DNA from: an uncultured Gammaproteobacteria bacterium
GTDB lineage: Bacteria; Patescibacteriota; Patescibacteriia; XYB2-FULL-38-15
Length of the DNA stretch: 64,000 bases
Direction: 5' to 3'
Assembly (NCBI GenBank): GCA_965231095.1
Contig: OZ246416.1
Coordinates: 249,228 to 313,227, forward strand
Numbering within the stretch: position 1 is the first letter of the stretch; every line of letters starts with the position of its first letter. The position numbers were made by a program, and so were the translations under genes. The notes below the pieces were generated by a model. That model made no database searches, was not told the origin of the DNA, and saw only the letters and a program-made list of their open reading frames with translations. This document shows positions 1 to 64,000 of this stretch, piece by piece.

Positions 1-1
1 T

Positions 2-169
2 CTTGAAGCCGTAAAAGTGACGGTAACAACCGTACCTTCCACCTCAGAAGAACCCATGAGAGCAATAGTATTTGAGGGAAGTGGGAAAATATTTATTTTA
101 GACGATGGTGAGACGGCGGATACAGAATTCGAAGATTTTTATAAAAGTTTCAAACTTACGAACTAGATA
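2..169 (+). CDS. 3' end of an upstream gene (partial, enters from the window edge); hypothetical
   Basis: An open frame runs from the window start to TAG at 167-169 (…FEDFYKSFKLTN*). No recognisable domain. Confidence 0.3.
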
Positions 170-269
170 AAAGTAAATTTGTTTTAATCGGCATAAACCA
201 GGGATGGGAGTTTTGTAATTTGTTTTTGGCGGCTAACGATTTGATTAAAATTTTGATTATTTCAAATAG

Positions 270-1505
270 ATGAAAACCAAAAAAGCGCGGCGGCCGAAGA
301 AAAAAATCCGTAGCGCTAAAAAAATTAAAAAAGCGGGTGGAAAGAAAAAAACAACCAAGCGCGGCGGGAAAAAACTTAAAGCGAAAAAAATCGCCCGGAT
401 AGTTGCGCCAAAAATTCTTCCGCCATCCGATACGGCAATAAAAATCCTCTTGGACAAGGGTCGCATGAGAGGTTTTTTAACTGACTCGGAAATTCTTTTT
501 ACTTTTGCCGATTTGGAAAATTACATTAAAAAATACGAAGAATTTTTAGATAAGATAGATGAGGCTGGCATTTCCATGGTGGAAGTGAAAAGCGATATTT
601 TGGGACGAACCGAAGAAAGAAAAAAACTTTTGTCTGATATTGGCGTGAGTAAAGAAAAAAAACGGCTGGACTTGGGCGATATTTCCACGGATTCAATCCA
701 AATGTATCTTCGCGAAATCGGCAAGGTGCCGCTTTTGACGACTGAAGAGGAAATGGCTTTAGCCCGCCGCAAGGATCAGGGAGATCAGGAAGCGTCGCAA
801 AGATTGATGGTTGCTAATTTGCGTCTTGTTGTTTCTATTGCTAAAAAATTCGTGGGAAAAAATTTGTCTTTGGCTGACTTGATTCAGGAAGGGAATATCG
901 GTTTGATGCGCGCGGTGGAAAAATTTGACCCGAGTAAGGGATATAAATTTTCAACCTATGCTACTTGGTGGATTCGCCAAGCGGTGACACGCGCCCTTGC
1001 GGATCAATCGCGCACCATCAGAATTCCGGTGCATATGGTGGAGACAATTAATCGTTATCAGCAAGTCGCGCGGCAGTTGATTCAGGATTTGGGACGCGAA
1101 CCGTTGCCCGAGGAAATTGCTTCGGAAATGGGCGAGGACGTGGAAAAAATTAGAAATTTAATTCAGATTTCTCAAGATACGGTTTCGCTTGATACTTCTG
1201 TCGGCGACGAAGATGAGGACAGTGTGCTTGAAGATTTCATTGAAGACTTCAAAAATGTTTCTCCGGATCGCGCCGCGGCCTTGCAACTTTTGCGCGAATA
1301 TGTTAAAGAAGCAATTAAGGATCTCTTGCCCCGCGAACAGAAAATTTTGGAAATGCGCTTTGGTTTGTCTGATGGAGTTTCGCATACCTTAGAAGAGGTG
1401 GGCGAGGAATTTGGCGTGACCCGCGAACGCATTCGGCAAATTGAAGCAAAAGCCTTGGAAAAAGTGCAAGGGTTCAAAGGTATTGAAAAGCTGAGGGACT
1501 ACTAG
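270..1505 (+). CDS. rpoD: RNA polymerase sigma-70 factor RpoD/SigA with a Lys-rich N-terminal extension
   Basis: Region 2 signature [40 protein letters not shown], plus region 3/4 motifs ([33 protein letters not shown]). ATG at 270. Confidence 0.92.
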
Positions 1506-1562
1506 GCGGTCGGGCTTGACTTTTGTTTTTTGCGGTGGTAAGTTAGAAAAAATTTACAATAT

Positions 1563-1637
1563 TCGGGGGTAGCTCAGCGGTAGAGCAGCGCGCTGTTAAC
1601 GCGTTGGTCGTGGGTTCGAATCCCACCTCCCGAGCCA
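1563..1637 (+). tRNA. tRNA-Asn (anticodon GTT), CCA encoded
   Basis: Hand-folded cloverleaf: acceptor TCGGGGG/CTCCCGA, D-arm GCTC-AGCGGTA-GAGC, anticodon stem GCGCG/CGCGT with loop CTGTTAA, T-arm GTGGG-TTCGAAT-CCCAC, discriminator G, then CCA. Confidence 0.85.
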
Positions 1638-3236
1638 ATGTGCACGAACAGAGGTCAAAGCCTCTGTTTTTGCTTTGTTCATCGGCCTCTTCGCCGGTTC
1701 TAACCTCAAATATTCTTTTTCCAGGGCGGGATAGCCATTTTTGATAGGCACAAACCAATCGTTCGGTTCAATAATAAGTTTTTCGCCTCTAATTATTGGA
1801 GTTTTTCCAAGTGCTGCCAAAATTTCTTTCTTCAGTTCTAACCCTGCTTTACCCATTTTGTCGGCTCTCAAGAAGGCTACACGTGCGTAGGTCGCGAAAT
1901 TGAAAGTTTTTTCAGTAAGTTCCAACCACTTGTCGGCTCGTGTTTCGGTTTGCCGTAAATTTTCTTTCATTTGGTTAATCTTTCCCTGAAGAGTATTTTT
2001 TTCTCTAACAAAAGTTTCGTCGTCAATAAGTTGGCGGTATCTCATTTTTGTTAGTTCATCCAACTCTTTTTGGGTTTCGGTCAAATTTTTATGTTGCATC
2101 TCATAAACCTTTGTCCGATCTTCAATCTCGTTGTCATTCTTCTTATTTAGCCCTTCCAGCGCCCATTGCAGGAATTCTGGTAGGATAGTATATTTTTCAA
2201 TTTCTTTTTCAATCATAAGCTCCAAGTCGGCCAATGGGATATTTTTTTTCTGGTTACATTTTACTTTTGTCGTTTTCCTTGTGCAGTGATAATAGGTGTG
2301 TTCATGTATCTCGCCAGATTTGAGCAGTTTCTTTTTAGTCTCGGCGGTATAAAGACAGCCACACACACCGCATCGAATTAAACCAGTAAAAGCGAAGTCG
2401 TGAGTCTTCGGCCTCGGTTTGCCTTTTCTCCCAAGGAGCATTTGCACCCGGTCATATTCTTCAAGTGTAATCATCCGTTCGTGTTTGCCTTCGTATTGCG
2501 CGCCGTTGTAGTCTATTACGCCCGTATAGAAGAGATTTGTGAAAATCCGATAAATACCACTTCTCGATAATTCATCGCCGCCCTTCCGCTTAAATTTTCT
2601 TGTCCGAAAGCCCCATTCCTTATTTGCAATATCTAAAATTTTCGGGGGAGTATAATTGCCGGTGAGCATTAAATCCCACATTTTACGAATAATGCTAAAA
2701 CGTTCTGGATCCGTGATTATTATTTTATTTTCTTTGTCGTTAAGATAGCCGAGCGGGGCCACTCCCGTTTGCCAGCCTTTCTCTAATTTGGAAAGCATGC
2801 CGCGTTTCGTATTCTTGCTCAAATCTATGATGTATTGGTTGGCAACGCCGCTTTCAACGCTAAAAAGTAAGACGTTGTCCTCTGGGAGATATTGGCGATC
2901 CATTGTTTGAATTGATTTTAAAACGCCTCTTTGCAAGAGCCAACTTATTTTTCCGCTATCAATCGGATTACGGGAGAGGCGGTTTATTTGCCAGCATAAA
3001 ATTCCGCCTGCTTCGCCATTTTCAATTCGTTGCAGCATTTCGGAGAATAGGGGACGGTTGTCTGGTTTTTTGGCTGATTTAGCCTCGGTATAAACTTTTT
3101 TGATATTTAAATTAAGATCGGTAGCAAGTTTTTTAAGCCGATTGACCTGGTCATCAATAGACTGCACTTGCCGGTCTTCACTTTCCGACGATTTTCTGGC
3201 GTAGATAAAGTATTTAATTAGTTGGTTTGCGGCCAT
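1596..3236 (-). CDS. Large serine recombinase (integrase). The ORF track start at 3329 is TTG; ATG at 3236 (MAANQLIKYFIYARKSS…) is the more plausible start.
   Basis: N-terminal resolvase catalytic domain (YARKSSESEDRQVQSIDDQ; PLFSEMLQRIENGEAGGILCWQINRLSRN), a recombinase domain (GVAPLGYLND), a zinc ribbon (CGVCGCLY…YYHC) and a C-terminal coiled-coil. The 3' end overlaps the tRNA-Asn 3' end, as expected for an element-encoded integrase running through attL. Confidence 0.85.
   Translation of the reverse strand: MAANQLIKYFIYARKSSESEDRQVQSIDDQVNRLKKLATDLNLNIKKVYTEAKSAKKPDNRPLFSEMLQRIENGEAGGILCWQINRLSRNPIDSGKISWLLQRGVLKSIQTMDRQYLPEDNVLLFSVESGVANQYIIDLSKNTKRGMLSKLEKGWQTGVAPLGYLNDKENKIIITDPERFSIIRKMWDLMLTGNYTPPKILDIANKEWGFRTRKFKRKGGDELSRSGIYRIFTNLFYTGVIDYNGAQYEGKHERMITLEEYDRVQMLLGRKGKPRPKTHDFAFTGLIRCGVCGCLYTAETKKKLLKSGEIHEHTYYHCTRKTTKVKCNQKKNIPLADLELMIEKEIEKYTILPEFLQWALEGLNKKNDNEIEDRTKVYEMQHKNLTETQKELDELTKMRYRQLIDDETFVREKNTLQGKINQMKENLRQTETRADKWLELTEKTFNFATYARVAFLRADKMGKAGLELKKEILAALGKTPIIRGEKLIIEPNDWFVPIKNGYPALEKEYLRLEPAKRPMNKAKTEALTSVRAHWLGRWDSNPRPTR
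1615..1637 (+). repeat. attL core: 23-bp direct repeat equal to the tRNA-Asn 3' end (ttcgaatcccacctcccgagcca)
   Basis: Exact 23/23 match to 9908-9930. Confidence 0.65.
1649..1672 (+). terminator. Rho-independent terminator after tRNA-Asn (embedded in the recombinase 3' coding region on the opposite strand)
   Basis: cagagg-tcaaag-cctctg hairpin followed by tttttg. Confidence 0.5.
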
Positions 3237-3455
3237 ATTTTTGTTACAATTTAGCTGGGAGAAAGGAAAGGCAGAAGTTTCCCCCTCCGAAACTTTTGAC
3301 CTCAACCCTTTTCTCTTCTTTAAACTCAAAGGGACGGTCTGGTTGACCCAGTCGCTTCTCCGTGAGGATAGGCTTCTGGCAGACCGCCCCTTAAAGGGCA
3401 GAAACCTATAAAAAATCTCACGGATTTGTCTTATGCTGGGTCAACGTTTTTATTA

Positions 3456-3706
3456 TATCACGATTTTCCACCATTTTCCACCATTTTGATCATAACTGAC
3501 AACGATTTCCCACGATTTCCATACTTTTCCAATATTTTAATCGTAATTTTCCCTGATTTTCCACGATTTTTATTCTTCGACCACCAATCATTTTCAATCA
3601 TTTTCAATCATTTTTATTCTCCTCTTTCCCGGCATTTCCGCCATTTTCCGCCATTTTTCCAATATTTTACATTATTTTTCCGCAATTTTCCGCAATTTTT
3701 ATTCAT
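3456..3706 (+). repeat. Iteron-like array of tandem 10-11 bp direct repeats (ATTTTCCAC/ATTTTCCGC family) between the recombinase start and the SpoVG-like gene
   Basis: ttttccacca x2, cgatttcc x2, caatcatttt x3, ccattttccg x2-3, ccgcaatttt x2. There are about 14 TTTCC cores, all on one strand at helical-turn spacing. Confidence 0.55.
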
Positions 3707-3832
3707 TCATTTTGTAAATAGTTACTTCTACCTTATAGGAAATCTATTAAATAACTTTATAGAGTTAAATATAGAAAGTTATTATATATTGTTAACTATA
3801 TAGATACTTAAATAATTAACTATGAGAGATAG

Positions 3833-4174
3833 CTATTTAGAAAATATTTTTTCAATTTCTTCATCCTGGACTCCCATTCTTTTTTGATAATGGCTGTTAG
3901 TCTGCTTATAGTATTCATTCCAAATCTTTGCTTGCAGGGCTTCCCAGAGGCCTTTTTCGGGCATAAAGAATATCGGACGGTATTTTCCACCCGCCGAGGG
4001 ATAAGAAGGGGGAGTGAGCCATAATTTATCACCTTTTAAGTTTGGATATTGCGACTCCATCACTCTGAAACCCTTGACTATAAGATCTCCAAAATCTACG
4101 GAAATTATGGCTTTTAGTTTTTGCCCTTCAAGCACTTTTACTTTAATAGAGATTACGTCTAAATCTACGTTCAT
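3833..4174 (-). CDS. SpoVG family protein (113 aa)
   Basis: Collinear with SpoVG: LKAIISVDFGDLIVKGFRVMES resembles [24 protein letters not shown], and the C-terminal …IWNEYYK resembles …VLNEYHR. ATG at 4174. Confidence 0.55.
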   Translation of the reverse strand: MNVDLDVISIKVKVLEGQKLKAIISVDFGDLIVKGFRVMESQYPNLKGDKLWLTPPSYPSAGGKYRPIFFMPEKGLWEALQAKIWNEYYKQTNSHYQKRMGVQDEEIEKIFSK

Positions 4175-4198
4175 AAATTTGTTTAGTTAATTGTAATA

Positions 4199-4396
4199 TT
4201 ATGTTTTTAAGTCGCCGGTCTCTTTCCGGCGTTCTTGTAGTTTTTTGTATTCCGTCTCGGTCACTGGTTTATAAATCAACTCAACTAATCGGATGAGTTT
4301 TGCACCCTGCTCATACGCTTCCTCTCGGCTGATTTCTTTGCCGAAGTAGTTTTTATAAAGCGTTTGATAAGTTTTAATTTGCTCATCCGATAGCAT
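4199..4396 (-). CDS. Hypothetical small protein (65 aa)
   Basis: ATG ORF inside the island with coding-like composition; no motif recognised. Confidence 0.4.
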   Translation of the reverse strand: MLSDEQIKTYQTLYKNYFGKEISREEAYEQGAKLIRLVELIYKPVTETEYKKLQERRKETGDLKT

Positions 4397-4399
4397 AGT

Positions 4400-4696
4400 T
4401 TACTCCGAGTAAATTCGGTTTTTTAACATTTTGATATTATCAAAGAACGTCCTCGCCTTAACTTCTAGGCGGTCTGCCCAGTAATTATCAACGACCTTTT
4501 CAATGCCGATTTCTCGGCGAAAGATAAACTGGACTTTTTTGGGATTGGATTTGTCTAATGAGACAAGCTCAAAACCCGCCGTTGTCAATGAGGCGGCGGC
4601 TCCCAAATCAAAGGTATATAGGTGTTGTGAGTAGTCATCCGCGGGAGCGAATTTATTATCACTCCCCGGTTGACCACCTCTGAGTTTTTTGGTCAT
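4400..4696 (-). CDS. DUF5659-like protein (98 aa)
   Basis: TFDLGAAASLTTAGFELVSL…KKVQFIFRRE…VDNYW…KARTFFDNIKMLKNRIY resembles the DUF5659 pattern seen in CPR mobile elements. This is from memory and was not searched. Confidence 0.4.
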   Translation of the reverse strand: MTKKLRGGQPGSDNKFAPADDYSQHLYTFDLGAAASLTTAGFELVSLDKSNPKKVQFIFRREIGIEKVVDNYWADRLEVKARTFFDNIKMLKNRIYSE

Positions 4697-4801
4697 ATAA
4701 TTTTAGTTAGGGTTTTGGCAAATTAAAAAAGCCAAAGTTTTTTATGCTTTGACTTTACCAAAGTGTCAGGTGAGTCAATTACGGCTCAATTGCCTCAAAT
4801 A

Positions 4802-5482
4802 TCAATAATTCCGTTTTATGGTTTTTTCTTGCCAAGTAAATAAATCGTCATTGGTATTTGCTATTTCTTTTATTCGTTTATTAAGGGCGTCCACAGCGTC
4901 ATAAACTATTCGCCAATTCTCTCGGCTGTTTTGAGGTTTGCCATAGTATGCTTCATAATATCCAGTCATTTTTTGATAAATAGATGACCAATCGATTGGT
5001 TCACTTACTCCGTGCTCATACATAGCGCGGCAGAGGTAATGTTCGTTTTTGTATGGTGGGATTTGGCATTTTTGACTGCCAATTTCCAAAATTGCTTTTT
5101 CGTCGTTATATTTTACTCCCAAAGTTTTTAATTCAACCGGTTCGGGGGCTTGTTTGGTAATTTTATTTCTTCTTTCTTGAACGGTGTCTGTAAAAATATA
5201 ATGAAACTCATAAAGTTGATCAAACGCCGGCTGAATTATATCTATGTAAACGTCAGCTCTTAATAGGTCAATGCTATTGGGATCTGTTAGTTTGATAACC
5301 CCGTCTTTGGCTAATTTCCTCAATATACCAATTTCGTCATCGGAAGAGAGCGAATTGTCCCAAATATTGGAAGCGACAAAATAAGGGATATGATTTTCTA
5401 TATCAGCGTATAGTGATCTTTCTTTAATCTTTTTTAAGACGTGCCAAATACTCTCATTGAATTTTTCCTCCGGAAGTGTCAT
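4802..5482 (-). CDS. Hypothetical protein (226 aa), divergent from the RT gene
   Basis: ATG ORF with protein-like composition (W/Y-rich) and no recognisable motif. Confidence 0.5.
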   Translation of the reverse strand: MTLPEEKFNESIWHVLKKIKERSLYADIENHIPYFVASNIWDNSLSSDDEIGILRKLAKDGVIKLTDPNSIDLLRADVYIDIIQPAFDQLYEFHYIFTDTVQERRNKITKQAPEPVELKTLGVKYNDEKAILEIGSQKCQIPPYKNEHYLCRAMYEHGVSEPIDWSSIYQKMTGYYEAYYGKPQNSRENWRIVYDAVDALNKRIKEIANTNDDLFTWQEKTIKRNY

Positions 5483-5595
5483 AGTAATTTATATTATAAT
5501 ATTGCGAAATAACGCATTTCCGATGTAAGATAATATTATCAAACGTTAGGTGTTAAATCAATAACTAGGGGGTCCCTGGTTTGGAGAAAACATTT

Positions 5596-6921
5596 ATGGC
5601 ATTTTATGGAAAAATTATAAAACAAGTCGGGGGAAAATTCTGGCGGCATATTCATAAGGAGACACTTATTCCATATAAGGGCAATATGCCTAGCCGGGAG
5701 AAATTTTTGAAAGATCTTTCAGAGAAGATAGAAAAAATGCAGTATATCCCATCGCCACCTCGTGCTTATATCGTTTCGCATAAACAGAATCTGGTTGTTA
5801 GGTTTATACCTACAATGCAGAGGAGCGATTACTGCATTTATTTTTTTTGTGTTAAATCTCTTGAAAAAGAGATTGCAAAAAATCGTGTGCGGGGCACATA
5901 TGGCGGTTGGAAATTGGGAGGGAAAATTCGAAGAGCAGAGAATGGCGACGATGCACCGTCTACACCAGACGCCAGCTATAACAGATTCGAATGGATGCGC
6001 GCCTGGACAGATTATCAAAAGAGAGCATATGGATTTTATCTAAATGATAAGTTTAAGTATTTTATCGTCTTTGATATTGCAAATTTTTATGACTCGGTAA
6101 GACTTGGAAGGCTTGAAATATTGTTGCGCGAAGCAGCGCAAAAAAATAAAACTTCAGTCGTTAATCTTTTAATATATTTTTTATCGAATTGGGGTAAAAG
6201 GGATTTAAATTACGAAAGGCAAAGCACCGGGTTACCGCAAGACGAGGTCGGAGACTGTTCGAGGATCTTGGCGAATTTTTATTTGCAAGATTATGATAAA
6301 AAAATCTATAAGATTGTTTCGAGAAAAAAGGGTGGTTATCTGAGATATGCGGATGACCAAATTATAGCCGCGCCCAACGAAAAGACGGCAAAAAAAATTA
6401 TGTTTCTCGCTTCGCAAGAACTCGCCAAAATCGGTCTAAATCTAAACGCAAGTAAAGCTAAATTTTTTGAGAATCGAGATGAATTTAGTTATTTTTGGTC
6501 ATTCGATATTTTCAAATTACTCGGAAATAAAAATAACAAAAAAACGATTGAAAGCGCGTATAGTCTTTTTAAAGCAAGGAAGGCTAAGGATATACAATTT
6601 AAATCCGATGCAGTTCTCAAGAGACTTCTAAGTTGCAATCTTCGTTGCATCTCCCGAAATGTTCGCGAAGAGATCCTCGAGATGGTAAATAGAAAAGAAT
6701 TTTTGATTAATGTTAAAGACTATTATCTCAAAAGAATATACGAATTTATGCCCAGAAATAAAAAAAGTATTTTTTTGAAGTATCTAAATAATTTATCAGA
6801 CGAAATCCTTTTTAATGAGTTTCATCTAAGAGTAATGAAATTTTTCCGTGAAAAAAGAATCGACGGGATTTATTCGGATAAGCTACACTCAAATCTATTG
6901 AAACTGAATGATCTCGTGTAA
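5596..6921 (+). CDS. Reverse transcriptase of the retron/Abi/UG (defence-associated) type with an alpha-helical C-terminal extension. The ORF track start at 5581 is TTG; ATG at 5596 is preferred.
   Basis: RT motifs: motif 1/2 (IPSPPRAYIVSHKQNLVVRFIPTMQRSDYCIYF), motif A (FKYFIVFDIANFYDSV), motif B (GLPQDEVGDCSRILANFYL) and motif C (LRYADDQIIAAP), followed by about 200 aa of helical C-terminus. There is no maturase X or endonuclease domain. Confidence 0.85.
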   Translation: MAFYGKIIKQVGGKFWRHIHKETLIPYKGNMPSREKFLKDLSEKIEKMQYIPSPPRAYIVSHKQNLVVRFIPTMQRSDYCIYFFCVKSLEKEIAKNRVRGTYGGWKLGGKIRRAENGDDAPSTPDASYNRFEWMRAWTDYQKRAYGFYLNDKFKYFIVFDIANFYDSVRLGRLEILLREAAQKNKTSVVNLLIYFLSNWGKRDLNYERQSTGLPQDEVGDCSRILANFYLQDYDKKIYKIVSRKKGGYLRYADDQIIAAPNEKTAKKIMFLASQELAKIGLNLNASKAKFFENRDEFSYFWSFDIFKLLGNKNNKKTIESAYSLFKARKAKDIQFKSDAVLKRLLSCNLRCISRNVREEILEMVNRKEFLINVKDYYLKRIYEFMPRNKKSIFLKYLNNLSDEILFNEFHLRVMKFFREKRIDGIYSDKLHSNLLKLNDLV

Positions 6922-6981
6922 ACGTATCTCGCTGATTAAATAACTTTCCAAAATTAATTAAAAACGCTATTATATAAATAC

Positions 6982-7153
6982 ATCTGCCTAAACCTCGCTC
7001 CCTCCGCGAGGCATGGCAACTAAATCCTACGCGAATAAAGATGGTCTCCTGACCAGCACTTATTCGCGTAGGTCCACGTCCGAAAGGGCGTGGGGCGATT
7101 CCGAAAGGGGTCGTCGCTGTGTTGGGAGACCTTTTTTGTTTCCCTAGGCAGAT
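6982..7153 (+). ncRNA. Structured non-coding RNA immediately 3' of the RT (retron msr/msd-like or DRT-like ncRNA candidate)
   Basis: A 9-bp terminal inverted repeat (atctgccta at 6982-6990 and taggcagat at 7145-7153) closes the element. Inside are hairpin cctcgc/gcgagg, a perfect 13-bp stem cctacgcgaataa/ttattcgcgtagg (7026-7038/7060-7072) with a 21-nt loop, and two GAAA-tetraloop hairpins (7074-7093, 7095-7117). It ends with gggagacc + TTTTTT. The GNRA loops read GAAA only on the + strand. Confidence 0.5.
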
Positions 7154-7174
7154 AACAATTAAAACACACAAAAT

Positions 7175-7867
7175 ATGAAAAAAAATCTTCCAAATTGGCT
7201 TCTTTGGATCGCTGTATTCCCGGGAGCATTAATTTTTGGCTTGCTTATATTGTTTCCCCTGCATTGGATACTTTATATGGCTTTTTCTTACGACGGGACT
7301 TTTTTATTTTTTGAGTTACCCCCAGAAACAAATTTAATTGTCGAGAACGCAATTTATCCTGCTGTTTTTGCTATTGCCTTCATCTTTGCCGGTTATAAAA
7401 TTGCGCCAAAATATAAATTTAAAACAGCGATTGTCCTTTTTGGAATTTACTCTATCGCTTGGCTGACCATGATCGCTATAGTATTTTTTCAACCCGACAT
7501 TTACGGCGAGAATTTGTCTTTTCCATGGAGAGCGGCGCTGTCGTTGGTAGGCGCAATTATAGGCTTATATGTAACAAAACGTTACGGAATAAAGAAAATA
7601 GAAGAGAACCCAGCAGAGGACAAAGAATTGGACGAGATGGTGGAGGACTTCAACAGAGAAGCCGAAGCAGAGGGAAAATTAGCCCCACCGCAGGACGAGG
7701 AAACCACCCAAGTAATATTTCAACCAGGAAAATCGAAAGACCGTGGATTGGACGAAGTGATCGCGGACTTCAACAAGGATATGAAAAAATTGGGCGTAAA
7801 GGTAGTGCCGCCGAAAGACGACGGGGAGATACAAGTAGTATTTCGACAAAATTTCAAAAACAAATAA
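7175..7867 (+). CDS. Multi-pass membrane protein (about 4 TM) with an acidic C-terminal tandem repeat; candidate effector of the RT module
   Basis: Hydrophobic N-terminal half. The C-terminus contains two approximately 35-aa repeats (LDEMVEDFNREAEAEGKLAPPQDEETTQVIFQ / LDEVIADFNKDMKKLGVKVVPPKDDGEIQVVFRQ). It starts 22 nt after the ncRNA. Confidence 0.6.
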   Translation: MKKNLPNWLLWIAVFPGALIFGLLILFPLHWILYMAFSYDGTFLFFELPPETNLIVENAIYPAVFAIAFIFAGYKIAPKYKFKTAIVLFGIYSIAWLTMIAIVFFQPDIYGENLSFPWRAALSLVGAIIGLYVTKRYGIKKIEENPAEDKELDEMVEDFNREAEAEGKLAPPQDEETTQVIFQPGKSKDRGLDEVIADFNKDMKKLGVKVVPPKDDGEIQVVFRQNFKNK

Positions 7868-7923
7868 GCCAACCTCAAAATAATAAGTTAATAATATTTA
7901 TAATTTTAACTATAACCTAAACT

Positions 7924-8262
7924 ATGCCTAAAATCATCATCACGTTACTCCTCCCAATGTTACTTTTGGGTGCGGGTTGCGGAGCTGCGACATCTGGAGG
8001 CGGGGAAATTAAAATCACAAATACCGCCGAGAAGCCCGCTCCCGCGCAAAATCTTTATAACCTCGACACCGCCGATTCCGAGAATGTAGATGACTGCGTA
8101 ATCAAGGGTAACATCTCGTCGTCTGGAGAAAAAATATATCACTTGCCAGGATGCGGATCATATAGCCGAACCGTGATTGACGAAAGTGCCGGCGAGGAAT
8201 GGTTTTGTTCAGAAGATGATGCTGAGGCGGCAGGTTGGAGAAAGGCAAAAAATTGTCCTTAA
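7924..8262 (+). CDS. Lipoprotein with a C-terminal 4-Cys domain (112 aa)
   Basis: Lipobox LLLGAGC; C-terminus [43 protein letters not shown]. Confidence 0.5.
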
Positions 8263-8305
8263 TCTGGCGATCTAAGAAAATTTATTTTTAAAAACTAATT
8301 AATTT

Positions 8306-8599
8306 ATGAGTGAAATTACACAACAAAATCAAGGTCATCCAAACGCGAGTGGCTCTATATTTTTGTCAGTTGTAGCGGTAGTATTAATGTTTTTTGGTAT
8401 ACCAGCCATACTTTCGTTGATACTGGTAGCAATATCATCTCGACAAATTTTCAATGCGAAAAAAGCGGGGGAGAGTAAGAAATTTATTATCATCAGTTAT
8501 ATATTTTTGGCAGTCTCCTTGATTCTAGTTTTGATTTTGTCTTTTATAGAAGTTGTTCCTTTTGTAATCCACAGCCTGAAAGAAGCAGAAGCAATATAG
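8306..8599 (+). CDS. Small membrane protein (97 aa, 2-3 TM)
   Basis: Hydrophobic segments flanking a K-rich loop. Confidence 0.45.
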   Translation: MSEITQQNQGHPNASGSIFLSVVAVVLMFFGIPAILSLILVAISSRQIFNAKKAGESKKFIIISYIFLAVSLILVLILSFIEVVPFVIHSLKEAEAI

Positions 8600-8706
8600 G
8601 GGTAAATTTTATCCTCATTGACTATGAGCCCGGCGATAATACCGGGAAGTGTTTTGTTTTGGGAAATAGAGTATAATTAAAATGTTTTTAACTAACCCCA
8701 TAAAAT

Positions 8707-9687
8707 ATGCCTTCTGCGAAACTAGCTAAAGTAAATATAAAAATACCTGCATCATACGAACCATCTTTTGGCATAAGTAGGTGGAGTAAAAATGATTACG
8801 CGAAACCATTAATATTTAAAATCGATAATGCTGAAGCACGGATATTTTTAGAATATCCACCGACGGGGTTCTCGGTATTTCCTAAATTAAAAATATTCCC
8901 ATTTCCGAATCCATTTATAGTTTTACTGATTCGTAATCCAAGTGCTGAATTTATACAAGGATTGAAGGCGAAAAGTGGAGAAAATACTGTTAAAACGGCA
9001 GAACATATCTACAAAATATACGTAGAAGTAGTAAGTAAATTAGAAATTTTGCTTCGAACTGTAGGGGGAGTTAAAAATTTATATGAACTCAGAACTCCGC
9101 CAATAGAAGCGTTATTCAAAAAAAATATTTTAGATTATCCAGTTACCTTTCAAATAGATTCAGAAGATAAAAAACCCTTTAGTCCGAAATTTTCGACAAG
9201 GTCAAGGAGAAGGAACCCTCTTTTTAAAGCCGATCAGCTTGTAACGCCAGATAAGTGGGGGAAGATGCAAAGAGCCATTGATAATCGATATTACGCAAGC
9301 CAAGAAATTATTGAAATATTAAGAATACGAGCGAAGCTATTAGGAGAAAATAAAAAATTAGCAACTCTCGAATCTGCAATTCTTTTCGAAAGTCTGCTGA
9401 GAGACTATTCGCGTAAGACTCTTGAAGAGAGGGGAGTCAGCAATACAAAGGTGAAGGAAGTTAGTGATGAATTAAATTTCAATAATATCCTCAATCTGCT
9501 ACTTCCCCTCAGTTTAAAAAAGGCAGAGGTCCTTAAACTTCGCGAAAGTATAAATACGATTGATGCATTGAGAAAAATTAGAAACAAAGTCATTCATGGA
9601 GAATTGACAGAAGATAAGATTGATAAAAAAATAATTGAAAAGGGGATTGAGGGGGGACTGAAATTGATTAGATTTTTATTTAAATGA
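8707..9687 (+). CDS. Hypothetical protein with a C-terminal HEPN-like Rx4H motif (326 aa); possible Abi-type RNase
   Basis: The C-terminal helical region reads …IDALRKIRNKVIHGELTED… (R-N-x3-H-G, as in HEPN/Abi_2-type domains). The rest is unrecognised. Confidence 0.4.
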   Translation: MPSAKLAKVNIKIPASYEPSFGISRWSKNDYAKPLIFKIDNAEARIFLEYPPTGFSVFPKLKIFPFPNPFIVLLIRNPSAEFIQGLKAKSGENTVKTAEHIYKIYVEVVSKLEILLRTVGGVKNLYELRTPPIEALFKKNILDYPVTFQIDSEDKKPFSPKFSTRSRRRNPLFKADQLVTPDKWGKMQRAIDNRYYASQEIIEILRIRAKLLGENKKLATLESAILFESLLRDYSRKTLEERGVSNTKVKEVSDELNFNNILNLLLPLSLKKAEVLKLRESINTIDALRKIRNKVIHGELTEDKIDKKIIEKGIEGGLKLIRFLFK

Positions 9688-9907
9688 TAAGACTAGCCCC
9701 AGAATATAGGGGAACTTAAAATTAGTTAATACAAATGTTTAGATAGTTCCGGTATATAAACATACTCATTTTGTCGCTGAATTATAGTTCTAACGCTGTC
9801 CACAATTCGGAGCCAAAATAAAAATTCCGACTTTTTGTCGGGGTTTTTATTTTGTGTTTTGTGGTGACAGATTTGAACCCACCCACCGTTAAGCCATCGG
9901 GCGTAGC

Positions 9908-9930
9908 TTCGAATCCCACCTCCCGAGCCA
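9908..9930 (+). repeat. attR core: second copy of the 23-bp tRNA-Asn 3'-end repeat
   Basis: Exact copy of 1615-1637; followed by an AT-rich hairpin that is probably the original tRNA terminator. Confidence 0.65.
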
Positions 9931-9967
9931 AAATAAAATATCCAACGAAAGTTGGGTATTTTATTTT
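9931..9967 (+). terminator. AT-rich 17-bp hairpin with a GAAA loop right after attR (probably the ancestral tRNA-Asn terminator)
   Basis: aaaataaaatatccaac-gaaa-gttgggtattttatttt. Confidence 0.45.
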
Positions 9968-9998
9968 CATTTTAACGATTTTTTGCTAAGATAATACT

Positions 9999-10589
9999 AT
10001 GGATCTAAAAATATTTTTTACAATAATTGCCGCGGTAATTGGTGTCCTAGCTTTCATCCCATATTTAAGGGATATTTTTCTATTGAAAACAAAACCCCAC
10101 GCTTACACCTGGCTCATTTGGGTTATTACCCAAGGAACCGCGGTTTTGGGGATTTGGTATGGCGGTGGGAGATGGGGCGCGCTTAATTTAACGGTCGGAA
10201 TTGTCCTTGCTTTCGTTGTCTTTTTATTTTCTCTAAAATACGGAACAAAAAATATTACAAAGAGTGACACAGCTATTTTAATCGCCGCCCTTTTGGCGAT
10301 TTTAGTTTGGTGGCAATTGGATCAGCCGCTTATTTCCGTGATTATGGTTTCGGCGATTGACGTTATTGGATATTTCCCGAGTTTTAGAAAATCATATCAA
10401 GAACCGTGGAGCGAGACCCTTACTTCTTGGATTTTATTTTCCGTCTCAAATGTTTTTGCGATGCTGGCGTTATCCCAATATAATTTATTAACTTTAACTT
10501 ATTTAGTTTCAATTTCCTTCGCCAATCTTATGCTTTTCACGATTTGTTTAGCGCGAAGACCTCATGTTCCAAAACCAAAATTATTATAA
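9999..10589 (+). CDS. Integral membrane protein (about 6 TM), hypothetical
   Basis: Hydrophobic helices throughout; ATG at 9999. Confidence 0.55.
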   Translation: MDLKIFFTIIAAVIGVLAFIPYLRDIFLLKTKPHAYTWLIWVITQGTAVLGIWYGGGRWGALNLTVGIVLAFVVFLFSLKYGTKNITKSDTAILIAALLAILVWWQLDQPLISVIMVSAIDVIGYFPSFRKSYQEPWSETLTSWILFSVSNVFAMLALSQYNLLTLTYLVSISFANLMLFTICLARRPHVPKPKLL

Positions 10590-10599
10590 TTTCTAAAAT

Positions 10600-11079
10600 A
10601 TGACCTCAAAAAATTTCTTAAAACTAATTATCGCAATTCTGGTTTCCGAAGCCGCGGGGATTATTGGTTCGATTTTCACAACCCCATCAATCTCCGGCTG
10701 GTACGCGAATTTGGTTAAACCGGAATTTGCTCCACCAAATTGGATTTTCGCCCCGGTCTGGACAACACTTTTTGCCCTGATGGGTATTGCGGCATTTCTT
10801 GTGTGGAAGAGGGGATTGGACGACAAAAAAGTAAAAATCGCTCTCGGTATATTTATCGGTCAGTTGGCGCTGAACACTCTTTGGTCAATTATCTTTTTCG
10901 GTCTGCATTCTCCGGCCGGCGCGTTTTTAGAAATTATTTTTTTGTGGCTCGCCATCCTTGCCACAATCATTGCTTTCGCAAAAATTTCTCGCGCCGCAGC
11001 CTGGATTTTGGCGCCCTATATTCTTTGGGTGAGTTTCGCCGCTTATTTAAATTACGCAATTTGGACTCTTAATAAATAA
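10600..11079 (+). CDS. tspO: TspO/MBR family tryptophan-rich sensory protein
   Basis: SGWYANLVKPEFAPPNWIFAPVWTTLFALMGIAAFLVW and a W-rich 5-TM pattern typical of TspO. Confidence 0.8.
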   Translation: MTSKNFLKLIIAILVSEAAGIIGSIFTTPSISGWYANLVKPEFAPPNWIFAPVWTTLFALMGIAAFLVWKRGLDDKKVKIALGIFIGQLALNTLWSIIFFGLHSPAGAFLEIIFLWLAILATIIAFAKISRAAAWILAPYILWVSFAAYLNYAIWTLNK

Positions 11080-11114
11080 AGGTCGAATCTTAAATAAAAG
11101 AAGGAGAAAATTTT

Positions 11115-11324
11115 ATGAAAGTATTAAATTGGGTAGCCATAGTTTTGATCGTTGTTGGCGGTCTAAACTGGGGCCTGGTTGGATTTTTTAACTTTGACCT
11201 GGTCGCGACTATTTTCGGCGCAATGTCTCTTGTTTCAAGAGTGGTTTACGCCCTCGTCGGTTTGAGCGCGCTTTGGGTGCTTCTCTTTATGTTGCCGCAG
11301 ATGAACAAGAAGCCACAGATGTAA
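11115..11324 (+). CDS. DUF378 family small membrane protein
   Basis: VGGLNWGLVGFFNFDLV signature; SD aaggag upstream. Confidence 0.6.
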   Translation: MKVLNWVAIVLIVVGGLNWGLVGFFNFDLVATIFGAMSLVSRVVYALVGLSALWVLLFMLPQMNKKPQM

Positions 11325-11400
11325 TTTTGAAATTTCTCGGGCAGCCTGTCTGGAATGGGCTGCCTATAGAGATTTTCAATTTTATGCCCAAAAGAAAAAT

Positions 11401-11919
11401 ATGATAAATCTCCCAAACATTCTAAGTTTGACGCGGATTGTTTTGGCTTTTATTTTTGCTGCCCTCCTTTTTAATTATTATAAAATTCCCGCTGCGGGAG
11501 TTTTTTTGTTGGCGATTGTGACAGATGTTTTGGATGGGTATTTAGCCCGAAAATATAATCAAATTACTTTACTCGGTAAAATTTTAGATCCGGCGGCGGA
11601 CCGGCTTTTGGCGCTTCTGGCTTTTTTGATTTTATATTTAAACCACGGCCTGCCCGCCGGCCTCGCGATTTTTGCTATTTTTTATCATCTCTATATTATT
11701 TTGGGCTGGGTCCTGATTTTTCAAACAAAAAATATTACCCTTGAACATACCTTCTGGGGAAAGTTAAATTCTTTTATTCAAACAATAATGTTTTTCGCGG
11801 TGATTTTTGATTTTTATCCAAATATATTTTTTGCGGCAGTGACGATTTCGCTTACTGTGGCTTTCCTAAATTATACTTTTCGGGGACTGATTGCCCTAAA
11901 TATTTTTAAGACAAAATGA
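11401..11919 (+). CDS. CDP-alcohol phosphatidyltransferase family protein (PgsA-like)
   Basis: DVLDGYLARKYNQITLLGKILDPAADRLL, i.e. the D-G-x2-AR…G…D-x3-D motif. Confidence 0.7.
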   Translation: MINLPNILSLTRIVLAFIFAALLFNYYKIPAAGVFLLAIVTDVLDGYLARKYNQITLLGKILDPAADRLLALLAFLILYLNHGLPAGLAIFAIFYHLYIILGWVLIFQTKNITLEHTFWGKLNSFIQTIMFFAVIFDFYPNIFFAAVTISLTVAFLNYTFRGLIALNIFKTK

Positions 11920-12461
11920 TTATTCTTCAAAGTTTATATTTTATGTTGCCGGCCTACATCGCAAATATGGCGCCGGTTTTTGCACGAAAATTTGGCGTGT
12001 TTAAATTTTTAGCGCGGCCGGTTGACGGCGGACGGCAGTTTCGCGGCAAGAGAATTTTTGGCGATCATAAAACTTGGCGGGGATTTTTGGTTGGCATTGT
12101 GGCGGCAATCGCGATAGTGTGGCTTCAGTATTTTTTATATTCAATTCCGGTCTTTAAAAATTTAAGTTTATTAAATTATTCTGAAAAAAAATTGTGGATT
12201 TTAGGTTTTCTTTTCGGATTTGGCGCGCTCTTTGGCGATCTGGTAAAAAGTTTTTTCAAGCGGAGAAAAAATATTTTGCCCGGAGCGTCGTGGATTCCTT
12301 TTGATCAAATTGATTTTGTGATTGGAGCTTTGATTTTTATTATGCCGGTTTATTTTCCTTCGTGGCCAGCCGTGATTATAATTTTATTCTTTAGTCCAAT
12401 CCTCCATATTTTAACAAATCAAATTGGTTATCTTTTGAAAATAAAAAATACGCGTTGGTAG
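11916..12461 (+). CDS. CarS-like (DUF46, CDP-archaeol synthase family) membrane protein
   Basis: RGKRIFGDHKTWRGF signature and membrane topology; translationally coupled to the preceding phosphatidyltransferase (ATGA overlap). Confidence 0.45.
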   Translation: MIILQSLYFMLPAYIANMAPVFARKFGVFKFLARPVDGGRQFRGKRIFGDHKTWRGFLVGIVAAIAIVWLQYFLYSIPVFKNLSLLNYSEKKLWILGFLFGFGALFGDLVKSFFKRRKNILPGASWIPFDQIDFVIGALIFIMPVYFPSWPAVIIILFFSPILHILTNQIGYLLKIKNTRW

Positions 12462-12502
12462 AACCTCTTGAAATTTAAAGAAAAAATTGATAGACTGACC
12501 TC

Positions 12503-13177
12503 ATGGGAAAACTATATATTATTGCCACGCCAATCGGAAATTTGGAGGATATAACCTTGCGCGCTCTTAGAATTTTAAAAGAGGTTGATTTGGTTTTGTG
12601 CGAGGACACAAGGCAAACTAGAAAATTACTTGATAAATACGAAATAAAAACGCGAACCTTGAGTTATCACCAGCACAGTAAGTTGGCGCGGGTGGAAGAA
12701 ATTATTAATTTACTTCGCGAAGGAAAAAATCTGGCGTTGGTTTCCGACGCCGGCACGCCGGCCATTTCCGACCCGGGCGGAAAATTAGTTGAAGAAGTTT
12801 TGCGGGCGTTTGGTGATGAGACACAAATTATTCCTGTTCCGGGAGCATCGGCCGTTGCCGCCGCGGCGAGCATTTCCGGTTTTCCCACCGATAAATTTTT
12901 ATTTTTAGGTTTTCCGCCGCATAAACACGGCCGTGCCGCTTTTTTTAAAAAAATTTCCGACATGGAAGAAACCGTTATTTTTTACGAATCAACTCACAGA
13001 ATTTTAAAATCCTTGGAAGAACTGCGGGGAGTGGCGGGGGCGAGACAGATTGCCGTTTGCCGCGAATTAACAAAAATGTTTGAAACAATTTATCGGGGAA
13101 AAACATCCGAAGTTTTAGAAAAATTAAAAGCCGACACAACAAAAGGAGAATTTGTTGTTGTGGTAGAAAAAAAATAA
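12503..13177 (+). CDS. rsmI: 16S rRNA (cytidine1402-2'-O)-methyltransferase RsmI
   Basis: LYIIATPIGNLEDITLRALRILKEVDLVLCEDTR… tetrapyrrole-methylase fold. Confidence 0.85.
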   Translation: MGKLYIIATPIGNLEDITLRALRILKEVDLVLCEDTRQTRKLLDKYEIKTRTLSYHQHSKLARVEEIINLLREGKNLALVSDAGTPAISDPGGKLVEEVLRAFGDETQIIPVPGASAVAAAASISGFPTDKFLFLGFPPHKHGRAAFFKKISDMEETVIFYESTHRILKSLEELRGVAGARQIAVCRELTKMFETIYRGKTSEVLEKLKADTTKGEFVVVVEKK

Positions 13178-13178
13178 T

Positions 13179-14696
13179 ATGGCGAAAAATAAAAAATTTT
13201 ACATCACCACACCGATTTATTACGTGAATGCCAAGCCGCACATTGGCCATGCTTATACAACGATTACGGCCGATATTTTGGCACGATACCACCGAATGCG
13301 CGGCGATGAAGTTTTCTTTTTGACCGGGACCGACGAGCACGGCGCGAAAATCAAGCAAATTGCCGACAAGGCGGGAAAAAGTCCGAAAGAATTTGTTGAT
13401 GAAATCTCCGCTTCTTTTTCCGGGGCGTGGGATATTTTAAATATCTCAAATGATAATTTTATCAGAACAACCGACCCGGCGCATGTCGAGGCGGCGCAAG
13501 AAGTGACACAAAAACTTTTTGACAAAAAACTTATTTACAAAGGAAAATACGAAGCGCTCTATTGCGTCGGCTGCGAACAATATAAAACTAGGGCGGAGTT
13601 GGTTGATGGAAAATGTCCGGATCATAAAATTGAACCGGAAGTGCGCTCCGAAGAGGCCTACCTTTTTCGGATGTCGGAATTTCAGGAAGAATTATTGCGG
13701 CGCATAAAAAGTGATAAATTAAAAATCAGTCCGGAAACGCGCAAAAACGAGATGATTTCTTTTTATGAAAAAGAAGGCCTGAAAGACGTGGCGATTTCCC
13801 GGAAAAAAGAGAGCGTGCCCTGGGGGATTGAATTGCCGTTTGATCGCGACCATACGCTTTATGTTTGGATTGATGCGTTTTTAAATTATTTGACTGGCCT
13901 TGGTTGGCCAAAAGATAAAAAAAATTATAAAAAATTCTGGCCGGCTAGTTTACAATTAATGAGTAAAGATATTCTGCGCGTTCACGCCACGATTTGGCCG
14001 GCCGTACTTTTGGCCATGGGAGAAAAATTGCCAAAAGAACTTTTTATCCACGGATATTTTACGATTGACGGACAAAAGATGAGTAAGTCGCTTGGTAATG
14101 TTGTTGATCCCGTGGAGTTGGCGCAAAAATACGGCGTGGATGAAGTTCGCTATTTTCTTTCGCGGGAAATTTCTTTTGGCGAGGACGGGGATTTTAGTTT
14201 TAAACGTTTAGAGGAAAGGTACAACGCGGAATTAGCCAACGGTCTGGGAAATTTGGTGGCGCGGGTGCTCGCGATGGGTGAAAAATATTTTGATGGAAAA
14301 ATTCCGGAGAAAACTGGCGGCAGCGTGGAGAGGACTTGGCAGAGTTATAAAATAAATATGGAAAAATTGGCGCCGCACTTGGCTCTGAAAGACATTTGGG
14401 ATTTGATTTCTTTTTGTGACCAATTTATAAACACCGAAGCGCCCTGGCAACTCGCAAAAACCGATAAAAAAAGATTGTCGCGGGTGATTTATACCTTGCT
14501 TGAAACAATCCGCCACATTGCCTGGTTTATTTCGCCGTTTATGCCCATGACTTCGGATAAAATTTTTGAACAGCTTGGTTTGGAGCCGGAAAAAGAAAAG
14601 AAAAAAAGTTTAGAGAAAGCAAAAGTTTGGGGCGGACTTGCGCCGGGCGAAAAAATAAAAAAAGGCGCGGCCTTGTTCCCGAGATTAGAAAAATAA
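13179..14696 (+). CDS. metG: Methionyl-tRNA synthetase
   Basis: HIGH motif (PHIGHAYTT), KMSKS (KMSKSLGN) and the zinc knuckle CVGCEQY…CPDH. Confidence 0.92.
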   Translation: MAKNKKFYITTPIYYVNAKPHIGHAYTTITADILARYHRMRGDEVFFLTGTDEHGAKIKQIADKAGKSPKEFVDEISASFSGAWDILNISNDNFIRTTDPAHVEAAQEVTQKLFDKKLIYKGKYEALYCVGCEQYKTRAELVDGKCPDHKIEPEVRSEEAYLFRMSEFQEELLRRIKSDKLKISPETRKNEMISFYEKEGLKDVAISRKKESVPWGIELPFDRDHTLYVWIDAFLNYLTGLGWPKDKKNYKKFWPASLQLMSKDILRVHATIWPAVLLAMGEKLPKELFIHGYFTIDGQKMSKSLGNVVDPVELAQKYGVDEVRYFLSREISFGEDGDFSFKRLEERYNAELANGLGNLVARVLAMGEKYFDGKIPEKTGGSVERTWQSYKINMEKLAPHLALKDIWDLISFCDQFINTEAPWQLAKTDKKRLSRVIYTLLETIRHIAWFISPFMPMTSDKIFEQLGLEPEKEKKKSLEKAKVWGGLAPGEKIKKGAALFPRLEK

Positions 14697-14705
14697 TATA
14701 AATTT

Positions 14706-15218
14706 ATGATTCTCTTTGATCTAATTCTCATCTTAATTCTCGGCGGATTTGTACTTTATGGATTGTGGTTTGGTTTGATTAATACACTGGGCGTTTTGGT
14801 CGGGACGATTGCCGGCGCGTTTCTTGCCGCGCGGTGGTATGAACCGGTTGCCGACTGGGCGGGATTTCTTTTTAGCGGCCATGAAAATTTGGCAAAAGTT
14901 GTTTGTTTTCTGATTCTTTTTATTATCATCAACCGTCTCGTGGGTTTGGTCTTTTGGTTTATTGATAAAATTTTTTCATTTTTGAAAATCATTCCTTTTT
15001 TAGGAACAATCAATCGCTTGCTCGGCGCGGTGTTTGGATTTTTGGAGGGGAGCTTGGTTTTGGGGCTGACGCTTTTTGTCGCGGAAAAATATCCACTCGG
15101 AGATTGGTTTACAACATCTCTTGCCGATTCCAAAATCGCAGATTATTTTATAACGGTGGGAAAAATTTTAATGCCGCTTCTGCCGGAAGTTTTAAAACAA
15201 GTAAAAGAAATGATTTAA
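14706..15218 (+). CDS. CvpA family membrane protein
   Basis: N-terminus MILFDLILILILGGFVLYGLWFGLINTL, 4 TM. Confidence 0.6.
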   Translation: MILFDLILILILGGFVLYGLWFGLINTLGVLVGTIAGAFLAARWYEPVADWAGFLFSGHENLAKVVCFLILFIIINRLVGLVFWFIDKIFSFLKIIPFLGTINRLLGAVFGFLEGSLVLGLTLFVAEKYPLGDWFTTSLADSKIADYFITVGKILMPLLPEVLKQVKEMI

Positions 15219-15221
15219 TTT

Positions 15222-16058
15222 ATGTTGATTGACACGCATGCCCATTTGAATTTTGAAGCATTTCTAAACGATTGGCGGGAAACCGCGAAACGCGCACTTG
15301 ACGCGGGGATTAAAATTATAAATGTTGGTAGTAATTTAGAAACAAGTAAGCGCGCGGTAGAAATTGCCGAAGAATTTTCCGAGGGAGTTTATGCCACAGT
15401 TGGGCTCCACCCTATCCATGTTTTAGATGAAGAATTGGAAATTGAAGAATATAAAAAATTAACGGCGCATCCGAAAGTGGTAGCGCTTGGGGAAATTGGT
15501 TTGGATTATTTTAGAATGCCGACATCAATTCGGCCGGAAGAAGCCGGGGGAGTGGCGGAAGGGCGGCAGATAAAATCTCCCGAGGAAATAAAAAATTTAC
15601 AAAAAGAAGTTTTGTTGGAATTTTTAAAACTTGGCGCGGAAGAAAAATTGCCGGTGATTGTTCATTGCCGCGAGGCGCATTCCGATTTGATTCAGCTTTT
15701 GGAAAATTTTGATAAGCCGGCCGGACCGGACGCGCGCGGGGTGATGCATTGTTTTTCCGGAAGCTTCGAAGAGGCCCGGCGATATTTTAATTTGGGATTT
15801 TTAATTTCTTTTACTGGAATAATTACTTTTGCCCATTACGAGGGCGAGGTTTTGGCAAAAGCGCCGCTTGAAAAAATAATGGTGGAAACTGATTGCCCGT
15901 ATCTTACGCCCGAGCCGCACCGCGGAGGGCGAAACGAGCCGGCTTATGTGGAATTTGTGGCGCGCGAAGTTGCTCGGGTAAAAAATGAAACATATGAGGA
16001 GGTGGCGAAGAGTACAACGGAGAACGCCAAACGTCTTTTTTCAAAAATGGAGAAATGA
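15222..16058 (+). CDS. tatD: TatD family metal-dependent DNase/hydrolase
   Basis: MLIDTHAHLNF…; internal H and D motifs (VHCREAH, MVETDCPY). Confidence 0.85.
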   Translation: MLIDTHAHLNFEAFLNDWRETAKRALDAGIKIINVGSNLETSKRAVEIAEEFSEGVYATVGLHPIHVLDEELEIEEYKKLTAHPKVVALGEIGLDYFRMPTSIRPEEAGGVAEGRQIKSPEEIKNLQKEVLLEFLKLGAEEKLPVIVHCREAHSDLIQLLENFDKPAGPDARGVMHCFSGSFEEARRYFNLGFLISFTGIITFAHYEGEVLAKAPLEKIMVETDCPYLTPEPHRGGRNEPAYVEFVAREVARVKNETYEEVAKSTTENAKRLFSKMEK

Positions 16059-16068
16059 CACGATAAAA

Positions 16069-16095
16069 CCTCGGTTAGGCCGAGGTTTTTTAAAC
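16069..16095 (+). terminator. Rho-independent terminator after tatD
   Basis: aaaacctcgg-ttag-gccgaggtttttt. Confidence 0.5.
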
Positions 16096-16254
16096 TTGAC
16101 CCTGCGGTTGACTAATATAGAGGAAAGAGTAAGATTAAATAATTTCTTAATCTTTTCGTAATATATTTGTAATATAATATTTAAAGATATTTGGAATTTT
16201 CCTCTAAATTTAAATAAATTAAAGTGAATTTTATTTCACTAAAAGGAGAAAAAT

Positions 16255-16932
16255 ATGACAATTTTAGTAGTAGAAGATGAGCATAAAATAACTCGTTTTA
16301 TTCAGCGGGGACTGGAAATGGAGCATTACACGGTTGATGTGGCCTATGATGGCGAAGAGGCGTTAAATAAATTGGGAGTAAACGATTACGATTTAATTAT
16401 TCTTGATTTGATGTTGCCCAAAAAAGACGGGATTGAGGTTTGTAAAGAAATCAGGGATAGAAAAATTGAGGCGCCGATTATAATGCTCACGGCGCGCGAT
16501 ACAATTGAAGACCGCGTGAAAGGTTTGGATCAGGGCGCGGACGATTATGTCGTGAAGCCGTTTGCTTTTGGAGAATTGCTCGCAAGAATTCGGGCTCTTC
16601 TTCGCCGAGAAAAAACCGTTAAGCGATCTGTTTTACAAATTTCCGATTTAGTTTTAGATCCGGCGACTCATGAAGTGACGCGCGCCGGCTCGTCGGTTCC
16701 GCTTACCAGCAAAGAGTATCGCTTGCTTGATTATTTTATGCGCCGGCCGGGGCAGGTTTGCACGCGGACAATGATTGGCGAACATATTTGGGGATATAAT
16801 TTTATTGATAACAGCAACGTGATTGATGTGTCTGTCAGTAATTTGCGGAAAAAAGTTGATGGGGGAGCCGCGCTCCAATTGATTAAAACCGTTAGGAATG
16901 TCGGATATAAAATAATTCAGGATGTTAAATGA
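16255..16932 (+). CDS. OmpR/PhoB-family response regulator
   Basis: Receiver domain (LVVEDE…DLIILDLMLP…K) and a winged-helix C-terminus (…VRNVGYKI). Confidence 0.88.
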   Translation: MTILVVEDEHKITRFIQRGLEMEHYTVDVAYDGEEALNKLGVNDYDLIILDLMLPKKDGIEVCKEIRDRKIEAPIIMLTARDTIEDRVKGLDQGADDYVVKPFAFGELLARIRALLRREKTVKRSVLQISDLVLDPATHEVTRAGSSVPLTSKEYRLLDYFMRRPGQVCTRTMIGEHIWGYNFIDNSNVIDVSVSNLRKKVDGGAALQLIKTVRNVGYKIIQDVK

Positions 16933-16999
16933 AAAAATTTAATCATTTTTTCACATTCAACCTACTGGTCGGAAGCGGGCGGGTTCGTTGTATTTAGAT

Positions 17000-18985
17000 A
17001 TGGAAAAACCAAAATCAAAATTTGATTTAGTCGGACTGAAAGACGTTTACGAGAAAACAGGATTGCATTTTCGCGATTACTGGGTTTTTTATTTAATGAG
17101 CGGCATCGGCTGGGTGCTCGCCATTTTTTATTTTATTTATCAATATACCCAGCATCAGTTTACTTTTTGGGATGATATAAAATTATTTGGCGGGGCGATT
17201 TCTCTTTTTCAACTTATTAATTATTCTTGGGTGGCGATTGTCGTTTTGGCGCTGGTCATCGGATCGTTTTTATATTCAAACGGCCGCGTCGCTTTACGTA
17301 AAAAAAATATCTTGGAAAAAGAATTGCAAAGAAGAAAAGAGGAGTATAAAAAAATAGTGGAAAATGTTCCCGTGAGCATTTTAACTTTAGATAAAAATGG
17401 GGTAGTGGTGTCGGCTAATCCGTATTTTACGGAGCTCTCGGGAAAATTAGTGGCGGAAAAGATTGGAAAAAATATTTTTGATTTTGGTTTTGTTGAAGAA
17501 TCAGAGGATTTGCAGATGAGATATAAAAGTTTGCTTGGGAAGGGCGAGCCTTTCAATTTTTTCAATTATACGCGCGACTCTTGGTCTCCTAAAAAATTTC
17601 TTAATTTTTATGCCGTGCCGTTAAAAAATAAAAGAGGTGAAATAGAGGGGGCGATATCCGTGGCGCAAGACAATACTGAAACGTTTATTGCGCTCGAAGA
17701 GGCAAGAGCCAGAGCTAAACAATTATATTTAATAAGCCAAGTTTCACGGGCGATTAATTCAGTTCTTAATTTAAGAGAGGTGCTTTGGTTGATTCTTAGA
17801 AACGCCGTTAAGCTGTCTAATGCGGTTTCAGGAGCGATTTTATTACTTGAGAATGAGGATGATTTAGTTATTAGGGAGGCTTACAACATGCCGCCAACCG
17901 CCGCCAATCTTAAAATAAAAATCGGTCAGGGACTTTGCGGCCATGCCGCGTTTATCAAGCAGTCATATTTTAGTAATGATGTTGAGAAAGACCCTTATTA
18001 TATCAGCAGGGCGGAAGTGCCAAGCGTAAAATCGGAATTAGCTGTGCCGATTCTTTTAGAAAAAAAAGTTATTGGGGTAATTAAAATTGACAGTGATGAA
18101 GCGGGGAGATTTAAAGACGAGGATGTTGAGTTAATGACAACTCTTGCCAATAATGCGGCGATTGCTATTGCCAATAGCCAGATGTATGGAGAAATAAAAG
18201 ATTTAAATAAAAATTTGGAAGAAAAGGTATTGCAGAGAACGGAAGAATTAAAAATTGCCAATCAAAAATTGGAAAAATCAATTGAATTAAAATCTCAGTT
18301 TATCGCTGACGCGTCGCATGAACTCAGGACGCCCCTTACTATAATGAAGGGAAATTTAGATATTGCTCTTTTAGATGAAAAAGCTGCCGCGAAAGATTTG
18401 CGAGAGTCTTTAAAAATAATTGACGAAGAAGTTGGGCATATGTCCGGGATCCTGGCCGACCTGATGATTTTGACGCACGCCGGAGCGGGGAAATTGAGCC
18501 TCAAGAAGAATCTGGCGAGTATTGATAATCTTTTGAAAATTACCGCGCAGTCAATGGAAATATTGGCAAAAGAAAAAAATATCAAAATTGGAATTGACTC
18601 AGATGAAAAAGTTATGGCAATGGTTGATGAAGATAAATTTTTAAAATTACTTTTGAATTTGGTTTCCAACGCGATCAAGTATGGCAAGAAAAACGGTTGG
18701 GTTAAATTATCGGTAGCTGACACGGATAAGGGGGTGAAAGTTATTGTGGCTGATAGCGGGATAGGTATTCCGGGAAACGAACTGCCTTTTATTTTTGAAA
18801 GATTTTATCGCGTCGATAAAGTCCGCACCAGGGAAAAAATCGGCGGTAGCGGCCTGGGGCTTGCGATTTGTAAATCAATTGTTGAAGCGCACGGCGGCCA
18901 GATTGATGTTTCAAGTATTCTCGGAGAGGGGAGTAAATTTATAATTCATTTGCCGAAAAAAAGTTTAGACTTTGGAGAGGGTTGA
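17000..18985 (+). CDS. Sensor histidine kinase (2 TM, PAS, GAF, HisKA, HATPase_c). The track start at 16988 is TTG; ATG at 17000.
   Basis: H-box FIADASHELRTPLT; G-boxes DSGIGIP and GGSGLGLAICK; a GAF-like middle region; a PAS-like region VPVSILTLDKNGVVVSANPYF. Confidence 0.85.
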   Translation: MEKPKSKFDLVGLKDVYEKTGLHFRDYWVFYLMSGIGWVLAIFYFIYQYTQHQFTFWDDIKLFGGAISLFQLINYSWVAIVVLALVIGSFLYSNGRVALRKKNILEKELQRRKEEYKKIVENVPVSILTLDKNGVVVSANPYFTELSGKLVAEKIGKNIFDFGFVEESEDLQMRYKSLLGKGEPFNFFNYTRDSWSPKKFLNFYAVPLKNKRGEIEGAISVAQDNTETFIALEEARARAKQLYLISQVSRAINSVLNLREVLWLILRNAVKLSNAVSGAILLLENEDDLVIREAYNMPPTAANLKIKIGQGLCGHAAFIKQSYFSNDVEKDPYYISRAEVPSVKSELAVPILLEKKVIGVIKIDSDEAGRFKDEDVELMTTLANNAAIAIANSQMYGEIKDLNKNLEEKVLQRTEELKIANQKLEKSIELKSQFIADASHELRTPLTIMKGNLDIALLDEKAAAKDLRESLKIIDEEVGHMSGILADLMILTHAGAGKLSLKKNLASIDNLLKITAQSMEILAKEKNIKIGIDSDEKVMAMVDEDKFLKLLLNLVSNAIKYGKKNGWVKLSVADTDKGVKVIVADSGIGIPGNELPFIFERFYRVDKVRTREKIGGSGLGLAICKSIVEAHGGQIDVSSILGEGSKFIIHLPKKSLDFGEG

Positions 18986-19145
18986 CAGTAAATAATAATT
19001 AAGATAAAGTTGTTTTTCATAGTTCTTTTAGATAATTTGAGTGGCCTACCGAAGTTTACCCACGGGGGTGATTTTGGCGGGCCACTCAAGGTGTTAGTGG
19101 GAAATGGGGGGGCGGTGATAAACAGTGGCACCGTAAGGTGCAGTG

Positions 19146-20129
19146 ATGGATAAAGAGAAAGGGAAAGAAAGGTCAAGGATTCTTCTTGAGCTCGGGGGCC
19201 AAGAGATGAGGATCACAAAAAGGCGATCCTTAATCCAGGGCGTACGTCCGAGCGCGGAGGAACTGTGGGCAAATGTCGGGAATGGCGGTGCCGTGCCGAT
19301 CATCTATCGAGATCTTCCTTACAAGCGGGTTCAAGCTAACCTTCAGGTTCCCGTGTCTTGCGGATGTGAGTTGGCGGTTTGGGGCAGAGAAAGAGGCTGG
19401 AGGGGCGGCTGTTCGTTTTGCGATATTGGAAGGTTCGCTCGCCACCGCTACTTGAATGTTTCGGAGGTACTGAGCTTGGTCGGCCTGATCCTCGGAAAAT
19501 CATCCCTGGCGGATCGTTTCTGGGGGAGACAAGAGAAGTGTCTCGTGATCTCCTTTTCAGCCGCCGGGGAACCGCTTCTGAGATGGGGGATGGTAAAGGA
19601 GGCCATAATAGCTCTCTCTCGGATTTTCGGGGAAAACGGCGTTCGAGTGTTCTTCTCGATCTGCACCGTTGGGGTTGCGGACGGGATTCGCGAGCTCCTG
19701 CACGATATCAGGTTCTGCGACGAATATCGCCTTCAACTGCGTTTCTCTCTGCACTTCACGTCCGATGAAGACCGAGGGAAGTTCATTCCTGCCAATGATC
19801 CCATTCGACGAATCGTCGAACTCGGGACGACCTACGCCGAAACCGTCGGGGTAAGGTTGGTCCTCCACTACGCACTGATCCAGGGAGTCAATGACTCGCG
19901 CGAACATGCACGAGCTCTGATCAAACTGCTCTACGACCGGAGGGAACACATCCTCGTACGCGTCTCGCGGATCAATCCTGATTGCGGCGCGGGAAAAGTC
20001 GAGCTCGCTCCTTCATCCAAAAGCCGGCGGAGGAAGTTCGTTAGACTTTTGAAAGAAGGAGGACTGGAATGTTCGCCAGTCTGGGAGGGCTACGCAAGAT
20101 GGGCGTGTAACGCCGCCCATTTCCGCTAA
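19146..20129 (+). CDS. RlmN/Cfr-family radical SAM protein (rRNA adenine-C methyltransferase-like) in a GC-rich block, with an atypical Cys motif
   Basis: Collinear with RlmN: CSFCDIGRFARHRYLNVSEVLS resembles CSTGQQGFNRNLRVSEI, and LIQGVNDSREHARALIKLL…VRVSRINPDCGAG…SSKSRRRKFVRLLKEGGLECS…ARWACNAAHF matches the RlmN C-terminus including the second conserved Cys. The N-terminal cluster is SCGCELAVWGRERGWRGGCSFC rather than CX3CX2C. Confidence 0.55.
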   Translation: MDKEKGKERSRILLELGGQEMRITKRRSLIQGVRPSAEELWANVGNGGAVPIIYRDLPYKRVQANLQVPVSCGCELAVWGRERGWRGGCSFCDIGRFARHRYLNVSEVLSLVGLILGKSSLADRFWGRQEKCLVISFSAAGEPLLRWGMVKEAIIALSRIFGENGVRVFFSICTVGVADGIRELLHDIRFCDEYRLQLRFSLHFTSDEDRGKFIPANDPIRRIVELGTTYAETVGVRLVLHYALIQGVNDSREHARALIKLLYDRREHILVRVSRINPDCGAGKVELAPSSKSRRRKFVRLLKEGGLECSPVWEGYARWACNAAHFR

Positions 20130-20162
20130 CAGCTTTGGCTTGTGGGGGATAGAAAAGGAGGT

Positions 20163-20203
20163 AAGAGGCTTATCTAAGGAGGAGATAGGCCTCTCTTTTT
20201 TTG
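20163..20203 (+). terminator. Terminator after the RlmN/Cfr-like gene
   Basis: agaggcttatct…agataggcctct hairpin followed by a T7 run. Confidence 0.4.
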
Positions 20204-20220
20204 CTTATTTTTAAATGGTG

Positions 20221-20249
20221 TTGACCTTTTTAGAAGAATATCTTATAAT
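20221..20249 (+). promoter_or_regulatory. Consensus sigma70 promoter of the atp operon
   Basis: TTGACC-17 bp-TATAAT. Confidence 0.5.
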
Positions 20250-20290
20250 ACCTAAATTATCTAAATTAAGATTAGGGTAAAATTAAATCT

Positions 20291-20566
20291 GTGGATAACT
20301 CTCTAAAACCGCAAGAAATAAAAGAAAAAAACCAGACTTGGTCTGCCCTTTCTTTGGCCTGGCAACTTGGCTATTCCATTGCCATCCCGATTGTTGTTTT
20401 TGCGCTGGGCGGAAGATTGCTTGATAAAAAACTTGGCACGTCGCCGTGGCTTTTATTATCAGGAGTTATTTTATCGCTCTTTCTTTCAACTTTTTTAGTT
20501 TACGTTAAAACAATTAAAATCTTGTCTGAAACGGGACGCGAAAATAAGGAAAATAAAAAAGAATAG
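20291..20566 (+). CDS. AtpZ/AtpI-like small membrane protein (GTG start)
   Basis: Two TM helices; located upstream of atpB. Confidence 0.5.
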   Translation: MDNSLKPQEIKEKNQTWSALSLAWQLGYSIAIPIVVFALGGRLLDKKLGTSPWLLLSGVILSLFLSTFLVYVKTIKILSETGRENKENKKE

Positions 20567-20587
20567 TTTTGATTTCCTAATCGTTTT

Positions 20588-21397
20588 ATGAATATCTCAC
20601 TGGCCGCTGAACCAATCTTTCATCTCGGGAGTTTCCCGGTTACCAATACTTTGCTCGTCGCTTGGGTAATAATTTTATTTTTAGTTGTCGTGGCGCTTGT
20701 CGTAAGAAGAAAAATAAAAGAAATACCCGCCGGTTTGCAAAATTTTGTGGAAGCAATTTTTGAGGGCGCTCTGAATTTTATGGAATCAATCACCGGCGAC
20801 CGCAAGCAAGCCAGAAAATTTTTTCCAATAGTTTTCACGATTTTTATTTTTGTGATTTTATCCAATTGGATTGAGGTTATTCCCGGGCTTGGAACAATTG
20901 GAATTTGGGAAGAGCATGGTGGAAAAACAATTTTAGTTCCGTTTATCCGTTCGGCTTCAGCCGACCTAAATGTTACTCTGGCTATTGCTATCGTCTCCGT
21001 TATTTCCACACAAATTTTTGGCATTATGGCTATTGGTTTTGGAAAATACGGAAAGAAATTTTTACCGTTTGGGGGTTTGTTTAAAATCAAATACGGTTTT
21101 TTGCCCGTTCCGTCGTTTAACGGTTTTGTTATGTTTTTTGCCGGTTTTTTGGAATTAATCGCTGAGCTCGCTAAATTTATTTCATTTTCCTTCCGGCTTT
21201 TTGGCAATATTTTTGCTGGTGAAGTTTTATTGACCGTGGTTAGTTTTTTAGTTCCATACATCGTGCCCTTGCCGTTTTTATTTTTAGAATTTTTTGTTGG
21301 ATTTATCCAGGCTTTGGTTTTTTCGATGTTGACTTTGGTATTTTTAAAAATGGCGGTGACAGAACACGAGCACGAAGAACACAAGGAAGCGCATTAG
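20588..21397 (+). CDS. atpB: F0F1 ATP synthase subunit a
   Basis: RLFGNIFAGEVLL… and conserved Arg-containing helix 4. Confidence 0.88.
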   Translation: MNISLAAEPIFHLGSFPVTNTLLVAWVIILFLVVVALVVRRKIKEIPAGLQNFVEAIFEGALNFMESITGDRKQARKFFPIVFTIFIFVILSNWIEVIPGLGTIGIWEEHGGKTILVPFIRSASADLNVTLAIAIVSVISTQIFGIMAIGFGKYGKKFLPFGGLFKIKYGFLPVPSFNGFVMFFAGFLELIAELAKFISFSFRLFGNIFAGEVLLTVVSFLVPYIVPLPFLFLEFFVGFIQALVFSMLTLVFLKMAVTEHEHEEHKEAH

Positions 21398-21522
21398 ATT
21401 GGTTCACGGTTTACGGTCAGCAGTGGTCGGACTGTTAACCATGGACTGTTAACTAATAACTAAATAAGCGACAGTTTATCACGCGACGTTAAATAAAAAA
21501 AACATTTCCCGTCGAAAAGTGA

Positions 21523-21810
<288 letters not shown>

Positions 21811-21878
21811 TCCACGGTTATGAAGTCCACGGCGAGAAATTGCCGCGGACTTAAAACTTTGAATTAAACTTTATAAAT

Positions 21879-22379
21879 ATGGAATTATTGGATAAATTGG
21901 GAATTGATTGGCGGCTCTTAATTGCTCAGCTTGTTAATTTTTTGATTTTGATCTTGATTTTGTATAAATTTTTATACAAGCCGCTTTTGAAGATGCTTGA
22001 GGGCAGAAAAGAAAAAATTGAAAAAGGTTTGCGCGATGCCGAGCAGCTTGGAGTGGAATTGGAAAAAACTAAAGAGTTGCGGGCGGAAGAAATCAAGAAA
22101 GCAAAAATTGAAGCGCGAGAAATTATTGAAGAGGCGGGGAAAAGAGCTGAAGCGGCGGGGGCGGAAACGAAACAGAAAACAAAAGCGGAGGTGGAAAAAT
22201 TAATTACTGTGGCAAAAAATCAGATGATTGCAGAAAAAGAAAAAATGATGGCTGAAGTCAGAAAAGAGGCGGTGGAATTGGTTCTCGCCGTGGCGGAAAA
22301 AGTTATCGGTAAAACTATTGACGTGAAAGCGCAGAAAAATTTAATCGAAGATACGCTTAGGGAAAATGGCGGAAAATAA
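21879..22379 (+). CDS. atpF: ATP synthase subunit b
   Basis: Single N-terminal TM followed by a long charged coiled-coil. Confidence 0.8.
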   Translation: MELLDKLGIDWRLLIAQLVNFLILILILYKFLYKPLLKMLEGRKEKIEKGLRDAEQLGVELEKTKELRAEEIKKAKIEAREIIEEAGKRAEAAGAETKQKTKAEVEKLITVAKNQMIAEKEKMMAEVRKEAVELVLAVAEKVIGKTIDVKAQKNLIEDTLRENGGK

Positions 22380-22393
22380 ATTTTTAAGATGTT

Positions 22394-22807
22394 ATGAAAA
22401 TAAAGCCGAAACAATTTGCTGTTGCTTTGTATGAAGCAGTGAAAGACGTCCCCAAGGAAAAAGTGCGGGGGATTTTGGATAATTTTATAAAAACGCTCGC
22501 GAAAAATAACGCGTTCCGTTTTGCGCCACAGATTATTGATTATTTTGTGAAATATGCCAACCGGGCGGAGGGGATTGCTGACTTGAAGATAAAAAGCGCT
22601 TCGTCAATTAAAGACGATTTATTAGAAAAAATAAAAAAATCCGCGCCGGAAATTTTAGGAAGAGATTTTAAAAAAATAAATATCGAGCAGGAAGTTAAGG
22701 AAGATCTGATTGGCGGTTTTATTATTGAATGTGATGATATGATTTTTGATGCAAGCATTAAAAATAAACTTCAAATATTAACTAAAAATTTAAATATAAA
22801 ATCTTAA
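22394..22807 (+). CDS. atpH: ATP synthase subunit delta (short OSCP)
   Basis: Position between atpF and atpA; OSCP-like helical N-terminus. Confidence 0.65.
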
Positions 22808-22814
22808 ATCTAAT

Positions 22815-24335
22815 ATGTCAGACGTTAATTTCATTATTGAAAATCTTAAAAAACAAATTGCCGAAGCAAGGGTTTCGTCCGGGACGGAAAAAGTCGGCCA
22901 TGTCGCGGAAATCGGCGACGGCATCGCGAGAATTACCGGACTCTCGGATTGCATGGCCGGAGAAATGCTTGAATTTATAAGTAGCGAAAAATCCGGTGAA
23001 TCGGTTTTTGGCGTGGCCTTAAATCTTGAAGAAGATATTATCGGCGCCATGATTTTGGGCGAACATGTGCACATCAAAGAAGGGGATACGGTTAAAAGTA
23101 CCGGCAGAATTTTGTCCGTGCCGGTTGGGGAAAATCTTATTGGCCGAGTCGTAAATCCCCTGGGCCAGCCAAAGGACGGCAAGGGCGCCATCAAGGAAAA
23201 TAAATTTTATCCAATTGAAAAAATTGCCCCGGGCGTTATTACAAGACAAAGCGTGAAGACTCCGCTCCAAACCGGGATTAAAGCCATTGATTCAATGATT
23301 CCAATCGGCCGTGGACAGCGAGAATTAATTATTGGCGATCGCCAAACCGGAAAAACGGCACTCGCGATTGATACGATTATCAACCAAAAAGGAAAAAATT
23401 GCGTTTGTATTTATGTGGCAGTCGGGCAGAAAGAATCAAAGATCGCGAAAATGGTGGCACAATTGGAAGAGTTCGGAGCAATGGACCATACAATTGTCGT
23501 GGCCGCCGGCGCCTCGGATCCGGCTTCACTTTCTTTTATCGCGCCTTACGCCGGTTGCGCCATGGGTGAATTTTTTATGGATCAAGGAAAAGACGCGCTT
23601 GTAATTTATGACGATCTTTCAAAACATGCCGCCTCTTACCGCCAAATTTCTTTGCTCCTTCGCCGACCGCCGGGACGCGAAGCTTATCCGGGCGACATTT
23701 TCTATTTGCATTCTCGTTTGCTTGAACGCGCCGCAAAGATGAATCCTGATTTTGGCGGCGGATCTTTAACCGCGCTTCCGATTATTGAAACTCAAGCTGG
23801 CGATGTTTCCGCCTACATTCCGACCAATGTTATTTCCATTACCGACGGCCAGATTTATTTGGAATCAGATTTATTTTATAAAGGCGTTCGCCCGGCGTTG
23901 AACGTCGGCCTTTCTGTCTCCCGCGTCGGTTCAGCCGCGCAAACAAAAGCGATGAAAAAAGTTGCCGGCCGTCTGCGACTGGATTTGGCGCAATATCGCG
24001 AACTTGAGGCTTTCGCCCAGTTTGCTTCTGATCTTGATGAAACAACAAGAAAACAACTTGAGCGCGGAAAAAGATTAGCGGAAATTTTAAAACAAGGACA
24101 ATATGTGCCAATGACCATGGAAAATCAAGTAGCAATACTTTACGCGGGCACAAACGGTTATCTTGATGAAGTACCGGTGGAGAAATTAAAAGAGTGGGAA
24201 GATAAATTCCACGCGTATTTGAAATCAGATTCAACTGACGTTTTGGCGGATATTGCGAAGAAAAAAGAACTGACTCCGGAAATTGAGGAAAAGTTAAAAA
24301 CAGCGATTGGGGATTTTAAGTCGACGCTCGTGTAA
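22815..24335 (+). CDS. atpA: ATP synthase subunit alpha
   Basis: Walker A GDRQTGKT and the typical alpha C-terminus. Confidence 0.95.
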
Positions 24336-24353
24336 TAAACATAAATAACGTTC

Positions 24354-24374
24354 TTTTAACAAATACTTTTAAGA
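24354..24374 (+). repeat. Left arm of a 21-bp perfect inverted repeat flanking the GC-rich insert in the atp operon
   Basis: ttttaacaaatacttttaaga; its reverse complement occurs at 24725-24745. Confidence 0.6.
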
Positions 24375-24407
24375 GGTTCGTACATTTGAGATAGGGAGGA
24401 GAAGCAC

Positions 24408-24671
24408 ATGCTCGATTTCTCAAAACCGACGATTACCAGAGTTGACGAAGCGTTCGTCCATGACGGGAAAGGAGGCAGTAGATTGGTTCGTCCCGGTGAT
24501 CCGGTTGAACTCTTGGACCCCGGAAACGAGTTCATGCTGAAATGGCTCGGTCCCGGACCCTACATCATTTCGTGGATTGGCGAATGGCGGTGTGGTCGAA
24601 GATCTCTTTACTTGAAAACCGAGAAGGGCGGCGAACCGGGAGATCACGAAGGCAGATTCAAGTGTGTGTAA
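24408..24671 (+). CDS. Hypothetical protein (87 aa) in a GC-rich insert between atpA and atpG
   Basis: SD agggaggag 6 nt upstream of the ATG; about 52% GC against about 40% for flanking genes. Confidence 0.4.
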   Translation: MLDFSKPTITRVDEAFVHDGKGGSRLVRPGDPVELLDPGNEFMLKWLGPGPYIISWIGEWRCGRRSLYLKTEKGGEPGDHEGRFKCV

Positions 24672-24724
24672 CGAACGATGTTCTGTGCACCAGAACATGG
24701 GGAGGCGACCTACGTTTCCCCACT

Positions 24725-24745
24725 TCTTAAAAGTATTTGTTAAAA
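24725..24745 (+). repeat. Right arm of the 21-bp inverted repeat
   Basis: tcttaaaagtatttgttaaaa is the reverse complement of 24354-24374. Confidence 0.6.
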
Positions 24746-24774
24746 ACTAAATTCTTAATTCCTAAATTCCAGCA

Positions 24775-25680
24775 ATGGCAGTTTCTACTAAAATTTTACG
24801 CCGACGCATTAAATCCATCACTAACACCAAAAAAATTACCAAGGCGATGGAAATGGTGGCGGCTTCAAAAATGAGAAAAGCCCAACTGGCGACGCTCGCG
24901 ACTCGCGCTTACGCCAATCGGGCCTGGTCTTTGATTTCCGATTTGGCGGGAAAAACCGATTCCAAACTTCACTCATTTCTTACCAGGAAAGATAAAGTTA
25001 AAAAAGTTTGTGTGGTTTTGATTTCTTCCGACCGCGGACTTTGCGGCGGATTTAATGCGCAGATTATTAAAAAAATCGCGGAATTTTCTAAAAATTTGAT
25101 GGAGAAAAATATTGAAATGGAATTTATAACCGTGGGAAAAAAGAGCAAGGATTTTGCCGCCCGACATAAAATGAAAATAATTGCCGACTTTACGAATTTA
25201 GGCAGCGTGGTCCGGCTTGCGGAAATCAGGGCGGTCGGGAAAATAGTGATTGATGATTTTGCCGCGGGAAAATATGATGAAGTTTATCTTGCCTACACCG
25301 ATTTTATTTCCACCATATCTCAGCGCCCGAGAATTTTAAAACTTTTGCCCTTTTCTCGGGAGCGCGATTTGGATTTAGGGAAAGTTGGGAAAGAAAAAAT
25401 CGAAGAAGCGGAAGAAAAAGATCACGAATTTATTTTTGAACCGTCTCCCGATCAAGTTTTGGAATATATGCTGCCGAAAATGGCCGAGATGCAAATTTTT
25501 CAGGCAGTTTTGGAATCAAACGCTTCGGAACACTCCGCGAGAATGGTGGCGATGAAAAACGCGTCGGATTCCGCGGGGGATATGATCTTTGATTTAACTT
25601 TAATGTATAATCAAGTTCGCCAGTCGGCCATTACAAAAGAAATTATGGAAATTGTGAGCGGCAAGGCAGCGCTGGAATAA
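24775..25680 (+). CDS. atpG: ATP synthase subunit gamma
   Basis: IKSITNTKKITKAMEMVAASKMRKAQ… gamma N-terminus. Confidence 0.9.
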   Translation: MAVSTKILRRRIKSITNTKKITKAMEMVAASKMRKAQLATLATRAYANRAWSLISDLAGKTDSKLHSFLTRKDKVKKVCVVLISSDRGLCGGFNAQIIKKIAEFSKNLMEKNIEMEFITVGKKSKDFAARHKMKIIADFTNLGSVVRLAEIRAVGKIVIDDFAAGKYDEVYLAYTDFISTISQRPRILKLLPFSRERDLDLGKVGKEKIEEAEEKDHEFIFEPSPDQVLEYMLPKMAEMQIFQAVLESNASEHSARMVAMKNASDSAGDMIFDLTLMYNQVRQSAITKEIMEIVSGKAALE

Positions 25681-25688
25681 ATAATTAA

Positions 25689-27071
<1,383 letters not shown>

Positions 27072-27106
27072 AGATAACAATTAACAATTGACAGTTAACA
27101 ATCAAC

Positions 27107-27553
27107 ATGGCCGCAAAATTAAAATTTGAAATCATCACTCCCGAACGAGTTGTCCTGAAAGATGAAGTTGACCAAATAACCATTCCCACCGCGGAAGGGG
27201 AGATTACGGTTTTACCAAACCACATTCCCTTAATCGCCGTGCTTCGCCCCGGAGAAATTGTCGCTAAAAAGGGCGGCGAAGAAATTGCTATGTCCTGCTC
27301 CGGCGGATTTATTGAAGTGACAGGCGATAAAGTTTTGATTTTGGCCGACACCGCGGAAAAAGCGGAAGAACTCGTGGAAGCGGAAATTGAAAAAGCCAAA
27401 GAGCGAGCGCAAAAAATTATTGAAGAAAAACAAGTTGATACGGAAAAATATGCCGATGCCGCCGCTGGTCTTGAGCGCGAATTGGCAAGATTGAAAGTCG
27501 CGCGCAAACGCGGTCGAGCTCGCAGTGCGCCGAGCATTAGAGTTGAAGAATAA
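27107..27553 (+). CDS. atpC: ATP synthase subunit epsilon
   Basis: Beta-sandwich N-terminus (KFEIITPERVVL…) with a helical C-terminus. Confidence 0.85.
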   Translation: MAAKLKFEIITPERVVLKDEVDQITIPTAEGEITVLPNHIPLIAVLRPGEIVAKKGGEEIAMSCSGGFIEVTGDKVLILADTAEKAEELVEAEIEKAKERAQKIIEEKQVDTEKYADAAAGLERELARLKVARKRGRARSAPSIRVEE

Positions 27554-27651
27554 AATTATTTAAATATTAGAAACACCCTCTGACGCCTTCCCTGTTATTT
27601 TTTGGAAATTTCCAATAAATAATTGGGGAGGGGTTAGGAGGAGACGAAAAT

Positions 27652-28086
27652 ATGCAGCAGTACCCATTCAGAAATTTCCATCATGTTCCCGCCGTGGCCA
27701 TCTACTGTTTGGATCCGAGATTCCGAGAACAGCACGAACGGTTCATCGCTGGAGAGTTGGGCTTCGGGGAATTCGACCAGTATGTCTTTCCGGGCGGACC
27801 GAAAGTACTCGTGGACGAAGCCACACGAGCATTTTTTCTTGGCGCCATTGAGAAAGTCTCGATCGGACTTCACGGGGCCAAGGAAATAATCCTCATCGCT
27901 CATCGCGACTGCGGCGCCTATGGCGGATCCAAGAAATTCGGGAATCCGGCTGAAGAAAAAGCGACGCAGGTTGAAGACCTGAAGATCGCTCGTGGCGTTC
28001 TTGCCGAACGGTTTCCCGGGATCACCGTGACCATGTTCTACGCCGAGATCACTGGCGAATTCGTGGAGTTTTTCCCGGTAAACTAA
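27652..28086 (+). CDS. Beta-carbonic-anhydrase-like small protein (144 aa) in a GC-rich block
   Basis: Zinc-ligand motifs CLDPR (CxDxR) and HRDCGAYGG (HxxCG), spaced about 65 aa apart as in beta-CAs; SD gaggaggag. Confidence 0.4.
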   Translation: MQQYPFRNFHHVPAVAIYCLDPRFREQHERFIAGELGFGEFDQYVFPGGPKVLVDEATRAFFLGAIEKVSIGLHGAKEIILIAHRDCGAYGGSKKFGNPAEEKATQVEDLKIARGVLAERFPGITVTMFYAEITGEFVEFFPVN

Positions 28087-28187
28087 CCGCGAACGGTACA
28101 ACTGAATATTTTCCTACTCGATCCACTAAGGCCGTGCCTCGGTGGATTTTTTTGTAAAAAAAGACCGCACTCGTGGAGCGCAGTCAG

Positions 28188-28364
28188 CTAGTCCTCCTCA
28201 CCTTCGTGCATCGCGTGTTTACGCGATTGTGGCGTTCCGCCTCGTTCATCGGAGAGCGGGTCGTCTGGTTCGCCGAGATCGCCGCTGTGGCCTTCGTCCA
28301 AGACACAGGGTGGCTCATCCGGATTGTCGCTCGGAATTTCCTCCGGATCGGTTTTGCGGATCAT
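28188..28364 (-). CDS. Small acidic ORF (58 aa; MIRKTDPEEIPSDNPDEPP…)
   Basis: ATG preceded by agaggag; GC-rich block; overlaps the next small ORF. Coding status uncertain. Confidence 0.25.
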   Translation of the reverse strand: MIRKTDPEEIPSDNPDEPPCVLDEGHSGDLGEPDDPLSDERGGTPQSRKHAMHEGEED

Positions 28365-28467
28365 GCTTTTGACTCCTCTTATCTAGAGATAGGGAAATGA
28401 GAGCCGCAACCAAAGGAAGTGCCCATGCTATTGCCAGTGCCGCAGCCCACCAGATATTTTTTGACAT
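28315..28467 (-). CDS. Small membrane peptide (50 aa; MSKNIWWAAALAIAWALPLVAALISL…)
   Basis: ATG preceded by aaggag; one TM helix. Confidence 0.3.
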   Translation of the reverse strand: MSKNIWWAAALAIAWALPLVAALISLSLDKRSQKHDPQNRSGGNSERQSG

Positions 28468-28548
28468 CTTGTTCTCCTTGTGTTTAAAGTTAATCATTTT
28501 GCGATTTTCTTGTCAACTTGTTTTTTGGGAAGAAAATCGCTATAATAA

Positions 28549-29262
28549 ATGAAAATAATTATGCCAAGAATCAGTATAATAATTCCAACTTACCAGCATG
28601 GAGACATGATTGAAACGTGTCTTTTGTCGTTGTTCAACCAAACATTTAAAGATTTTGAGATTATAGTGGTAAACGACGGATCAACCGACAACACAGCCGA
28701 AATTTTAGAAAAATACAAAGACCGCGTGAAAATTATAAATCAAGAAAATCTTGGCGCGCCCTCGGCAAGAAACAGGGGATTTAGAGAATCAACCGGCGAG
28801 TTTTTAATATTCTCTGATGCTGACGTGGACGCGAAACCGGAAATGCTCGCCAAAATGTTAGAAACATTAGAAAATCATCCCGAAGCGTCATACGCATATT
28901 CATCTTTTATATGGGGAAGAAAAAAATTTAGTTTGCACGAATTTGATGGTGGGGCGTTGAAAAAAATGAATTATATTACTTCAACAACTTTAATTCGCCG
29001 CGAACATTTTCCCGGCTGGGATGAAAGTTTAAAAAAATTTCAGGATTGGGATTTATGGCTTCAGATGTTGGAGCAAGGTCACATCGGCGTTTGGGTGCCG
29101 GAATTTTTATTTACGGTTAAACCACGTCGGACGGGAATTTCCAGTTGGCTGCCGTCATTTATGTATAAAATTCCTTGGGAAAAAATCGGTTGGGCGTCGC
29201 CTAGTGCAATAAAAAAATATAATGAGGCATTAAAAATCATAAAAGCCAAACATCATTTATAA
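28549..29262 (+). CDS. Family 2 glycosyltransferase
   Basis: ISIIIPTYQ…VVNDGSTD…SDADV (DxD) motifs. Confidence 0.8.
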   Translation: MKIIMPRISIIIPTYQHGDMIETCLLSLFNQTFKDFEIIVVNDGSTDNTAEILEKYKDRVKIINQENLGAPSARNRGFRESTGEFLIFSDADVDAKPEMLAKMLETLENHPEASYAYSSFIWGRKKFSLHEFDGGALKKMNYITSTTLIRREHFPGWDESLKKFQDWDLWLQMLEQGHIGVWVPEFLFTVKPRRTGISSWLPSFMYKIPWEKIGWASPSAIKKYNEALKIIKAKHHL

Positions 29263-29266
29263 TAGT

Positions 29267-30115
29267 ATGGACCTCTCAATTATTATCGTAAATTGGAAAG
29301 TTAAAGATCTGCTGGAAAAATGCCTACGGTCTATTTTTGAACAAACTAAAAATATAAGTTTTGAGGTTTTTGTGGTTGATAATAATTCGGGCGACGGAAG
29401 CGCGGAGATGGTGCGGGAAAAATTTCCCCAAGTTGATCTGACGGCCAGCGCGGAAAACTTGGGTTTTGCAAAAGGAAATAATCTGGCGATAAAAAAATTT
29501 CGCGGCAGATATGTTTTACTTTTAAATCCCGACACGGAAATTTTAGATAATGCCTTGGGTAAAATGGTTAAATTTATGGACGCCCAAGAGGAGTGCGGCA
29601 TTGCCGGTTGCAAACTTTTAAACGCCGACTTGTCTCTTCAACCATCAGTTCGCGCTTTTCCGGATTTTGCCTCGCAGATTTTTATTTTGTTAAAAATTCA
29701 CCATTTGTTTCCGCACTCAAAAACCATGTACAAATATCTAGTTCAAGATTTTGATTATGGAAAAACACAAGAAACGGATCAGGTCATGGGTGCGTTTATG
29801 ATGATCCGACGAGAGGTGATAAATAGAATTGGAGTGCTTGATGAAAATTTTTGGATTTGGTTTGAAGAAGTTGATTTTTGCAAACGGGCAAAAGAGGCTG
29901 GTTTCAAAATTTTCTACACGCCGGAAGCAAAAATCATCCATCACTTTGGCCAAAGTTTTAAACAAGCCATGGGCGTAAAAAAACAAAAAGATTTTAACCG
30001 GAGTTTGTCGTATTATTTCAAAAAACATGGAACAAAAGGGGAGTGGATCGCAATACAGATTTTACGGCCATTAAGTTTGGCCTTGGCTTGGCTCGCGCAA
30101 AATTTTAAAAAATAA
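29267..30115 (+). CDS. Family 2 glycosyltransferase
   Basis: LSIIIVNW…VVDNNSGDGS…LLNPD motifs. Confidence 0.8.
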   Translation: MDLSIIIVNWKVKDLLEKCLRSIFEQTKNISFEVFVVDNNSGDGSAEMVREKFPQVDLTASAENLGFAKGNNLAIKKFRGRYVLLLNPDTEILDNALGKMVKFMDAQEECGIAGCKLLNADLSLQPSVRAFPDFASQIFILLKIHHLFPHSKTMYKYLVQDFDYGKTQETDQVMGAFMMIRREVINRIGVLDENFWIWFEEVDFCKRAKEAGFKIFYTPEAKIIHHFGQSFKQAMGVKKQKDFNRSLSYYFKKHGTKGEWIAIQILRPLSLALAWLAQNFKK

Positions 30116-30181
30116 AAAAAACCGACTTAATCAGCTTGCGCTTTTCAGTCGGCGTAGATTCGTTCCTCCGTCGATCGCGAT

Positions 30182-30661
30182 CTAGACCGCGATGGGCTGG
30201 TTCACGTAGAAGGCGGCGAGCGTGGCGATGATCTTCATCGCCTCAGCCTCGCCGATCTGGCGGAAGTCGCCGGCCGAAACCCGGCAGTCGGCCGCCAGAC
30301 TGCGGATGGTCTCGGTTCCGTCTCCCCCGATGCGGGTGGAGCCCTCCACTCCCCAGATATTGGCATCAGGGAAGTAGCTGACCAGGATCAGGCGTTCGCT
30401 TTCCTCTCCTCCGGTCAGAGCGACTTCGATCGAGGTGGGCTCCCACCTCTCTTGCTCTTCCTTGGGGGCGCTGGGGCTCACGCGCCCGAAGACGAGATCC
30501 CAGCCGAGGAGGAAGCCGCTGCGCGCCGACGTGTCGAAACCGGCGATGATGTCGTCGTAGTGGACGGCCTCATGCCCGTGGACGCGAAGCCTGGCAAAGA
30601 TCTCCTCGACTTTCTGGCACAACACGATCGTCTTCTTCAATCTTTCGAGCCGGGAATTCAT
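30182..30661 (-). CDS. Hypothetical protein, paralog A of a tandem 3-member family (GC-rich)
   Basis: Shares MxSRLxxLxxxIxLCxxVxxIF…GFxxxxxSGxLLGW…SIEVxL…AxxIIxTLxxFY with the neighbouring ORFs. It has its own TTGACA-17-TAGATT promoter and SD gaaggaggg. Confidence 0.5.
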   Translation of the reverse strand: MNSRLERLKKTIVLCQKVEEIFARLRVHGHEAVHYDDIIAGFDTSARSGFLLGWDLVFGRVSPSAPKEEQERWEPTSIEVALTGGEESERLILVSYFPDANIWGVEGSTRIGGDGTETIRSLAADCRVSAGDFRQIGEAEAMKIIATLAAFYVNQPIAV

Positions 30662-30805
30662 CCCTTACACCCTCCTTCTCGCCCAAACCCAATTGTTTAG
30701 GCTACACTATAATCTAACAACAAAATTATAAATTGTCAAGACTTCCTTATTCTTTTAAAATAAAAAAGCCGACCGAAGAGCAAGTGTTCCTGGTCGGCAG
30801 ACGGA

Positions 30806-31285
30806 CTATCCTCCCGCTGTGATCGCGGTCTTGACCGCGGAAAGGTTGGTATAAAAGTCGACGAGTGTTCGGATAATCGCAAAGGCTTGACCTCTACTGA
30901 TCACCCGAAAATCTCTGTTGGGCGCGAGATCCCAGGTGTCGGCCAGTTTTTGCAACGAAGCGTCTTTCGTCGCGAAACAATATTTGGCCTTCCAGATCAA
31001 GCCACCTTCACTGGGTAAAAGAATCTGGTCGCAGCGTACCTGGATGATTGGGTTGTGTCTGTCTCCCCAACTGATGAACACCTCGATGGAAATGTGTGTC
31101 TCTCTGATGTCGAGACACCAACCAAGAAGGTAGTCGCATCTTGAAGGGGCGGTGAATCCGGCGCAAAAAGGGTTGTACGGAGCAGGGATTGCTTCGCTTC
31201 CTGTGACGCTGCTTGATTCGAAGATCCCTTCAACTTCATTGCACAGTTTGATCACCCGCGTCAGTACCTGAAGTCTTGAATGCAC
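30806..31285 (-). CDS. Hypothetical protein, paralog B
   Basis: Homologous to A and C; SD aaagggagg; terminator hairpin gccgacc…ggtcggc+T6 downstream. Confidence 0.5.
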   Translation of the reverse strand: MHSRLQVLTRVIKLCNEVEGIFESSSVTGSEAIPAPYNPFCAGFTAPSRCDYLLGWCLDIRETHISIEVFISWGDRHNPIIQVRCDQILLPSEGGLIWKAKYCFATKDASLQKLADTWDLAPNRDFRVISRGQAFAIIRTLVDFYTNLSAVKTAITAGG

Positions 31286-31308
31286 TTTTGTCCTCCCTTT
31301 AGGTGCAA

Positions 31309-31764
31309 CTAGCCCACGGATAGCTTAGCGTAGAATTCGGCGAGCGACTCGATGAGTTCGAGCGCCTTGTGTTCGTCCACCAAGGTCGCACCGCGTATAA
31401 GCGACCACCTGAAGACGAGATCATGGACTGCTTGGAATCTGTCGATCTCGAAAGTTAGCACCACGCCCCACCCACAGCCGACAGTGTAAAGGAATTTGAT
31501 CAATTCTTCTGAATTGTCACCCCCGTCGTTCCAGAGACTCACCTCGAGCTGGCAAGGAAGAAGCTCGCCTACGCGACTCGCGTGGTTGTCGAGGTAATTT
31601 AACCGCCAGATGAGAACCAACCCACTCTTGGGTTCGGCGACGAAATCCACAATGGTGGCCGGGTGGTAGATCTGCCGGCCGACAACCCTTGCCTCTCGGA
31701 AGATGTTCATGATGCGATCGCAGAGCGCTAACATACCATGCAAGTCACCAAGCCTATTATCCAT
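31309..31764 (-). CDS. Hypothetical protein, paralog C
   Basis: Homologous to A and B; promoter TTGACA-16-TAAATT; SD aaaggaggg. Confidence 0.5.
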   Translation of the reverse strand: MDNRLGDLHGMLALCDRIMNIFREARVVGRQIYHPATIVDFVAEPKSGLVLIWRLNYLDNHASRVGELLPCQLEVSLWNDGGDNSEELIKFLYTVGCGWGVVLTFEIDRFQAVHDLVFRWSLIRGATLVDEHKALELIESLAEFYAKLSVG

Positions 31765-31842
31765 TTTGTCCCTCCTTTTTTTCGCCGAGTTTTACTCGGA
31801 CTTCATATCAATTTATCACCTGAATATTAATTGTCAACCGCC

Positions 31843-33273
31843 ATGGACCTTTTCGGAAAATATTTTAAAACCTCGCTGCTTTTTATTTCTCTCACGCTGA
31901 TTTTGTCGTTCTGCGCTTACTTTTTTCCGCTTTTTAATAAAGCAGCGTTTTTTGTAATTTTGGCGCTGACGCTTGTTTTAACTTTAGAAAAATTAGAGTA
32001 TGGACTTTATATCTTACTGGCAGAATTATTTATTGGTTCAAAAGGATATCTTTTTTTTCTAGACACTGGGGGAGTTTCGGTTTCCTTGCGCATAGGTTTA
32101 TTTTTAATTGTGATGGCAGTTTGGATTTATAACAGATTAAAGATTAAAGATTTAAGATTTAAATTGGATAAATGGTATTGGATTTTATTTGCCTTTATCG
32201 CCTGGGGTTTTGTTTGGGGATTAATTCGCGGAAACTCTTTCCAAAATTTATTTTTTGATTTTAACGGCTGGATTTATTTTGCCCTGGTTTTTCCGCTCGC
32301 TGACGTTATCAAATCGCGCGAGCAAATTGAAAATGTTTTACAAATTTTTACCGCCTCAATTACAATCATTATCGTAAAAACTTTTATTTTTCTTTATATT
32401 TTCTCCCACGGATTTGAAGTTGTCGTCTTGCCGATTTATCGCTGGCTCCGGCAATTTCTAATCGGAGAGGTTACGCTAATGCCGAGCGGTTTTTACCGGA
32501 TATTTTTTCAATCGCAGATTTATTTATTGATTGGATTTTTTATTTTTTCCGCATTTTTAATTTGGGAAAATAAAAAAGATAAAAGATGTTGGTTCTTGGC
32601 TGTTGGGTCGCTGACCTCGGTTTTGATTAGTTTTTCTCGAAGTTTTTGGGTGGGACTCGCGGCTGGAATTATCGCGTTTTTGGTAATTTTAATTATTCAA
32701 AAATTTTCTTTCGGAAAAATCGTGAGAATCGGCTTAGCCGGCCTCGCCATTTTAATAATTTCTTTGTCCGCGACTTTTGTCACGGCGCAATTTCCGTTCC
32801 CCGAACCGAGAAAAATTTCTTTTGCCTCAATGTTTAGTGACCGTCTGACTGATTTAGATGAAGCAGCGGTCCGAAGTCGCTGGGATTTACTCCCGCCGCT
32901 CGGCCGGGAAATTGTAAAACATCCGATTGTCGGTTCTGGTTTTGGGACAACTGTCACTTATAAAAGCAGTGACCCGCGAGCTGTGCAATTTAATCCCGGC
33001 GGGATATTCACAACCTATGCCTTTGAATGGGGATTTTTGGATATTATGTTGAAAATCGGTCTGGCTGGGTTGGTTGTTTATATACTTCTAATCGTTAAAA
33101 TTTGGCGTTTTGGGTGGTTTTTAGGGCGATCTAGGGACTTTATCTTCCCCGGACTTTTGCTTGGGTTAGCCGCTCTTTTGGCCACAAATTTTTTCAGCCC
33201 ATACTTAAACCATCCGTTGGGGATTGGTTATATAATGCTTTGCGATATAATCTTTCAAAAATTAAAAAGTTGA
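31843..33273 (+). CDS. O-antigen ligase/polymerase (Wzy_C) family membrane protein
   Basis: About 10-12 TM protein with a periplasmic loop (SRSFWVGLAAGIIAFL…). The track start at 31831 is TTG; ATG at 31843. Confidence 0.65.
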   Translation: MDLFGKYFKTSLLFISLTLILSFCAYFFPLFNKAAFFVILALTLVLTLEKLEYGLYILLAELFIGSKGYLFFLDTGGVSVSLRIGLFLIVMAVWIYNRLKIKDLRFKLDKWYWILFAFIAWGFVWGLIRGNSFQNLFFDFNGWIYFALVFPLADVIKSREQIENVLQIFTASITIIIVKTFIFLYIFSHGFEVVVLPIYRWLRQFLIGEVTLMPSGFYRIFFQSQIYLLIGFFIFSAFLIWENKKDKRCWFLAVGSLTSVLISFSRSFWVGLAAGIIAFLVILIIQKFSFGKIVRIGLAGLAILIISLSATFVTAQFPFPEPRKISFASMFSDRLTDLDEAAVRSRWDLLPPLGREIVKHPIVGSGFGTTVTYKSSDPRAVQFNPGGIFTTYAFEWGFLDIMLKIGLAGLVVYILLIVKIWRFGWFLGRSRDFIFPGLLLGLAALLATNFFSPYLNHPLGIGYIMLCDIIFQKLKS

Positions 33274-33378
33274 TTTTAAAAAGCTAAATTTTAAAATCCC
33301 CGCACTGGGCGGGGTTGACAAAAACATTATTTTATAGTATATTTTATAGTTGTCTTTGGATGGAAGGGAGGGTTGGGA

Positions 33379-33585
33379 ATGGTGAGAGATGACGACGTTT
33401 TTCTCTTCGAGGTCAAGTGTGAAACATGCGGGGAAAATTTCTACTACGACGCCCTGACCTTGACCTTGGCGCGGATTCGTGTTCGCTTCGGCGTACACGA
33501 GTTCTGCTGCCACTGGCGTAACGCTACCGCGGTTGGAGAAAAAAATCCCGCCGCGAGAAAAAAGGAGGAAAGAAGATGCCGTTGA
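33379..33585 (+). CDS. Small Cys-containing protein (68 aa) in a GC-rich cassette
   Basis: Promoter TTGACA-17-TATATT upstream, SD ggagggttg, and C…CxxC…CC content. Confidence 0.35.
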   Translation: MVRDDDVFLFEVKCETCGENFYYDALTLTLARIRVRFGVHEFCCHWRNATAVGEKNPAARKKEERRCR

Positions 33586-33641
33586 TCGAAGTTGCGGTCA
33601 AGCGGTTTGACCCGGCGAAGGACGCGTTCTCTTCGAGCTAG
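33576..33641 (+). CDS. Candidate 21-aa peptide (MPLIEVAVKRFDPAKDAFSSS) overlapping the previous ORF's stop
   Basis: Near-perfect SD aaaaggagga 5 nt upstream of the ATG. Coding status speculative. Confidence 0.2.
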   Translation: MPLIEVAVKRFDPAKDAFSSS

Positions 33642-33789
33642 TTCGGAGGTCTGCGGCTGTTAGCCGTTCGCGGTGTCACTTAACTCGTGGCGCCGCTTTT
33701 TTTATTTGACTTTTATCCCAATTTATATAAAATAGACTTATCAAGGTCGCTTTTCTAAACAGCGCGAGGCAAGGGAAAGGGAGGCGGAA

Positions 33790-34107
33790 ATGGTAACGAT
33801 TGAGGTTGGGAATACGGGAGTAGAAGAACGGAAGCGGCGATTCAAGGATATGCTGACAAAAGAGATCGTGAAGATCGGGGGCATCGGAGACAACGTGGAT
33901 GTGACGATCCGGTTCTGTGGCGCGACAGACCGGAGGCGAGGGCCGCTCAATCTCCACATTTTGGACGGCAGCGGTCTTCCGGGCCATCTTCACGGCAAGA
34001 TCGCCGAGGGTCTTTGCTCGGTAGCCAGGAGGTTCTACGAGGAAAACGGCCACGGTGTCCGACCGGTGGAAACTACGATCGGTTCCGTTTTGCGCAAAAT
34101 CGACTAG
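33790..34107 (+). CDS. Hypothetical protein (105 aa), GC-rich
   Basis: Own promoter TTGACT-16-TAAAAT, SD gggaggcgg, and terminator gcggcag…ctgccgc+T-run. Confidence 0.45.
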   Translation: MVTIEVGNTGVEERKRRFKDMLTKEIVKIGGIGDNVDVTIRFCGATDRRRGPLNLHILDGSGLPGHLHGKIAEGLCSVARRFYEENGHGVRPVETTIGSVLRKID

Positions 34108-34330
34108 GAGGCTTACTAATAAGCGAAAGCGGCAGGGGTAAAAATCTCTGCCGCTTCTTTTTTTCTCTGCGGGGGTTGACAAATTTTATAAATAGTGTAT
34201 AATAAAGGCATAATTCAATAAGCTCCGTTTTAAGCGGAGCAAGTAGAAGAGTAGGACAATTTTAACGATAGATCCTTAAGATAATATCAAAAGGTCATAA
34301 GTTAAAATGACCGAGACTTCCAAGTAACTT

Positions 34331-34516
34331 ATGGCCTTCAACAATCAAGGCTTTGGCCAGAGACCTCCGCGCCAGATGTTCAATGTCGCTGACATGAACC
34401 TCAAGTGCGCTGACTGTGGCACTCCGATCACCGAGCTTCCTTTTAAGCCAGCCGCTGATCGACCAGTTTATTGCTTTGAATGCAACAAAAAGCGTAGAGC
34501 TGATTTTGCAAGATAA
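34331..34516 (+). CDS. Zinc-ribbon protein with a CxxC-x17-CxxC domain (61 aa)
   Basis: CADCGTPITELPFKPAADRPVYCFEC. It is preceded by TTGACA-16-TATAAT and an approximately 120-nt structured leader, and followed by terminator ccacccccgat/atcgggggtgg. Confidence 0.55.
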   Translation: MAFNNQGFGQRPPRQMFNVADMNLKCADCGTPITELPFKPAADRPVYCFECNKKRRADFAR

Positions 34517-34577
34517 GAGATAAATAAAACCACCCCCGATGTATCGGGGGTGGTTTTGTGTTATATAAAATTTATTT

Positions 34578-35528
34578 TTAAAGTAGCGTAGCGCCTAAAA
34601 TTTTTTGATAACCTCGTAAAAATTCGCGGCCGGTTGTTTTATTTTTTCCTTCAAGTTGAAGCTCGCTTATTTTTAAATTTTCCCCGGCGGCGGAAAAGAG
34701 CATTTCGCCACTTTCCGTGACACCGACTTTTCCCGGCGTTCCCGCTTCTCCGGTTTCCAAAATCTCCGCTTTTATTATTTTTAATCTTACGGTTTTTTTG
34801 CCGTCCTTCCATTCAGACCAAGTCCCGGGCCATTCTTCAAAGGCCCTAATTTGTCGGTCAATTTCTTTCGCGGATTTTTGCCAATCAATTTTTCCGTCTT
34901 CACGAGTTAAAATTTTTGTATAAGTCGCTTTTGATTCGTCTTGCGGTATGGGCCCAATTTCACCGCTTAGCCATTTTGGCAGTGTTTCCAACAATAAATC
35001 TCCACCCATTTCTGCTAGTTTTTTTAGCAACTCGCCGTAACCAATTTTTAAATTTTCAATTTCAAATTTATGGCTCGCGATTATCGCCCCATGATCAACT
35101 TGCTCATCCATTAAAATTATTGTCACGCCGGTTTCTTTATCACCTTCTAAAATTGTGGATTGGATTGGCGTGGCTCCGCGATGGCGGGGGAGAAGGGAGG
35201 GATGAATATTTATCGCGCCAAATCTTGGAATATCTAAAATATTTTTAGGAATTATTTTTCCGTAATCAGCGACAACAAGCAAATCCGGCTCAAAAGATTT
35301 TATCATTTTTTCCGCTTCGTCGTTTTTTAAATTTTTCGGTTCAAGTATTTTAAAATCAAACTCCAGAGCAATTTTTTTAGCTCTGGACGGAGAGGGGATT
35401 TGTTTTCGGCCAACGGGTTTATTCGGTTGGGTAACCAGGGCTACCGGCTTAAATTCCGACTCAGTTAATTTTTCTAAAATCGCCGCGCCAAATTCTCCGC
35501 TGCCAGCGAATAGTATTTTATAATTCAT
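34578..35528 (-). CDS. fmt: Methionyl-tRNA formyltransferase
   Basis: N-terminal formyltransferase fold with HPSLLPRHRGATPIQ; C-terminal Fmt domain. Confidence 0.9.
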   Translation of the reverse strand: MNYKILFAGSGEFGAAILEKLTESEFKPVALVTQPNKPVGRKQIPSPSRAKKIALEFDFKILEPKNLKNDEAEKMIKSFEPDLLVVADYGKIIPKNILDIPRFGAINIHPSLLPRHRGATPIQSTILEGDKETGVTIILMDEQVDHGAIIASHKFEIENLKIGYGELLKKLAEMGGDLLLETLPKWLSGEIGPIPQDESKATYTKILTREDGKIDWQKSAKEIDRQIRAFEEWPGTWSEWKDGKKTVRLKIIKAEILETGEAGTPGKVGVTESGEMLFSAAGENLKISELQLEGKNKTTGREFLRGYQKILGATLL

Positions 35529-35537
35529 GGTTTTAGA

Positions 35538-36011
35538 TTAAATTTTTGGAACTTCTTCAAAAACTTTTTTGGCTCGATCAATAAAAAGCACGCCGTTTAA
35601 GTGGTCAACTTCGTGCTGGATAACGCGGGCGAAAAGATCCTTTGCCTTAAATTTTACAATCTCCCCGCTTTCATCAAGGGCTTTAACTTTAATAATTTTG
35701 GATCTTTTTACCACCCCCCATTTTTCGGGTACGGAAAGACAGCCCTCTTCAGTGGCTTCTTTTCTCCAGGAAAAATTAATAATCTCCGGATTAATCAAAG
35801 CCATTTTTTTATTTTGGACGGCGATAATAACTATTCTTACGGAAAATCCAACCTGCGGCGCGGCCAGGCCAATGCCGCCGGCAGGAAGAACGGTTTCTTT
35901 CATATCAGAAATTAGCTTTTGAATAACCGGAGTTTTTATATCTTCCAAGCTCAATTCTTTCGCGCGTTGCCGAAGAATGGGGTTTGGGATTGTGGTAATG
36001 GGTAAAATCAT
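35538..36011 (-). CDS. def: Peptide deformylase
   Basis: GIGLAAPQVG, EGCLSVP and HEVDHLNG motifs. Confidence 0.92.
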   Translation of the reverse strand: MILPITTIPNPILRQRAKELSLEDIKTPVIQKLISDMKETVLPAGGIGLAAPQVGFSVRIVIIAVQNKKMALINPEIINFSWRKEATEEGCLSVPEKWGVVKRSKIIKVKALDESGEIVKFKAKDLFARVIQHEVDHLNGVLFIDRAKKVFEEVPKI

Positions 36012-36036
36012 GGTGTGTTAAATTAGAGATGTTATA

Positions 36037-37983
36037 TTATATAATGTTTTCCGGGTCAATGTCAATAGTCCAGGAGTCGGACACGTTTTTTTTAAAAAAT
36101 TCTTTTATGGATGAAGTATCGGCTTCCAAAAATTTTATGATAATTTTTGAGAAGAATTTTTTTTGCTCTCTTCTTGGCTCTGGGTCAAAGAGAATGTCGG
36201 CTTTTTCTCGCAAATTATTTTCCAATAATTTTATAAGTTTTGACGCTTCCCCCGAGCATTCTTTTTGGAGAGGGCTGCTAAAGCCTAGTTTTATTAATTT
36301 GCCAAACGGGGGATAGTTTAAAATTTGGCGGTTATCAAGTTCTTCCAGATAAAAGTTTTCCGGTTTTTCCTCCGCGGCGGCGGAAATGATAAAATTGTTT
36401 GGGAAAAAAGTCTGGATTAAAATCGAACTTTTTATGCCGTGAGAAAAATTTATAATATTGGTAAGCCAGGAAAATATTTTTTCTCCGGAGCGGAAATCCG
36501 GACGGTAAATCAGGGTGTCTGCGGAAATTATCCCGACCAGTCCGATATTTTTTATTTTTATTAAATAATTTTTAATGAAAAATTGTGTACCAACAAAAAT
36601 ATCCGCGTCAGATATTTGCTTATGGATTTTTTCCGATGAGGCATCTTTGTCAATTCTTAAAACGCGCGCCCCAGGAAAGAGTTTTTTAATTTCTTTTTCT
36701 ACGGTTTGCGTGCCCACTCCAAGGTATTTAATATCTGCACCATGGCACTCTGGGCAAGAAATTTTTATTGATTCTTCTTTGCCGCAATTATGACAAATAA
36801 ATTTGGCGGGCAGGGCGCACTCTTCGTCATGGCAGGTGAGGGGAGTTTCGCAGTCGCGGCATCTGAAAACATGATCACAGTCACGGCATAAAATAACCGT
36901 TCCTGACCCGCGGCGATTTAGGAGTAAAATTATTTTTTGTTTTTTAGAAAGTGTTTCAAAAATTTTTTCCTTCATTTTTCCGCTTACGGCAGAAATGTTT
37001 TTATTTTTTATTTCGTTGTTCATGTCAACAAGTGCACCGGGTTGTGACGAAAAAATCGGAGGAGGAAGATAGTTAAAGTCAGGATTATTTTGCGCTTCAA
37101 AATAAATTTCTGGACGCGGCGCCTGGCTCGCGAAAAGCACCTTTGCCCCGGTTATCTTTCCAAGTTTTAGCGCGGCATCCCGCGCGTCATAGCGGGGATT
37201 TTGGTCTGATTGCTTAAAGTCAGACGCTTCTTCATTATCCACAATAATCAATCCAAGATTATTAAGGGGAGCAAAAAGCGCGGATCTTGTGCCGATCGCG
37301 ATTTTAGCCTCTCCCTTTTTTATCTTTGCCCACTCCTGCCAATATTCTGTTTTTGACAACTCTCCGTGGAGTAAGGCGACTTTTCCCGGAAATAATTTTA
37401 AAAAATATGAAGAAATTTCCAAAACATCGTCCACTTGCGGGAGAAGGACGAGCGCGCCCTTGCCCTCTGAAATTATTTTTTCCGCGCATTTTAGAAAAAC
37501 GGCTATCTTACTTTTACTATTTTTATAATGAAAAAGAAAGTTACGTTTTTTTGAAGAAATAATTTTTTTAATCGTATTTTGTATTTCTTCCAAATCGGTT
37601 TTTAGGACCCCAAGGGAAATTGGCCTTGGCTTTGGAAAAGTTTTAAAATTACTCACTTTTTGCGGAGGAGAGGGAAGAAAAGTTTTTAAAATTAATGTGG
37701 GGGAAGTAAGGTAATAATCCGCGAACCATCGTAAAAATTCCAAATGATTTTTATCTAAATTTTCCTCGAAATCAATTATTTTCAAAAACGGTTTAATTTT
37801 AACTTTAATTTCCGCCGGCTCTTTTTTTATGGCAACAATAATCCCGTCAATTTTCTTGCCGCGAAAAGGAATTTTTACAATTTGCCCAACCTTAACTTGT
37901 CCCAAAAAATTTTCCGGGACTTCATAATCAAAAGCTGATAGATTTTTAGGCAAGCGTGCCAGGGGAATAATTTCAACAAACAT
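36037..37983 (-). CDS. priA: Primosomal protein N' (PriA helicase)
   Basis: Helicase motifs (LLHGELS), the Cys-rich zinc domain CRDCDHVFRCRDCETPLTCH…CHNCG, and Walker-like GTRSALF. Confidence 0.85.
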   Translation of the reverse strand: MFVEIIPLARLPKNLSAFDYEVPENFLGQVKVGQIVKIPFRGKKIDGIIVAIKKEPAEIKVKIKPFLKIIDFEENLDKNHLEFLRWFADYYLTSPTLILKTFLPSPPQKVSNFKTFPKPRPISLGVLKTDLEEIQNTIKKIISSKKRNFLFHYKNSKSKIAVFLKCAEKIISEGKGALVLLPQVDDVLEISSYFLKLFPGKVALLHGELSKTEYWQEWAKIKKGEAKIAIGTRSALFAPLNNLGLIIVDNEEASDFKQSDQNPRYDARDAALKLGKITGAKVLFASQAPRPEIYFEAQNNPDFNYLPPPIFSSQPGALVDMNNEIKNKNISAVSGKMKEKIFETLSKKQKIILLLNRRGSGTVILCRDCDHVFRCRDCETPLTCHDEECALPAKFICHNCGKEESIKISCPECHGADIKYLGVGTQTVEKEIKKLFPGARVLRIDKDASSEKIHKQISDADIFVGTQFFIKNYLIKIKNIGLVGIISADTLIYRPDFRSGEKIFSWLTNIINFSHGIKSSILIQTFFPNNFIISAAAEEKPENFYLEELDNRQILNYPPFGKLIKLGFSSPLQKECSGEASKLIKLLENNLREKADILFDPEPRREQKKFFSKIIIKFLEADTSSIKEFFKKNVSDSWTIDIDPENII

Positions 37984-37985
37984 GT

Positions 37986-38501
37986 TTAGTTGTACTTTAT
38001 AGCGCCAAATTTTAAAATAGTAATTTTTTCTTTAGATAAATTTATACCGGCTTTATGGCAAACTGCCTTTATTTGTTCACCTCGCGTATTTATTCCCTTG
38101 AGGTCTGGTAGAAGCAACCCGGATTTTCCCGTTTCCGATCTCACTAAAATTCCATATTTTTTTGGATCAAGTTCGTCTATATTTTTTATTTCCCGCGGTT
38201 CATCCAAAACATAGACTGAGTAGGAAAGTTTTGGCAGTTCTTCTTTAGTGATTGGGTTGAAGCGATAATCTTCCGTTGCCGCAGAAATGGAATTTTGCAT
38301 AATTTCTTCCGCAAGAGTTGGTGCGGTCGGAAGGTAGGTACCAATACATCCGCGCAGATTTTTCCCATTATAAATACTTACAAAAACCCCCGCCCGAGAA
38401 GCCGTAAATTTTTTTGGCAAATCTTTGGGTGGGGGAGGAATTTTTCCTGTTTTAAAATAACCTTCGATTGCATCTTTAACCAGTTTTACGTGGGCGTTCA
38501 T
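37986..38501 (-). CDS. AMMECR1 domain protein (AmrA-like). ATG at 38501 is preferred over the longer track ORF, which would overlap Memo by 52 nt.
   Basis: LRGCIGTY motif. Confidence 0.7.
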   Translation of the reverse strand: MNAHVKLVKDAIEGYFKTGKIPPPPKDLPKKFTASRAGVFVSIYNGKNLRGCIGTYLPTAPTLAEEIMQNSISAATEDYRFNPITKEELPKLSYSVYVLDEPREIKNIDELDPKKYGILVRSETGKSGLLLPDLKGINTRGEQIKAVCHKAGINLSKEKITILKFGAIKYN

Positions 38502-38502
38502 T

Positions 38503-39294
38503 TTATTCGAGTTTAAAATTAGCAACAAGATATCCAACGCCGAACGGCCCCTCATACGACAAAATTTCCGGTACGTAGTTTATTCTTTCGAGCAGCCCGA
38601 GAAGAATTAAAATTGAGCGCAGGCCGCATTCACCGGCTTTCTCCACCAAATCAACATCCAATTTTAAAATTCCCGCGGTGTTTTTATTGGTAATTAATTC
38701 TGTTAATTTATCATCAAATTCTTTTCCTCGCGGCGAATATCCGGCCGGCGCGTCTTTTGTCAGGTGATGGGAAAGATCTCCGGAAGCGATTACCGCGATT
38801 CTTTTATCTTCGTTTAAAATTATTTCTTTTAAAATATCCCCGAAATTAAAATGGGTTTTAAAATCAAGTAAAGAATATCCGAGAGGCAGAATGGAAACAT
38901 GGGGAAGATTTTTCGTCAAAAAATAAAGAGGGACAACCGCGCCGTGATCCAAAAATTCATCACTCGTCAGAGTAAGAGGAATATTTTTATCTTCCATTAA
39001 TTCTTTAATGCGGAAAGCCAGGGCGGTATTCGTTTTAAATTTAATTTTTGTGGAAAAATCTCCAAACTCTTCCAAATTACTCGCGTACTCGGGATTTAAA
39101 TTAATAGAGAAAGCGTCGGGCAAAAGCGAGCCGTGCGGGGAAATTATAATTACGGTATCGGGCTTGGCCGCGACAATTTTTTTTTCCAATTCCAAAAGCG
39201 CCTCGGCGGTTTTTTTAATTCTCTTTGTATTTTCCCGGCCGATAGCCGGGATTAAAATCGGGGGATGAGGAGTAATTGCCGCAAAAGTTAGCAT
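38503..39294 (-). CDS. Memo-like / AmmeMemoRadiSam system protein B
   Basis: MLTFAAITPHPPILIPAIG…ISPHGS…ASGDLSHHL (extradiol dioxygenase class III-like Memo fold). Confidence 0.75.
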   Translation of the reverse strand: MLTFAAITPHPPILIPAIGRENTKRIKKTAEALLELEKKIVAAKPDTVIIISPHGSLLPDAFSINLNPEYASNLEEFGDFSTKIKFKTNTALAFRIKELMEDKNIPLTLTSDEFLDHGAVVPLYFLTKNLPHVSILPLGYSLLDFKTHFNFGDILKEIILNEDKRIAVIASGDLSHHLTKDAPAGYSPRGKEFDDKLTELITNKNTAGILKLDVDLVEKAGECGLRSILILLGLLERINYVPEILSYEGPFGVGYLVANFKLE

Positions 39295-39315
39295 ATTTTC
39301 GTTAATTGTTAGCTC

Positions 39316-40716
39316 TTAATTGTTAACCGTTGTCTCAACCGCGCCGCCAAGATAAATTGTTGAACCGACCGGATGCAAAGACAAAATTTTATCCGTGGTT
39401 TTTATAATGTTTGTCCATTTGAAACCAAGCCCGTTAAAAACCTGTTCAGTGGGAATGGGGCGGCGTTCGCCGTTGGAAATAAAATAAACCGTCGGCGAAG
39501 TTTCTCCCACTACCAATTCGCCATCTTTAAATTTTATTGGTTCGCCGGTGGAATATTTTTTTAATTCATCGGGAGAAACAACCGTGATTTTTTTATTCGC
39601 AAAATATAGAGTTAAAAATTGTTTCGCCCAAATTGGTTTTTTAATTCCATTTTCCACGTAATAAACTCCTCCGGAAGTTTTATCTTGCAAGAGCGCGCCG
39701 GTTGGATAAATGCTCTGCATAGTAATCGGATCGTTTTCAATGTAGAGATTTAAATCTTCCCAGGTCGCGTCCATAACTTCTTCCGGATTAAATCCGATCG
39801 TGCGAAAAACTTCGTTTGAAGAAAATCCTCGCCGCGTGTCGCCGACCAAAAGATAAACCGTGCCGGCGGGCGAGCGGAGGAGGGAATAATCGGCAAATTT
39901 TATGGGCGTGCCGGTTTCGTAATTTTCCAACTCGCTTTTTGAAACAGTAATTAATTTATCCGGAGAATACCGCGAGACAAAAGCGGAATAACTTGAAAAT
40001 TGGCGTTTAAGGCCGCGCTGAAGTAACCAAATATTTGATCCATCAGCTTCTTTTAAAACCGTTCCATCGGGAAAAAATTTTCCAAACCAATCCTGCCAGA
40101 GTTTCCAAAAATTATAATTGCCGTGGTAGTGCGGGGTGTAAGTATAAAAAGCCGCGGTAGCCAAATTGTTTGGAGTGATTTTGTAAGTATCAATCAAATA
40201 AGTGACGCCGGGTAATTTCACCCAAGAAAGAGTAAGGGCGTTATCCAAAAACCATCGTTTCCAGCCGGCGGCGTAATCAACTTGCGTGGCAAACCCTTTG
40301 TATTTTTGCAAAGTGGGATCAGACATTGAGCAAGAATCACAAATTCCATAACCGGTCGCCCAATCAAGTTGCTTTTGTGTCGGAAGAGCGGTCGTCACCA
40401 AACTTTGTTCCTTTTGTAAAGTTACAAGCAAAACTTTTGGGCTGATTTTATAACTTTGAGCCACACGCCAAATAATTTCCGACGCGGTTCGGCCAAGTCC
40501 ATCCGTATCAATCGTCGCGTAATAGGCGAGCGAGCTGCCTTTATCTTCCAAAAATTTTTGAATTTGCGCTAAAGACATTGAAGAATGATCTGTTAACTCT
40601 TGGTCGGAAATAATATAGTTAGGATTGAATTCAGCCAGGGCAAAATTAATAAACAAAAGCTGGCTTAATACAAATATAGCCAAAATACGCATAAGCTTTG
40701 GTAGTTTTAATTTCAT
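39316..40716 (-). CDS. Secreted hypothetical protein (about 466 aa) with a signal peptide
   Basis: MKLKLPKLMRILAIFVLSQLLFINFALA signal. The track start at 40758 is TTG; ATG at 40716. Confidence 0.5.
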   Translation of the reverse strand: MKLKLPKLMRILAIFVLSQLLFINFALAEFNPNYIISDQELTDHSSMSLAQIQKFLEDKGSSLAYYATIDTDGLGRTASEIIWRVAQSYKISPKVLLVTLQKEQSLVTTALPTQKQLDWATGYGICDSCSMSDPTLQKYKGFATQVDYAAGWKRWFLDNALTLSWVKLPGVTYLIDTYKITPNNLATAAFYTYTPHYHGNYNFWKLWQDWFGKFFPDGTVLKEADGSNIWLLQRGLKRQFSSYSAFVSRYSPDKLITVSKSELENYETGTPIKFADYSLLRSPAGTVYLLVGDTRRGFSSNEVFRTIGFNPEEVMDATWEDLNLYIENDPITMQSIYPTGALLQDKTSGGVYYVENGIKKPIWAKQFLTLYFANKKITVVSPDELKKYSTGEPIKFKDGELVVGETSPTVYFISNGERRPIPTEQVFNGLGFKWTNIIKTTDKILSLHPVGSTIYLGGAVETTVNN

Positions 40717-40849
40717 ATTTTCTATAAATAGTATAGCATATTTTCCCCTTGACAACAAATAAGTTATCTGTTATTATATAGCCATCTTGAAGTGGGGAAG
40801 TCCTTCACGGCGAAGGGCGACTTCTCCCTACGGAAGAAGGAGGAACAAG

Positions 40850-40933
40850 ATGACGAGAACCAGGTACGGGCCGTTCGCGCTGTCGTACAGCGCGGAAACA
40901 TTGGTCGCTTCCTCGTCGACTTCGGCGGCCTGA
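40850..40933 (+). CDS. Candidate 27-aa peptide (MTRTRYGPFALSYSAETLVASSSTSAA) at the start of a GC-rich island
   Basis: Promoter TTGACA-17-TATTAT at 40750-40778, a structured leader, and SD aaggagg 7 nt upstream of the ATG. Speculative. Confidence 0.25.
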   Translation: MTRTRYGPFALSYSAETLVASSSTSAA

Positions 40934-40947
40934 CCGGCGCCCCACCG

Positions 40948-41077
40948 GCGTCCTCCGTTCTCGGTGATCCATTCACACTAGGCATCGTCGTCCTGACAAT
41001 GCTACACCGAGGACAAAGTTCCTAACCCGTCTGCCGACCCAAGGTTCATCCAAGAATCTTTCTGGGTCGGCTTTTTT
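40948..41077 (+). repeat. Direct repeat copy 1 (about 130 bp, includes a terminator hairpin)
   Basis: About 98% identical to 41800-41929 apart from one divergent 14-bp patch; ends gccgaccca…tgggtcggc+T7. Confidence 0.75.
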
Positions 41078-41184
41078 TATTTCAAATAAAATTTGACAAA
41101 AAATATAGTAAATGTAAAATGCGGAACATATAGTTTGAAAGCGGAACATGGGGTTCTGCTACGTGAAAGGGAAGGGAAAAGAAG

Positions 41185-41775
41185 ATGACGAAGATTCTGT
41201 TTGCGTTCTTGTTCGGGTTGCTGATCGTCGGCGCGGCAAATGCGTCGACCACCACCATCTATGGAACCGCCTGGGATGACGACATCACCGTGATGCGGTA
41301 CCACTACAGCGGCTTCCTGGTTGAGGGGGCATGCGTCAACAATACGTGGCACTTGGGCGGAGACGCCACGTCGAGCGATCTCATCTACGTGTACGGAGGG
41401 ACCGGTGATGACCGCATCGACGTGATCACCACGGATGGTGATTTTTTCGTCTGTGGGGGTGAGGCGAAGCGCGTCTACAGCCTCGACTACAGCTACGCGT
41501 GCCCAGGAGTTTTGCTCTCCGGAGATGATGACGACGATGTTCTCGTCGGCGGAGAATGTGCCGAGGTGCTCTCGGGTGGCGACGACAACGACACCTTATT
41601 CGGAGGGGCAGGTTGCGACTACCTCTATGGGGGTTGTGGCTCGGACTGCCTGTCGGACAGCAACGTCTGCACAGTCGACTGCGGCGAGTGCGGAACCGAC
41701 AACGACTCAGAGGCAACGCCCCTGTCTCCCTCGAGCTGCGAGAACTCCGCGATGTTCTGCTTCATCTCGGGGTGA
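41185..41775 (+). CDS. Secreted RTX-like calcium-binding repeat protein (196 aa)
   Basis: Signal peptide MTKILFAFLFGLLIVGAANAS; GGxGxD-type repeats (YGGTGDDRIDV, LSGGDDNDTLFGGAGCDYLYGGCGSD); Asp/Cys-rich. Promoter TTGACA-16-TAAAAT upstream. Confidence 0.55.
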   Translation: MTKILFAFLFGLLIVGAANASTTTIYGTAWDDDITVMRYHYSGFLVEGACVNNTWHLGGDATSSDLIYVYGGTGDDRIDVITTDGDFFVCGGEAKRVYSLDYSYACPGVLLSGDDDDDVLVGGECAEVLSGGDDNDTLFGGAGCDYLYGGCGSDCLSDSNVCTVDCGECGTDNDSEATPLSPSSCENSAMFCFISG

Positions 41776-41799
41776 CGAGGTCTGGGCTAGCAGCCTTTC

Positions 41800-41929
41800 C
41801 GTCCTCCACTCTCGGTGATCTATCTATATATAGCATCGTCGTCCTGACAATGCCACACCGAGGACAAAGTTCCTAACCCGTCTGCCGACCCAAGGTTCAT
41901 CCAAGAATCTTTCTGGGTCGGCTTTTTTT
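41800..41929 (+). repeat. Direct repeat copy 2
   Basis: See copy 1; together they bracket the RTX-like gene. Confidence 0.75.
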
Positions 41930-42027
41930 ATCTCTTGACGGAAAATTAAATATAATTTAACCTAAGCAAAAGGTTAGAAACCTTGACGCGAGGCAGTTCG
42001 CCCGCGTGGAAAAGGGAGGGAAGTAAC

Positions 42028-42279
42028 GTGGAAACTACGCTGTTCGCGATCTGGATCGTCGGGGTCGTCTTGGTTCTGGCGGCTGGGGTATGTTGGGAGT
42101 GGTGGCTCGAAGTTGAGGAGAGGAATCACGGGGAGCCGTGGTTCGGCACCGTCGTCTTCGTGGCTCTCATCTGGCCCGCACTTCTGTGCTTCTTTGTCTT
42201 GCCCATGGGGATCATGCGGGTTTGGGGCAAGGTAGAGGAGGTGATGGCGAGAAGGAGATTCGCGAGAGGAGAGTGGTAA
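42028..42279 (+). CDS. Small 2-TM membrane protein (83 aa, GTG start)
   Basis: SD aagggaggg 8 nt upstream of the GTG; W-rich TM helices. Confidence 0.4.
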   Translation: METTLFAIWIVGVVLVLAAGVCWEWWLEVEERNHGEPWFGTVVFVALIWPALLCFFVLPMGIMRVWGKVEEVMARRRFARGEW

Positions 42280-42476
42280 TGATAGACATCCTTGGTCCGT
42301 TGATCGGCGTTGCGTTCGCCGCGGCGTTTGCTCTGGATCTTTGGTGCGAGCCGCTCCTGTTCGACACCTTCGGCACCTCTGGTGCGACCGGGTTCTGGGA
42401 GAACGGTGCCCAGACCCGTTGCACATTCGTCGAGACCGCTCCTGTTCGGATCGCTGGAGAGTGCTCGCTCGCTTGA
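42279..42476 (+). CDS. Small protein (65 aa) coupled to the previous ORF (TAATG overlap)
   Basis: MIDILGPLIGVAFAAAFALDLW… hydrophobic N-terminus. Confidence 0.35.
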   Translation: MIDILGPLIGVAFAAAFALDLWCEPLLFDTFGTSGATGFWENGAQTRCTFVETAPVRIAGECSLA

Positions 42477-42581
42477 TCGGCCCGGACAACGTAACCGTCG
42501 CGTTGGACACCCGGGCAAAATGAGGAATGGCGGCTTACCTGCGGCACGACGCCCCATCCGAGGGAAGGAAGGAACCCCGGC

Positions 42582-42857
42582 ATGATAAGTGCTGGAATCG
42601 TGCCTGCCCTCGTGCAGATCTGCGTCGGTGGTAACTGGGACGTCTGCTCTTACACTTCGCCGTTGTTTACGTCCGTCCATCACGACGGTCGTACGAACGA
42701 CCTCGACGGACGAGACGGTGTCTTCGAATGCTCGGAGGACGCTCCGCGCGTTCGCGACGAGGTGACGAGCGCCCGGCCAAGCGGAAGCCCGCTCCTGGCC
42801 GTTCGTACCAGTACACCGTGCAGTTCATGCGCGAGACAGGCACGCGCGCCGCCCTGA
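42582..42857 (+). CDS. Hypothetical Cys-containing protein (91 aa)
   Basis: SD ggaagga; followed by terminator cccggct…agccggg+T6 (about 42864-42912). Confidence 0.35.
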   Translation: MISAGIVPALVQICVGGNWDVCSYTSPLFTSVHHDGRTNDLDGRDGVFECSEDAPRVRDEVTSARPSGSPLLAVRTSTPCSSCARQARAPP

Positions 42858-43018
42858 CGTAACCCCGGCTTGTGAAGAGACCGAAATATCTTCCGAGCCG
42901 GGTCTTTTTTATGTCGCAAAAATTCAAAAATCCTAACCAATATGCTGGATAGGATTTTATGTTGGAGTCCCGATTTTAGTCGGGCAAAATTGCCCACTCT
43001 AAAGAGTGGATTCCGTTT

Positions 43019-45652
43019 TTATTTCACCGCGAAGGTGATTTTTTTATCTTTATCCAATCCGATGGCAACCTTATCTCCATCTTTTATTTTTCCTTCAATA
43101 ATCTGCATGGCTAATTCATCCAGAATCATATTTTGAATTACGCGTTTCAGCGGCCGGGCGCCAAAGAGCGGATCAAAACCCTTTTCCGCAAGCATTTTTT
43201 CTACCGCGTCAGAAATATCCAGTTTTATTTTTTTGGCATCAAGCCGTTTTTGCACTTCAGCCAATTGCAATTCAATAATTTTCCCAATTTCCGATTTCCC
43301 CAAACTTTTGAAAATCACAATCTCGTCAATGCGATTTAAAAATTCCAATTTAAACGTCTCGCGCAAAATTTCCATAATCTTGTCGCGCATTTCATTGTCG
43401 CGGCTTGCTTCCTGATTTTCTCCGTCACGAAATCCGATAGAGTAATCTCGTATAACTTGATTTCCTAAATTTGAGGTCATGATAATGATCGTGTTTTTGA
43501 AGTTCACGGTACGGCCGCGGCCATCGGTCAGGCGTCCGTCGTCTAAAATCTGGAGTAAAATATTAAAAACTTCCGGATGGGCTTTTTCAATTTCATCAAA
43601 AAGTACGACAGAATACGGCCGGCGGCGAATTGCTTCGGTTAATTGTCCGCCCTCGTCATAGCCAACATATCCGGGGGGAGAGCCGACAAGCCGCGCCACA
43701 GAATGCTTTTCCATATACTCTGACATATCAACTCGAACAAGCGCGTTTTCATCGTTAAACATAAATTCGGCCAGAGCTTTTGAAAGTTCGGTTTTTCCAA
43801 CTCCAGTCGGCCCGACAAAAATGAAGGAGCCGATTGGTTTCTTTTCTTCGGAAATTCCGGCGCGAGAACGGCGGAGGGCATTGGCAATGGTTTTGATTGC
43901 GTCTTTTTGGCCAATAACCCGACGCCGAAGTTCGTCTTCGGCGTGCGCCAATTTTTCCACTTCACCTTGGAGCATTTTCGAAACCGGAACGCCGGTCCAG
44001 CGGGAAACAACCTTGGCAATATCTTCATCAGTGACTTCTTCGCGCAAAATTCTTTTTTCCCGCGGCGTCTTTTTAAGTTTCTTTTCAAGTGCGATAATTT
44101 CTTTTTCCAATTCGGGAATTTTTCCATAGCGAATCTCGGCGACTTTTTCCAATTCACTTTTCCGCTCGGCAATATCGGCCTGCTGTTTGGCCGCGTCAAT
44201 TTGTTTTTGAGCTTTTCTGATTTGACTGATTAAGTCCTTTTCATAACGCCAGCCGATTTCCAATTCTTTTGATTTTTCCTGCAATTCAGCCAATTCTTTA
44301 TTTAATTTTTTTAACTCATCTTTAACGTCTTCATTCTTTTCTTTCAAAAGAGCCTGGCGTTCAATCTCCGACTTCATCATTTTTCGTTTCAGTTGATCAA
44401 GCTCGGTGGGCATAGAATCAATTTCCATCCGGAGAGCGGAAGTCGCTTCGTCAATTAAATCAACCGCTTTGTCCGGCAAAAAACGGTCGGAAATATAGCG
44501 ATGCGAAAGAGTCGCCGCCGCGATAATCGCCGCGTCGGTAATTTTTACGCCATGATGAACTTCATATTTTTCTTTAATGCCGCGCAAAATCGCAATCGTA
44601 TCTTCGACTGACGGCTCTCCAACGTAAACCGGTTGAAAACGTCGTTCTAGAGCCGCATCTTTTTCAACGTACTTGTGATATTCTTTTAAAGTTGTCGCCC
44701 CGATTGTATGGAGTTCGCCGCGAGCGAGGGCCGGTTTTAACATATTTGAAGCATCCATCGCCCCCTCAATCGCTCCGGCGCCAACAATCGTGTGCAGCTC
44801 GTCAATAAATAAAACAATTTTTCCGGCGGCTTGTTTTACTTCTTTAATTACAGCTTTCAGGCGGTCTTCAAACTCGCCGCGAAATTTTGTTCCGGCCAGC
44901 AATGATCCCAAATCCAGGGAAATTAATTCTTTATCTTTCAAACTTTCTGGCACGTCACCGGCGACAATTCTTTGCGCCAAACCTTCAACAATCGCGGTTT
45001 TCCCCGTGCCCGCCTCACCAATCAAAACCGGATTATTTTTTGTCCGGCGGGAAAGAACTTGCATCACACGGCGGATTTCTTCGTCACGGCCAATGACCGG
45101 ATCCAATTTTTTCCCTCGAGCCAGTTCGGTAAGATTAATTGTATATTTTTCCAAAACTTGATATTTCGCTTCCGGTTCCGGAGAGTCAACTTTTTGCGTG
45201 CCACGAACTTCAACTAAAACTTTAAGCGCACCATCATAAGTAACGCCTGCGTTAAATAAAATTTCCCCAGCCCGACTTTTTACGCCAACTAATCCTAAAA
45301 GTAGATGCTCAGTACTGATATATTCATCTTTCATTTTTTTGGTTTCTTTTTCCACGGCGTAAAAAACCTGAACCATTTCCTGGCCAACATTCATCTGCGC
45401 CATACCACCCTGGCGCCGGCCGGAATGTTTTGGCAATTTTTGAAATTCTTCGGAAATTTTTTGTTTCAAATCTCCGACGTTAATTCCTAATTTTTGAAGT
45501 AGAGAGCCGACAATTCCGCCCTCCTGATCCAAAAGCGCGGAAAGGACATGGAGCGGATCTAAATACTGATGATTATATTCAAAAACCAACCCCTGGGCCG
45601 CCTGAAGAGCTTCTTGGGATTTGGTGGTAAAATTTTGCGGAAGCATTGGCAT
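43019..45652 (-). CDS. clpB: ATP-dependent chaperone ClpB
   Basis: Two AAA+ modules ([15 protein letters not shown]; [15 protein letters not shown]) separated by a long coiled-coil middle domain; N-terminal Clp_N repeats. Confidence 0.95.
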
Positions 45653-45661
45653 ATTTATAAA

Positions 45662-45720
45662 TTAGCAGTCATTGATTTAGAGTGCTAACTATATTTTACA
45701 ACTTCTAAAAATACTGTCAA
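45662..45720 (-). promoter_or_regulatory. clpB promoter (TTGACA-16-TAAAAT on the minus strand) with a CIRCE/HrcA operator
   Basis: ttagcagtc-N9-gagtgctaa (45662-45688) matches the CIRCE consensus TTAGCACTC-N9-GAGTGCTAA at 8/9 + 9/9, directly downstream of the -10. Confidence 0.7.
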
Positions 45721-45782
45721 GACCAAAAAGAAAGAGCCCAATTCTGTCATTTTACGATAATGTTATTATAAATATATTAAAC

Positions 45783-45815
45783 AAAAACCCGCGCCACCTG
45801 ACGCGGGCAGGGGAG
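45783..45815. terminator. Bidirectional terminator hairpin
   Basis: cccgcg-ccacctga-cgcggg with A-tracts on one side and T-tracts on the other. Confidence 0.5.
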
Positions 45816-45824
45816 AAATTATTT

Positions 45825-46166
45825 TTATTTATCTGTTTTTCCGGAATTTTTTTGTCTCTCTTCTAGTTTTTTAAGAACTTCCAAGGCGATTCGCGTTACG
45901 TCCTTCAAAACCATGTCTAAGCTCTGGATTGAAGTCCAAAGAATCCTTCTCGCACCCACGTAACTTTCAACGTCCGCTCGGCTTCCTAAATCCGGATACT
46001 CGCCATTGTTATTTTTCGCATATTCTTCAAAGCTCATCCCAAAAGCCGCTTCTAAACCCGCAAGTTGTCTTTCTCTTTTTGCTTTCAATTCCCCAGAAAC
46101 CGTCGGCCTTTCCTCAACTTTCGGCCCGTCTTGTCTCATCGCCGACCTTCCTTTTTCCATGGTCAT
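45825..46166 (-). CDS. Hypothetical protein (113 aa)
   Basis: ATG ORF with charged, helical-looking sequence. Confidence 0.45.
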   Translation of the reverse strand: MTMEKGRSAMRQDGPKVEERPTVSGELKAKRERQLAGLEAAFGMSFEEYAKNNNGEYPDLGSRADVESYVGARRILWTSIQSLDMVLKDVTRIALEVLKKLEERQKNSGKTDK

Positions 46167-46185
46167 ATTTTTTAAAAATTAATAT

Positions 46186-47208
46186 TTATTTTAAAATTAA
46201 ATTTAAATCTTCTCCGCATTTGGCGCATTTACCATTTTTATCATGACGCACAATTTCATATCCATGACGTTCAACCATTTTTACTCCGCACTTTGGGCAA
46301 AATGTTGTTTCGTATTCTGGCAGCGCCACATTGTCTAAGTAAACGTATTTTAGTCCGGATCTCTTTCCGACTTCCCGAGCTTCAATGAGTGACGACGGGG
46401 GAGTGGGCGGCAAATCTCGCAGTCTGTAGGTTGGAAAAAATTTGGAAATATGCCAGGGAGTTTCCCTTCCCAATTCTTTGGCGATAAAATTGGCAATGCC
46501 TTCAAAATGTTCTGCCGTATCATTTCCTCCGGGTACAACAAGAGTTGTAACTTCCACCCAAACTCCGCCTTGTTTTATGATTTTTAAAGTTTGCAAAACC
46601 GGCTTTAATTTCGCTCCGCAGACCGTGTAATAAAATTTTTCAGTAAAACCTTTAAGATCAATATTTACCGCGTCAAGATAGGGGATTGCTTCGGTTAAAA
46701 CTTCGCGGCTCGTGTAGCCATTTGACACCCAAACATTTTTTAAATTATTTTTTCGCGCGAGTTTCATTGTCTCCAGGGCAAACTCAATAAAAATTGTCGG
46801 CTCGGAATAAGTGTAAGAAATTGACGGCGCTCCGGAAAGCAAGGCCTCGCTCACAACTTCTTCCGGCGTCATATCTTGGCCCGGGACATTTTCTTCCCTT
46901 AAGTCGCTCTCTTTGGGCATTTGGGCAATGTCCGCGTTTTGGCAATAAAGGCATCTAAAATTACATCCAACCGTGGCGATGGATAAACTTTTCGTCCCGG
47001 GCAAAAAATGGAAAAGAGGTTTTTTCTCAATCGGGTCAATATTTTTGGCAATTACTTTTCCATAAACTAATGAATAAAGCGTGCCGTCAATATTTCGCCG
47101 CACAGAACAAATTCCGCGCCGCCCGGGAGAAATTTGGCAATAATGATTACAGGCCTGGCATTGAACCTTTTGTTCCTCTAATTTTTTATAAAATTGTGCC
47201 TCTTTCAT
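46186..47208 (-). CDS. Radical SAM enzyme, AmmeMemoRadiSam (AmrS)/PFL-activase-like. The track start at 47226 is TTG; ATG at 47208.
   Basis: CNFRCLYCQN (CX3CX2C) with an N-terminal CxxC…C zinc knuckle and a C-terminal CPKCG…CAKCG. Confidence 0.75.
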   Translation of the reverse strand: MKEAQFYKKLEEQKVQCQACNHYCQISPGRRGICSVRRNIDGTLYSLVYGKVIAKNIDPIEKKPLFHFLPGTKSLSIATVGCNFRCLYCQNADIAQMPKESDLREENVPGQDMTPEEVVSEALLSGAPSISYTYSEPTIFIEFALETMKLARKNNLKNVWVSNGYTSREVLTEAIPYLDAVNIDLKGFTEKFYYTVCGAKLKPVLQTLKIIKQGGVWVEVTTLVVPGGNDTAEHFEGIANFIAKELGRETPWHISKFFPTYRLRDLPPTPPSSLIEAREVGKRSGLKYVYLDNVALPEYETTFCPKCGVKMVERHGYEIVRHDKNGKCAKCGEDLNLILK

Positions 47209-47286
47209 ACTATACGATTGTACCAAAAATTTGTAAAAAAATAAACCGACGCTTCCTCCCTTGCGTCGGTAATGTTCTTTCGCAGA

Positions 47287-47475
47287 TCACTTCTTCTCTT
47301 CCCATCCGCGCGCGATCAGTTCGGCATCATGCATGGTGAGTTTCCGCGAGTTGAAGCGCAACCCCCGAAAAACGTCGGGCGGCAACTTCTCGCGCAGGTA
47401 GCGCAAAGCGGCTTCCGTCTCACCGTGCCGATCGCCTTGCGTCACACCCTTCTGTCCACCTTGTTGCTTTGTCAT
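47287..47475 (-). CDS. Hypothetical small protein (62 aa), last gene of the GC-rich minus-strand operon
   Basis: Follows the Zn-ribbon gene; terminator hairpin ccgacgc…gcgtcgg+T-run at 47236-47262 (minus sense). Confidence 0.35.
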   Translation of the reverse strand: MTKQQGGQKGVTQGDRHGETEAALRYLREKLPPDVFRGLRFNSRKLTMHDAELIARGWEEKK

Positions 47476-47489
47476 TTTTTCCTCCGATT

Positions 47490-47957
47490 CTACGCCGCCT
47501 CACCCCGTGGAACTACGCCGCAGTCCGGACACTGGATGATCCGCTCGAACGACTTTGTGTACGTCCCGAAGGCGTGCTTGTTTCCGCAGCGGGGACAGGC
47601 GAGATCGTACTTGATCCAGTGAACGTGCTTCTCCCAGTCGCAAATCAAACATCGCAGAACAAAATACGGCGGCTTCATCTCCCTGGTCTGCATGCCGTTG
47701 TGTCCGCACCTTTGGCAAAAAAAGCCCGTGTCGCAGTGAACGCAGTGACCCTTGCCATCTGCCGGAATGGCGCAAACATGAGGATGGTGTTGCGGCGAAA
47801 TTTGCAGCCGCGCCCTTGTCAGGCGACTTTCGGCAGCCGCGCCTATCCCGACACGAACCACGCAAGCGTGACACTGCGAGCAAAGCCCTCCTTGCTTCCG
47901 CGGATGCCCGCAATTCGGGCAAGGATCTCCGTCGTATTTACCCCAAGAGTCTTCCAT
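47490..47957 (-). CDS. Multi-zinc-ribbon protein (155 aa from ATG 47957; the track's GTG start is at 48023)
   Basis: Seven CxxC pairs (CPNCG, CSQCH, CVHCD, CQRCG, CLICD, CPRCG, CPDCG); SD ggagag. Confidence 0.45.
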   Translation of the reverse strand: MEDSWGKYDGDPCPNCGHPRKQGGLCSQCHACVVRVGIGAAAESRLTRARLQISPQHHPHVCAIPADGKGHCVHCDTGFFCQRCGHNGMQTREMKPPYFVLRCLICDWEKHVHWIKYDLACPRCGNKHAFGTYTKSFERIIQCPDCGVVPRGEAA

Positions 47958-47967
47958 TTTTTCTCTC

Positions 47968-48147
47968 CTATCCGGAAACGTTCGGTCCGTAGATGGTCCG
48001 ATACGCCTCTTCAAAACGCGCACCTTCGCGTACTTTTACGGCGCGGAGTGCCGCAGTCCAAAACACAACAGACGCGCGCTCCTCAAACGACAAATTTCTC
48101 CACCACCTGAGAACTTCGCGTTGTTTTTGAGTTTCCTTCCTAGCCAT
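47968..48147 (-). CDS. Small protein (59 aa; MARKETQKQREVLRWWRNLSFEERASVVFW…), first gene of the GC-rich operon
   Basis: Not in the ORF track (below 60 aa). Strong SD aaaaggagga before the ATG; promoter TTGACT-17-TAGATT upstream (about 48185-48215, minus sense). Confidence 0.3.
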   Translation of the reverse strand: MARKETQKQREVLRWWRNLSFEERASVVFWTAALRAVKVREGARFEEAYRTIYGPNVSG

Positions 48148-48265
48148 TTTTCCTCCTTTTCTACCATAAATCTATCAAAAAACCTAAATTTAGTCAATCC
48201 CCAAAAGTTTGCCTAAAATTATAAAAAATGCTACAATTTTATACTAAATACTTTATGACATATTA

Positions 48266-48814
48266 ATGATAAAACGCGTTTTTCTTGCTATAAATATTCC
48301 TGACGAGGTCAAGCAAAAGCTTGGTCCCATTATTGAAGAATTAAAAAAATCAAATCCGGATTACGGAATAAAATGGGTTGCGGCGGAAAATTTGCATTTG
48401 ACTCTGCACTTTTTTGGCGACTTGAATGAAAAGCAAATTGCGGCGGTGGAAGAGGGGATTTGGAAGATCACAGAGCGCACGGAATCTTTTGAAATGAAAA
48501 CAGGAAATTTCGGATGTTTTCCAAACGAACAATCGCCGCATGTATTTTTTGCTTCAGTCGGAAATTCTGACGCCATTCATACTTTTATCGGAGAACTTGA
48601 AGTGTTGCTCCAAAACTTAGGGTTTGAAGTTGATCCGCGGCCATGGCGGGGTCATCTTACTTTGGGAAGAATTAAAAATTGGTCAAATTGTAAAATTACC
48701 GGCGCGCAAATTCCTGAACTCTCTTTCGCTATTAAAAGTATTGAGTTGATGGAAAGTGAATTAACACCCGATGGATCAGTGTATTCAATAATTAAGTCAT
48801 TCCCACTGAAATGA
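48266..48814 (+). CDS. thpR: RNA 2',3'-cyclic phosphodiesterase (2H family, ThpR/LigT)
   Basis: Two HxT/S motifs (HLTLHFFG; HLTLGR). Confidence 0.8.
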   Translation: MIKRVFLAINIPDEVKQKLGPIIEELKKSNPDYGIKWVAAENLHLTLHFFGDLNEKQIAAVEEGIWKITERTESFEMKTGNFGCFPNEQSPHVFFASVGNSDAIHTFIGELEVLLQNLGFEVDPRPWRGHLTLGRIKNWSNCKITGAQIPELSFAIKSIELMESELTPDGSVYSIIKSFPLK

Positions 48815-49551
48815 AAGTTAACATCCTCGGAGTATTGATTGATAATTTAAAAAAATCCGAAGTCCTTGAGGCGGTGGAGCAATTTTTATCCGACGGACGA
48901 CAGCATTATATTGTTACGCCAAATCCGGAAATAGCGGTGGCGATGCAAAAAGATAAAGAGTTTTTAGAAATTTTAAACAAAGCCGGTCTTTCCGTACCCG
49001 ACGGCTTTGGATTAATTTTAGCTTCAAAATATTTAAGCCGTCCGCTAAAAGAGAAAATTCATGGCGTTGATTTGATGGTAGACATCTGCCGCCTCGCTGA
49101 ACAAAAAAATTATTCAGTATATCTTTTGGGCGGAGAAGAGGGGATAGCAAAGAAAGCCACGGAAAATATTTTGAAAAAATTCCCCGGGCTTAGGGTGGTC
49201 GGCGCGGAGAGCGGAGGCAAAATTACCAATTTTCAATTTTCAATTTTCAATTTTCAAAAAATTAATAATGCCAAACCCAACATTTTATTTGTGGCGCTCG
49301 GGGCGGGAAAGCAAGAAAAGTTTATCTCCCAAAATTTGGCTAAAATGCCATCGGTAAAAATTGCCATGGGGGTAGGAGGGGCGTTTGATTTTATCGCCGA
49401 AAAAGTAAAACGCGCTCCGGCTTGGATGAGAAAAATCGGATTGGAATGGCTCTGGCGGCTTTTTATACAGCCGTGGCGCTGGAGAAGAATTCTAACCGCC
49501 ACAATAAAATTTAGTTGGTTAGTCATAACAAAAGGTAAAAAATATGTTTAA
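48811..49551 (+). CDS. WecB/TagA/CpsF family glycosyltransferase
   Basis: …YLLGGEEG…LFVALGAGKQE…WLWRL signature; contains an in-frame caattttcaa x3 microsatellite. Confidence 0.8.
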   Translation: MKVNILGVLIDNLKKSEVLEAVEQFLSDGRQHYIVTPNPEIAVAMQKDKEFLEILNKAGLSVPDGFGLILASKYLSRPLKEKIHGVDLMVDICRLAEQKNYSVYLLGGEEGIAKKATENILKKFPGLRVVGAESGGKITNFQFSIFNFQKINNAKPNILFVALGAGKQEKFISQNLAKMPSVKIAMGVGGAFDFIAEKVKRAPAWMRKIGLEWLWRLFIQPWRWRRILTATIKFSWLVITKGKKYV

Positions 49552-51049
49552 AAAAGAAAAAATCAGAGTCCGTATCGCGCCGTCACCAACCGGATATTTA
49601 CATATTGGAACGGCAAGAACCGCGCTTTTTAATTTTTTATTTGCCAAAAACCAGGGCGGAAAATTTATTTTACGCATTGAGGATACCGACATTGAACGAT
49701 CTGACGAAAAATTTACTAAAGAAATTATTGAAAGTTTAAAATGGCTGGGGATTGATTATGACGAGGGGCCGGACGTCGGTGGAGATTTTGGACCCTATCG
49801 ACAAAGAGAAAGATTGGAAACTTACAAAAAATATTTGCAACAATTACTGAAAGAAAATAAGGCTTATTATTGTTTTTGTTCTGAAGAAGAATTAGAGGCC
49901 GAACGCCAGGCGCAAATGAAAAGGGGAGAGGCGCCGGTTTATTCAGGACGTTGCGCAAATTTAAGCGAGGCGGAAATAAAAAAATTTATTGACGAAGGCA
50001 GGAAACCGATTATCAGATTTCGCATGTCAGATATAAAAATAATTTTTGAAGATATGATCAAGGGCGTTTTGGAATTTGAAACAAAGTTGATCGGAGATAT
50101 TGCTATCGCAAAAAATCTTGACGCCCCGCTTTATAATTTTGCCGTGGTGGTTGACGACGAAACGATGGAGATCAGCCATGTTATTCGCGGCGAAGATCAT
50201 ATTTCCAATACTCCAAAGCAAATCGCCATGATTGAAGCGCTAGGGTTTAAAAAACCAAAATATGCGCACATTCCTCTCACTCTTGCGCCGGACCGAACAA
50301 AATTATCAAAACGCCATGGAGCTACGGCAATTGCCGATTATCGCGCCATGGGCTATCTTCCCGAAGCAATGATAAATTTTATGGCCTTTATGGGCTGGAA
50401 TCCCAAAACTGACCAAGAATTTTTTACCAAGGAAGAACTGATCAAGAATTTTTCCATAGATAATATGAATAAGGCCGCGGCGATTTTCAATATTGAAAAA
50501 TTAAATTGGTTAAATGGCCATTATCTCCGCCAAATGGATTTATCCGCGCTTACCGAAAAATGCATTCCATATTTGGAAAACACAAATCTGATTGGCGGAA
50601 TAGGAAACGGTGAATGGAAAATTACAGACGGTGGGGAAACTATTATTTTTGACCAACTCAAAAAAATTATTTTCTTGGGGCAAGAAAGATTGGTAAAATT
50701 AAGCGATCTCCCGGAGCTTGTTTCTTTTTTCTTTAAAAAGGAATTGTCCTACGATAAGCAATTATTGGTTTGGAAGAAAATGACGGCGGAGGAAACCATT
50801 GGACACTTATCGGAAGTGGAAAAACTACTAACCGACATAGACGAAAAAGAATTTACAAAAGAAAATTTAGAAAAAGAAATAAAAAATTTAATAGAAAAAA
50901 ATGAACTCGGAGTGGGGGAGACACTCTGGCCGTTTAGGGTGGCCCTGACCGGGCTTAAAGCTTCGCCCCCGCCCTTTCTCGTGGCCGAGATTTTGGGAAA
51001 AGACAAAACCTTGCGAAGAATCGCTGCGGCTAAAAATTTACTGGCGTAA
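49544..51049 (+). CDS. gltX: Glutamyl-tRNA synthetase
   Basis: RIAPSPTGYLHIGTARTALFN (HIGH) and KLSKR. Confidence 0.9.
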   Translation: MFKKEKIRVRIAPSPTGYLHIGTARTALFNFLFAKNQGGKFILRIEDTDIERSDEKFTKEIIESLKWLGIDYDEGPDVGGDFGPYRQRERLETYKKYLQQLLKENKAYYCFCSEEELEAERQAQMKRGEAPVYSGRCANLSEAEIKKFIDEGRKPIIRFRMSDIKIIFEDMIKGVLEFETKLIGDIAIAKNLDAPLYNFAVVVDDETMEISHVIRGEDHISNTPKQIAMIEALGFKKPKYAHIPLTLAPDRTKLSKRHGATAIADYRAMGYLPEAMINFMAFMGWNPKTDQEFFTKEELIKNFSIDNMNKAAAIFNIEKLNWLNGHYLRQMDLSALTEKCIPYLENTNLIGGIGNGEWKITDGGETIIFDQLKKIIFLGQERLVKLSDLPELVSFFFKKELSYDKQLLVWKKMTAEETIGHLSEVEKLLTDIDEKEFTKENLEKEIKNLIEKNELGVGETLWPFRVALTGLKASPPPFLVAEILGKDKTLRRIAAAKNLLA

Positions 51050-51071
51050 AAAAATGTGCTATAATTAAATT

Positions 51072-52328
51072 ATGGTACAGAGGGTTAGGAAAATAGTGGT
51101 TATTTTAATGGCAATCTCGCTGATTGTTCCTTTTAATTTTTCTTTAATAAATACCGCCCGAGCGGAAGATGTCCCCGCCAATGAGCTTGTGCAGGAAATT
51201 TCTAATTTGGACAAAGAGCTTGACGCAAAAAGGAAAGAAATTGAAGCTCTGCAGAAAAAATCTGAAAGTTATAAGAAACAAATTGAATCAGCCCAGCGAA
51301 AATCGGCCAGCCTCGCGACGGAGTTGGCCATCTTGTCAAATAAAATCGCTAAAATAAAAATTGATATTGAGACTACGGAAAAAAAGATAGAAGCCATAAC
51401 CCTGGAAATACAAAATTTGGAGACGCAGATCCAAGGGAAAGAAACGGAAATAAATACAAATAAAAACAGAATTTCCGAATTTCTCCGCTTAATTTACAAA
51501 AATGACCAGAAAGGATATCTGGAAGTTATCGCGACCAACCAATCTTTTTCCGAAGTTTTTGGCCAGATGAAATATGTTGAAAATTTAGAAGCTGATTTAC
51601 AATCTTCATTAAACGAAATCCAGAAATTAAAGATGGCGCTTGAAGAACAAAAAAAACAGAGAGAAGGTAAAAGGGCGGAAGCAGAAGATTCAAAATTGGA
51701 GATGGCCAAAATGCAAAACTCTCTAGAGGAACAGATCGCGGGAAAAGAAATATTGCTTGATAAGACTGCTGCTTCGGAAAAACAATTTCAAAACTGGCTG
51801 CTGCAATCAAAATACGAAGAAGATCAAATAAATTCAGAAATTACTTCACTCGAGCGCACTATCAGGCAGCGGCTGGAAGAAAGTGATGAAGCTTTTTCTG
51901 ACGGGCAATCCGGGCCGGTCGCGCTTTCCTGGCCAGTTGACCCAAGTAGGGGAATCACGGCCACTTTTCACGATCCAGACTATCCTTACCGCTATATTTT
52001 TGAACATCCGGCAATTGATATTCGCGCTTATCAAGGAACGCAAATCAGAGCCCCGGCTCCCGGCTATGTTGCTAAAATTAAAAATGGGGGACAAAAAGGA
52101 TACAGTTATATAATGTTAATCCATGCCAATGGTATTTCCACTGTTTACGGTCATGTTTCAAAAATTAATGTTCAGGAAGACACTTATGTCATCAGGGGGC
52201 AGGTGATTGGCCTTTCCGGAGGCATGCCGGGCACTCCAGGAGCTGGCGGACTTACAACCGGGCCGCATTTACACTTTGAAGTTCGGCTTGACGGCATTCC
52301 GGTTAATCCGCTAGATTATTTGCCATAA
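51072..52328 (+). CDS. M23 family metallopeptidase with an N-terminal coiled-coil (EnvC-like)
   Basis: Signal/TM segment, a long coiled-coil, and a C-terminal M23 domain (HxxxD…HLHFEV). Confidence 0.8.
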   Translation: MVQRVRKIVVILMAISLIVPFNFSLINTARAEDVPANELVQEISNLDKELDAKRKEIEALQKKSESYKKQIESAQRKSASLATELAILSNKIAKIKIDIETTEKKIEAITLEIQNLETQIQGKETEINTNKNRISEFLRLIYKNDQKGYLEVIATNQSFSEVFGQMKYVENLEADLQSSLNEIQKLKMALEEQKKQREGKRAEAEDSKLEMAKMQNSLEEQIAGKEILLDKTAASEKQFQNWLLQSKYEEDQINSEITSLERTIRQRLEESDEAFSDGQSGPVALSWPVDPSRGITATFHDPDYPYRYIFEHPAIDIRAYQGTQIRAPAPGYVAKIKNGGQKGYSYIMLIHANGISTVYGHVSKINVQEDTYVIRGQVIGLSGGMPGTPGAGGLTTGPHLHFEVRLDGIPVNPLDYLP

Positions 52329-52345
52329 AAAATATCTAATTTTAA

Positions 52346-52373
52346 AACCACGTTTAATCGACGTGGTTTTTTG
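52346..52373 (+). terminator. Terminator after the M23 peptidase gene
   Basis: aaaaccacg-tttaatcga-cgtggtttttt. Confidence 0.45.
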
Positions 52374-52477
52374 ATATTAAAAATAAGTGGGGAAGTAGCG
52401 AGTTTTCTATACGCCTTGCGTCGCACAATGTATCTTATACGACGCTCTATTATATTTATTCTTGATCCTCCTTCTAA

Positions 52478-53347
52478 TTACTTATAATAAACCCTGTCCT
52501 CAAACCTCAAATCAACATATTCCAACCCCTTCCTTGCTTCCAAATTATTTTCTCCCATGAAAGCGTTCAATTTCACAATCTGCGCATTTAAATCGTTTAT
52601 AAGCGAAAAGTACGCTGCCCAACCCTCGCCAGTCACGCATTTTATAGCCGAATCGTCCTTATCGGTCATCATAAAATTAGAAATACTAAGCCCGGTGGCG
52701 CGCGGGAAATTGTTTTGCAGGTCATTTATATCGTAAATTTCTTCCGCGGCTAAAATATTTTCCTTAATTTCCACAGTTGAATTGCTCTCATCAAAAACCG
52801 TGGCCATTTTCGCCCCAGGATTATTTACAGGGTACTCCAATACCTCTGTTTTCGGAATTTCGCGAATTATTGCGCCGTCCCAATCAACCAGATAAAGTTT
52901 CTCCGCCGATTTCCAAATTATCGCGGGCTTCTTCTCCTCCAGGGAAATTTTAATATTCCCGGGCAAACTTTTATCAATTTGTAGAAATTCCAATGAATAT
53001 TTTTCATTTAATTTTTCCGCGATACCTTTTTCATCAAAAATAAAAATATTACTCTGGCTAAAAACAAAAAATCTCCTGCTCTTCGTCTGTGCGTCAACTG
53101 CGGCGCGCATTTCGTCGTAATTTATTTTTTCCAATCCGGAAATTTCAATATTTTTTATGCCAAAATAGGGCGAGAAAAAAATAAAATAAAGCAAGCCGAG
53201 TGTAAAGATAAAAAATAATAGCGCAAGCAATTTCCCGCGCCAACTTCTTTTTTTGCCAAAATATTTGCGCAAACCCACTCCCCTTTTGCCGCCGCCAAAA
53301 AACGGGTTTGTATAGCTTTTTCTATGATAATCTTTTATCCTCCCCAT
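52478..53347 (-). CDS. Cell division protein FtsQ/DivIB-like (POTRA)
   Basis: A single TM after a basic N-terminus, then a POTRA-like IKNIEISGLEKINYDEMRAAVD. Confidence 0.65.
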   Translation of the reverse strand: MGRIKDYHRKSYTNPFFGGGKRGVGLRKYFGKKRSWRGKLLALLFFIFTLGLLYFIFFSPYFGIKNIEISGLEKINYDEMRAAVDAQTKSRRFFVFSQSNIFIFDEKGIAEKLNEKYSLEFLQIDKSLPGNIKISLEEKKPAIIWKSAEKLYLVDWDGAIIREIPKTEVLEYPVNNPGAKMATVFDESNSTVEIKENILAAEEIYDINDLQNNFPRATGLSISNFMMTDKDDSAIKCVTGEGWAAYFSLINDLNAQIVKLNAFMGENNLEARKGLEYVDLRFEDRVYYK

Positions 53348-53451
53348 GCGCGCTTCATTATGTGTCGTAAAATACTAATACTCTTTTGTCTTTATATTTT
53401 TATTTTACAGACTAAAGTCTGCCTGCTGATCTCCACTTTGGAGTCCACCCT

Positions 53452-54582
53452 TTAGGGTGTAATCCTCTGAATCAACGGGTTAATTCTTGTCACCACTTCG
53501 TAATTTATCGTTCCGATTTTTCCCGCTAAATCTTCCGCGGTTATTTCTTCTTTTCCTTGCCGGCCGAGGAGTACGACTTCGTCCTCAAGTTCTATTTTTT
53601 CCACGTCAGTGACGTCAATAATAATCATATTCATGCAAACGCGGCCTAAAACTTTACATCTTTTTCCGCGAATTAAAACGTTTCCAACATTTGAAAGTTT
53701 ACGGTCATAGCCGTCGTAATAGCCAATCGGTAAAATGGCGATTTTTGAATCGCGACTCGTGCGTTCACTTAAACCATAACCAATCGGTGTACCGGACGGA
53801 ATATTTTTAATCTGCGCAACGATCGTTTTCCATGTCAACGCTGGCTTTAATTCTAATTCCAGATTTTTATTTTTTGCCACAGCTTTTGTTTCTTTCGAAG
53901 ACCAAAGTCCATACATACTAATCCCAAGCCGCACCATTTCAAAACGCGTTTCAGGAAATAAAATTGTGGCCGCGGAACAGGCCGTGTGCCGAAGCGGAAT
54001 TTCCGCACCAACTTTATTTAAAATTTCCGCGGCGCGGGAAAACGCCGAAAGTTGCTCCATGGCAAAACTTGAATCGGTTGTGTCTTCAATGTTGGCGTAG
54101 TGAGTAGAAATCCCCTGAATCTCAATTGAGGGAAATTGTTTTATAAATTTTACAAAATCGGCCAGATCTTTTTCCAAAACTCCTTGCCGCGCCGTGCCGG
54201 TCTCAATTTTAATATGAACTTTTGGATTTAAATTTGGATTGTGAATGGGAATTTTTCCAAGTTTTTCGATCGTTTCCTTGTTATAAACTGTCAAACTGAT
54301 ATTATTTTTTACCGCCTCTTTTAAATCTTTTAATTCCGTGTAACCCAAAATTAAAATCGGTTTTTTGATAGCGACTTGCCGCAATTTCATGGCTTCAGCA
54401 AACGAGTCCACGCCAAGCCAATCAACTTTATCAGAAATAACGCCGGCCACTTCAATTAAGCCATGACCATAAGCGTTGGCTTTCACCACGCCCATTATTT
54501 TAATTTGTTCACCAATTAATTTTTTAAACTGCTCCAGATTATGGAGCAAGTTATTTTTATTTATTTCAATCCAAGTTTTCAT
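53452..54582 (-). CDS. alr: Alanine racemase (the track ORF starts at TTG 54624; ATG at 54582)
   Basis: PLP site VVKANAYGHG; C-terminal beta domain. Confidence 0.85.
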   Translation of the reverse strand: MKTWIEINKNNLLHNLEQFKKLIGEQIKIMGVVKANAYGHGLIEVAGVISDKVDWLGVDSFAEAMKLRQVAIKKPILILGYTELKDLKEAVKNNISLTVYNKETIEKLGKIPIHNPNLNPKVHIKIETGTARQGVLEKDLADFVKFIKQFPSIEIQGISTHYANIEDTTDSSFAMEQLSAFSRAAEILNKVGAEIPLRHTACSAATILFPETRFEMVRLGISMYGLWSSKETKAVAKNKNLELELKPALTWKTIVAQIKNIPSGTPIGYGLSERTSRDSKIAILPIGYYDGYDRKLSNVGNVLIRGKRCKVLGRVCMNMIIIDVTDVEKIELEDEVVLLGRQGKEEITAEDLAGKIGTINYEVVTRINPLIQRITP

Positions 54583-54590
54583 TATCAAAT

Positions 54591-55883
54591 TTATTTTTTC
54601 GCCCTTATCACTTTCACCCCGCAATATTTTTGTAAAACTTTTGGAATTTTTACGCTGCCATCTTTTTGCTGATAATTTTCCAAAATGGCAATCAGGATTC
54701 TCGGCGTTGCAATGACCGTATTATTCAACGTATAAACCAATTCCGTTTTTCCATCTTTATTTTTATATTTAATATTCAGTCGGCGCGCCTGCCAGTCGGT
54801 CAAATTGGAATCGGAATGCGTTTCGCCATAAAAATTCCGCGCTGCCATGGACGGCATATATGTCTCTATATCATACATTTTATATTTTCCCGTTCCCATG
54901 TCGCCGGTTGATAATTGCACCACGCGGTATGGAAGCCCAAGGTCAGAGAGCATTTCCTCGGCAATTCCGCGCATTTTTTCCAGCCACTCCAATGATTCTT
55001 CCAAATTATTTTTGCAAAGCACAACTTGCTCAACTTTCATAAACTCATGAATCCGATAGAGTCCCTTTGTATCTTTTCCATAGCTTCCGATTTCCGAGCG
55101 ATAACACGGAGAAAAGCCGCAAACTTTTATTGGCAAATCTTTTTCTTCCAAAGTTTTGTCGGAAAAATAGGCGAGGAGCGACGGCTCAGAAGTACCGGCC
55201 AAAAAAGTTTCTTCTTTTGTACTTCCGTCGGAGAGTCGTCCGGGATTTCCGATCTGGTAAATTTCATCTTTTCCTTCAGGGAAATGCCCGCTGCCCAAAA
55301 GCGCAAATTCACGAAGCAAGGTCGGCGTCGTCATTAAGTCAAATCCGTGTTTTTTCATTTTGTTAATCGCGAGCCAAAGCAGGGCAAAATGCAAAAGAAC
55401 AGCTTCATTTTTTAAATAATAGCCGCGATAGCCGGAAGTTTTTGCCCCGGCCTCGAGATCTAGTAAATCTAATTCTTTCCCGAGGGTAATATGGTCTTTT
55501 GGTTCAAAATTAAATTTTGGCAACTTCCCGTGGCGAGAAATTTCTTTGTTCGCACTATCGTCGGGTCCGACTGGCGTGTCGGCCGAATAAATATTTGGAA
55601 CTAAAAGCATTAGATCATAATATTCTTTTTCTACTTCAGCGAGCCTCGCGTCCATCTCTTTAATTTTTCCGCTCAACTCTTTCAAGGCCGCTATCTCTTC
55701 CGGTCCGGGTTTTGTTTTTGACCGCTTATTCAAATCAGCTTTAAATTTTTCTACTTCAGAAATTAAATTCCGCCGCGCCTCATCGGCTGCGAGCAATTTA
55801 TCAATATCAACCTTGCTGTTTTTATTTTTTGCCACCTCTTTTATCAACTCCGAATTTTCTCTGATAAATTTTATGTCCATCAT
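54591..55883 (-). CDS. serS: Seryl-tRNA synthetase
   Basis: N-terminal coiled-coil arm; class II motifs (…FRSE…; GSGLA-like). Confidence 0.9.
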   Translation of the reverse strand: MMDIKFIRENSELIKEVAKNKNSKVDIDKLLAADEARRNLISEVEKFKADLNKRSKTKPGPEEIAALKELSGKIKEMDARLAEVEKEYYDLMLLVPNIYSADTPVGPDDSANKEISRHGKLPKFNFEPKDHITLGKELDLLDLEAGAKTSGYRGYYLKNEAVLLHFALLWLAINKMKKHGFDLMTTPTLLREFALLGSGHFPEGKDEIYQIGNPGRLSDGSTKEETFLAGTSEPSLLAYFSDKTLEEKDLPIKVCGFSPCYRSEIGSYGKDTKGLYRIHEFMKVEQVVLCKNNLEESLEWLEKMRGIAEEMLSDLGLPYRVVQLSTGDMGTGKYKMYDIETYMPSMAARNFYGETHSDSNLTDWQARRLNIKYKNKDGKTELVYTLNNTVIATPRILIAILENYQQKDGSVKIPKVLQKYCGVKVIRAKK

Positions 55884-55887
55884 AAAT

Positions 55888-56301
55888 TTATTTATTCAAA
55901 ATTTTAGACGATTTATATTTTTTTGGCTTGTAAGATTTTAATCTGAAAATTTTTGCTTCCACTCCCCTTCTCTGCAATTCTGCCGAAAAATTTTTCGGCG
56001 CGCCTTGATCATAACCCAAGCAAATCACTCCTGGTTTATATTTTAAAATAATTTTATACCAATCAAATTTATCGCCCAAAACCGCTTCATCCACAAGTTT
56101 TATCGCGCCAACCATTTCCCGCCGCGCCCGTTCATCAAGTTTTGGAAAAAATCCTTTTATTTTTTTAACCGTCTCGTCGCGTGCAATTACCACAACCAAA
56201 TAGCGCCCTAGTTTTTTTGCCTGCCGAAAAAAAGAAAGGTGGCCGGGATGCAAAATCGCAAAAGTGCCGAAAACCATTACTTTCTTTCCGGTCTTGGACA
56301 T
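55888..56301 (-). CDS. Cytidylyltransferase/adenylyltransferase-like nucleotidyltransferase (137 aa)
   Basis: (H/T)xGH motif: GTFAILHPGHLSF. Confidence 0.6.
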   Translation of the reverse strand: MSKTGKKVMVFGTFAILHPGHLSFFRQAKKLGRYLVVVIARDETVKKIKGFFPKLDERARREMVGAIKLVDEAVLGDKFDWYKIILKYKPGVICLGYDQGAPKNFSAELQRRGVEAKIFRLKSYKPKKYKSSKILNK

Positions 56302-56302
56302 A

Positions 56303-57778
56303 TTATTTATTTTCCGGTTTTAGGGTTGGAAATAAAATTACTTCTTTAATATTGTGCGAATTTGTAAGAAGCGCGGTCAACCGGTCAATTCCCATTCCGA
56401 GTCCGGCGGTCGGCGGCATGCCGTGTTCCAGGGCGGCAATGAAATCTTCATCTATTCTCATTGCTTCCTCGTCTCCGGCGGTGCGCATTTTCTGTTGAGA
56501 CTCAAATCTTTCCCGCTGATCAATTGGATCGTTTAATTCGGAAAAGGCATTCATTAATTCCGTGCCGGCCACGAGTAACTGAAATCTTTCCACATACCGC
56601 GGATCGCCTGAAACTTTTTTGGCAAGCGGTGAAAGTTCAATCGGATGGTTAATGACAAAAATCGGATTAACAATTTTTGGCCGGACAACTTTTTTAAAAA
56701 TCTCATCCATTATTTTTCCTCGGTCGTCGGAGGGCAAAATTTCCAAACCTAACTCCCGAGCTTTTTTAGCCATGTTTTCGCGATCGGGATATTGCTCAAT
56801 GTCGCAGCCGCCAAACTTTATTAAAATATCCCGGAAAGTAATTCGCTCATAAGGCGGCGTAAAATCAATCGTGTCTTTTTCATAAACTGTTTTCATTTCT
56901 CCGCCATTTGTTTTTTTCATTAAATAAACAAAAAACTTTTCCATCATTTTCATCAAATCCTGGTAATCGGCGTAGGCGCGATAAAGTTCAACTTGGGTAA
57001 ATTCCGGATTATGCGACCAATCAATTCCTTCATTTCTAAAACATCTGGCAATCTCAAAAACTTTTTCAAATCCTCCGACCACGAGTTTTTTTAAATAAAG
57101 TTCCGGGGCAACGCGAAGATAAAAATCGGTATCAAGAGCGTTGTGGTGCGTGATAAATGGTCTGGCCGTCGCTCCTCCGGGAATAGGCTGGAGAATCGGA
57201 GTTTCCACTTCCATAAATCCATCGCGCTCCAAAAAATCTTTAATGGTTTTTATAATTAAACTCCTTTTCTTAAAAATTTCCCGAACGCTCGGGTTCGCGA
57301 TCAAATCCAAATATCTCTGGCGATAACGAATTTCCACGTCAGAGAGCCCATGCCACTTTTCCGGTAGCGGCGCTAAAGTTTTAGTTAAAAGTTTCAACGC
57401 TTCCACTTCCAAGGTTTTCTCGCCGGTTTTTGTCGTGAAAAGCGTTCCTTTTACCCGGACGAAATCACCGATGTCAACTAATTCTTTAAAAAATTTATAT
57501 GGTTTCGCGCCAAAATGATCTTCGCGAAAAAACAATTGGATTATTCCGGTTTCGTCTTCCAAATTGGCAAAAGCCGAGCCGCCGTGAAGCCGGACACTTT
57601 TCAGCCGCCCAACCAAAGAAATCATCTTTTTCCCGGCGCTGAATTTATCAAAATTATCCAAAACTTGGCTTACCAAATGGCTTCGTTTGGCAGTCGAAGG
57701 ATATGGATTAACTTTTTGTTGCCTAATTTCCTTTAATTTTTCCAATCTGGCTAGCCGTTCGTCGGTTGATTTTTCCAT
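56303..57778 (-). CDS. lysS: Lysyl-tRNA synthetase (class II)
   Basis: OB-fold N-terminus and class II core (…FRNEG…; GLGMGIDRL). Confidence 0.9.
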   Translation of the reverse strand: MEKSTDERLARLEKLKEIRQQKVNPYPSTAKRSHLVSQVLDNFDKFSAGKKMISLVGRLKSVRLHGGSAFANLEDETGIIQLFFREDHFGAKPYKFFKELVDIGDFVRVKGTLFTTKTGEKTLEVEALKLLTKTLAPLPEKWHGLSDVEIRYRQRYLDLIANPSVREIFKKRSLIIKTIKDFLERDGFMEVETPILQPIPGGATARPFITHHNALDTDFYLRVAPELYLKKLVVGGFEKVFEIARCFRNEGIDWSHNPEFTQVELYRAYADYQDLMKMMEKFFVYLMKKTNGGEMKTVYEKDTIDFTPPYERITFRDILIKFGGCDIEQYPDRENMAKKARELGLEILPSDDRGKIMDEIFKKVVRPKIVNPIFVINHPIELSPLAKKVSGDPRYVERFQLLVAGTELMNAFSELNDPIDQRERFESQQKMRTAGDEEAMRIDEDFIAALEHGMPPTAGLGMGIDRLTALLTNSHNIKEVILFPTLKPENK

Positions 57779-57902
57779 ATTTTTAAGGTTGTTTTAAACA
57801 ATTTATTGCTTTAATTTTATCTTAATTTAAGAATAATGTCAAAATTTTAATTTGCGAAAAATATCCTATTTGGTAAGATAAAAATTAAGGAGGGAGTAAA
57901 CA

Positions 57903-58070
57903 ATGACAAAAGGCAAAAAATCGCCAAGGATAGCACGGCGATGGGCAAAGGCCTTGAAGACATACGGCGCGAGAAGCTGGAGGGAGCTCACCCCAGAGGA
58001 ACGGTTCGCGGCCTACGAGAGAGGGCTTCACTACTGGCAAAATCAGGAGGGCACACTTCCTCTGAGCTGA
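57903..58070 (+). CDS. Small basic protein (55 aa; MTKGKKSPRIARRWAKALKTYGARSW…) in a GC-rich block
   Basis: Not in the track. SD aaggaggg 8 nt upstream; promoter TTGCGA-16-TAAGAT; terminator ccggcg…cgccgg+T-run downstream. Confidence 0.25.
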   Translation: MTKGKKSPRIARRWAKALKTYGARSWRELTPEERFAAYERGLHYWQNQEGTLPLS

Positions 58071-58181
58071 CGGAGACAAAAACCGGCGAATCCAAAAATG
58101 GAAACGCCGGAATTTTTTATATAAAAAAGAGCACCGATTTGTAGTCGATGCTCGGATTCGGGAAAGCGGCGCGCGGGCCGC

Positions 58182-58529
58182 CTACTTCGCCAGGTGCAAA
58201 TCGATCCGGCAGAAGCCCATCTCCTCGCGCTCCTCGGGCGTATTGGGCGTCGTCGCCACCTCGATCTTCTCGCCCTCGAGCTGCATGGCCGCGATGATCT
58301 CGCAGATCTTGACCAAAAGCGGCTCATCGCCACTCTCAGAATTGTCATCGAATTTCCGATGGGTCCACCCACCCCCCTGTCCCCCACCCACGATGAGGAT
58401 CTGGCTGCGGCCGAAGAGACGGACGGCGTTCAGAGCGTTCGTCACTACTTCCGGCTCGATCGTGCCGCGAATGCCGAACGCCGCCGGTTTCTGGCGCAAG
58501 GCCAACTGAAGTACGAGTTTCTGACCCAT
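58182..58529 (-). CDS. Hypothetical protein (115 aa), GC-rich
   Basis: SD aaggagg before the ATG; Gly-rich ILIVGGGQGGGW segment; terminator hairpin downstream. Confidence 0.4.
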   Translation of the reverse strand: MGQKLVLQLALRQKPAAFGIRGTIEPEVVTNALNAVRLFGRSQILIVGGGQGGGWTHRKFDDNSESGDEPLLVKICEIIAAMQLEGEKIEVATTPNTPEEREEMGFCRIDLHLAK

Positions 58530-58655
58530 TCCCCTTCCTCCTTCTTTTCCTCAAAGTTGAGGATTTTATAGCTTAAAATATTTACACCCTTTTGTCAAGA
58601 GATAACAAAAGCCAGGTCAAATGACCTGGCCAATCTTTTAATTACCCACTACTCA

Positions 58656-59120
58656 TTACTTTATTTCAAGAATCGTGTAGTCAACCATTCCCTTTGGCAC
58701 CTGGATTTGAACCTTATCTCCTCTTTTCTTTCCCAAAAACGCCCGGCCGAGTGGAGATTCATTGGAAATTTTCCCAGCGAGCGGTTCTGCTTCGGCCACG
58801 CCGACGATCTCATATTCCGCCTCTGCCCCATCACTTTTTACTTTTACTTTTGACCCAACGCGGACAATATCAATTCTTCCATCGCCGTTTATAATTTCCG
58901 CGCGGGCAATCATATCTTGCAATTCAATAATTCTGCCTTCTGTGAATGCCTGTTCGTCTTTGGCCGCGGCGTACTCGGCATTTTCGGATAAGTCGCCGAG
59001 TTCTTTGGCGCGTTCAATGCGCTCAATAATTTCTTTTCTTTTTACATTTACCAAATCTTCCAGCTCTTGCTTAAATTTTTCCAAACCTTCGCGCGACACG
59101 TACATTTTTTGATCCGACAT
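58656..59120 (-). CDS. greA: Transcription elongation factor GreA
   Basis: N-terminal coiled-coil (…LEKFKQELEDL…) and an FKBP-like C-terminus. Confidence 0.9.
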   Translation of the reverse strand: MSDQKMYVSREGLEKFKQELEDLVNVKRKEIIERIERAKELGDLSENAEYAAAKDEQAFTEGRIIELQDMIARAEIINGDGRIDIVRVGSKVKVKSDGAEAEYEIVGVAEAEPLAGKISNESPLGRAFLGKKRGDKVQIQVPKGMVDYTILEIK

Positions 59121-59199
59121 AGATAATTTTTAAAAGTTATACACAATATGTTGTTAAGTATAATGGAGATTAATAATGTTGGCAATAGGCTACGGCAAA

Positions 59200-61182
59200 T
59201 TATCTGGAAAAATACCACATCATAAATTCCCGCGCGATATCAAGGGCGATTCTACTCCCCTCTTCCCCTTCCTCAACAAGAATGGTCACCGTAATTTCCG
59301 GATTTTCGTATGGGGCAAAAGCCGTAAACCAAGCGTGCGGAGATTTCGTCGTACTCCATTGAGCCGTACCGGTTTTCGCGGCTGAAGTTACAGGTAAATC
59401 AAGCATCCGCTCGGCGCTGCCGGAAGTGACGGTTTGTCTCATTCCCGCCCTAACAATATCAATATTTTCTTTGCTGATAAAATTTTCTCTAACTAAATAA
59501 TTTTCCGCGGTAAATTTTTCCGTTTCAATCGCTTCCAAAAAATGCGGGCGGTAGAGCGCGCCGCCATTCGCGAAAACCGTTGTGGAAACGGCAATCTGGA
59601 GCGGCGTCACTAAAAGATCTCCCTGGCCGATGGCTAAATGATACGTGTCGCCAATATACCACTGCTCACCCTTGGTTTCTTCTTTCCATTCCTCGCTTGG
59701 CAAAAATCCCTCCGCTTCGTTTGGCAAATCAACTCCCAATTTTTCTCCAAAACCAAAAAGTTTTGCATATTTCACAATTCGTTCCACGCCCAACCCCTCA
59801 AATTCTTCATATCCTCCGCCGATGATGTAGAAAAAAGTGTTAACCGAATCGGCAATCGCTTTGGTGACGTTTGTCAGGCCATGTCCGCCCGCGAGCCAAT
59901 CAGGGAAAAACCAACTGCTTATCCGCAAACCGCCAACGCTTAAAAATGACGTATTTCTATTTATAATTTTCTCTTCTAACGCCGCCGACGCGATCACCGG
60001 CTTGATCGTTGAACCGGAAGGATATTCACCCATAACCGCGCGATTGAAAAGCGGATTGTTCGGATTATTGATAAGCAGCTCGTAATCTTTTTGGGAAATT
60101 CCCTTGGCAAAAAGATTATTATCAAACGCGGGCCAACTTACCATAGTTAATATTTCTCCGTTTTTTGAATCAAGTACAATCGCCGCGGCTCGGGATTTTT
60201 TCGCGGCGGCAAGATGTTTTTTTACGATTTCCTCCATCTTTTTTTGGGCCAGAATATCAAGCGACAAAGTAATATTTTTCCCGCGGATTGGATCTTCTTT
60301 GGCAATCACACTTTTTTCTTTTCCCAGCGCGTCAACTTCAACTTGTCTTTTGCCGTTTTGCCCGCGAAGCAATTCTTCATAAAATAATTCCAAACCGGTT
60401 TTACCAAGATAATCAGTTGAATTATAATTTTTATTTTCCGCCAAATCTTTTTCATTAACTTTCCCAACATAACCCAAAATATGCGATAAACTTTCCGCCA
60501 CCTCCCCGTTCTCATCCAAATATTCACGCCGGCTTTCCAGCTTCAAATCAATGCCGGAAAAATATGTGCTCTCTATTTTAAGGCGCATGGCTTCCTCGTA
60601 GGAAACATTCTCCCGAAGCATAATCGGCGCAAAGGAGTAAGGCGAAGTGGCGCCTAACTTTTCTTCAATTTCTTTCGGGGGAATTTTTATCACTTCCGCC
60701 AAATTTTCTATCGCGCCAATTTTCTCCTTATCATCTTTTGGAAAATCGGTCGGAATTAAATAGAGAGAAAAAGTCGGCACATTTTTCACAAGCACTTTCA
60801 AATTTCTATCATAGATAATACCTCTCTCGGCGGCGGCGTAAATTGTTCTGATACGATTACCCTCCGCCATTTCCCTAAAATGCGCTCCTCGAATAATTTG
60901 CAAATAAGCGGTTTTCCCAAATAAAATCGCAAGAACTCCAAAAATAAAAATTAAAAAAATAGTCAGCCTTTTTTGATTCAAGGCCAACCCCAAAAACTCT
61001 TTTCTTTTTCCCCAATCGTTCTCGCCCCCATTCCCCCCGGCGTCGACCGAATTTCCGACTTCAAAACTTTCCTCAACCCAGTCCAAGTTTCTGTCCGAAT
61101 TCAAGCGAAAATTTCTTTCTCTAATTTCCCGAACGGCGAAGGGATCGCGCGATCTAATTTTATTTTTTCCAAAAATATTCAT
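59200..61182 (-). CDS. mrdA: Penicillin-binding protein 2 (peptidoglycan D,D-transpeptidase) with an N-terminal cytoplasmic extension
   Basis: SxxK (STIK), SxN and KTG (KTGTA) motifs; located upstream of mreD/mreC/mreB. Confidence 0.85.
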   Translation of the reverse strand: MNIFGKNKIRSRDPFAVREIRERNFRLNSDRNLDWVEESFEVGNSVDAGGNGGENDWGKRKEFLGLALNQKRLTIFLIFIFGVLAILFGKTAYLQIIRGAHFREMAEGNRIRTIYAAAERGIIYDRNLKVLVKNVPTFSLYLIPTDFPKDDKEKIGAIENLAEVIKIPPKEIEEKLGATSPYSFAPIMLRENVSYEEAMRLKIESTYFSGIDLKLESRREYLDENGEVAESLSHILGYVGKVNEKDLAENKNYNSTDYLGKTGLELFYEELLRGQNGKRQVEVDALGKEKSVIAKEDPIRGKNITLSLDILAQKKMEEIVKKHLAAAKKSRAAAIVLDSKNGEILTMVSWPAFDNNLFAKGISQKDYELLINNPNNPLFNRAVMGEYPSGSTIKPVIASAALEEKIINRNTSFLSVGGLRISSWFFPDWLAGGHGLTNVTKAIADSVNTFFYIIGGGYEEFEGLGVERIVKYAKLFGFGEKLGVDLPNEAEGFLPSEEWKEETKGEQWYIGDTYHLAIGQGDLLVTPLQIAVSTTVFANGGALYRPHFLEAIETEKFTAENYLVRENFISKENIDIVRAGMRQTVTSGSAERMLDLPVTSAAKTGTAQWSTTKSPHAWFTAFAPYENPEITVTILVEEGEEGSRIALDIAREFMMWYFSR

Positions 61183-61187
61183 TATTT

Positions 61188-61745
61188 TTACTTTATATCA
61201 AGAAAAACCGATTTTAATTTTTTACTTACAAAATTAAACACTAAAAACATTACCGCCAAAAATGAAACACTAAAAATTATTTGCCAGAGGAGGCCGAAAA
61301 TATTGGCGCGGCTTAAAAATTTATCAAGATTATCCGGCGCGCCAAAAATAAAAAATAAAAAATTAAAAATCAGCAAAAATAAAATATACGCCGCGTTACC
61401 CAGAAAACCAAGAATAACTAAGGAGTACAAAGAGCGATTGGTAAAAAAATTTTTAAAAAGAAAATTTAAAATTACCGCAACGAGGAGGAGCACGACCGCC
61501 ATTGTTCCAAAGCCAGAAAAAGAAAACATATCAAGAATTAAGCCGGAAAAAAGCGCGAACCATAACGCTTGGCGGAAATTCAAAAGAACAGTTATAAAAA
61601 TTAAAATGGACAAAACTAAATTAAAATAATTAAACGGCCGGGGCAACGTGGCAATAAATCCGGTCTGAAATAAAACCAACAAAATCATTGCCGCCGCCTT
61701 GCCTAGAATTTTAAAAAAATATCCGACGCGTTCAAATTTTTTCAT
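61188..61745 (-). CDS. mreD: Rod shape-determining protein MreD
   Basis: Polytopic small membrane protein between mreC and PBP2. Confidence 0.6.
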   Translation of the reverse strand: MKKFERVGYFFKILGKAAAMILLVLFQTGFIATLPRPFNYFNLVLSILIFITVLLNFRQALWFALFSGLILDMFSFSGFGTMAVVLLLVAVILNFLFKNFFTNRSLYSLVILGFLGNAAYILFLLIFNFLFFIFGAPDNLDKFLSRANIFGLLWQIIFSVSFLAVMFLVFNFVSKKLKSVFLDIK

Positions 61746-61748
61746 AAT

Positions 61749-62546
61749 TTACTCGTTGGAGGGAAGGAGAATCATTACCGTGTTTAGATTTTCATAAACC
61801 GCGAGCGGGCTGATTATCGCTTCACTAAAAATGTCCCTTGACTCTTTTTTAACTTCCGCCACTTTTCCTATCACCAACCCTTTTGGCATATTAAGCTCCA
61901 GCCCGGAGGTCACAACAACATCATCGCGAGAAATTTCTTTTTCTTGAGGAATAAATTCCATTTTAATTCCCAACCCCTTTTCTCCTCGAACCAAACCGCT
62001 TGTCCTGCCCTCCTCTTCACCCAAAATCGCGGCGGCGGTCTGAAAATTGGAATCAGTCGGAATAATCATTACTGAAAGATTGTCCTCCGCTTTTAAAATT
62101 TTCCCAACCAATATCCCTTCGGGGGAAACTACGGGTAAATTATTTTGAATGCCGCCTTTTTTCCCCTTATTCAAAATAAAATAATTGGAAAAATTTGGAT
62201 CACGGCCGACCACGCTCGCCATCAAAAAATCGTACGCTTTTTCTTTTTGAAAATTCAAGGCCTTCCTTAATTCCGCATTTTCTCGTTCGAAAGATTGCAA
62301 CCTGGCATTCTCCGCGATCAACCAATTTTTTTCCGACTCCAACTTTTCGTAGTCAGAGCGGGTTATGTCTTCCCGCCAAATTGATTGTATTTTCTGGCTG
62401 AAATTATAAAATCCGGAACCAACCGGACTTAAAATTCCAATCACCGAATTTTCTATCGGAGAAATAACTCCGCTGTAATGTAGGGCCACCAACACCAAAA
62501 AAATCACAATTATTGTCAGGATTGATTTTGACGGGATAAAACGCAT
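61749..62546 (-). CDS. mreC: Rod shape-determining protein MreC
   Basis: N-terminal TM, a coiled-coil, and C-terminal beta domains. Confidence 0.8.
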   Translation of the reverse strand: MRFIPSKSILTIIVIFLVLVALHYSGVISPIENSVIGILSPVGSGFYNFSQKIQSIWREDITRSDYEKLESEKNWLIAENARLQSFERENAELRKALNFQKEKAYDFLMASVVGRDPNFSNYFILNKGKKGGIQNNLPVVSPEGILVGKILKAEDNLSVMIIPTDSNFQTAAAILGEEEGRTSGLVRGEKGLGIKMEFIPQEKEISRDDVVVTSGLELNMPKGLVIGKVAEVKKESRDIFSEAIISPLAVYENLNTVMILLPSNE

Positions 62547-62667
62547 AATTAAAATTTCTAATTACTAATTCCTAATTTCTAATAAAAATCCAATCGCCAA
62601 TGACCAATTTAAAGATTAAATTTGGGAATTCATTGGAAATTGGAAATTAGAAATTGGAAATTATATT

Positions 62668-63723
62668 TTATCTTCTCTTCTCTTCTTCTTGAGTTGAGGG
62701 AATAGCAATTTCTTTGAGCAACGGAATATTTTCCAAAAGTAATCCGGTTCCTCGAACCGTTGAAGTCAGAGGATCATCGGCAACCCGGACGGGAATGTCC
62801 GTAGCTCGAGTTATTGCCTGATCAAGGCCGCGAAGCAGGGCTCCGCCGCCGGTCAAAATCATTCCGCGCTCAAAAATATCAGCCAAAAGTTCCGGTGGAG
62901 TTACCTCAAGTGTCGCCTTGACTCCTTCAATGATTTGTTTGACGGAACGGCTTAGCGCTTCGCGAATCTGCGTGTCGTTAACCGTAACCGACTTTGGCAA
63001 TCCGGTCAGAAGATCCCTGCCGCGCATTTCCATGGAAAGCGATTCTTTAAGTTCAGCCGCTGAACCGATTTTTATTTTTATATCTTCCGCAATTTTTTCT
63101 CCCAAAAGCAGATTAAAAACATCGCGGGCGTATTGAATAATATTTTTACTCATCTCTTCTCCGGCAACGCGTAAAGTTTTCCAAGTAACAACTCCCGAAA
63201 GAGCAATGACGGCGATCTCCGTCGTCCCCTCTCCCACGTCAATAATAATATTTCCCACCGCGTCGGAGATCGGCAATCTCGCGCCGAGCGCCGCGGCCAT
63301 AGTTTTTTCAATTAAAAAAACTTCTCTAGCCCCGGCTCCGAGCGCCGCGTCTTCCACGGCTTTTCTTTCAACTTCGGTGATATCAAGCGGAATGCCAATC
63401 ACCACCCGAGGTCTTGGCAAAATTGTAAAACCTTCCTGGTGAACTTTATCAATAAAATATTTCAACATTTTTTCCGTCACTTCAAAATCTGAAATAATCC
63501 CATCAACAATCGGGCGCGAAGCGACAATATGCGGCGGAGTTTTTCCGAGCATTTTTTTAGCGTCTTCTCCAATCGCCAAAATCTGTCCGGTTCTCGTGTT
63601 TATAGCCACAACCGAAGGCTCGTTCGTCACAATCCCTTTATCTTTTACAAATACTTTTGTATTGGCCGTACCAAGATCAATCCCAATATCTCTTGAAAAC
63701 CGGCCAAGTAAATTATTAAACAT
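62668..63723 (-). CDS. mreB: Rod shape-determining protein MreB
   Basis: Actin-fold motifs (DLGTANT; GGGALL). Confidence 0.95.
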   Translation of the reverse strand: MFNNLLGRFSRDIGIDLGTANTKVFVKDKGIVTNEPSVVAINTRTGQILAIGEDAKKMLGKTPPHIVASRPIVDGIISDFEVTEKMLKYFIDKVHQEGFTILPRPRVVIGIPLDITEVERKAVEDAALGAGAREVFLIEKTMAAALGARLPISDAVGNIIIDVGEGTTEIAVIALSGVVTWKTLRVAGEEMSKNIIQYARDVFNLLLGEKIAEDIKIKIGSAAELKESLSMEMRGRDLLTGLPKSVTVNDTQIREALSRSVKQIIEGVKATLEVTPPELLADIFERGMILTGGGALLRGLDQAITRATDIPVRVADDPLTSTVRGTGLLLENIPLLKEIAIPSTQEEEKRR

Positions 63724-63766
63724 AATAAAATAAACTCAAAGTTCAAACGCCGAAAACCAAAACTAA

Positions 63767-64000
63767 TTATTTGAGATGTTTTGTTAATTGATTTATTTTT
63801 ACCAATTCAACTTCCGCCGCGCTCCTCTTTTTAACCTCCCCACTATTTTTTTCCAAAGTTTTTTCACTGATTACAAGTCGCAAAGGAATCCCAAACAAAT
63901 CACTCTCCGCCAATTTTACGCCGGAACTGGCCTCTTCTCGGTCATCATATAATACTTCAAATCCAGCTTTTTGTAAAGAGTCCAAAAGCCCTTCCGCCTC
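63767..64000 (-). CDS. C-terminal anticodon-binding domain of a class II aminoacyl-tRNA synthetase (probably ProS); partial, continues beyond the window
   Basis: …VLYDDREEASSGVKLAESDLFGIPLRLVISEKTLEKNSGEVKKR… is typical of a ProRS/ThrRS/GlyRS C-terminus. Confidence 0.4.
   Translation of the reverse strand, partial: EAEGLLDSLQKAGFEVLYDDREEASSGVKLAESDLFGIPLRLVISEKTLEKNSGEVKKRSAAEVELVKINQLTKHLK

What the first reader, a model, noticed from the sequence alone, without database searches (positions are those of the whole stretch)
30182..31764. Three tandem, diverged paralogs (about 155 aa each) of an unrecognised family in a GC-rich block
A, B and C share an N-terminal MxSRLxxLxxxIxLCxxVxxIF and a C-terminal AxxIIxTLxxFY at about 25% identity overall. 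They are arranged C-B (coupled), terminator, promoter, A. Diversified tandem arrays like this are typical of immunity-protein or inhibitor families (polymorphic toxin immunity, anti-defence). No cognate toxin is obvious in the window.
Basis: seen in the sequence. Interest (0 to 1): 0.6.

Follow-up and report, generated by a model that had tools for sequence, protein, structure and literature searches.

The report
Variable GC-rich orphan gene cassette
Three real, anciently diverged copies of a previously undescribed small protein sit in a GC-rich, self-contained gene cassette that was inserted into a conserved cell-envelope operon of one narrow group of ultra-small (Patescibacteria) bacteria and varies from zero to three copies between close relatives; what the protein does is still unknown.

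Summary
A (30182-30661), B (30806-31285) and C (31309-31764), all on the minus strand, are true paralogs (BLASTP E 8e-16, 5e-12, 1e-6; 22-31% identity). The layout is promoter-C-B-terminator-promoter-A. They match no Pfam, NCBIfam, PHROG or PADLOC family. AlphaFold models are confident (pLDDT 87-89), but Foldseek finds no significant neighbour in PDB or BFVD.

The family has about 30 members among billions of proteins. All lie in one Falkowbacteria-related Patescibacteria clade, always in one slot between a GT2 glycosyltransferase gene and a Wzy_C gene. Two sister genomes have an empty slot. Others carry A only, B only, C-like only, other types, two copies, or C-B as here.

Flanking proteins are 82-94% identical between genomes, while slot proteins are 30-68% identical. 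dN/dS is 0.22-0.40 against 0.02-0.14 in the flanks. GC3 is 0.58-0.84 against about 0.38, in every genome examined.

So this is a lineage-specific, autonomous, hypervariable accessory cassette. An immunity- or inhibitor-like binding role fits the pattern but is unproven. No toxin gene appears among the called neighbours of any locus, there is no phage link, and no codon window has dN/dS above 1.

The parts
31309..31764 (-). Paralog C (151 aa), first gene of the C-B transcription unit. SD AAGGAGGG at 31770-31777.
   Evidence: ORF and sequence. C-type clade with P0005, P0028, P0020, P0021 and P0024. GC3 0.68.
30806..31285 (-). Paralog B (159 aa, GTG start), 23 nt downstream of C, with its own SD GGGAGGA at 31291-31297.
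   Evidence: B-type clade with P0014, P0019 and P0026. AlphaFold2 pLDDT 88.7, pTM 0.84. GC3 0.58.
30182..30661 (-). Paralog A (159 aa), a separate transcription unit. It is the subtype found in the largest number of related genomes. SD AAGGAGG at 30671-30677.
   Evidence: Orthologs are 53-82% identical. AlphaFold2 pLDDT 87.2, pTM 0.85. GC3 0.84, the highest among ORFs of 90 aa or more in the window.
31810..31837 (-). Promoter-like site P1 for C-B (TTGACA-16-TAAATT, TG-extended). It overlaps the 5' end of the divergent Wzy_C ORF.
   Evidence: Its core TTGACAATTAATA is a 92% copy of the P2 core (D4).
30711..30739 (-). Promoter-like site P2 for A (TTGACA-17-TAGATT, TG-extended).
   Evidence: CTTGACAATTT is invariant, and the -10 region and 5'UTR are highly conserved, across 11 A-type loci.
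30762..30804 (-). Intrinsic terminator after B (CCGTCTGCCGACC ... GGTCGGC + U6).
   Evidence: Fold -20.9 kcal/mol, z -2.65. The same stem sequence occurs at 41027-41077 and 41878-41928.
30113..30153 (-). Probable terminator after A (7-bp stem GCCGACU/AGUCGGU, large loop, U8). The 3'UTR is strongly conserved among A-type loci.
   Evidence: Fold (the stem is present in the MFE and centroid structures, but z is only -0.73). Conservation.
30742..31822 (-). About 1.08-kb segment (C, B, terminator and a duplicated promoter core) that is extra relative to A-only relatives. It is bounded by the duplicated 13-17 nt promoter core.
   Evidence: blastn HSP breakpoints against L001, L017, L019 and L020. 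Repeat D4.
29267..30115 (+). Conserved flank: GT2 glycosyltransferase (GT2b), convergent with A.
   Evidence: Pfam annotations. 86-90% aa identity across relatives.
31831..33273 (+). Conserved flank: Wzy_C (O-antigen ligase/polymerase-like) membrane protein, divergent from C. The likely true start is the ATG at 31843.
   Evidence: Pfam PF04932, E 4.5e-9. 75-84% aa identity across relatives. In L025 it overlaps GT2b by 4 nt with no gene between them.

Best explanation
The block is a lineage-specific, self-contained accessory gene cassette. It has its own near-consensus promoters, strong ribosome-binding sites and terminators. It was inserted in reverse orientation into an ancestral GT2a-GT2b-Wzy_C envelope-glycan operon, in one Falkowbacteria-related clade of Patescibacteria.

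It encodes a new family of soluble proteins of about 155 aa. An N-terminal and a C-terminal helix pack on a 6-7-stranded antiparallel sheet. There is no signal peptide, no membrane segment and no conserved catalytic residues.

The family split long ago into at least three subtypes (A, B, C). Related genomes carry different subsets of them (0-3 copies). This window carries all three because a C-B module was added upstream of the common A gene.

The most likely mode of action is inferred, not shown. I propose a stoichiometric binding protein of the immunity or inhibitor type that neutralises or recognises a variable partner. Under this idea the fold core is conserved, surfaces diverge, and lineages accumulate or swap subtypes.

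Shown: the paralogy, the coding status, the cassette architecture, the insertion and presence/absence polymorphism, the faster protein evolution, and the persistent GC3 excess.

Inferred: the binding or immunity role and the identity of any partner.
For: - Paralogy.
- No known family.
- A tiny family confined to one clade: 18 hits among 5.8e9 cluster representatives, 11 among 1.84e9 representatives, and 2 loci in 185,579 species genomes.
- The same slot holds the gene in every locus that has context.
- The slot is empty in L025, where GT2b and Wzy_C overlap by 4 nt, and in the Falkowbacteria-like L026.
- Slot contents differ between loci. A only: L001, L002, L007, L015, L017-L020, L024. B only: L023. 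C-like only: L009 (L022 also carries a C-like gene next to Wzy_C, but its contig ends about 60 nt after that gene). Other types only: L010, L013. Two copies: L004. C-B: window and L021.
- Flanking proteins are 82-94% identical while slot proteins are 30-68% identical.
- dN is 3-5 times higher than in the flanks, with dN/dS 0.22-0.40 against 0.02-0.14. The slot-gene tree is discordant with the flank tree.
- Family-wide invariant residues are two Trp plus hydrophobic core positions.
- In A orthologs the helices are conserved, and strands 4-6 and the 59-74 loop are variable.
- Autonomous expression signals.
Against: - No toxin, secretion or mobile-element gene appears among the called neighbours of the cassette in any locus examined.
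- There is no similarity to known immunity, defence or phage families.
- There is no viral occurrence.
- No 20-codon window has dN/dS above 1; the maximum is 0.69. Diversifying selection is therefore not demonstrated, and relaxed constraint could explain the rate.
- The N- and C-terminal helices of the A subtype are almost invariant, including at synonymous sites. That points to a conserved partner or a nucleotide-level constraint rather than an arms race over the whole surface.
- The GC3 excess is not explained by this hypothesis.
Confidence: 0.35

Rival explanations
1. The gene is a dispensable lineage-specific orphan ('moron-like' accretion) under relaxed constraint, with no specific important function, or one unrelated to conflict. 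Copy-number variation would reflect duplication and loss at a permissive intergenic site.
For: - Absent from two sister genomes without disruption of the flanks.
- dN/dS is several-fold higher than in neighbours but never above 1.
- Several other GC-rich, unannotated, self-contained small genes are scattered in the same window and the same relatives. The phenomenon is therefore generic rather than specific to this family.
Against: - dN/dS of 0.22-0.40 still means purifying selection.
- All three subtypes persist as intact ORFs across genomes whose flanks have dS of about 1.
- The promoter, 5'UTR and 3'UTR are strongly conserved.
- The predicted fold is confident.
Confidence: 0.25
2. The protein is an accessory factor or regulator of the adjacent envelope-glycan module. 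It could act as a cytoplasmic partner of Wzy_C or GT2b. Alternatively its strong convergent transcription could modulate read-through from GT2a-GT2b into Wzy_C.
For: - Position between GT2b and Wzy_C is absolutely conserved in every locus with context.
- The P1 promoter overlaps the Wzy_C 5' end.
- The cassette separates Wzy_C from the operon to which it is translationally coupled in L025.
- The helical face of the A subtype is nearly invariant, which would suit a conserved partner.
Against: - L025 and L026 keep intact GT2a-GT2b-Wzy_C without the gene.
- The flanks are conserved (75-90%) while slot proteins fall to 30% identity and different subtypes substitute for each other. That is hard to reconcile with co-evolution with a conserved enzyme.
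- There is no known glycan-pathway domain.
Confidence: 0.15
3. The protein is an exported effector or surface-interaction factor that these episymbiotic bacteria use on their host or on competitors, leaving the cell by a non-classical route.
For: - Lineage-restricted, fast-evolving and variable in copy number.
- The extreme N-terminus MNSRLERLK is invariant in A orthologs, and M-x-S/N-R-L is shared family-wide. This could be a targeting signal.
Against: - No signal peptide or membrane segment is evident from direct reading of the sequences; no predictor was run.
- No secretion-system genes are nearby.
- The N-terminal conservation extends to synonymous sites, so it may be a nucleotide-level constraint.
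Confidence: 0.1
4. The region is not protein-coding. On this view it is a GC-rich structured RNA or an ORF artefact of GC-rich DNA.
For: - GC-rich DNA yields long spurious ORFs in several frames.
- The A mRNA folds somewhat better than shuffled controls (z -2.8).
Against: - Protein-level paralogy at 22-31% identity with unalignable DNA.
- dN/dS is below 1 with an excess of third-position changes.
- Strong SD plus start codon at each ORF.
- No Rfam family reaches its gathering score in the block.
- Confident AlphaFold2 models of the same topology for A and B.
Confidence: 0.02

Closest known systems
Orphan or arrayed immunity genes of polymorphic toxin systems (e.g. CdiI, SUKH/Imm families)
   Same: The proteins are small, apparently soluble and cytoplasmic, with no catalytic motif. 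Paralogs are tandem and diverged. Repertoire differs between strains. The sequence evolves fast over a conserved core.
   Different: There is no sequence or significant structural match to any known immunity family. No toxin gene or toxin C-terminal fragment is listed next to the cassette in any locus. The position in a housekeeping operon is fixed rather than in a toxin locus. Each unit has its own promoter.
Phage 'morons' (autonomous promoter-gene-terminator insertions with deviant base composition)
   Same: It is a self-contained transcription unit with a near-consensus promoter and an intrinsic terminator. It is inserted between two genes that are adjacent in relatives. Its base composition differs strongly from its surroundings.
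   Different: The host replicon is a bacterial chromosome backbone (ATP synthase / glycan operon), not a prophage. The family was not found in the viral collections searched. The GC excess persists across species divergence instead of ameliorating.
MAM33 / p32 (C1QBP) fold: one N-terminal helix, a seven-stranded antiparallel sheet, C-terminal helices
   Same: The order of secondary-structure elements is the same (helix, antiparallel meander sheet, two helices). p32/Mam33 chains recur among the top non-significant Foldseek hits for both the A and the B model.
   Different: Foldseek probability is at most 0.16, TM-score at most 0.31 and rmsd above 11 A. There is no Pfam MAM33 match. The proteins are not strongly acidic (pI 4.7-6.8). 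This is a resemblance of topology only.
Flexible genomic islets / replacement islands at conserved chromosomal slots (e.g. envelope-associated hypervariable islands of streamlined aquatic bacteria)
   Same: Flanks are conserved and contents vary. Alternative non-alignable 'alleles' occupy the same slot. The phylogeny is discordant with the flanks, and the slot lies next to glycosyltransferase and Wzy genes.
   Different: Here the glycan genes themselves are conserved. The variable element is one small cytoplasmic protein family, not glycan-synthesis genes.

Membership tests
Polymorphic-toxin immunity proteins | Encoded immediately downstream of, or adjacent to, a toxin gene or orphan toxin module | tested here: not met
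   In every locus with context the neighbours are Wzy_C on one side and GT2b on the other. No toxin-like gene is called within 10 kb. The rest of the 886-kb genome could not be inspected.
Polymorphic-toxin immunity proteins | Sequence or structural membership of a described immunity family (Imm/SUKH/CdiI etc.) | tested here: not met
   No Pfam, NCBIfam or PADLOC hit at E <= 1, or E <= 10 across 27 members. A CdiI chain (6cp9) appears only at Foldseek probability 0.08-0.15.
Polymorphic-toxin immunity proteins | Small, apparently cytoplasmic, rapidly diverging, in tandem arrays, repertoire varies between strains | tested here: met
   Members are 146-176 aa, and no signal peptide or TM segment is evident on reading the sequences. 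There are 0-3 copies with alternative subtypes. dN is 3-5 times that of the flanks.
Polymorphic-toxin immunity proteins | Binds and neutralises a cognate toxin | not testable with these tools
   Needs biochemistry or a multimer prediction against candidate partners.
Anti-defence proteins of phages and mobile elements | Encoded on a phage, plasmid or other mobile element | tested here: not met
   No relative in IMG/VR contigs or in 50,697 phage records. No PHROG match. The context is ATP synthase / glycan / fmt-def-priA backbone.
Phage-type moron | Autonomous promoter and terminator; composition unlike the flanks; inserted between genes that are adjacent in relatives | tested here: met
   Promoters, terminators, GC3 0.58-0.84 against 0.38, empty site in L025 and L026.
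Phage-type moron | Resides in a prophage or phage genome | tested here: not met
   The flanks are housekeeping genes conserved in synteny across the clade.
MAM33/p32 family | Significant sequence (PF02330) or structural similarity | tested here: not met
Integron gene cassette | Promoterless ORF followed by an attC recombination site, in an array next to an integrase | tested here: not met
   Each unit has its own promoter. The only inverted repeats next to the ORFs are terminator hairpins. No integrase gene is called within 10 kb in any locus.
Target of a diversity-generating retroelement | A variable repeat in the gene matched by a template repeat next to a reverse transcriptase | tested here: not met
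   No repeat of 35 nt or more links 30.1-31.8 kb to any other part of the window, including the reverse-transcriptase region at 5.6-7.1 kb.

The most novel reading that the evidence does not exclude
The cassette may be one instance of a genome-wide class of GC-rich, autonomous promoter-ORF-terminator units in this Patescibacteria clade. They may be captured, duplicated and exchanged at fixed slots by a shared mechanism. Two observations hint at this: duplications bounded by terminator/promoter junction sequences, and an identical terminator stem at three sites. Their extreme GC3 would be actively maintained, by GC-biased gene conversion at recombination-hot slots or by selection on the mRNA. 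Within that class, the A/B/C family would be a new-fold immunity or recognition module whose subtypes are accumulated against variable antagonists.
Probability: 0.12. Interest if true: 0.7.

Novelty: new member of a known kind. Interest (0 to 1): 0.42.

Why it matters
Patescibacteria genomes are tiny and full of unannotated genes, so the few loci that vary between near-identical backbones are good candidates for host, phage or competitor interactions.

This locus offers a cleanly delimited example. A new, confidently folding protein family is confined to one clade. An empty ancestral site is available for comparison. Alternative subtypes and copy numbers exist, and the compositional anomaly has survived species divergence.

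If the proteins prove to be immunity- or recognition-type binders, they would define a new family and point to an unknown antagonist in these organisms. If the GC3 excess reflects biased gene conversion or mRNA-level selection, the locus would be a natural test case for that debate in reduced genomes.

If neither holds, it is one more lineage-specific orphan. That is why the score is moderate.

Tried and rejected
- **Profile libraries.** Pfam, NCBIfam, PHROGs and PADLOC gave nothing for A, B or C. Scanning all 27 members against Pfam at E <= 10 gave no recurrent family.
- **PDB sequence search.** The profile search found only chance WD40 hits at E 0.3.
- **Phage origin.** No relatives in IMG/VR or INPHARED.
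- **Structured RNA.** No Rfam family reaches its gathering score in the block. The mRNA z-score is only -2.8.
- **DGR target or integron cassette.** No template/variable repeats and no attC-like repeats were found.
- **Extra copies in the window.** None.
- **Positive selection.** Sliding-window dN/dS over 11 A-type alleles never exceeds 0.69.
- **Highly acidic DNA mimic or p32-like protein.** pI is 4.7-6.8, so not markedly acidic.
- **Literature.** Searches for GC-rich islands or morons in Patescibacteria or Falkowbacteria found nothing relevant.
- **Alignment too divergent to back-translate.** A2 could not be used to search contig collections, so only the A-type alignment A3 was used.
Full report
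**1. The observation**

- A, 30182..30661, 159 aa
- B, 30806..31285, 159 aa, GTG start
- C, 31309..31764, 151 aa

Pairwise BLASTP shows real homology: A/B 31% identity at E 8e-16, A/C 30% at E 5e-12, B/C 22% at E 1e-6. The multiple alignment reproduces the quoted N- and C-terminal motifs. Neither tblastn nor a three-sequence HMM finds any further copy in the 64-kb window.

The sequence shows an AAGGAGG-type Shine-Dalgarno 6-9 nt before each start. C and B are separated by only 23 nt. B is followed by a GC stem plus U-run, and a 144-nt AT-rich spacer lies before A. The consensus scan finds two near-perfect sigma-70-type promoters with an extended -10. One lies at 31810-31837 before C and one at 30711-30739 before A. 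Folding supports the terminator after B (-20.9 kcal/mol, z -2.65). After A it gives a weaker stem plus U8.

The block is GC-rich. GC is 0.63, 0.51 and 0.54 for A, B and C, and GC3 is 0.84, 0.58 and 0.68. The backbone genes have GC3 of 0.27-0.47. A has the highest GC3 of any ORF of 90 aa or more in the window.

**2. They are genes, and the family is new**

For A-type orthologs, third-codon positions differ about twice as often as first or second positions, and dN/dS is 0.22-0.40. AlphaFold2 with the family alignment gives confident models of the same topology for A (pLDDT 87.2, pTM 0.85) and B (pLDDT 88.7, pTM 0.84). The topology is:
- a long N-terminal helix,
- a six-stranded antiparallel meander sheet,
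- a short helix,
- one more strand,
- a long C-terminal helix.

**3. Distribution**

A word-indexed search of 5.8 billion cluster representatives returns 18 proteins. A full HMMER pass over 1.84 billion representatives returns 11. A second iteration adds one more. Only two loci are found in 185,579 species-representative genomes. One of them is a 1.9-kb contig binned as a gammaproteobacterium, which is probably mis-binned. Seven loci come from JGI metagenomes.

All members are 146-176 aa single-domain proteins. The named records are 'Patescibacteria group bacterium'. The nearest named relative of the flanking GT2 gene (76% identity) is Candidatus Falkowbacteria.

A neighbour-joining tree resolves an A clade, a B clade and a C clade plus a few orphans. 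The three paralogs are therefore old subtypes and not a recent local triplication.

**4. Context: one fixed slot, variable contents**

Every member with flanking sequence sits between a Wzy_C membrane-protein gene (divergent) and a pair of GT2 glycosyltransferase genes (convergent), just downstream of the ATP synthase operon. The contents of the slot differ between loci:

| Slot contents | Loci |
|---|---|
| A only | L001, L002, L007, L015, L017-L020, L024 |
| B only, directly abutting both flanks | L023 |
| C-like only | L009; L022 also carries a C-like gene next to Wzy_C, but its contig ends about 60 nt after that gene |
| Very divergent member only | L010, L013 |
| C-like copy plus A | L004 |
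| C-B | window and L021 (89% nt identity to the window; that contig ends before A) |

I then searched from the flank instead of from the family. This recovered two sister genomes with an empty slot:
- In L025 (GT2b 83% identical), GT2b and Wzy_C overlap by 4 nt.
- In the Falkowbacteria-like L026 (76%), they are separated by a 170-nt spacer of 25% GC. No GC-rich island occurs anywhere in that 10.8-kb locus.

The cassette is thus a lineage-specific insertion, in reverse orientation, into what was a GT2a-GT2b-Wzy_C operon. Compared with A-only loci, the window has about 1.08 kb of extra DNA (30742-31822) carrying C, B and a terminator. The extra segment is bounded by a duplicated 13-17-nt promoter core, TTGACAATT[A/T]ATA.

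**5. Evolutionary behaviour**

- **Divergence.** Between the window and its relatives the flanking proteins are 82-94% identical (GT2b 86-90%, AtpD 93-94%). The slot protein is 65-68% identical where it is an A ortholog and about 30% where another type occupies the slot.
- **Rates.** In Nei-Gojobori estimates, dN of the A orthologs is 3-5 times that of the flanks. dN/dS is 0.22-0.40 against 0.02-0.14.
- **Discordance.** L001 and L002 share an 88%-identical slot protein although their flanking proteins are only 80-85% identical (AtpD 96%). L002 and L004 have the most similar flanks (87-90%) but only 65% identity in the slot protein. This suggests allele exchange or very uneven rates.
- **Selection.** A sliding window over 11 A alleles never reaches dN/dS above 1; the maximum is 0.69 at codons 81-100.
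- **Synonymous constraint.** dS is about 1.0-1.2 in mid-gene, as in the flanks, but only 0.3-0.5 in the first 30 or so and the last 20 or so codons.
- **Non-coding conservation.** The promoter -35, the 5'UTR and the 3'UTR/terminator loop are also near-invariant.
- **Divergent alleles.** Even L009 and L013 align at the DNA level to the 3' end of A.

The gene ends are thus conserved at the nucleotide level. They could be recombination anchors for swapping the middle, or they could be under RNA-level constraint. I cannot tell which.

Family-wide, only two Trp and a handful of hydrophobic core positions are invariant. Within A orthologs both terminal helices are almost invariant, while strands 4-6 and the 59-74 loop vary.

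**6. The GC anomaly**

The GC excess is a property of the family in every genome examined. GC3 is 0.77-0.84 for A orthologs and 0.54-0.78 for other types. The flanking genes have GC3 of 0.28-0.49. Both C-ending codons (52%) and G-ending codons (32%) are enriched in A. This looks like a general GC pressure rather than the mild preference seen in atpD (GC3 0.44).

The orthologs have diverged to a mid-gene dS of about 1 without ameliorating. The excess must therefore be maintained by something, not merely inherited from a donor, and no donor exists in the databases.

The window contains several other GC-rich, unannotated, self-contained small genes. A second fast-evolving GC-rich family sits on the other side of Wzy_C in the window and in L001, L002 and L004. 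I regard this as unexplained.

**7. What it most likely is**

The descriptive conclusion is well supported. This is an autonomous, lineage-specific, hypervariable accessory cassette encoding a new small protein family, apparently soluble and cytoplasmic.

For function, I commit with low confidence (0.35) to a non-enzymatic binding protein of the immunity or inhibitor type. The reasons are:
- only the fold core is conserved,
- there is no catalytic motif,
- subtypes substitute for and accumulate alongside each other,
- the gene is dispensable in sister genomes,
- the protein evolves several-fold faster than its neighbours.

The evidence against is substantial. No toxin gene is called next to the cassette in any locus, there is no link to known immunity, defence or phage families, positive selection is not demonstrated, and the helical face of the A subtype is invariant.

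The rivals are:
- a relaxed-constraint orphan (0.25),
- an accessory factor or regulator of the Wzy_C/GT2 module (0.15), weakened by the empty slots and by subtype replacement beside conserved flanks,
- an exported effector (0.10),
- a non-coding artefact (0.02).

**8. Comparison and verdict**

The block behaves like arrayed orphan immunity genes and is built like a phage moron. It fails the defining membership tests of both: no adjacent toxin and no family match for the first, and no prophage for the second. It is not an integron cassette and not a DGR target.

I file it as a new member of a known kind, namely a strain-variable accessory cassette of small fast-evolving proteins. Interest is moderate (0.42). 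The family is real and new, and the locus is unusually clean for follow-up, but there are very many uncharacterised lineage-specific families in Patescibacteria and no mechanism has been shown.

Noticed in passing
window 33790-34107 (+); L001 7958-8350, L002 7276-7638, L004 6082-6423: A second lineage-specific, GC-rich (GC3 0.68-0.76), fast-evolving small-protein family (105-130 aa, 25-32% identity between genomes) occupies a fixed slot on the other side of Wzy_C. It has no Pfam match and no relation to the A/B/C family.
   Followed up: partly
window 1563-9931: The 3' half of tRNA-Asn (1595-1638) is repeated at 9888-9931 (84%). The repeats bracket about 8.3 kb that encodes a large serine recombinase (1596-3329, -), a reverse transcriptase (5581-6921, +) immediately followed by a LOOT RNA (6985-7115), and a weak HEPN RiboL-PSP match (8707-9687). 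This is probably an integrated mobile or defence element.
   Followed up: partly
window 40949-41083 and 41800-41934: A 135-nt direct repeat (91% identical), ending in a terminator, brackets a GC-rich gene (41185-41775, GC3 0.77). The gene encodes a Cys-rich protein with an N-terminal signal-like segment and an RTX nonapeptide repeat. The arrangement looks like an insertion or duplication of another autonomous GC-rich unit.
   Followed up: partly
window 30762-30804 (-), 41027-41077 (+), 41878-41928 (+): The terminator stem CCGTCTGCCGACC...GGTCGGCTTTTTT occurs exactly three times, against 0.6 matches expected at up to 2 mismatches for the 5' arm pattern. Once is after paralog B and twice is in the 135-nt repeat. 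The loops differ. Either the GC-rich units share ancestry or this terminator is a mobile module.
   Followed up: partly
window 41920-41964 and 58569-58613: A 45-nt terminator-tail-plus-promoter junction (GGCTTTTTTTATCTCTTGAC...) is shared in inverted orientation. Each copy lies upstream of a different GC-rich unannotated gene (the 41983-42860 small-protein operon, and 58182-58529 on the minus strand).
   Followed up: no
window 41983-42860 (+); L001 394-774: A GC-rich operon of small hydrophobic proteins lies next to clpB. The product of window ORF 42138-42476 resembles, on visual comparison, the 126-aa gene next to clpB in L001, so at least this unit appears to be conserved in position. The coding frames are ambiguous because several long ORFs overlap.
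   Followed up: no
window 47490-48023 (-): A GC-rich 177-aa ORF has many CxxC pairs (multiple zinc-ribbon-like motifs) and no Pfam match. Long ORFs overlap it on the other strand.
   Followed up: no
window 30733-30761 (+): A promoter-like site (TTGTCA-17-TAAAAT) on the plus strand lies in the B-A spacer. It points antisense into B and C and towards Wzy_C, and its -35 overlaps that of the A promoter. Neither cassette terminator has a U-run on the plus strand, so operon read-through into Wzy_C is conceivable.
   Followed up: no
window 40770-41030: A GC-rich stretch lies upstream of the first 135-nt repeat copy. It has a strong hairpin (GGGGAAGTCC...GGGCGACTTCTCCC) and an SD followed by only a 26-codon ORF. 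It may be a leader or small RNA. No Rfam family reached its gathering score.
   Followed up: no
family-wide C-termini: Many members end in ...FY-x-x-(Q/L)-P-A-A, -QPVG or -QPVTA. This is a conserved short tail after the last helix, and its role is unknown.
   Followed up: no

Follow-up and report, generated by a model that had tools for sequence, protein, structure and literature searches.

Between clpB and p480, two genes whose order with p263 is kept in dozens of Patescibacteria, the 64,000-nucleotide stretch of DNA analysed here (the window) carries a GC-rich islet in which two long direct repeats bracket a gene for an RTX-like protein. What is this islet, and why does the same repeat stand on either side of one of its genes? 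An earlier note, made from the sequence of the window, had proposed that the repeat-bounded cassette could be a duplicated module or a recombination substrate. We analysed the islet unit by unit, compared it with the corresponding loci of relatives, and weighed the known systems that it resembles.

Site and composition of the islet

The host of the window is, by its sequence, a CPR/Patescibacteria bacterium with a tiny genome, Falkowbacteria-like, in agreement with the host suggested in the earlier note: the ClpB of the window is 89−94% identical to those of Ca. Falkowbacteria and Patescibacteria MAGs. The islet (40780−42912, 2.2 kb) has ~60% GC compared to 42.0% for the whole window, 18 points over the genome background. 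In 200-nt windows, the GC content was 56−66% across ~40800−42900 and 30−45% in the flanks, which bore out the GC-rich island that had been described. The islet fills the clpB/p480 spacer with its coding strand opposite to the flanking operon, and consists of three autonomous units, U1, U2 (RTX) and U3, each with its own predicted σ70-type promoter, long purine-rich Shine-Dalgarno (SD) sequence, one to three small ORFs and predicted intrinsic terminator (Table 1). In most Patescibacteria the clpB-p480 gap measures no more than ~0−100 bp, a range that covers the distant relatives as well as L006 and L007; it is ~1.05 kb in L003−L005 and 2.26 kb in the window (L001−L007, L083−L088 and L209−L213 are labels of the relatives' loci or contigs; L002 is the Logan assembly of SRR8863431).

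Genes within ~5 kb on either side encode PriA, AmmeMemoRadiSam A and B, p480, ClpB, and a radical SAM enzyme, the last being part of the widespread AmmeMemoRadiSam trio that holds the same position in islet-free genomes. A search of the islet for integrase, phage, plasmid, defence or Rfam matches returned none. Over 40700−43050, covering the U1 RNA, the repeats and the U3 leader, Rfam gave zero matches at E<1, and the best scores (mir-228, 18 bits; SorX, 15.6 bits) were both far under gathering. PADLOC gave zero matches for any island protein, and Pfam and NCBIfam gave zero for p83, p65, p91 and the U1 peptide. A second slot, at 47.2−48.2 kb of the same window, showed a similar variable-content behaviour.

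Table 1 Predicted features of the islet, with positions counted from the first nucleotide of the window
Feature	Coordinates	Strand	Evidence or remark
U1 predicted promoter, TTGACA-17-TATTAT, TG extended −10	40749..40777	+	11/12 in promoter scan; divergent from p480
U1 conserved 5′ leader hairpin	40792..40831	+	single-sequence fold and RNAalifold
U1 SD GGAGG (40839−40843) and ORF (40850−40933)	40839..40933	+	27 aa, MTRTRYGPFALSYSAETLVASSSTSAA
E copy 1, 3′ module of U1	40949..41079	+	covariance model, 142.8 bits
E copy 1 parts	P1 40957−40966/41005−41014; internal loop 40967−40983; P2 hairpin 40984−41000; linker
E copy 1 predicted terminator	stem 41033−41071; T-run 41072−41078	+
U2 (RTX) predicted promoter, TTGACA-16-TAAAAT	41093..41120	+	11/12 in scan
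RTX leader and purine-rich SD GAAAGGGAAGGGAAAAGAAG	41133..41184	+	homology to L085, L088 begins at 41133
RTX gene, 196 aa, acidic, Cys-rich, predicted secreted	41185..41775	+	PF00353, PDB phmmer, dN/dS
E copy 2, 3′ module of the RTX unit	41800..41930	+	covariance model, 134.9 bits
E copy 2 parts	P1 41808−41817/41856−41865; divergent loop patch 41821−41832		GT>AC shortens P1
E copy 2 predicted terminator	stem 41884−41922; T-run 41923−41929	+
U3 predicted promoter, TTGACG (41935−41940), 17 nt, TAACCT (41958−41963)	41935..41963	+	read from sequence
U3 leader: AAGGTT..AACCTT hairpin, ACGCGAGGCA..CGCGT hairpin, GGGAGGG SD	41966..42027	+
p83, GTG start, 83 aa, two hydrophobic TM-like segments	42028..42279	+	hydropathy
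p65, 65 aa, coupled to p83 by TAATG overlap	42279..42476	+	N-terminal hydrophobic helix, two invariant Cys
Intercistronic hairpin GCCCGG...CCCGGGC, then AAAATGARGAATGGCGG	42480..42540	+	by eye
p91, 91 aa, 5 Cys, hydrophobic N-terminus	42582..42857	+	tblastn homologs
U3 predicted intrinsic terminator	42862..42912	+	−23.5 kcal/mol, z = −5.7; convergent with clpB terminators 42960−43010

Conservation of the U1 and U3 units

The consensus promoter and structured leader that had been reported to open the island both stood up to comparison. The predicted promoter, with 11 of 12 matches in the scan, keeps its position and sequence in L003, L005, L083−L088 and L210. The whole-U1 fold gave z = −4.0, and RNAalifold on 10 leaders predicted 14 pairs with compensatory changes in 4, the conserved hairpin being recovered in a second run. 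The ORF downstream follows the pattern M..RYGPF and then an S/T tail; orthologous ORFs of 22−33 aa were found in L003, L005, L083, L084, L086, L088 and L210, where R-Y-G-P is kept via synonymous changes (AGG/CGG/CGA, GGG/GGT) and the tail is S/T-rich in all. RNAalifold within this ORF found almost no conserved helix (one 2-bp helix). A conserved GTCGAC..CTGACC string is located at the stop codon, and the peptide has zero Cys and is without a signal or double-glycine leader. U1 would yield a ~300-nt RNA with the conserved 5′ hairpin and the 27-codon ORF.

The predicted U3 promoter (8 of 12) is weaker than those of U1 and U2, and its counterpart in L004, L085, L088 and L212 reads TTGACA-17-TAATCT. 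The leader that follows is near-invariant over ~14 loci, and a pattern built from it retrieved L209−L213; its single-sequence fold was not significant (z = −1.3). The 27-aa Ser/Thr-rich ORF of U1, the GTG-start two-TM protein (p83), the coupled 65-aa protein and the 91-aa Cys protein, all called from the window sequence in the earlier note, are conserved in relatives. Where present, p83 stands first in U3; it is missing from L003−L005 and L083−L084, has homologs in L085 (75%), L209 (63%), L210 (45%) and L088, and keeps its start codon position (ATG in L085 and L088, GTG in L209 and L210). For p65, 8 homologs were found in 5.8 G proteins and 18 cluster representatives in 1.84 G proteins; its AF2 model was poor (pLDDT 52). 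The intercistronic element after p65 showed, by eye, nucleotide-level conservation in L003−L005, L084 and L209−L213 without a consistent reading frame. tblastn found p91 at 47−51% identity in L084, L085, L088 and L209, its SD and M-x-S/N-A-G start being kept in all variants and its codon-position GC being weakly coding-like. Since dN/dS is 0.57−0.75 for p83 and 0.5−0.6 for p91 (0.5−0.75 over the three proteins) and dS is low, part of the conservation of p83, p65 and p91 could be at the nucleotide level. The U3 terminator is kept in relatives, with changes that appeared by eye to be compensatory.

A small RTX-repeat protein with a predicted Sec-type signal

The 196-aa product of U2, described earlier as a signal-peptide protein with RTX-like motifs, is on its repeat motifs and database matches a bona fide RTX-repeat protein. 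The motifs held in the profile search, where PF00353 scored 25.5 bits over a gathering cutoff of 23 (E = 1.3e-5), and phmmer against PDB matched CyaA (7.2e-12) and PrtC/serralysins (~2e-7); NCBIfam RTX models gave local matches only, far under the whole-protein cutoffs. The nonapeptide repeats (GGxGxDxUx-type: GGTGDDRID, GGDDNDTLF, GGAGCDYLY, GGCGSDCLS) occupy ~residues 71−157, and the loose regex G[GDAEN].[GDN].D gave six matches, at residues 71, 113, 131, 140, 149 and 167. The protein has 32 Asp+Glu and 12 Cys, which lie partly inside the repeats and partly in a Cys-rich tail; all 12, read from the sequences, are kept in the L001 ortholog P0002. Its N-terminus, MTKILFAFLFGLLIVGAANA/ST, looks like a Sec-type signal over residues 1−20 with an ANA/ST site, as judged by hydropathy and site only, and residues 1−21 are the sole hydrophobic segment. 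The dN/dS of 0.16−0.18 indicated purifying selection on the gene, which has a GC3 of 0.77, and the −10 region of its predicted promoter, AATGTAAAATG, is common to the window, L085 and L088.

The AF2 model of the protein was all-beta with a mean pLDDT of 69, reaching ~80−84 over residues 21−80 and 111−160. The top 25 Foldseek matches in PDB were serralysin-type proteases, RTX lipases and the CyaA RTX, with E-values of at least 0.013, and the best TM score was 0.42 (rmsd 2.6−3.8 Å), to CyaA block V, 9p0c. These comparisons gave only moderate structural support for a beta-roll fold of the modelled repeat region.

A classical RTX exoprotein is exported by a type I secretion system (T1SS) through an uncleaved C-terminal signal, without an N-terminal signal peptide (Linhartova et al. 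2010, PMC3034196). No ABC/MFP genes were found within ~5 kb of the RTX gene, which together with the predicted Sec-type N-terminus argues for an RTX-repeat protein that is not a classical T1SS RTX exoprotein. The likeness to the serralysin/PrtC C-terminal domain and Bordetella CyaA block V (PF00353) lies in the tandem GGxGxDxUx nonapeptides and the significant matches, and the likeness to RTX beta-roll proteins extends to high acidity, a predicted extracellular location and an all-beta predicted core. In contrast to known RTX proteins, the window protein is only 196 aa long without a catalytic or pore-forming domain, has the predicted N-terminal Sec-type signal where they have a C-terminal type I secretion signal that stays uncleaved, carries 12 conserved Cys, has only 4 orthologs found, and comes from a Patescibacterium. 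Patescibacteria are generally considered to be without an outer membrane. The effector role that the earlier note saw as fitting CPR episymbiont biology is, for this protein, speculative.

The direct repeats as two copies of one 3′ module

The two direct repeats, which we call E, are 131 nt long each and lie 851 nt apart from start to start, and a hairpin with a T7 tract closes both alike. The repeats and their common terminator hairpin, as first reported, are real; the reported identity of ~98% was too high, the measured value being 91.6% (11 mismatches over 131 nt). Eight of the 11 mismatches fall within one 12-nt loop patch (40970−40981/41821−41832), the 98 nt 3′ of the patch contain 1 (99% identity), and the copies match without interruption over at most 77 nt, a run that ends at 41080/41931. 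Two exact occurrences of a 38-nt core were counted in the window, against a chance expectation of 0. An assembly artefact, which the earlier note had considered, is contradicted by the independent Logan assembly of SRR8863431: it is 100% identical to 41902−43570, and its unitig begins exactly k−1 = 30 nt before the shared exact run ends, the mark of an assembly graph that branches where a repeat is genuine. Each unit with its own E copy was also found in other genomes.

The layout of E comprises a 10-bp helix P1 (arms GTTCTCGGTG...CACCGAGGAC) enclosing a variable internal loop and the P2 hairpin, a ~18-nt linker, and an intrinsic terminator, between a 5′ end GTTCTC and a 3′ end GAGRAC. Copies 1 and 2 gave RNA fold energies of −46.1 and −41.0 kcal/mol (z = −5.4 and −5.3), and their terminators were missed by a simple terminator scan because of an internal loop in the stem. 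In the E model, 96% of cells were paired and 10 pairs had compensatory changes compared to at most 47% in slid controls, a figure that leans towards structure because the alignment had been fitted to the model; a separate MAFFT/RNAalifold run recovered identical helices. The internal loop is the most variable portion of E.

A search for the ~130-bp repeat elsewhere, as the earlier note had suggested, found it in other genomes in the same islet slot. In total there were 11 full copies in 9 genomes, always 3′ of the U1 ORF or the RTX ORF. E closes U1 in at least 8 genomes; each of the four loci with an RTX gene has E at the end of that gene, with RTX-linked orthologs in L001, L085 and L088. Model R1 found two copies in the 64-kb window of the 886-kb genome, and its scan of ~1 Mb of the relatives' clpB loci gave zero copies outside this slot. 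E is conserved in structure, with covariation, and is linked to two different ORFs across genomes. We read the repeats as two copies of one 3′ module, each the native tail of its own unit.

A facultative RTX unit and mosaic E copies

The RTX unit was present in 4 of 11 fully covered islands (window, L001, L085, L088) and missing from 7. The order of units is U1-E/RTX-E/U3 in the window and U1/U3/RTX-E in L085 and L088, and in L001 RTX-E adjoins clpB. The RTX unit is facultative and its slot differs between genomes. The two E copies of the window have ~90% mutual identity, with 100% over the last 60 nt, compared to 63−76% with the copies of other genomes, and both copies of L088 have one lineage-specific terminator loop in common. 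Upstream of window copy 1, ~38 nt are identical to the U1 flank of L084; the flank upstream of copy 2 corresponds to the sequence 3′ of RTX in L001 and L085, each flank being orthologous to the unit that its copy belongs to. Within one genome, the E copies are closer to each other than to their orthologs and are mosaics of both types, a pattern that indicates exchange through E by recombination or gene conversion. Simple homogenisation leaves the 12-nt patch, with its 8 mismatches in otherwise near-identical copies, unexplained. The shifting RTX slot and the mosaic copies are what a recombination substrate would show, so that this half of the earlier proposal was upheld. The other half, repeats as scars of a local duplication bracketing a foreign cassette, was not: E follows the U1 ORF in RTX-free genomes and the RTX ORF in L001, L085 and L088.

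Alternative explanations

That the islet is a recent acquisition from a GC-rich donor, a phage or a plasmid with the repeats as insertion scars, or else an assembly or chimera artefact, we regard as barely credible and largely refuted already. The GC excess over background, the ORFan nature of all the small proteins, and RTX repeats that resemble proteobacterial proteins most would fit such an origin, but the islet is common to at least 12 related MAGs/contigs in one chromosomal slot, and RTX orthologs at dS ~0.6 have an unchanged GC3 of 0.77−0.78. GC3 is 0.62−0.78 in all island orthologs versus 0.34−0.42 for clpB; this high GC3 is old and maintained, the islet is therefore not recent HGT, and a recent GC-rich import was rejected. 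The promoters and terminators are host-type, blastn against 50,697 phage and 72,556 plasmid records gave no match, IMG/VR contained neither RTX relatives nor copies of E, and against an artefact stands the independent assembly with its branch at the repeat. As at intergenic hot spots (‘islets’), the content of the one slot is variable (empty, a 0.5-kb unrelated ORF, 1 kb, 2.3 kb) and made up of ORFans; unlike typical hot spots, the window islet is old, vertically inherited, distinct in GC3 without amelioration, and antisense to the flanking operon. Integron cassettes are likewise small units of 0.3−1 kb in one orientation at one site, some with a 3′ imperfect palindrome, and vary in presence and order among close relatives. 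An integron-like or other site-specific system, with E as an attC-like folded site, RTX as a mobile cassette and a dedicated recombinase, would make use of the 131-nt imperfect palindrome at cassette 3′ ends, whose structure is kept more than its sequence, of the facultative, slot-variable ~850-bp RTX cassette, and of the one fixed chromosomal site. We hold it to be highly improbable: the genes up to ~5 kb away on each side include no recombinase in the window or the relatives, there is no attI, U3 is equally part of the islet yet without E (present in only 2 of 3 units), and the mosaic, homogenised copies suit homologous rather than site-specific exchange. An integron cassette was rejected since no IntI is among the neighbours, the units have their own promoters and terminators, and the ends of E lack the attC cores RYYYAAC...GTTRRRY. 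E is also like REP/BIME and 3′-UTR stabiliser hairpins, being an imperfect palindrome right after the stops of unrelated genes, with a terminator, and its copies appear likewise to be substrates of homologous recombination and gene conversion; it differs in its length (131 nt), defined two-level hairpin, own terminator and lack of an Rfam family, and in the loci scanned so far is seen in one locus at 1−2 copies per genome, whereas REP is dispersed in hundreds. A diversity-generating retroelement was rejected: both repeats are non-coding and follow stop codons, the mismatches (7 C/T, 2 A/G and 2 T/A swaps) are not adenine-specific, and no reverse transcriptase gene was seen beside the islet in relatives.

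Regulation or antagonism could instead be the function of the small units. U1 and E might form a regulatory RNA, either a leader-peptide attenuator, with translation of the S/T-rich ORF acting on read-through of the E terminator into the next unit, or a dual-function sRNA pairing with targets via the E loop, the RTX mRNA having the same 3′ domain; we consider this unlikely. The S/T codon run of the short conserved ORF just 5′ of its stop codon, the conserved string at that stop codon, the terminator 100−150 nt downstream with a further unit always next, and an internal loop as variable as a seed region might be are in keeping with it. The downstream units, however, have conserved promoters of their own, and the 9-sequence consensus fold shows no conserved antiterminator alternative. 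The U1 stop codon lies ~25 nt upstream of P1 in the window, a distance at which a ribosome in termination is not expected to open P1, and on these three points the attenuator was rejected. E also follows a 196-codon gene, where attenuation would be senseless, and the 64-kb window contains no site complementary to either loop patch. A bacteriocin/RiPP locus, with the U1 peptide as precursor, the small proteins as immunity or export functions and RTX as a rhizobiocin-like antagonist, is very unlikely in our judgement. The leader-like conserved RYGP N-terminus with a variable S/T-rich tail, the small TM or hydrophobic neighbours and the fast evolution of p83, p65 and p91 would suit it, but none of ~15 island variants contains a modifying enzyme beside the 27-aa peptide (the neighbours that the earlier note had proposed to look for), a leader protease or an ABC exporter, the peptide lacks Cys, signal and double-glycine leader, and the radical SAM enzyme encoded close by is one of the AmmeMemoRadiSam trio, which is present without the islet too.

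Proposed explanation

We favour, as the probable explanation though by no means a certain one, an accessory islet of three mini units in which E natively ends U1 and RTX and mediates relocation of the RTX unit, with GC content maintained. At the RNA level, E would act as a transcription terminator and supply the two transcripts with a common 3′ end for protection or recognition. At the DNA level, its copies would provide 77−131 bp of portable homology, through which the 851-bp promoter-RTX-E segment could be relocated, inserted or lost by gene conversion and RecA-type crossover. The observed arrangement would follow from unequal crossover, from Campbell-type circle integration, and likewise from transformation by a relative's DNA. 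The high GC of the islet would be kept up by selection or GC-biased gene conversion rather than by recent import. The locus is real and tidy, a lineage-specific accessory locus and not a new kind of system, and the likeliest reading of its predicted RTX product is a protein outside the cell or on its surface, Ca2+-folded and disulfide-locked, and not a pore-forming toxin.

Layout of the island

The GC-rich island (~40780-42912) had 56-66% GC, with AT-rich DNA on either side, in a window averaging 42.0% GC, and was read from the plus strand between two minus-strand genes, p480 and clpB (see table). Each of its three blocks opens with an AT-rich promoter, continues through a purine-rich Shine-Dalgarno sequence into a GC-rich body, and closes with a hairpin and a T-tract. 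The blocks are U1 with the 27-aa ORF, U2 with the 196-aa RTX protein, and U3 with p83, p65 and p91. The observation reported in the earlier note was real, most of its description was correct, and the ORFs were found as described. Its −10 box for the third promoter, TATAAT at 41951, was not upheld: it lies just 10 nt from the −35 box, and the −10 element conserved in relatives is TAATCT at 17-nt spacing. GC content by codon position was clearly coding-like for the 196-aa ORF (0.54/0.48/0.77) and the 83-aa ORF (0.57/0.43/0.76), and less so for the 65-aa and 91-aa ORFs.

Two non-coding segments of the island had peculiarities of their own. Shortly 3′ of the RTX promoter lie two copies of the 9-mer GCGGAACAT, 20 nt apart (41121-41149), in a leader ~60-70 nt shorter than in the related loci L085 and L088 (L-numbers denote loci or contigs of relatives); the pair is possibly the junction of a microhomology-mediated deletion. 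Between p65 and p91 (42480-42540), a hairpin GCCCGG..CCCGGGC and the string AAAATGARGAATGGCGG were conserved at the nucleotide level, with no consistent reading frame, at the orthologous sites of L003-L005, L084 and L209-L213, and may form an RNA processing or stability element.

The three AmmeMemoRadiSam genes are split around the island, with clpB and p480 in between, and many Patescibacteria loci share the arrangement rSAM-clpB-p480-B-A. p480 has no Pfam match; by eye its N-terminus resembles a signal peptide. The Rfam matches in the window were the LOOT RNA and one tRNA (1563-1634); no known RNA families and no tRNA-linked integration were found for the island.

Table. Positions of the island, its neighbours and similar units in the window
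Feature	Position	Strand	Remarks
LOOT RNA (Rfam RF03000)	6985-7115	+	77 bits vs gathering 46.4, full model length
GC-rich ORFan gene	30182-30661	−	~56-67% GC (all four ORFan genes)
GC-rich ORFan gene	33790-34107	+	
AmmeMemoRadiSam protein A	37986-38555	−	
AmmeMemoRadiSam protein B	38503-39294	−	53-nt overlap with A
p480	39316-40758	−	480-aa gene, neighbour of island
Promoter 1	40749		TTGACA-17-TATTAT, TG upstream; 11/12
E copy 1	40949-41079		131 nt, after U1
Promoter 2	41093		TTGACA-16-TAAAAT; 11/12
E copy 2	41800-41930		131 nt, after RTX
Promoter 3	41935		TTGACG-17-TAACCT; weaker than other two
clpB	43019-45652	−	neighbour on other side
AmmeMemoRadiSam radical SAM enzyme	46186-47226	−	
Second GC-rich islet	47251-48150	−	between radical SAM gene and next conserved gene (48266)
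GC-rich ORFan gene	57903-58070	+	
GC-rich ORFan gene	58182-58529	−	

The direct repeats are two copies of a structured 3′ module

The 38-nt core of the repeat (E) occurs exactly twice in the window, where none would be expected by chance. The two copies were 91.6% identical (11 mismatches; longest exact run 77 nt), and 8 of the 11 mismatches fell within one 12-nt patch (40970-40981 CATTCACACTAG versus 41821-41832 TATCTATATATA), followed by a single mismatch across the 98 nt 3′ of it. Because of this clustering, the ~98% identity initially reported applies to the 3′ three quarters of the repeat and not to its whole length. Within the patch, 8 of 12 positions differ between near-identical flanks, five of them being C in copy 1 and T in copy 2. 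The loop of copy 1 resembles the E loops of other genomes, and that of copy 2, whose patch diverged mainly through C-to-T changes, is the outlier.

An assembly artefact was rejected as the source of the repeats. An independent Logan assembly of run SRR8863431 (L002) was 100% identical to 41902-43570, and its first base lay exactly 30 nt (k−1, k=31) short of where the shared exact run ends. A de Bruijn graph breaks in this manner where the reads continue from a repeat in two different ways; orthologous units were also present in other genomes. A DGR template/variable repeat pair was rejected as well, since the repeats are non-coding, their mismatches are not adenine-specific, and no reverse transcriptase gene was seen beside the islet.

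Each copy folded into a long hairpin, with a terminator hairpin and then a T7 tract 3′ of it (folding energies −46.1 and −41.0 kcal/mol; z = −5.4 and −5.3). A covariance model (R1), trained on six copies, retrieved eleven full E copies in nine genomes, every one directly 3′ of a U1 or RTX ORF; the rest of the window, ~1 Mb of clpB loci and 80 IMG/VR loci gave no further match of this kind. In IMG/VR, a 15-base E pattern yielded nothing beyond chance matches, and R1 scored none of them where the pattern lay. The E after U1 was truncated or much altered in L085 and L083 (42 and 39 bits with the model). In the consensus, the 10-bp helix P1 encloses an asymmetric internal loop and an inner hairpin, P2, that is specific to the lineage; a ~18-nt linker and an intrinsic terminator follow. 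In the model-fitted alignment, 96% of cells were paired and 10 pairs carried compensatory changes, compared with at most 47% pairing in slid controls; an independent MAFFT/RNAalifold analysis recovered the helices, including GC↔AU exchanges in P1 and CG↔UA exchanges in the terminator. No Rfam family corresponded to E. Several other properties of the module were considered and dismissed. A small ORF inside E (SVLG..LTMLHRG) runs open through the two window copies but lacks a start codon and is broken off in L001, so E is non-coding; the loop patches had no complementary site within the window that they could seed as antisense; and the long-range Shine-Dalgarno/T-run pairing proposed by RNAalifold was regarded as a purine-run/U-run artefact. 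E would act as an RNA 3′ end.

The copies are native tails that probably exchange sequence

The repeats do not stem from a local duplication. The upstream flank of copy 1 was identical over ~38 nt to the U1 flank of L084, and that of copy 2 was orthologous to the RTX 3′ flank in L001, L085 and L088, so each copy is the native tail of its own unit. In the comparison across genomes, the window copies were 90% identical to each other (100% over the last 60 nt) and just 63-76% identical to every copy from another genome, their own orthologs included. They were also mosaic: U1-type sequence makes up the 5′ part of copy 1, and both copies combine an RTX-type P2 (ATCGTC..CCTGACRATGCTA) with a U1-type terminator (GACCCAAGGTTCATCC, as in L003 and in U1 of L085). 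Likewise, the two E copies of L088 have a common lineage-specific terminator loop. The E copies of one genome thus show concerted evolution, probably through gene conversion or crossover. This, together with the changed position of the RTX unit, supports the earlier suggestion that the repeats are a recombination substrate. The mechanism of exchange looks homologous rather than site-specific; the present order could have arisen by integration of an 851-bp circle at E, by unequal crossover, or by replacement with a relative's DNA.

The island is variable content of a fixed slot

ClpB shared 89-94% identity with its counterparts in Candidatus Falkowbacteria and Patescibacteria MAGs, and the gene order clpB-p480-p263 was kept in dozens of Patescibacteria loci. 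The clpB/p480 spacer measured ~0-100 bp in distant relatives and in L006 and L007, 540 bp with an unrelated ORF of ~130 aa in L008 (8626-9166), ~1.05 kb in L003, L004 and L005, and 2.26 kb in this window, from which it follows that the island is variable content of one intergenic slot. At 8690-8760, L006 keeps only the U1 −35 box joined to the 3′ half of a terminator (CTGGGTCGGTTTTTTT); this join resembles a scar left by deletion of the islet.

Further variants were recovered via the 65-aa protein family and via the U3-leader pattern. The order was U1-E / RTX-E / U3 (p83, p65, p91) / clpB in this window, U1 / U3 (p83, p65, p91) / RTX-E / clpB in L085 and L088, and RTX-E immediately adjoining clpB in L001. 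The layout U1-E / U3 without RTX was fully covered in L003, L004, L005, L083, L084, L210 and L212 and also found in several partly covered contigs; among these RTX-less islands, p83 occurred only in L209 and L210. Comparison of these architectures showed that U1 and U3 are the common core and that the RTX unit is facultative (4 of the 11 fully covered islands), its slot here differing from that in the two relatives that carry it after U3 and in the one where it adjoins clpB.

Proteins of the island

RTX-like motifs had been proposed for the 196-aa protein, and they held in a profile search (Pfam PF00353, 25.5 bits vs gathering score 23). phmmer against the PDB matched CyaA (7e-12) and PrtC/serralysin (~2e-7) over residues ~28-160. 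The AF2 model was all-beta (pLDDT 69), and the top Foldseek matches, not significant, were all RTX beta-roll proteins (best TM 0.42, CyaA block V). By its profile matches, this is an RTX-repeat protein; it differs, however, from the classical type-I-secreted RTX exoproteins and is not a member of that class. Its single hydrophobic segment is N-terminal, with an ANA/ST site; it contains 32 Asp+Glu vs 5 Lys+Arg, and 12 Cys, all kept in the L001 ortholog. dN/dS against three orthologs was 0.16-0.18. Among 5.8 billion proteins, no orthologs besides these were found, all other matches covering the repeats only; IMG/VR held no relative, and neither islets of this type nor patescibacterial RTX proteins turned up in the literature searched.

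The U1 peptide followed the pattern M-x-(I)-R-Y-G-P-(F)...(G-N-H/Y-M)...S/T-rich-stop in seven relatives, with Arg and Gly retained through synonymous codons (AGG/CGG/CGA, GGG/GGT), and this residue conservation argues for translation of the small ORF. The string GTCGAC..CTGACC at its stop codon may act at the nucleotide level, instead or additionally, and the 5′ hairpin of U1 was conserved with compensatory changes. L004, L211 and L085 (at 4380-4600) carry a variant ORF in which a basic N-terminus (VKKKRLVAMKLF.., MRSNRRVFVKLF..) replaces M-x-IRYGP and the S/T-rich end is kept. We also considered whether U1 is a paralog that decayed from the RTX unit; outside the Shine-Dalgarno/start region and E, similarity was not above shuffled controls.

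The U3 proteins evolve fast (dN/dS 0.5-0.75), with identity to relatives of 42-76% for p83 and 49-53% for p91, and their dS was low (p83 0.23-0.75, p65 0.32-0.58, p91 0.60-0.76) compared with clpB (0.88-1.23). A word search found 8 homologs of p65, and an exhaustive profile search of 1.84 billion proteins 18 cluster representatives; two Cys were invariant, and the structure model was unusable (pLDDT 52). Neither p83, p65 and p91 nor the U1 peptide matched Pfam, NCBIfam or PADLOC. In PHROGs, p83 alone matched, weakly, a family of unknown function (E=4.6e-4) and a phage 'membrane protein' family (E=4.1e-3).

Base composition and other GC-rich units

The four RTX orthologs all had a GC3 of 0.77-0.78, and orthologs of p83, p65 and p91 had values of 0.62-0.77, compared with 0.34-0.42 for clpB of the same genomes. 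Since GC3 is unchanged among RTX orthologs separated by dS ~0.6, the GC-richness is old and maintained rather than the trace of a recent import; GC-biased gene conversion would explain this composition.

Several more GC-rich ORFan units of like build occur elsewhere in the window. GC3 was 0.68-0.84 in the three checked of the four ORFan genes listed in the table; none of the four had a significant Pfam match, and the three longer ones also had none in PADLOC or PHROGs. By eye, they are built like the island units, with an AT-rich sigma70-like promoter, a long purine-rich Shine-Dalgarno sequence and a GCCGAC-type hairpin terminator. The second islet encodes three small ORFs of 62 aa, ~155 aa (a zinc-ribbon-rich sequence) and 59 aa. 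Its slot is ~115 bp and empty in L004, L005-L008 had no homolog of its ORFs, and L084 (78%) and L003 (45%) carry the 155-aa ORF; it is thus another variable slot.

Interpretation

The best-supported reading is a lineage-specific accessory islet of autonomous small-gene units, in which a novel structured 3′ UTR/terminator module is present as two copies, the direct repeats, that evolve in concert, and the facultative RTX unit has been repositioned along E. Readings of the locus as integron-like, as an attenuator or small RNA, as a RiPP system or as a product of HGT are less likely. A repeat at the end of successive units recalls attC sites, but no integrase gene lies within ~5 kb on either side, the attC core sites are absent, and every unit is driven by a promoter of its own. 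High GC would fit recent transfer or a phage or plasmid origin, which was rejected on the unchanged GC3 at dS ~0.6 and on the phage and plasmid collections, which held no DNA similar to the island.

A broader reading, and an improbable one, is that the GC-rich units of this clade make up an integrase-free cassette-exchange system. It would have at least two slots in the window (40.8-42.9 kb and 47.2-48.2 kb). Each unit is a self-contained promoter-ORF-terminator module, some with the common structured 3′ tail E. Homologous recombination and gene conversion would reorder the modules, and add or remove them, at fixed intergenic slots, with DNA perhaps taken up from relatives. If true, this would yield a diversified repertoire of small secreted and membrane proteins at the symbiont-host interface, and frequent GC-biased conversion would explain a GC3 of ~0.7-0.8 against core genes near 0.4.

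As an accessory islet, the locus stays within known themes (islets, RTX repeats, repeated 3′ palindromes) and overturns no current ideas. E is a previously undescribed covarying 3′ RNA module, common to two unrelated genes, with concerted evolution within genomes. The genomes of Patescibacteria are tiny, and the group is believed to depend on living on other cells; to our knowledge, little is known of their surface and secreted proteins or of their accessory-gene turnover. We infer that the island proteins are extracytoplasmic and relevant to symbiosis. The locus offers a clean and comparatively well-resolved case of an intergenic site that stays in place while its gene content differs from one close relative to the next. 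Its small-gene units are autonomous, and one of them, encoding a predicted Sec-exported mini-RTX calcium-binding protein, changed position. Its high GC3, maintained over long divergence in an AT-rich genome, may serve as a test for GC-biased gene conversion in the phylum.
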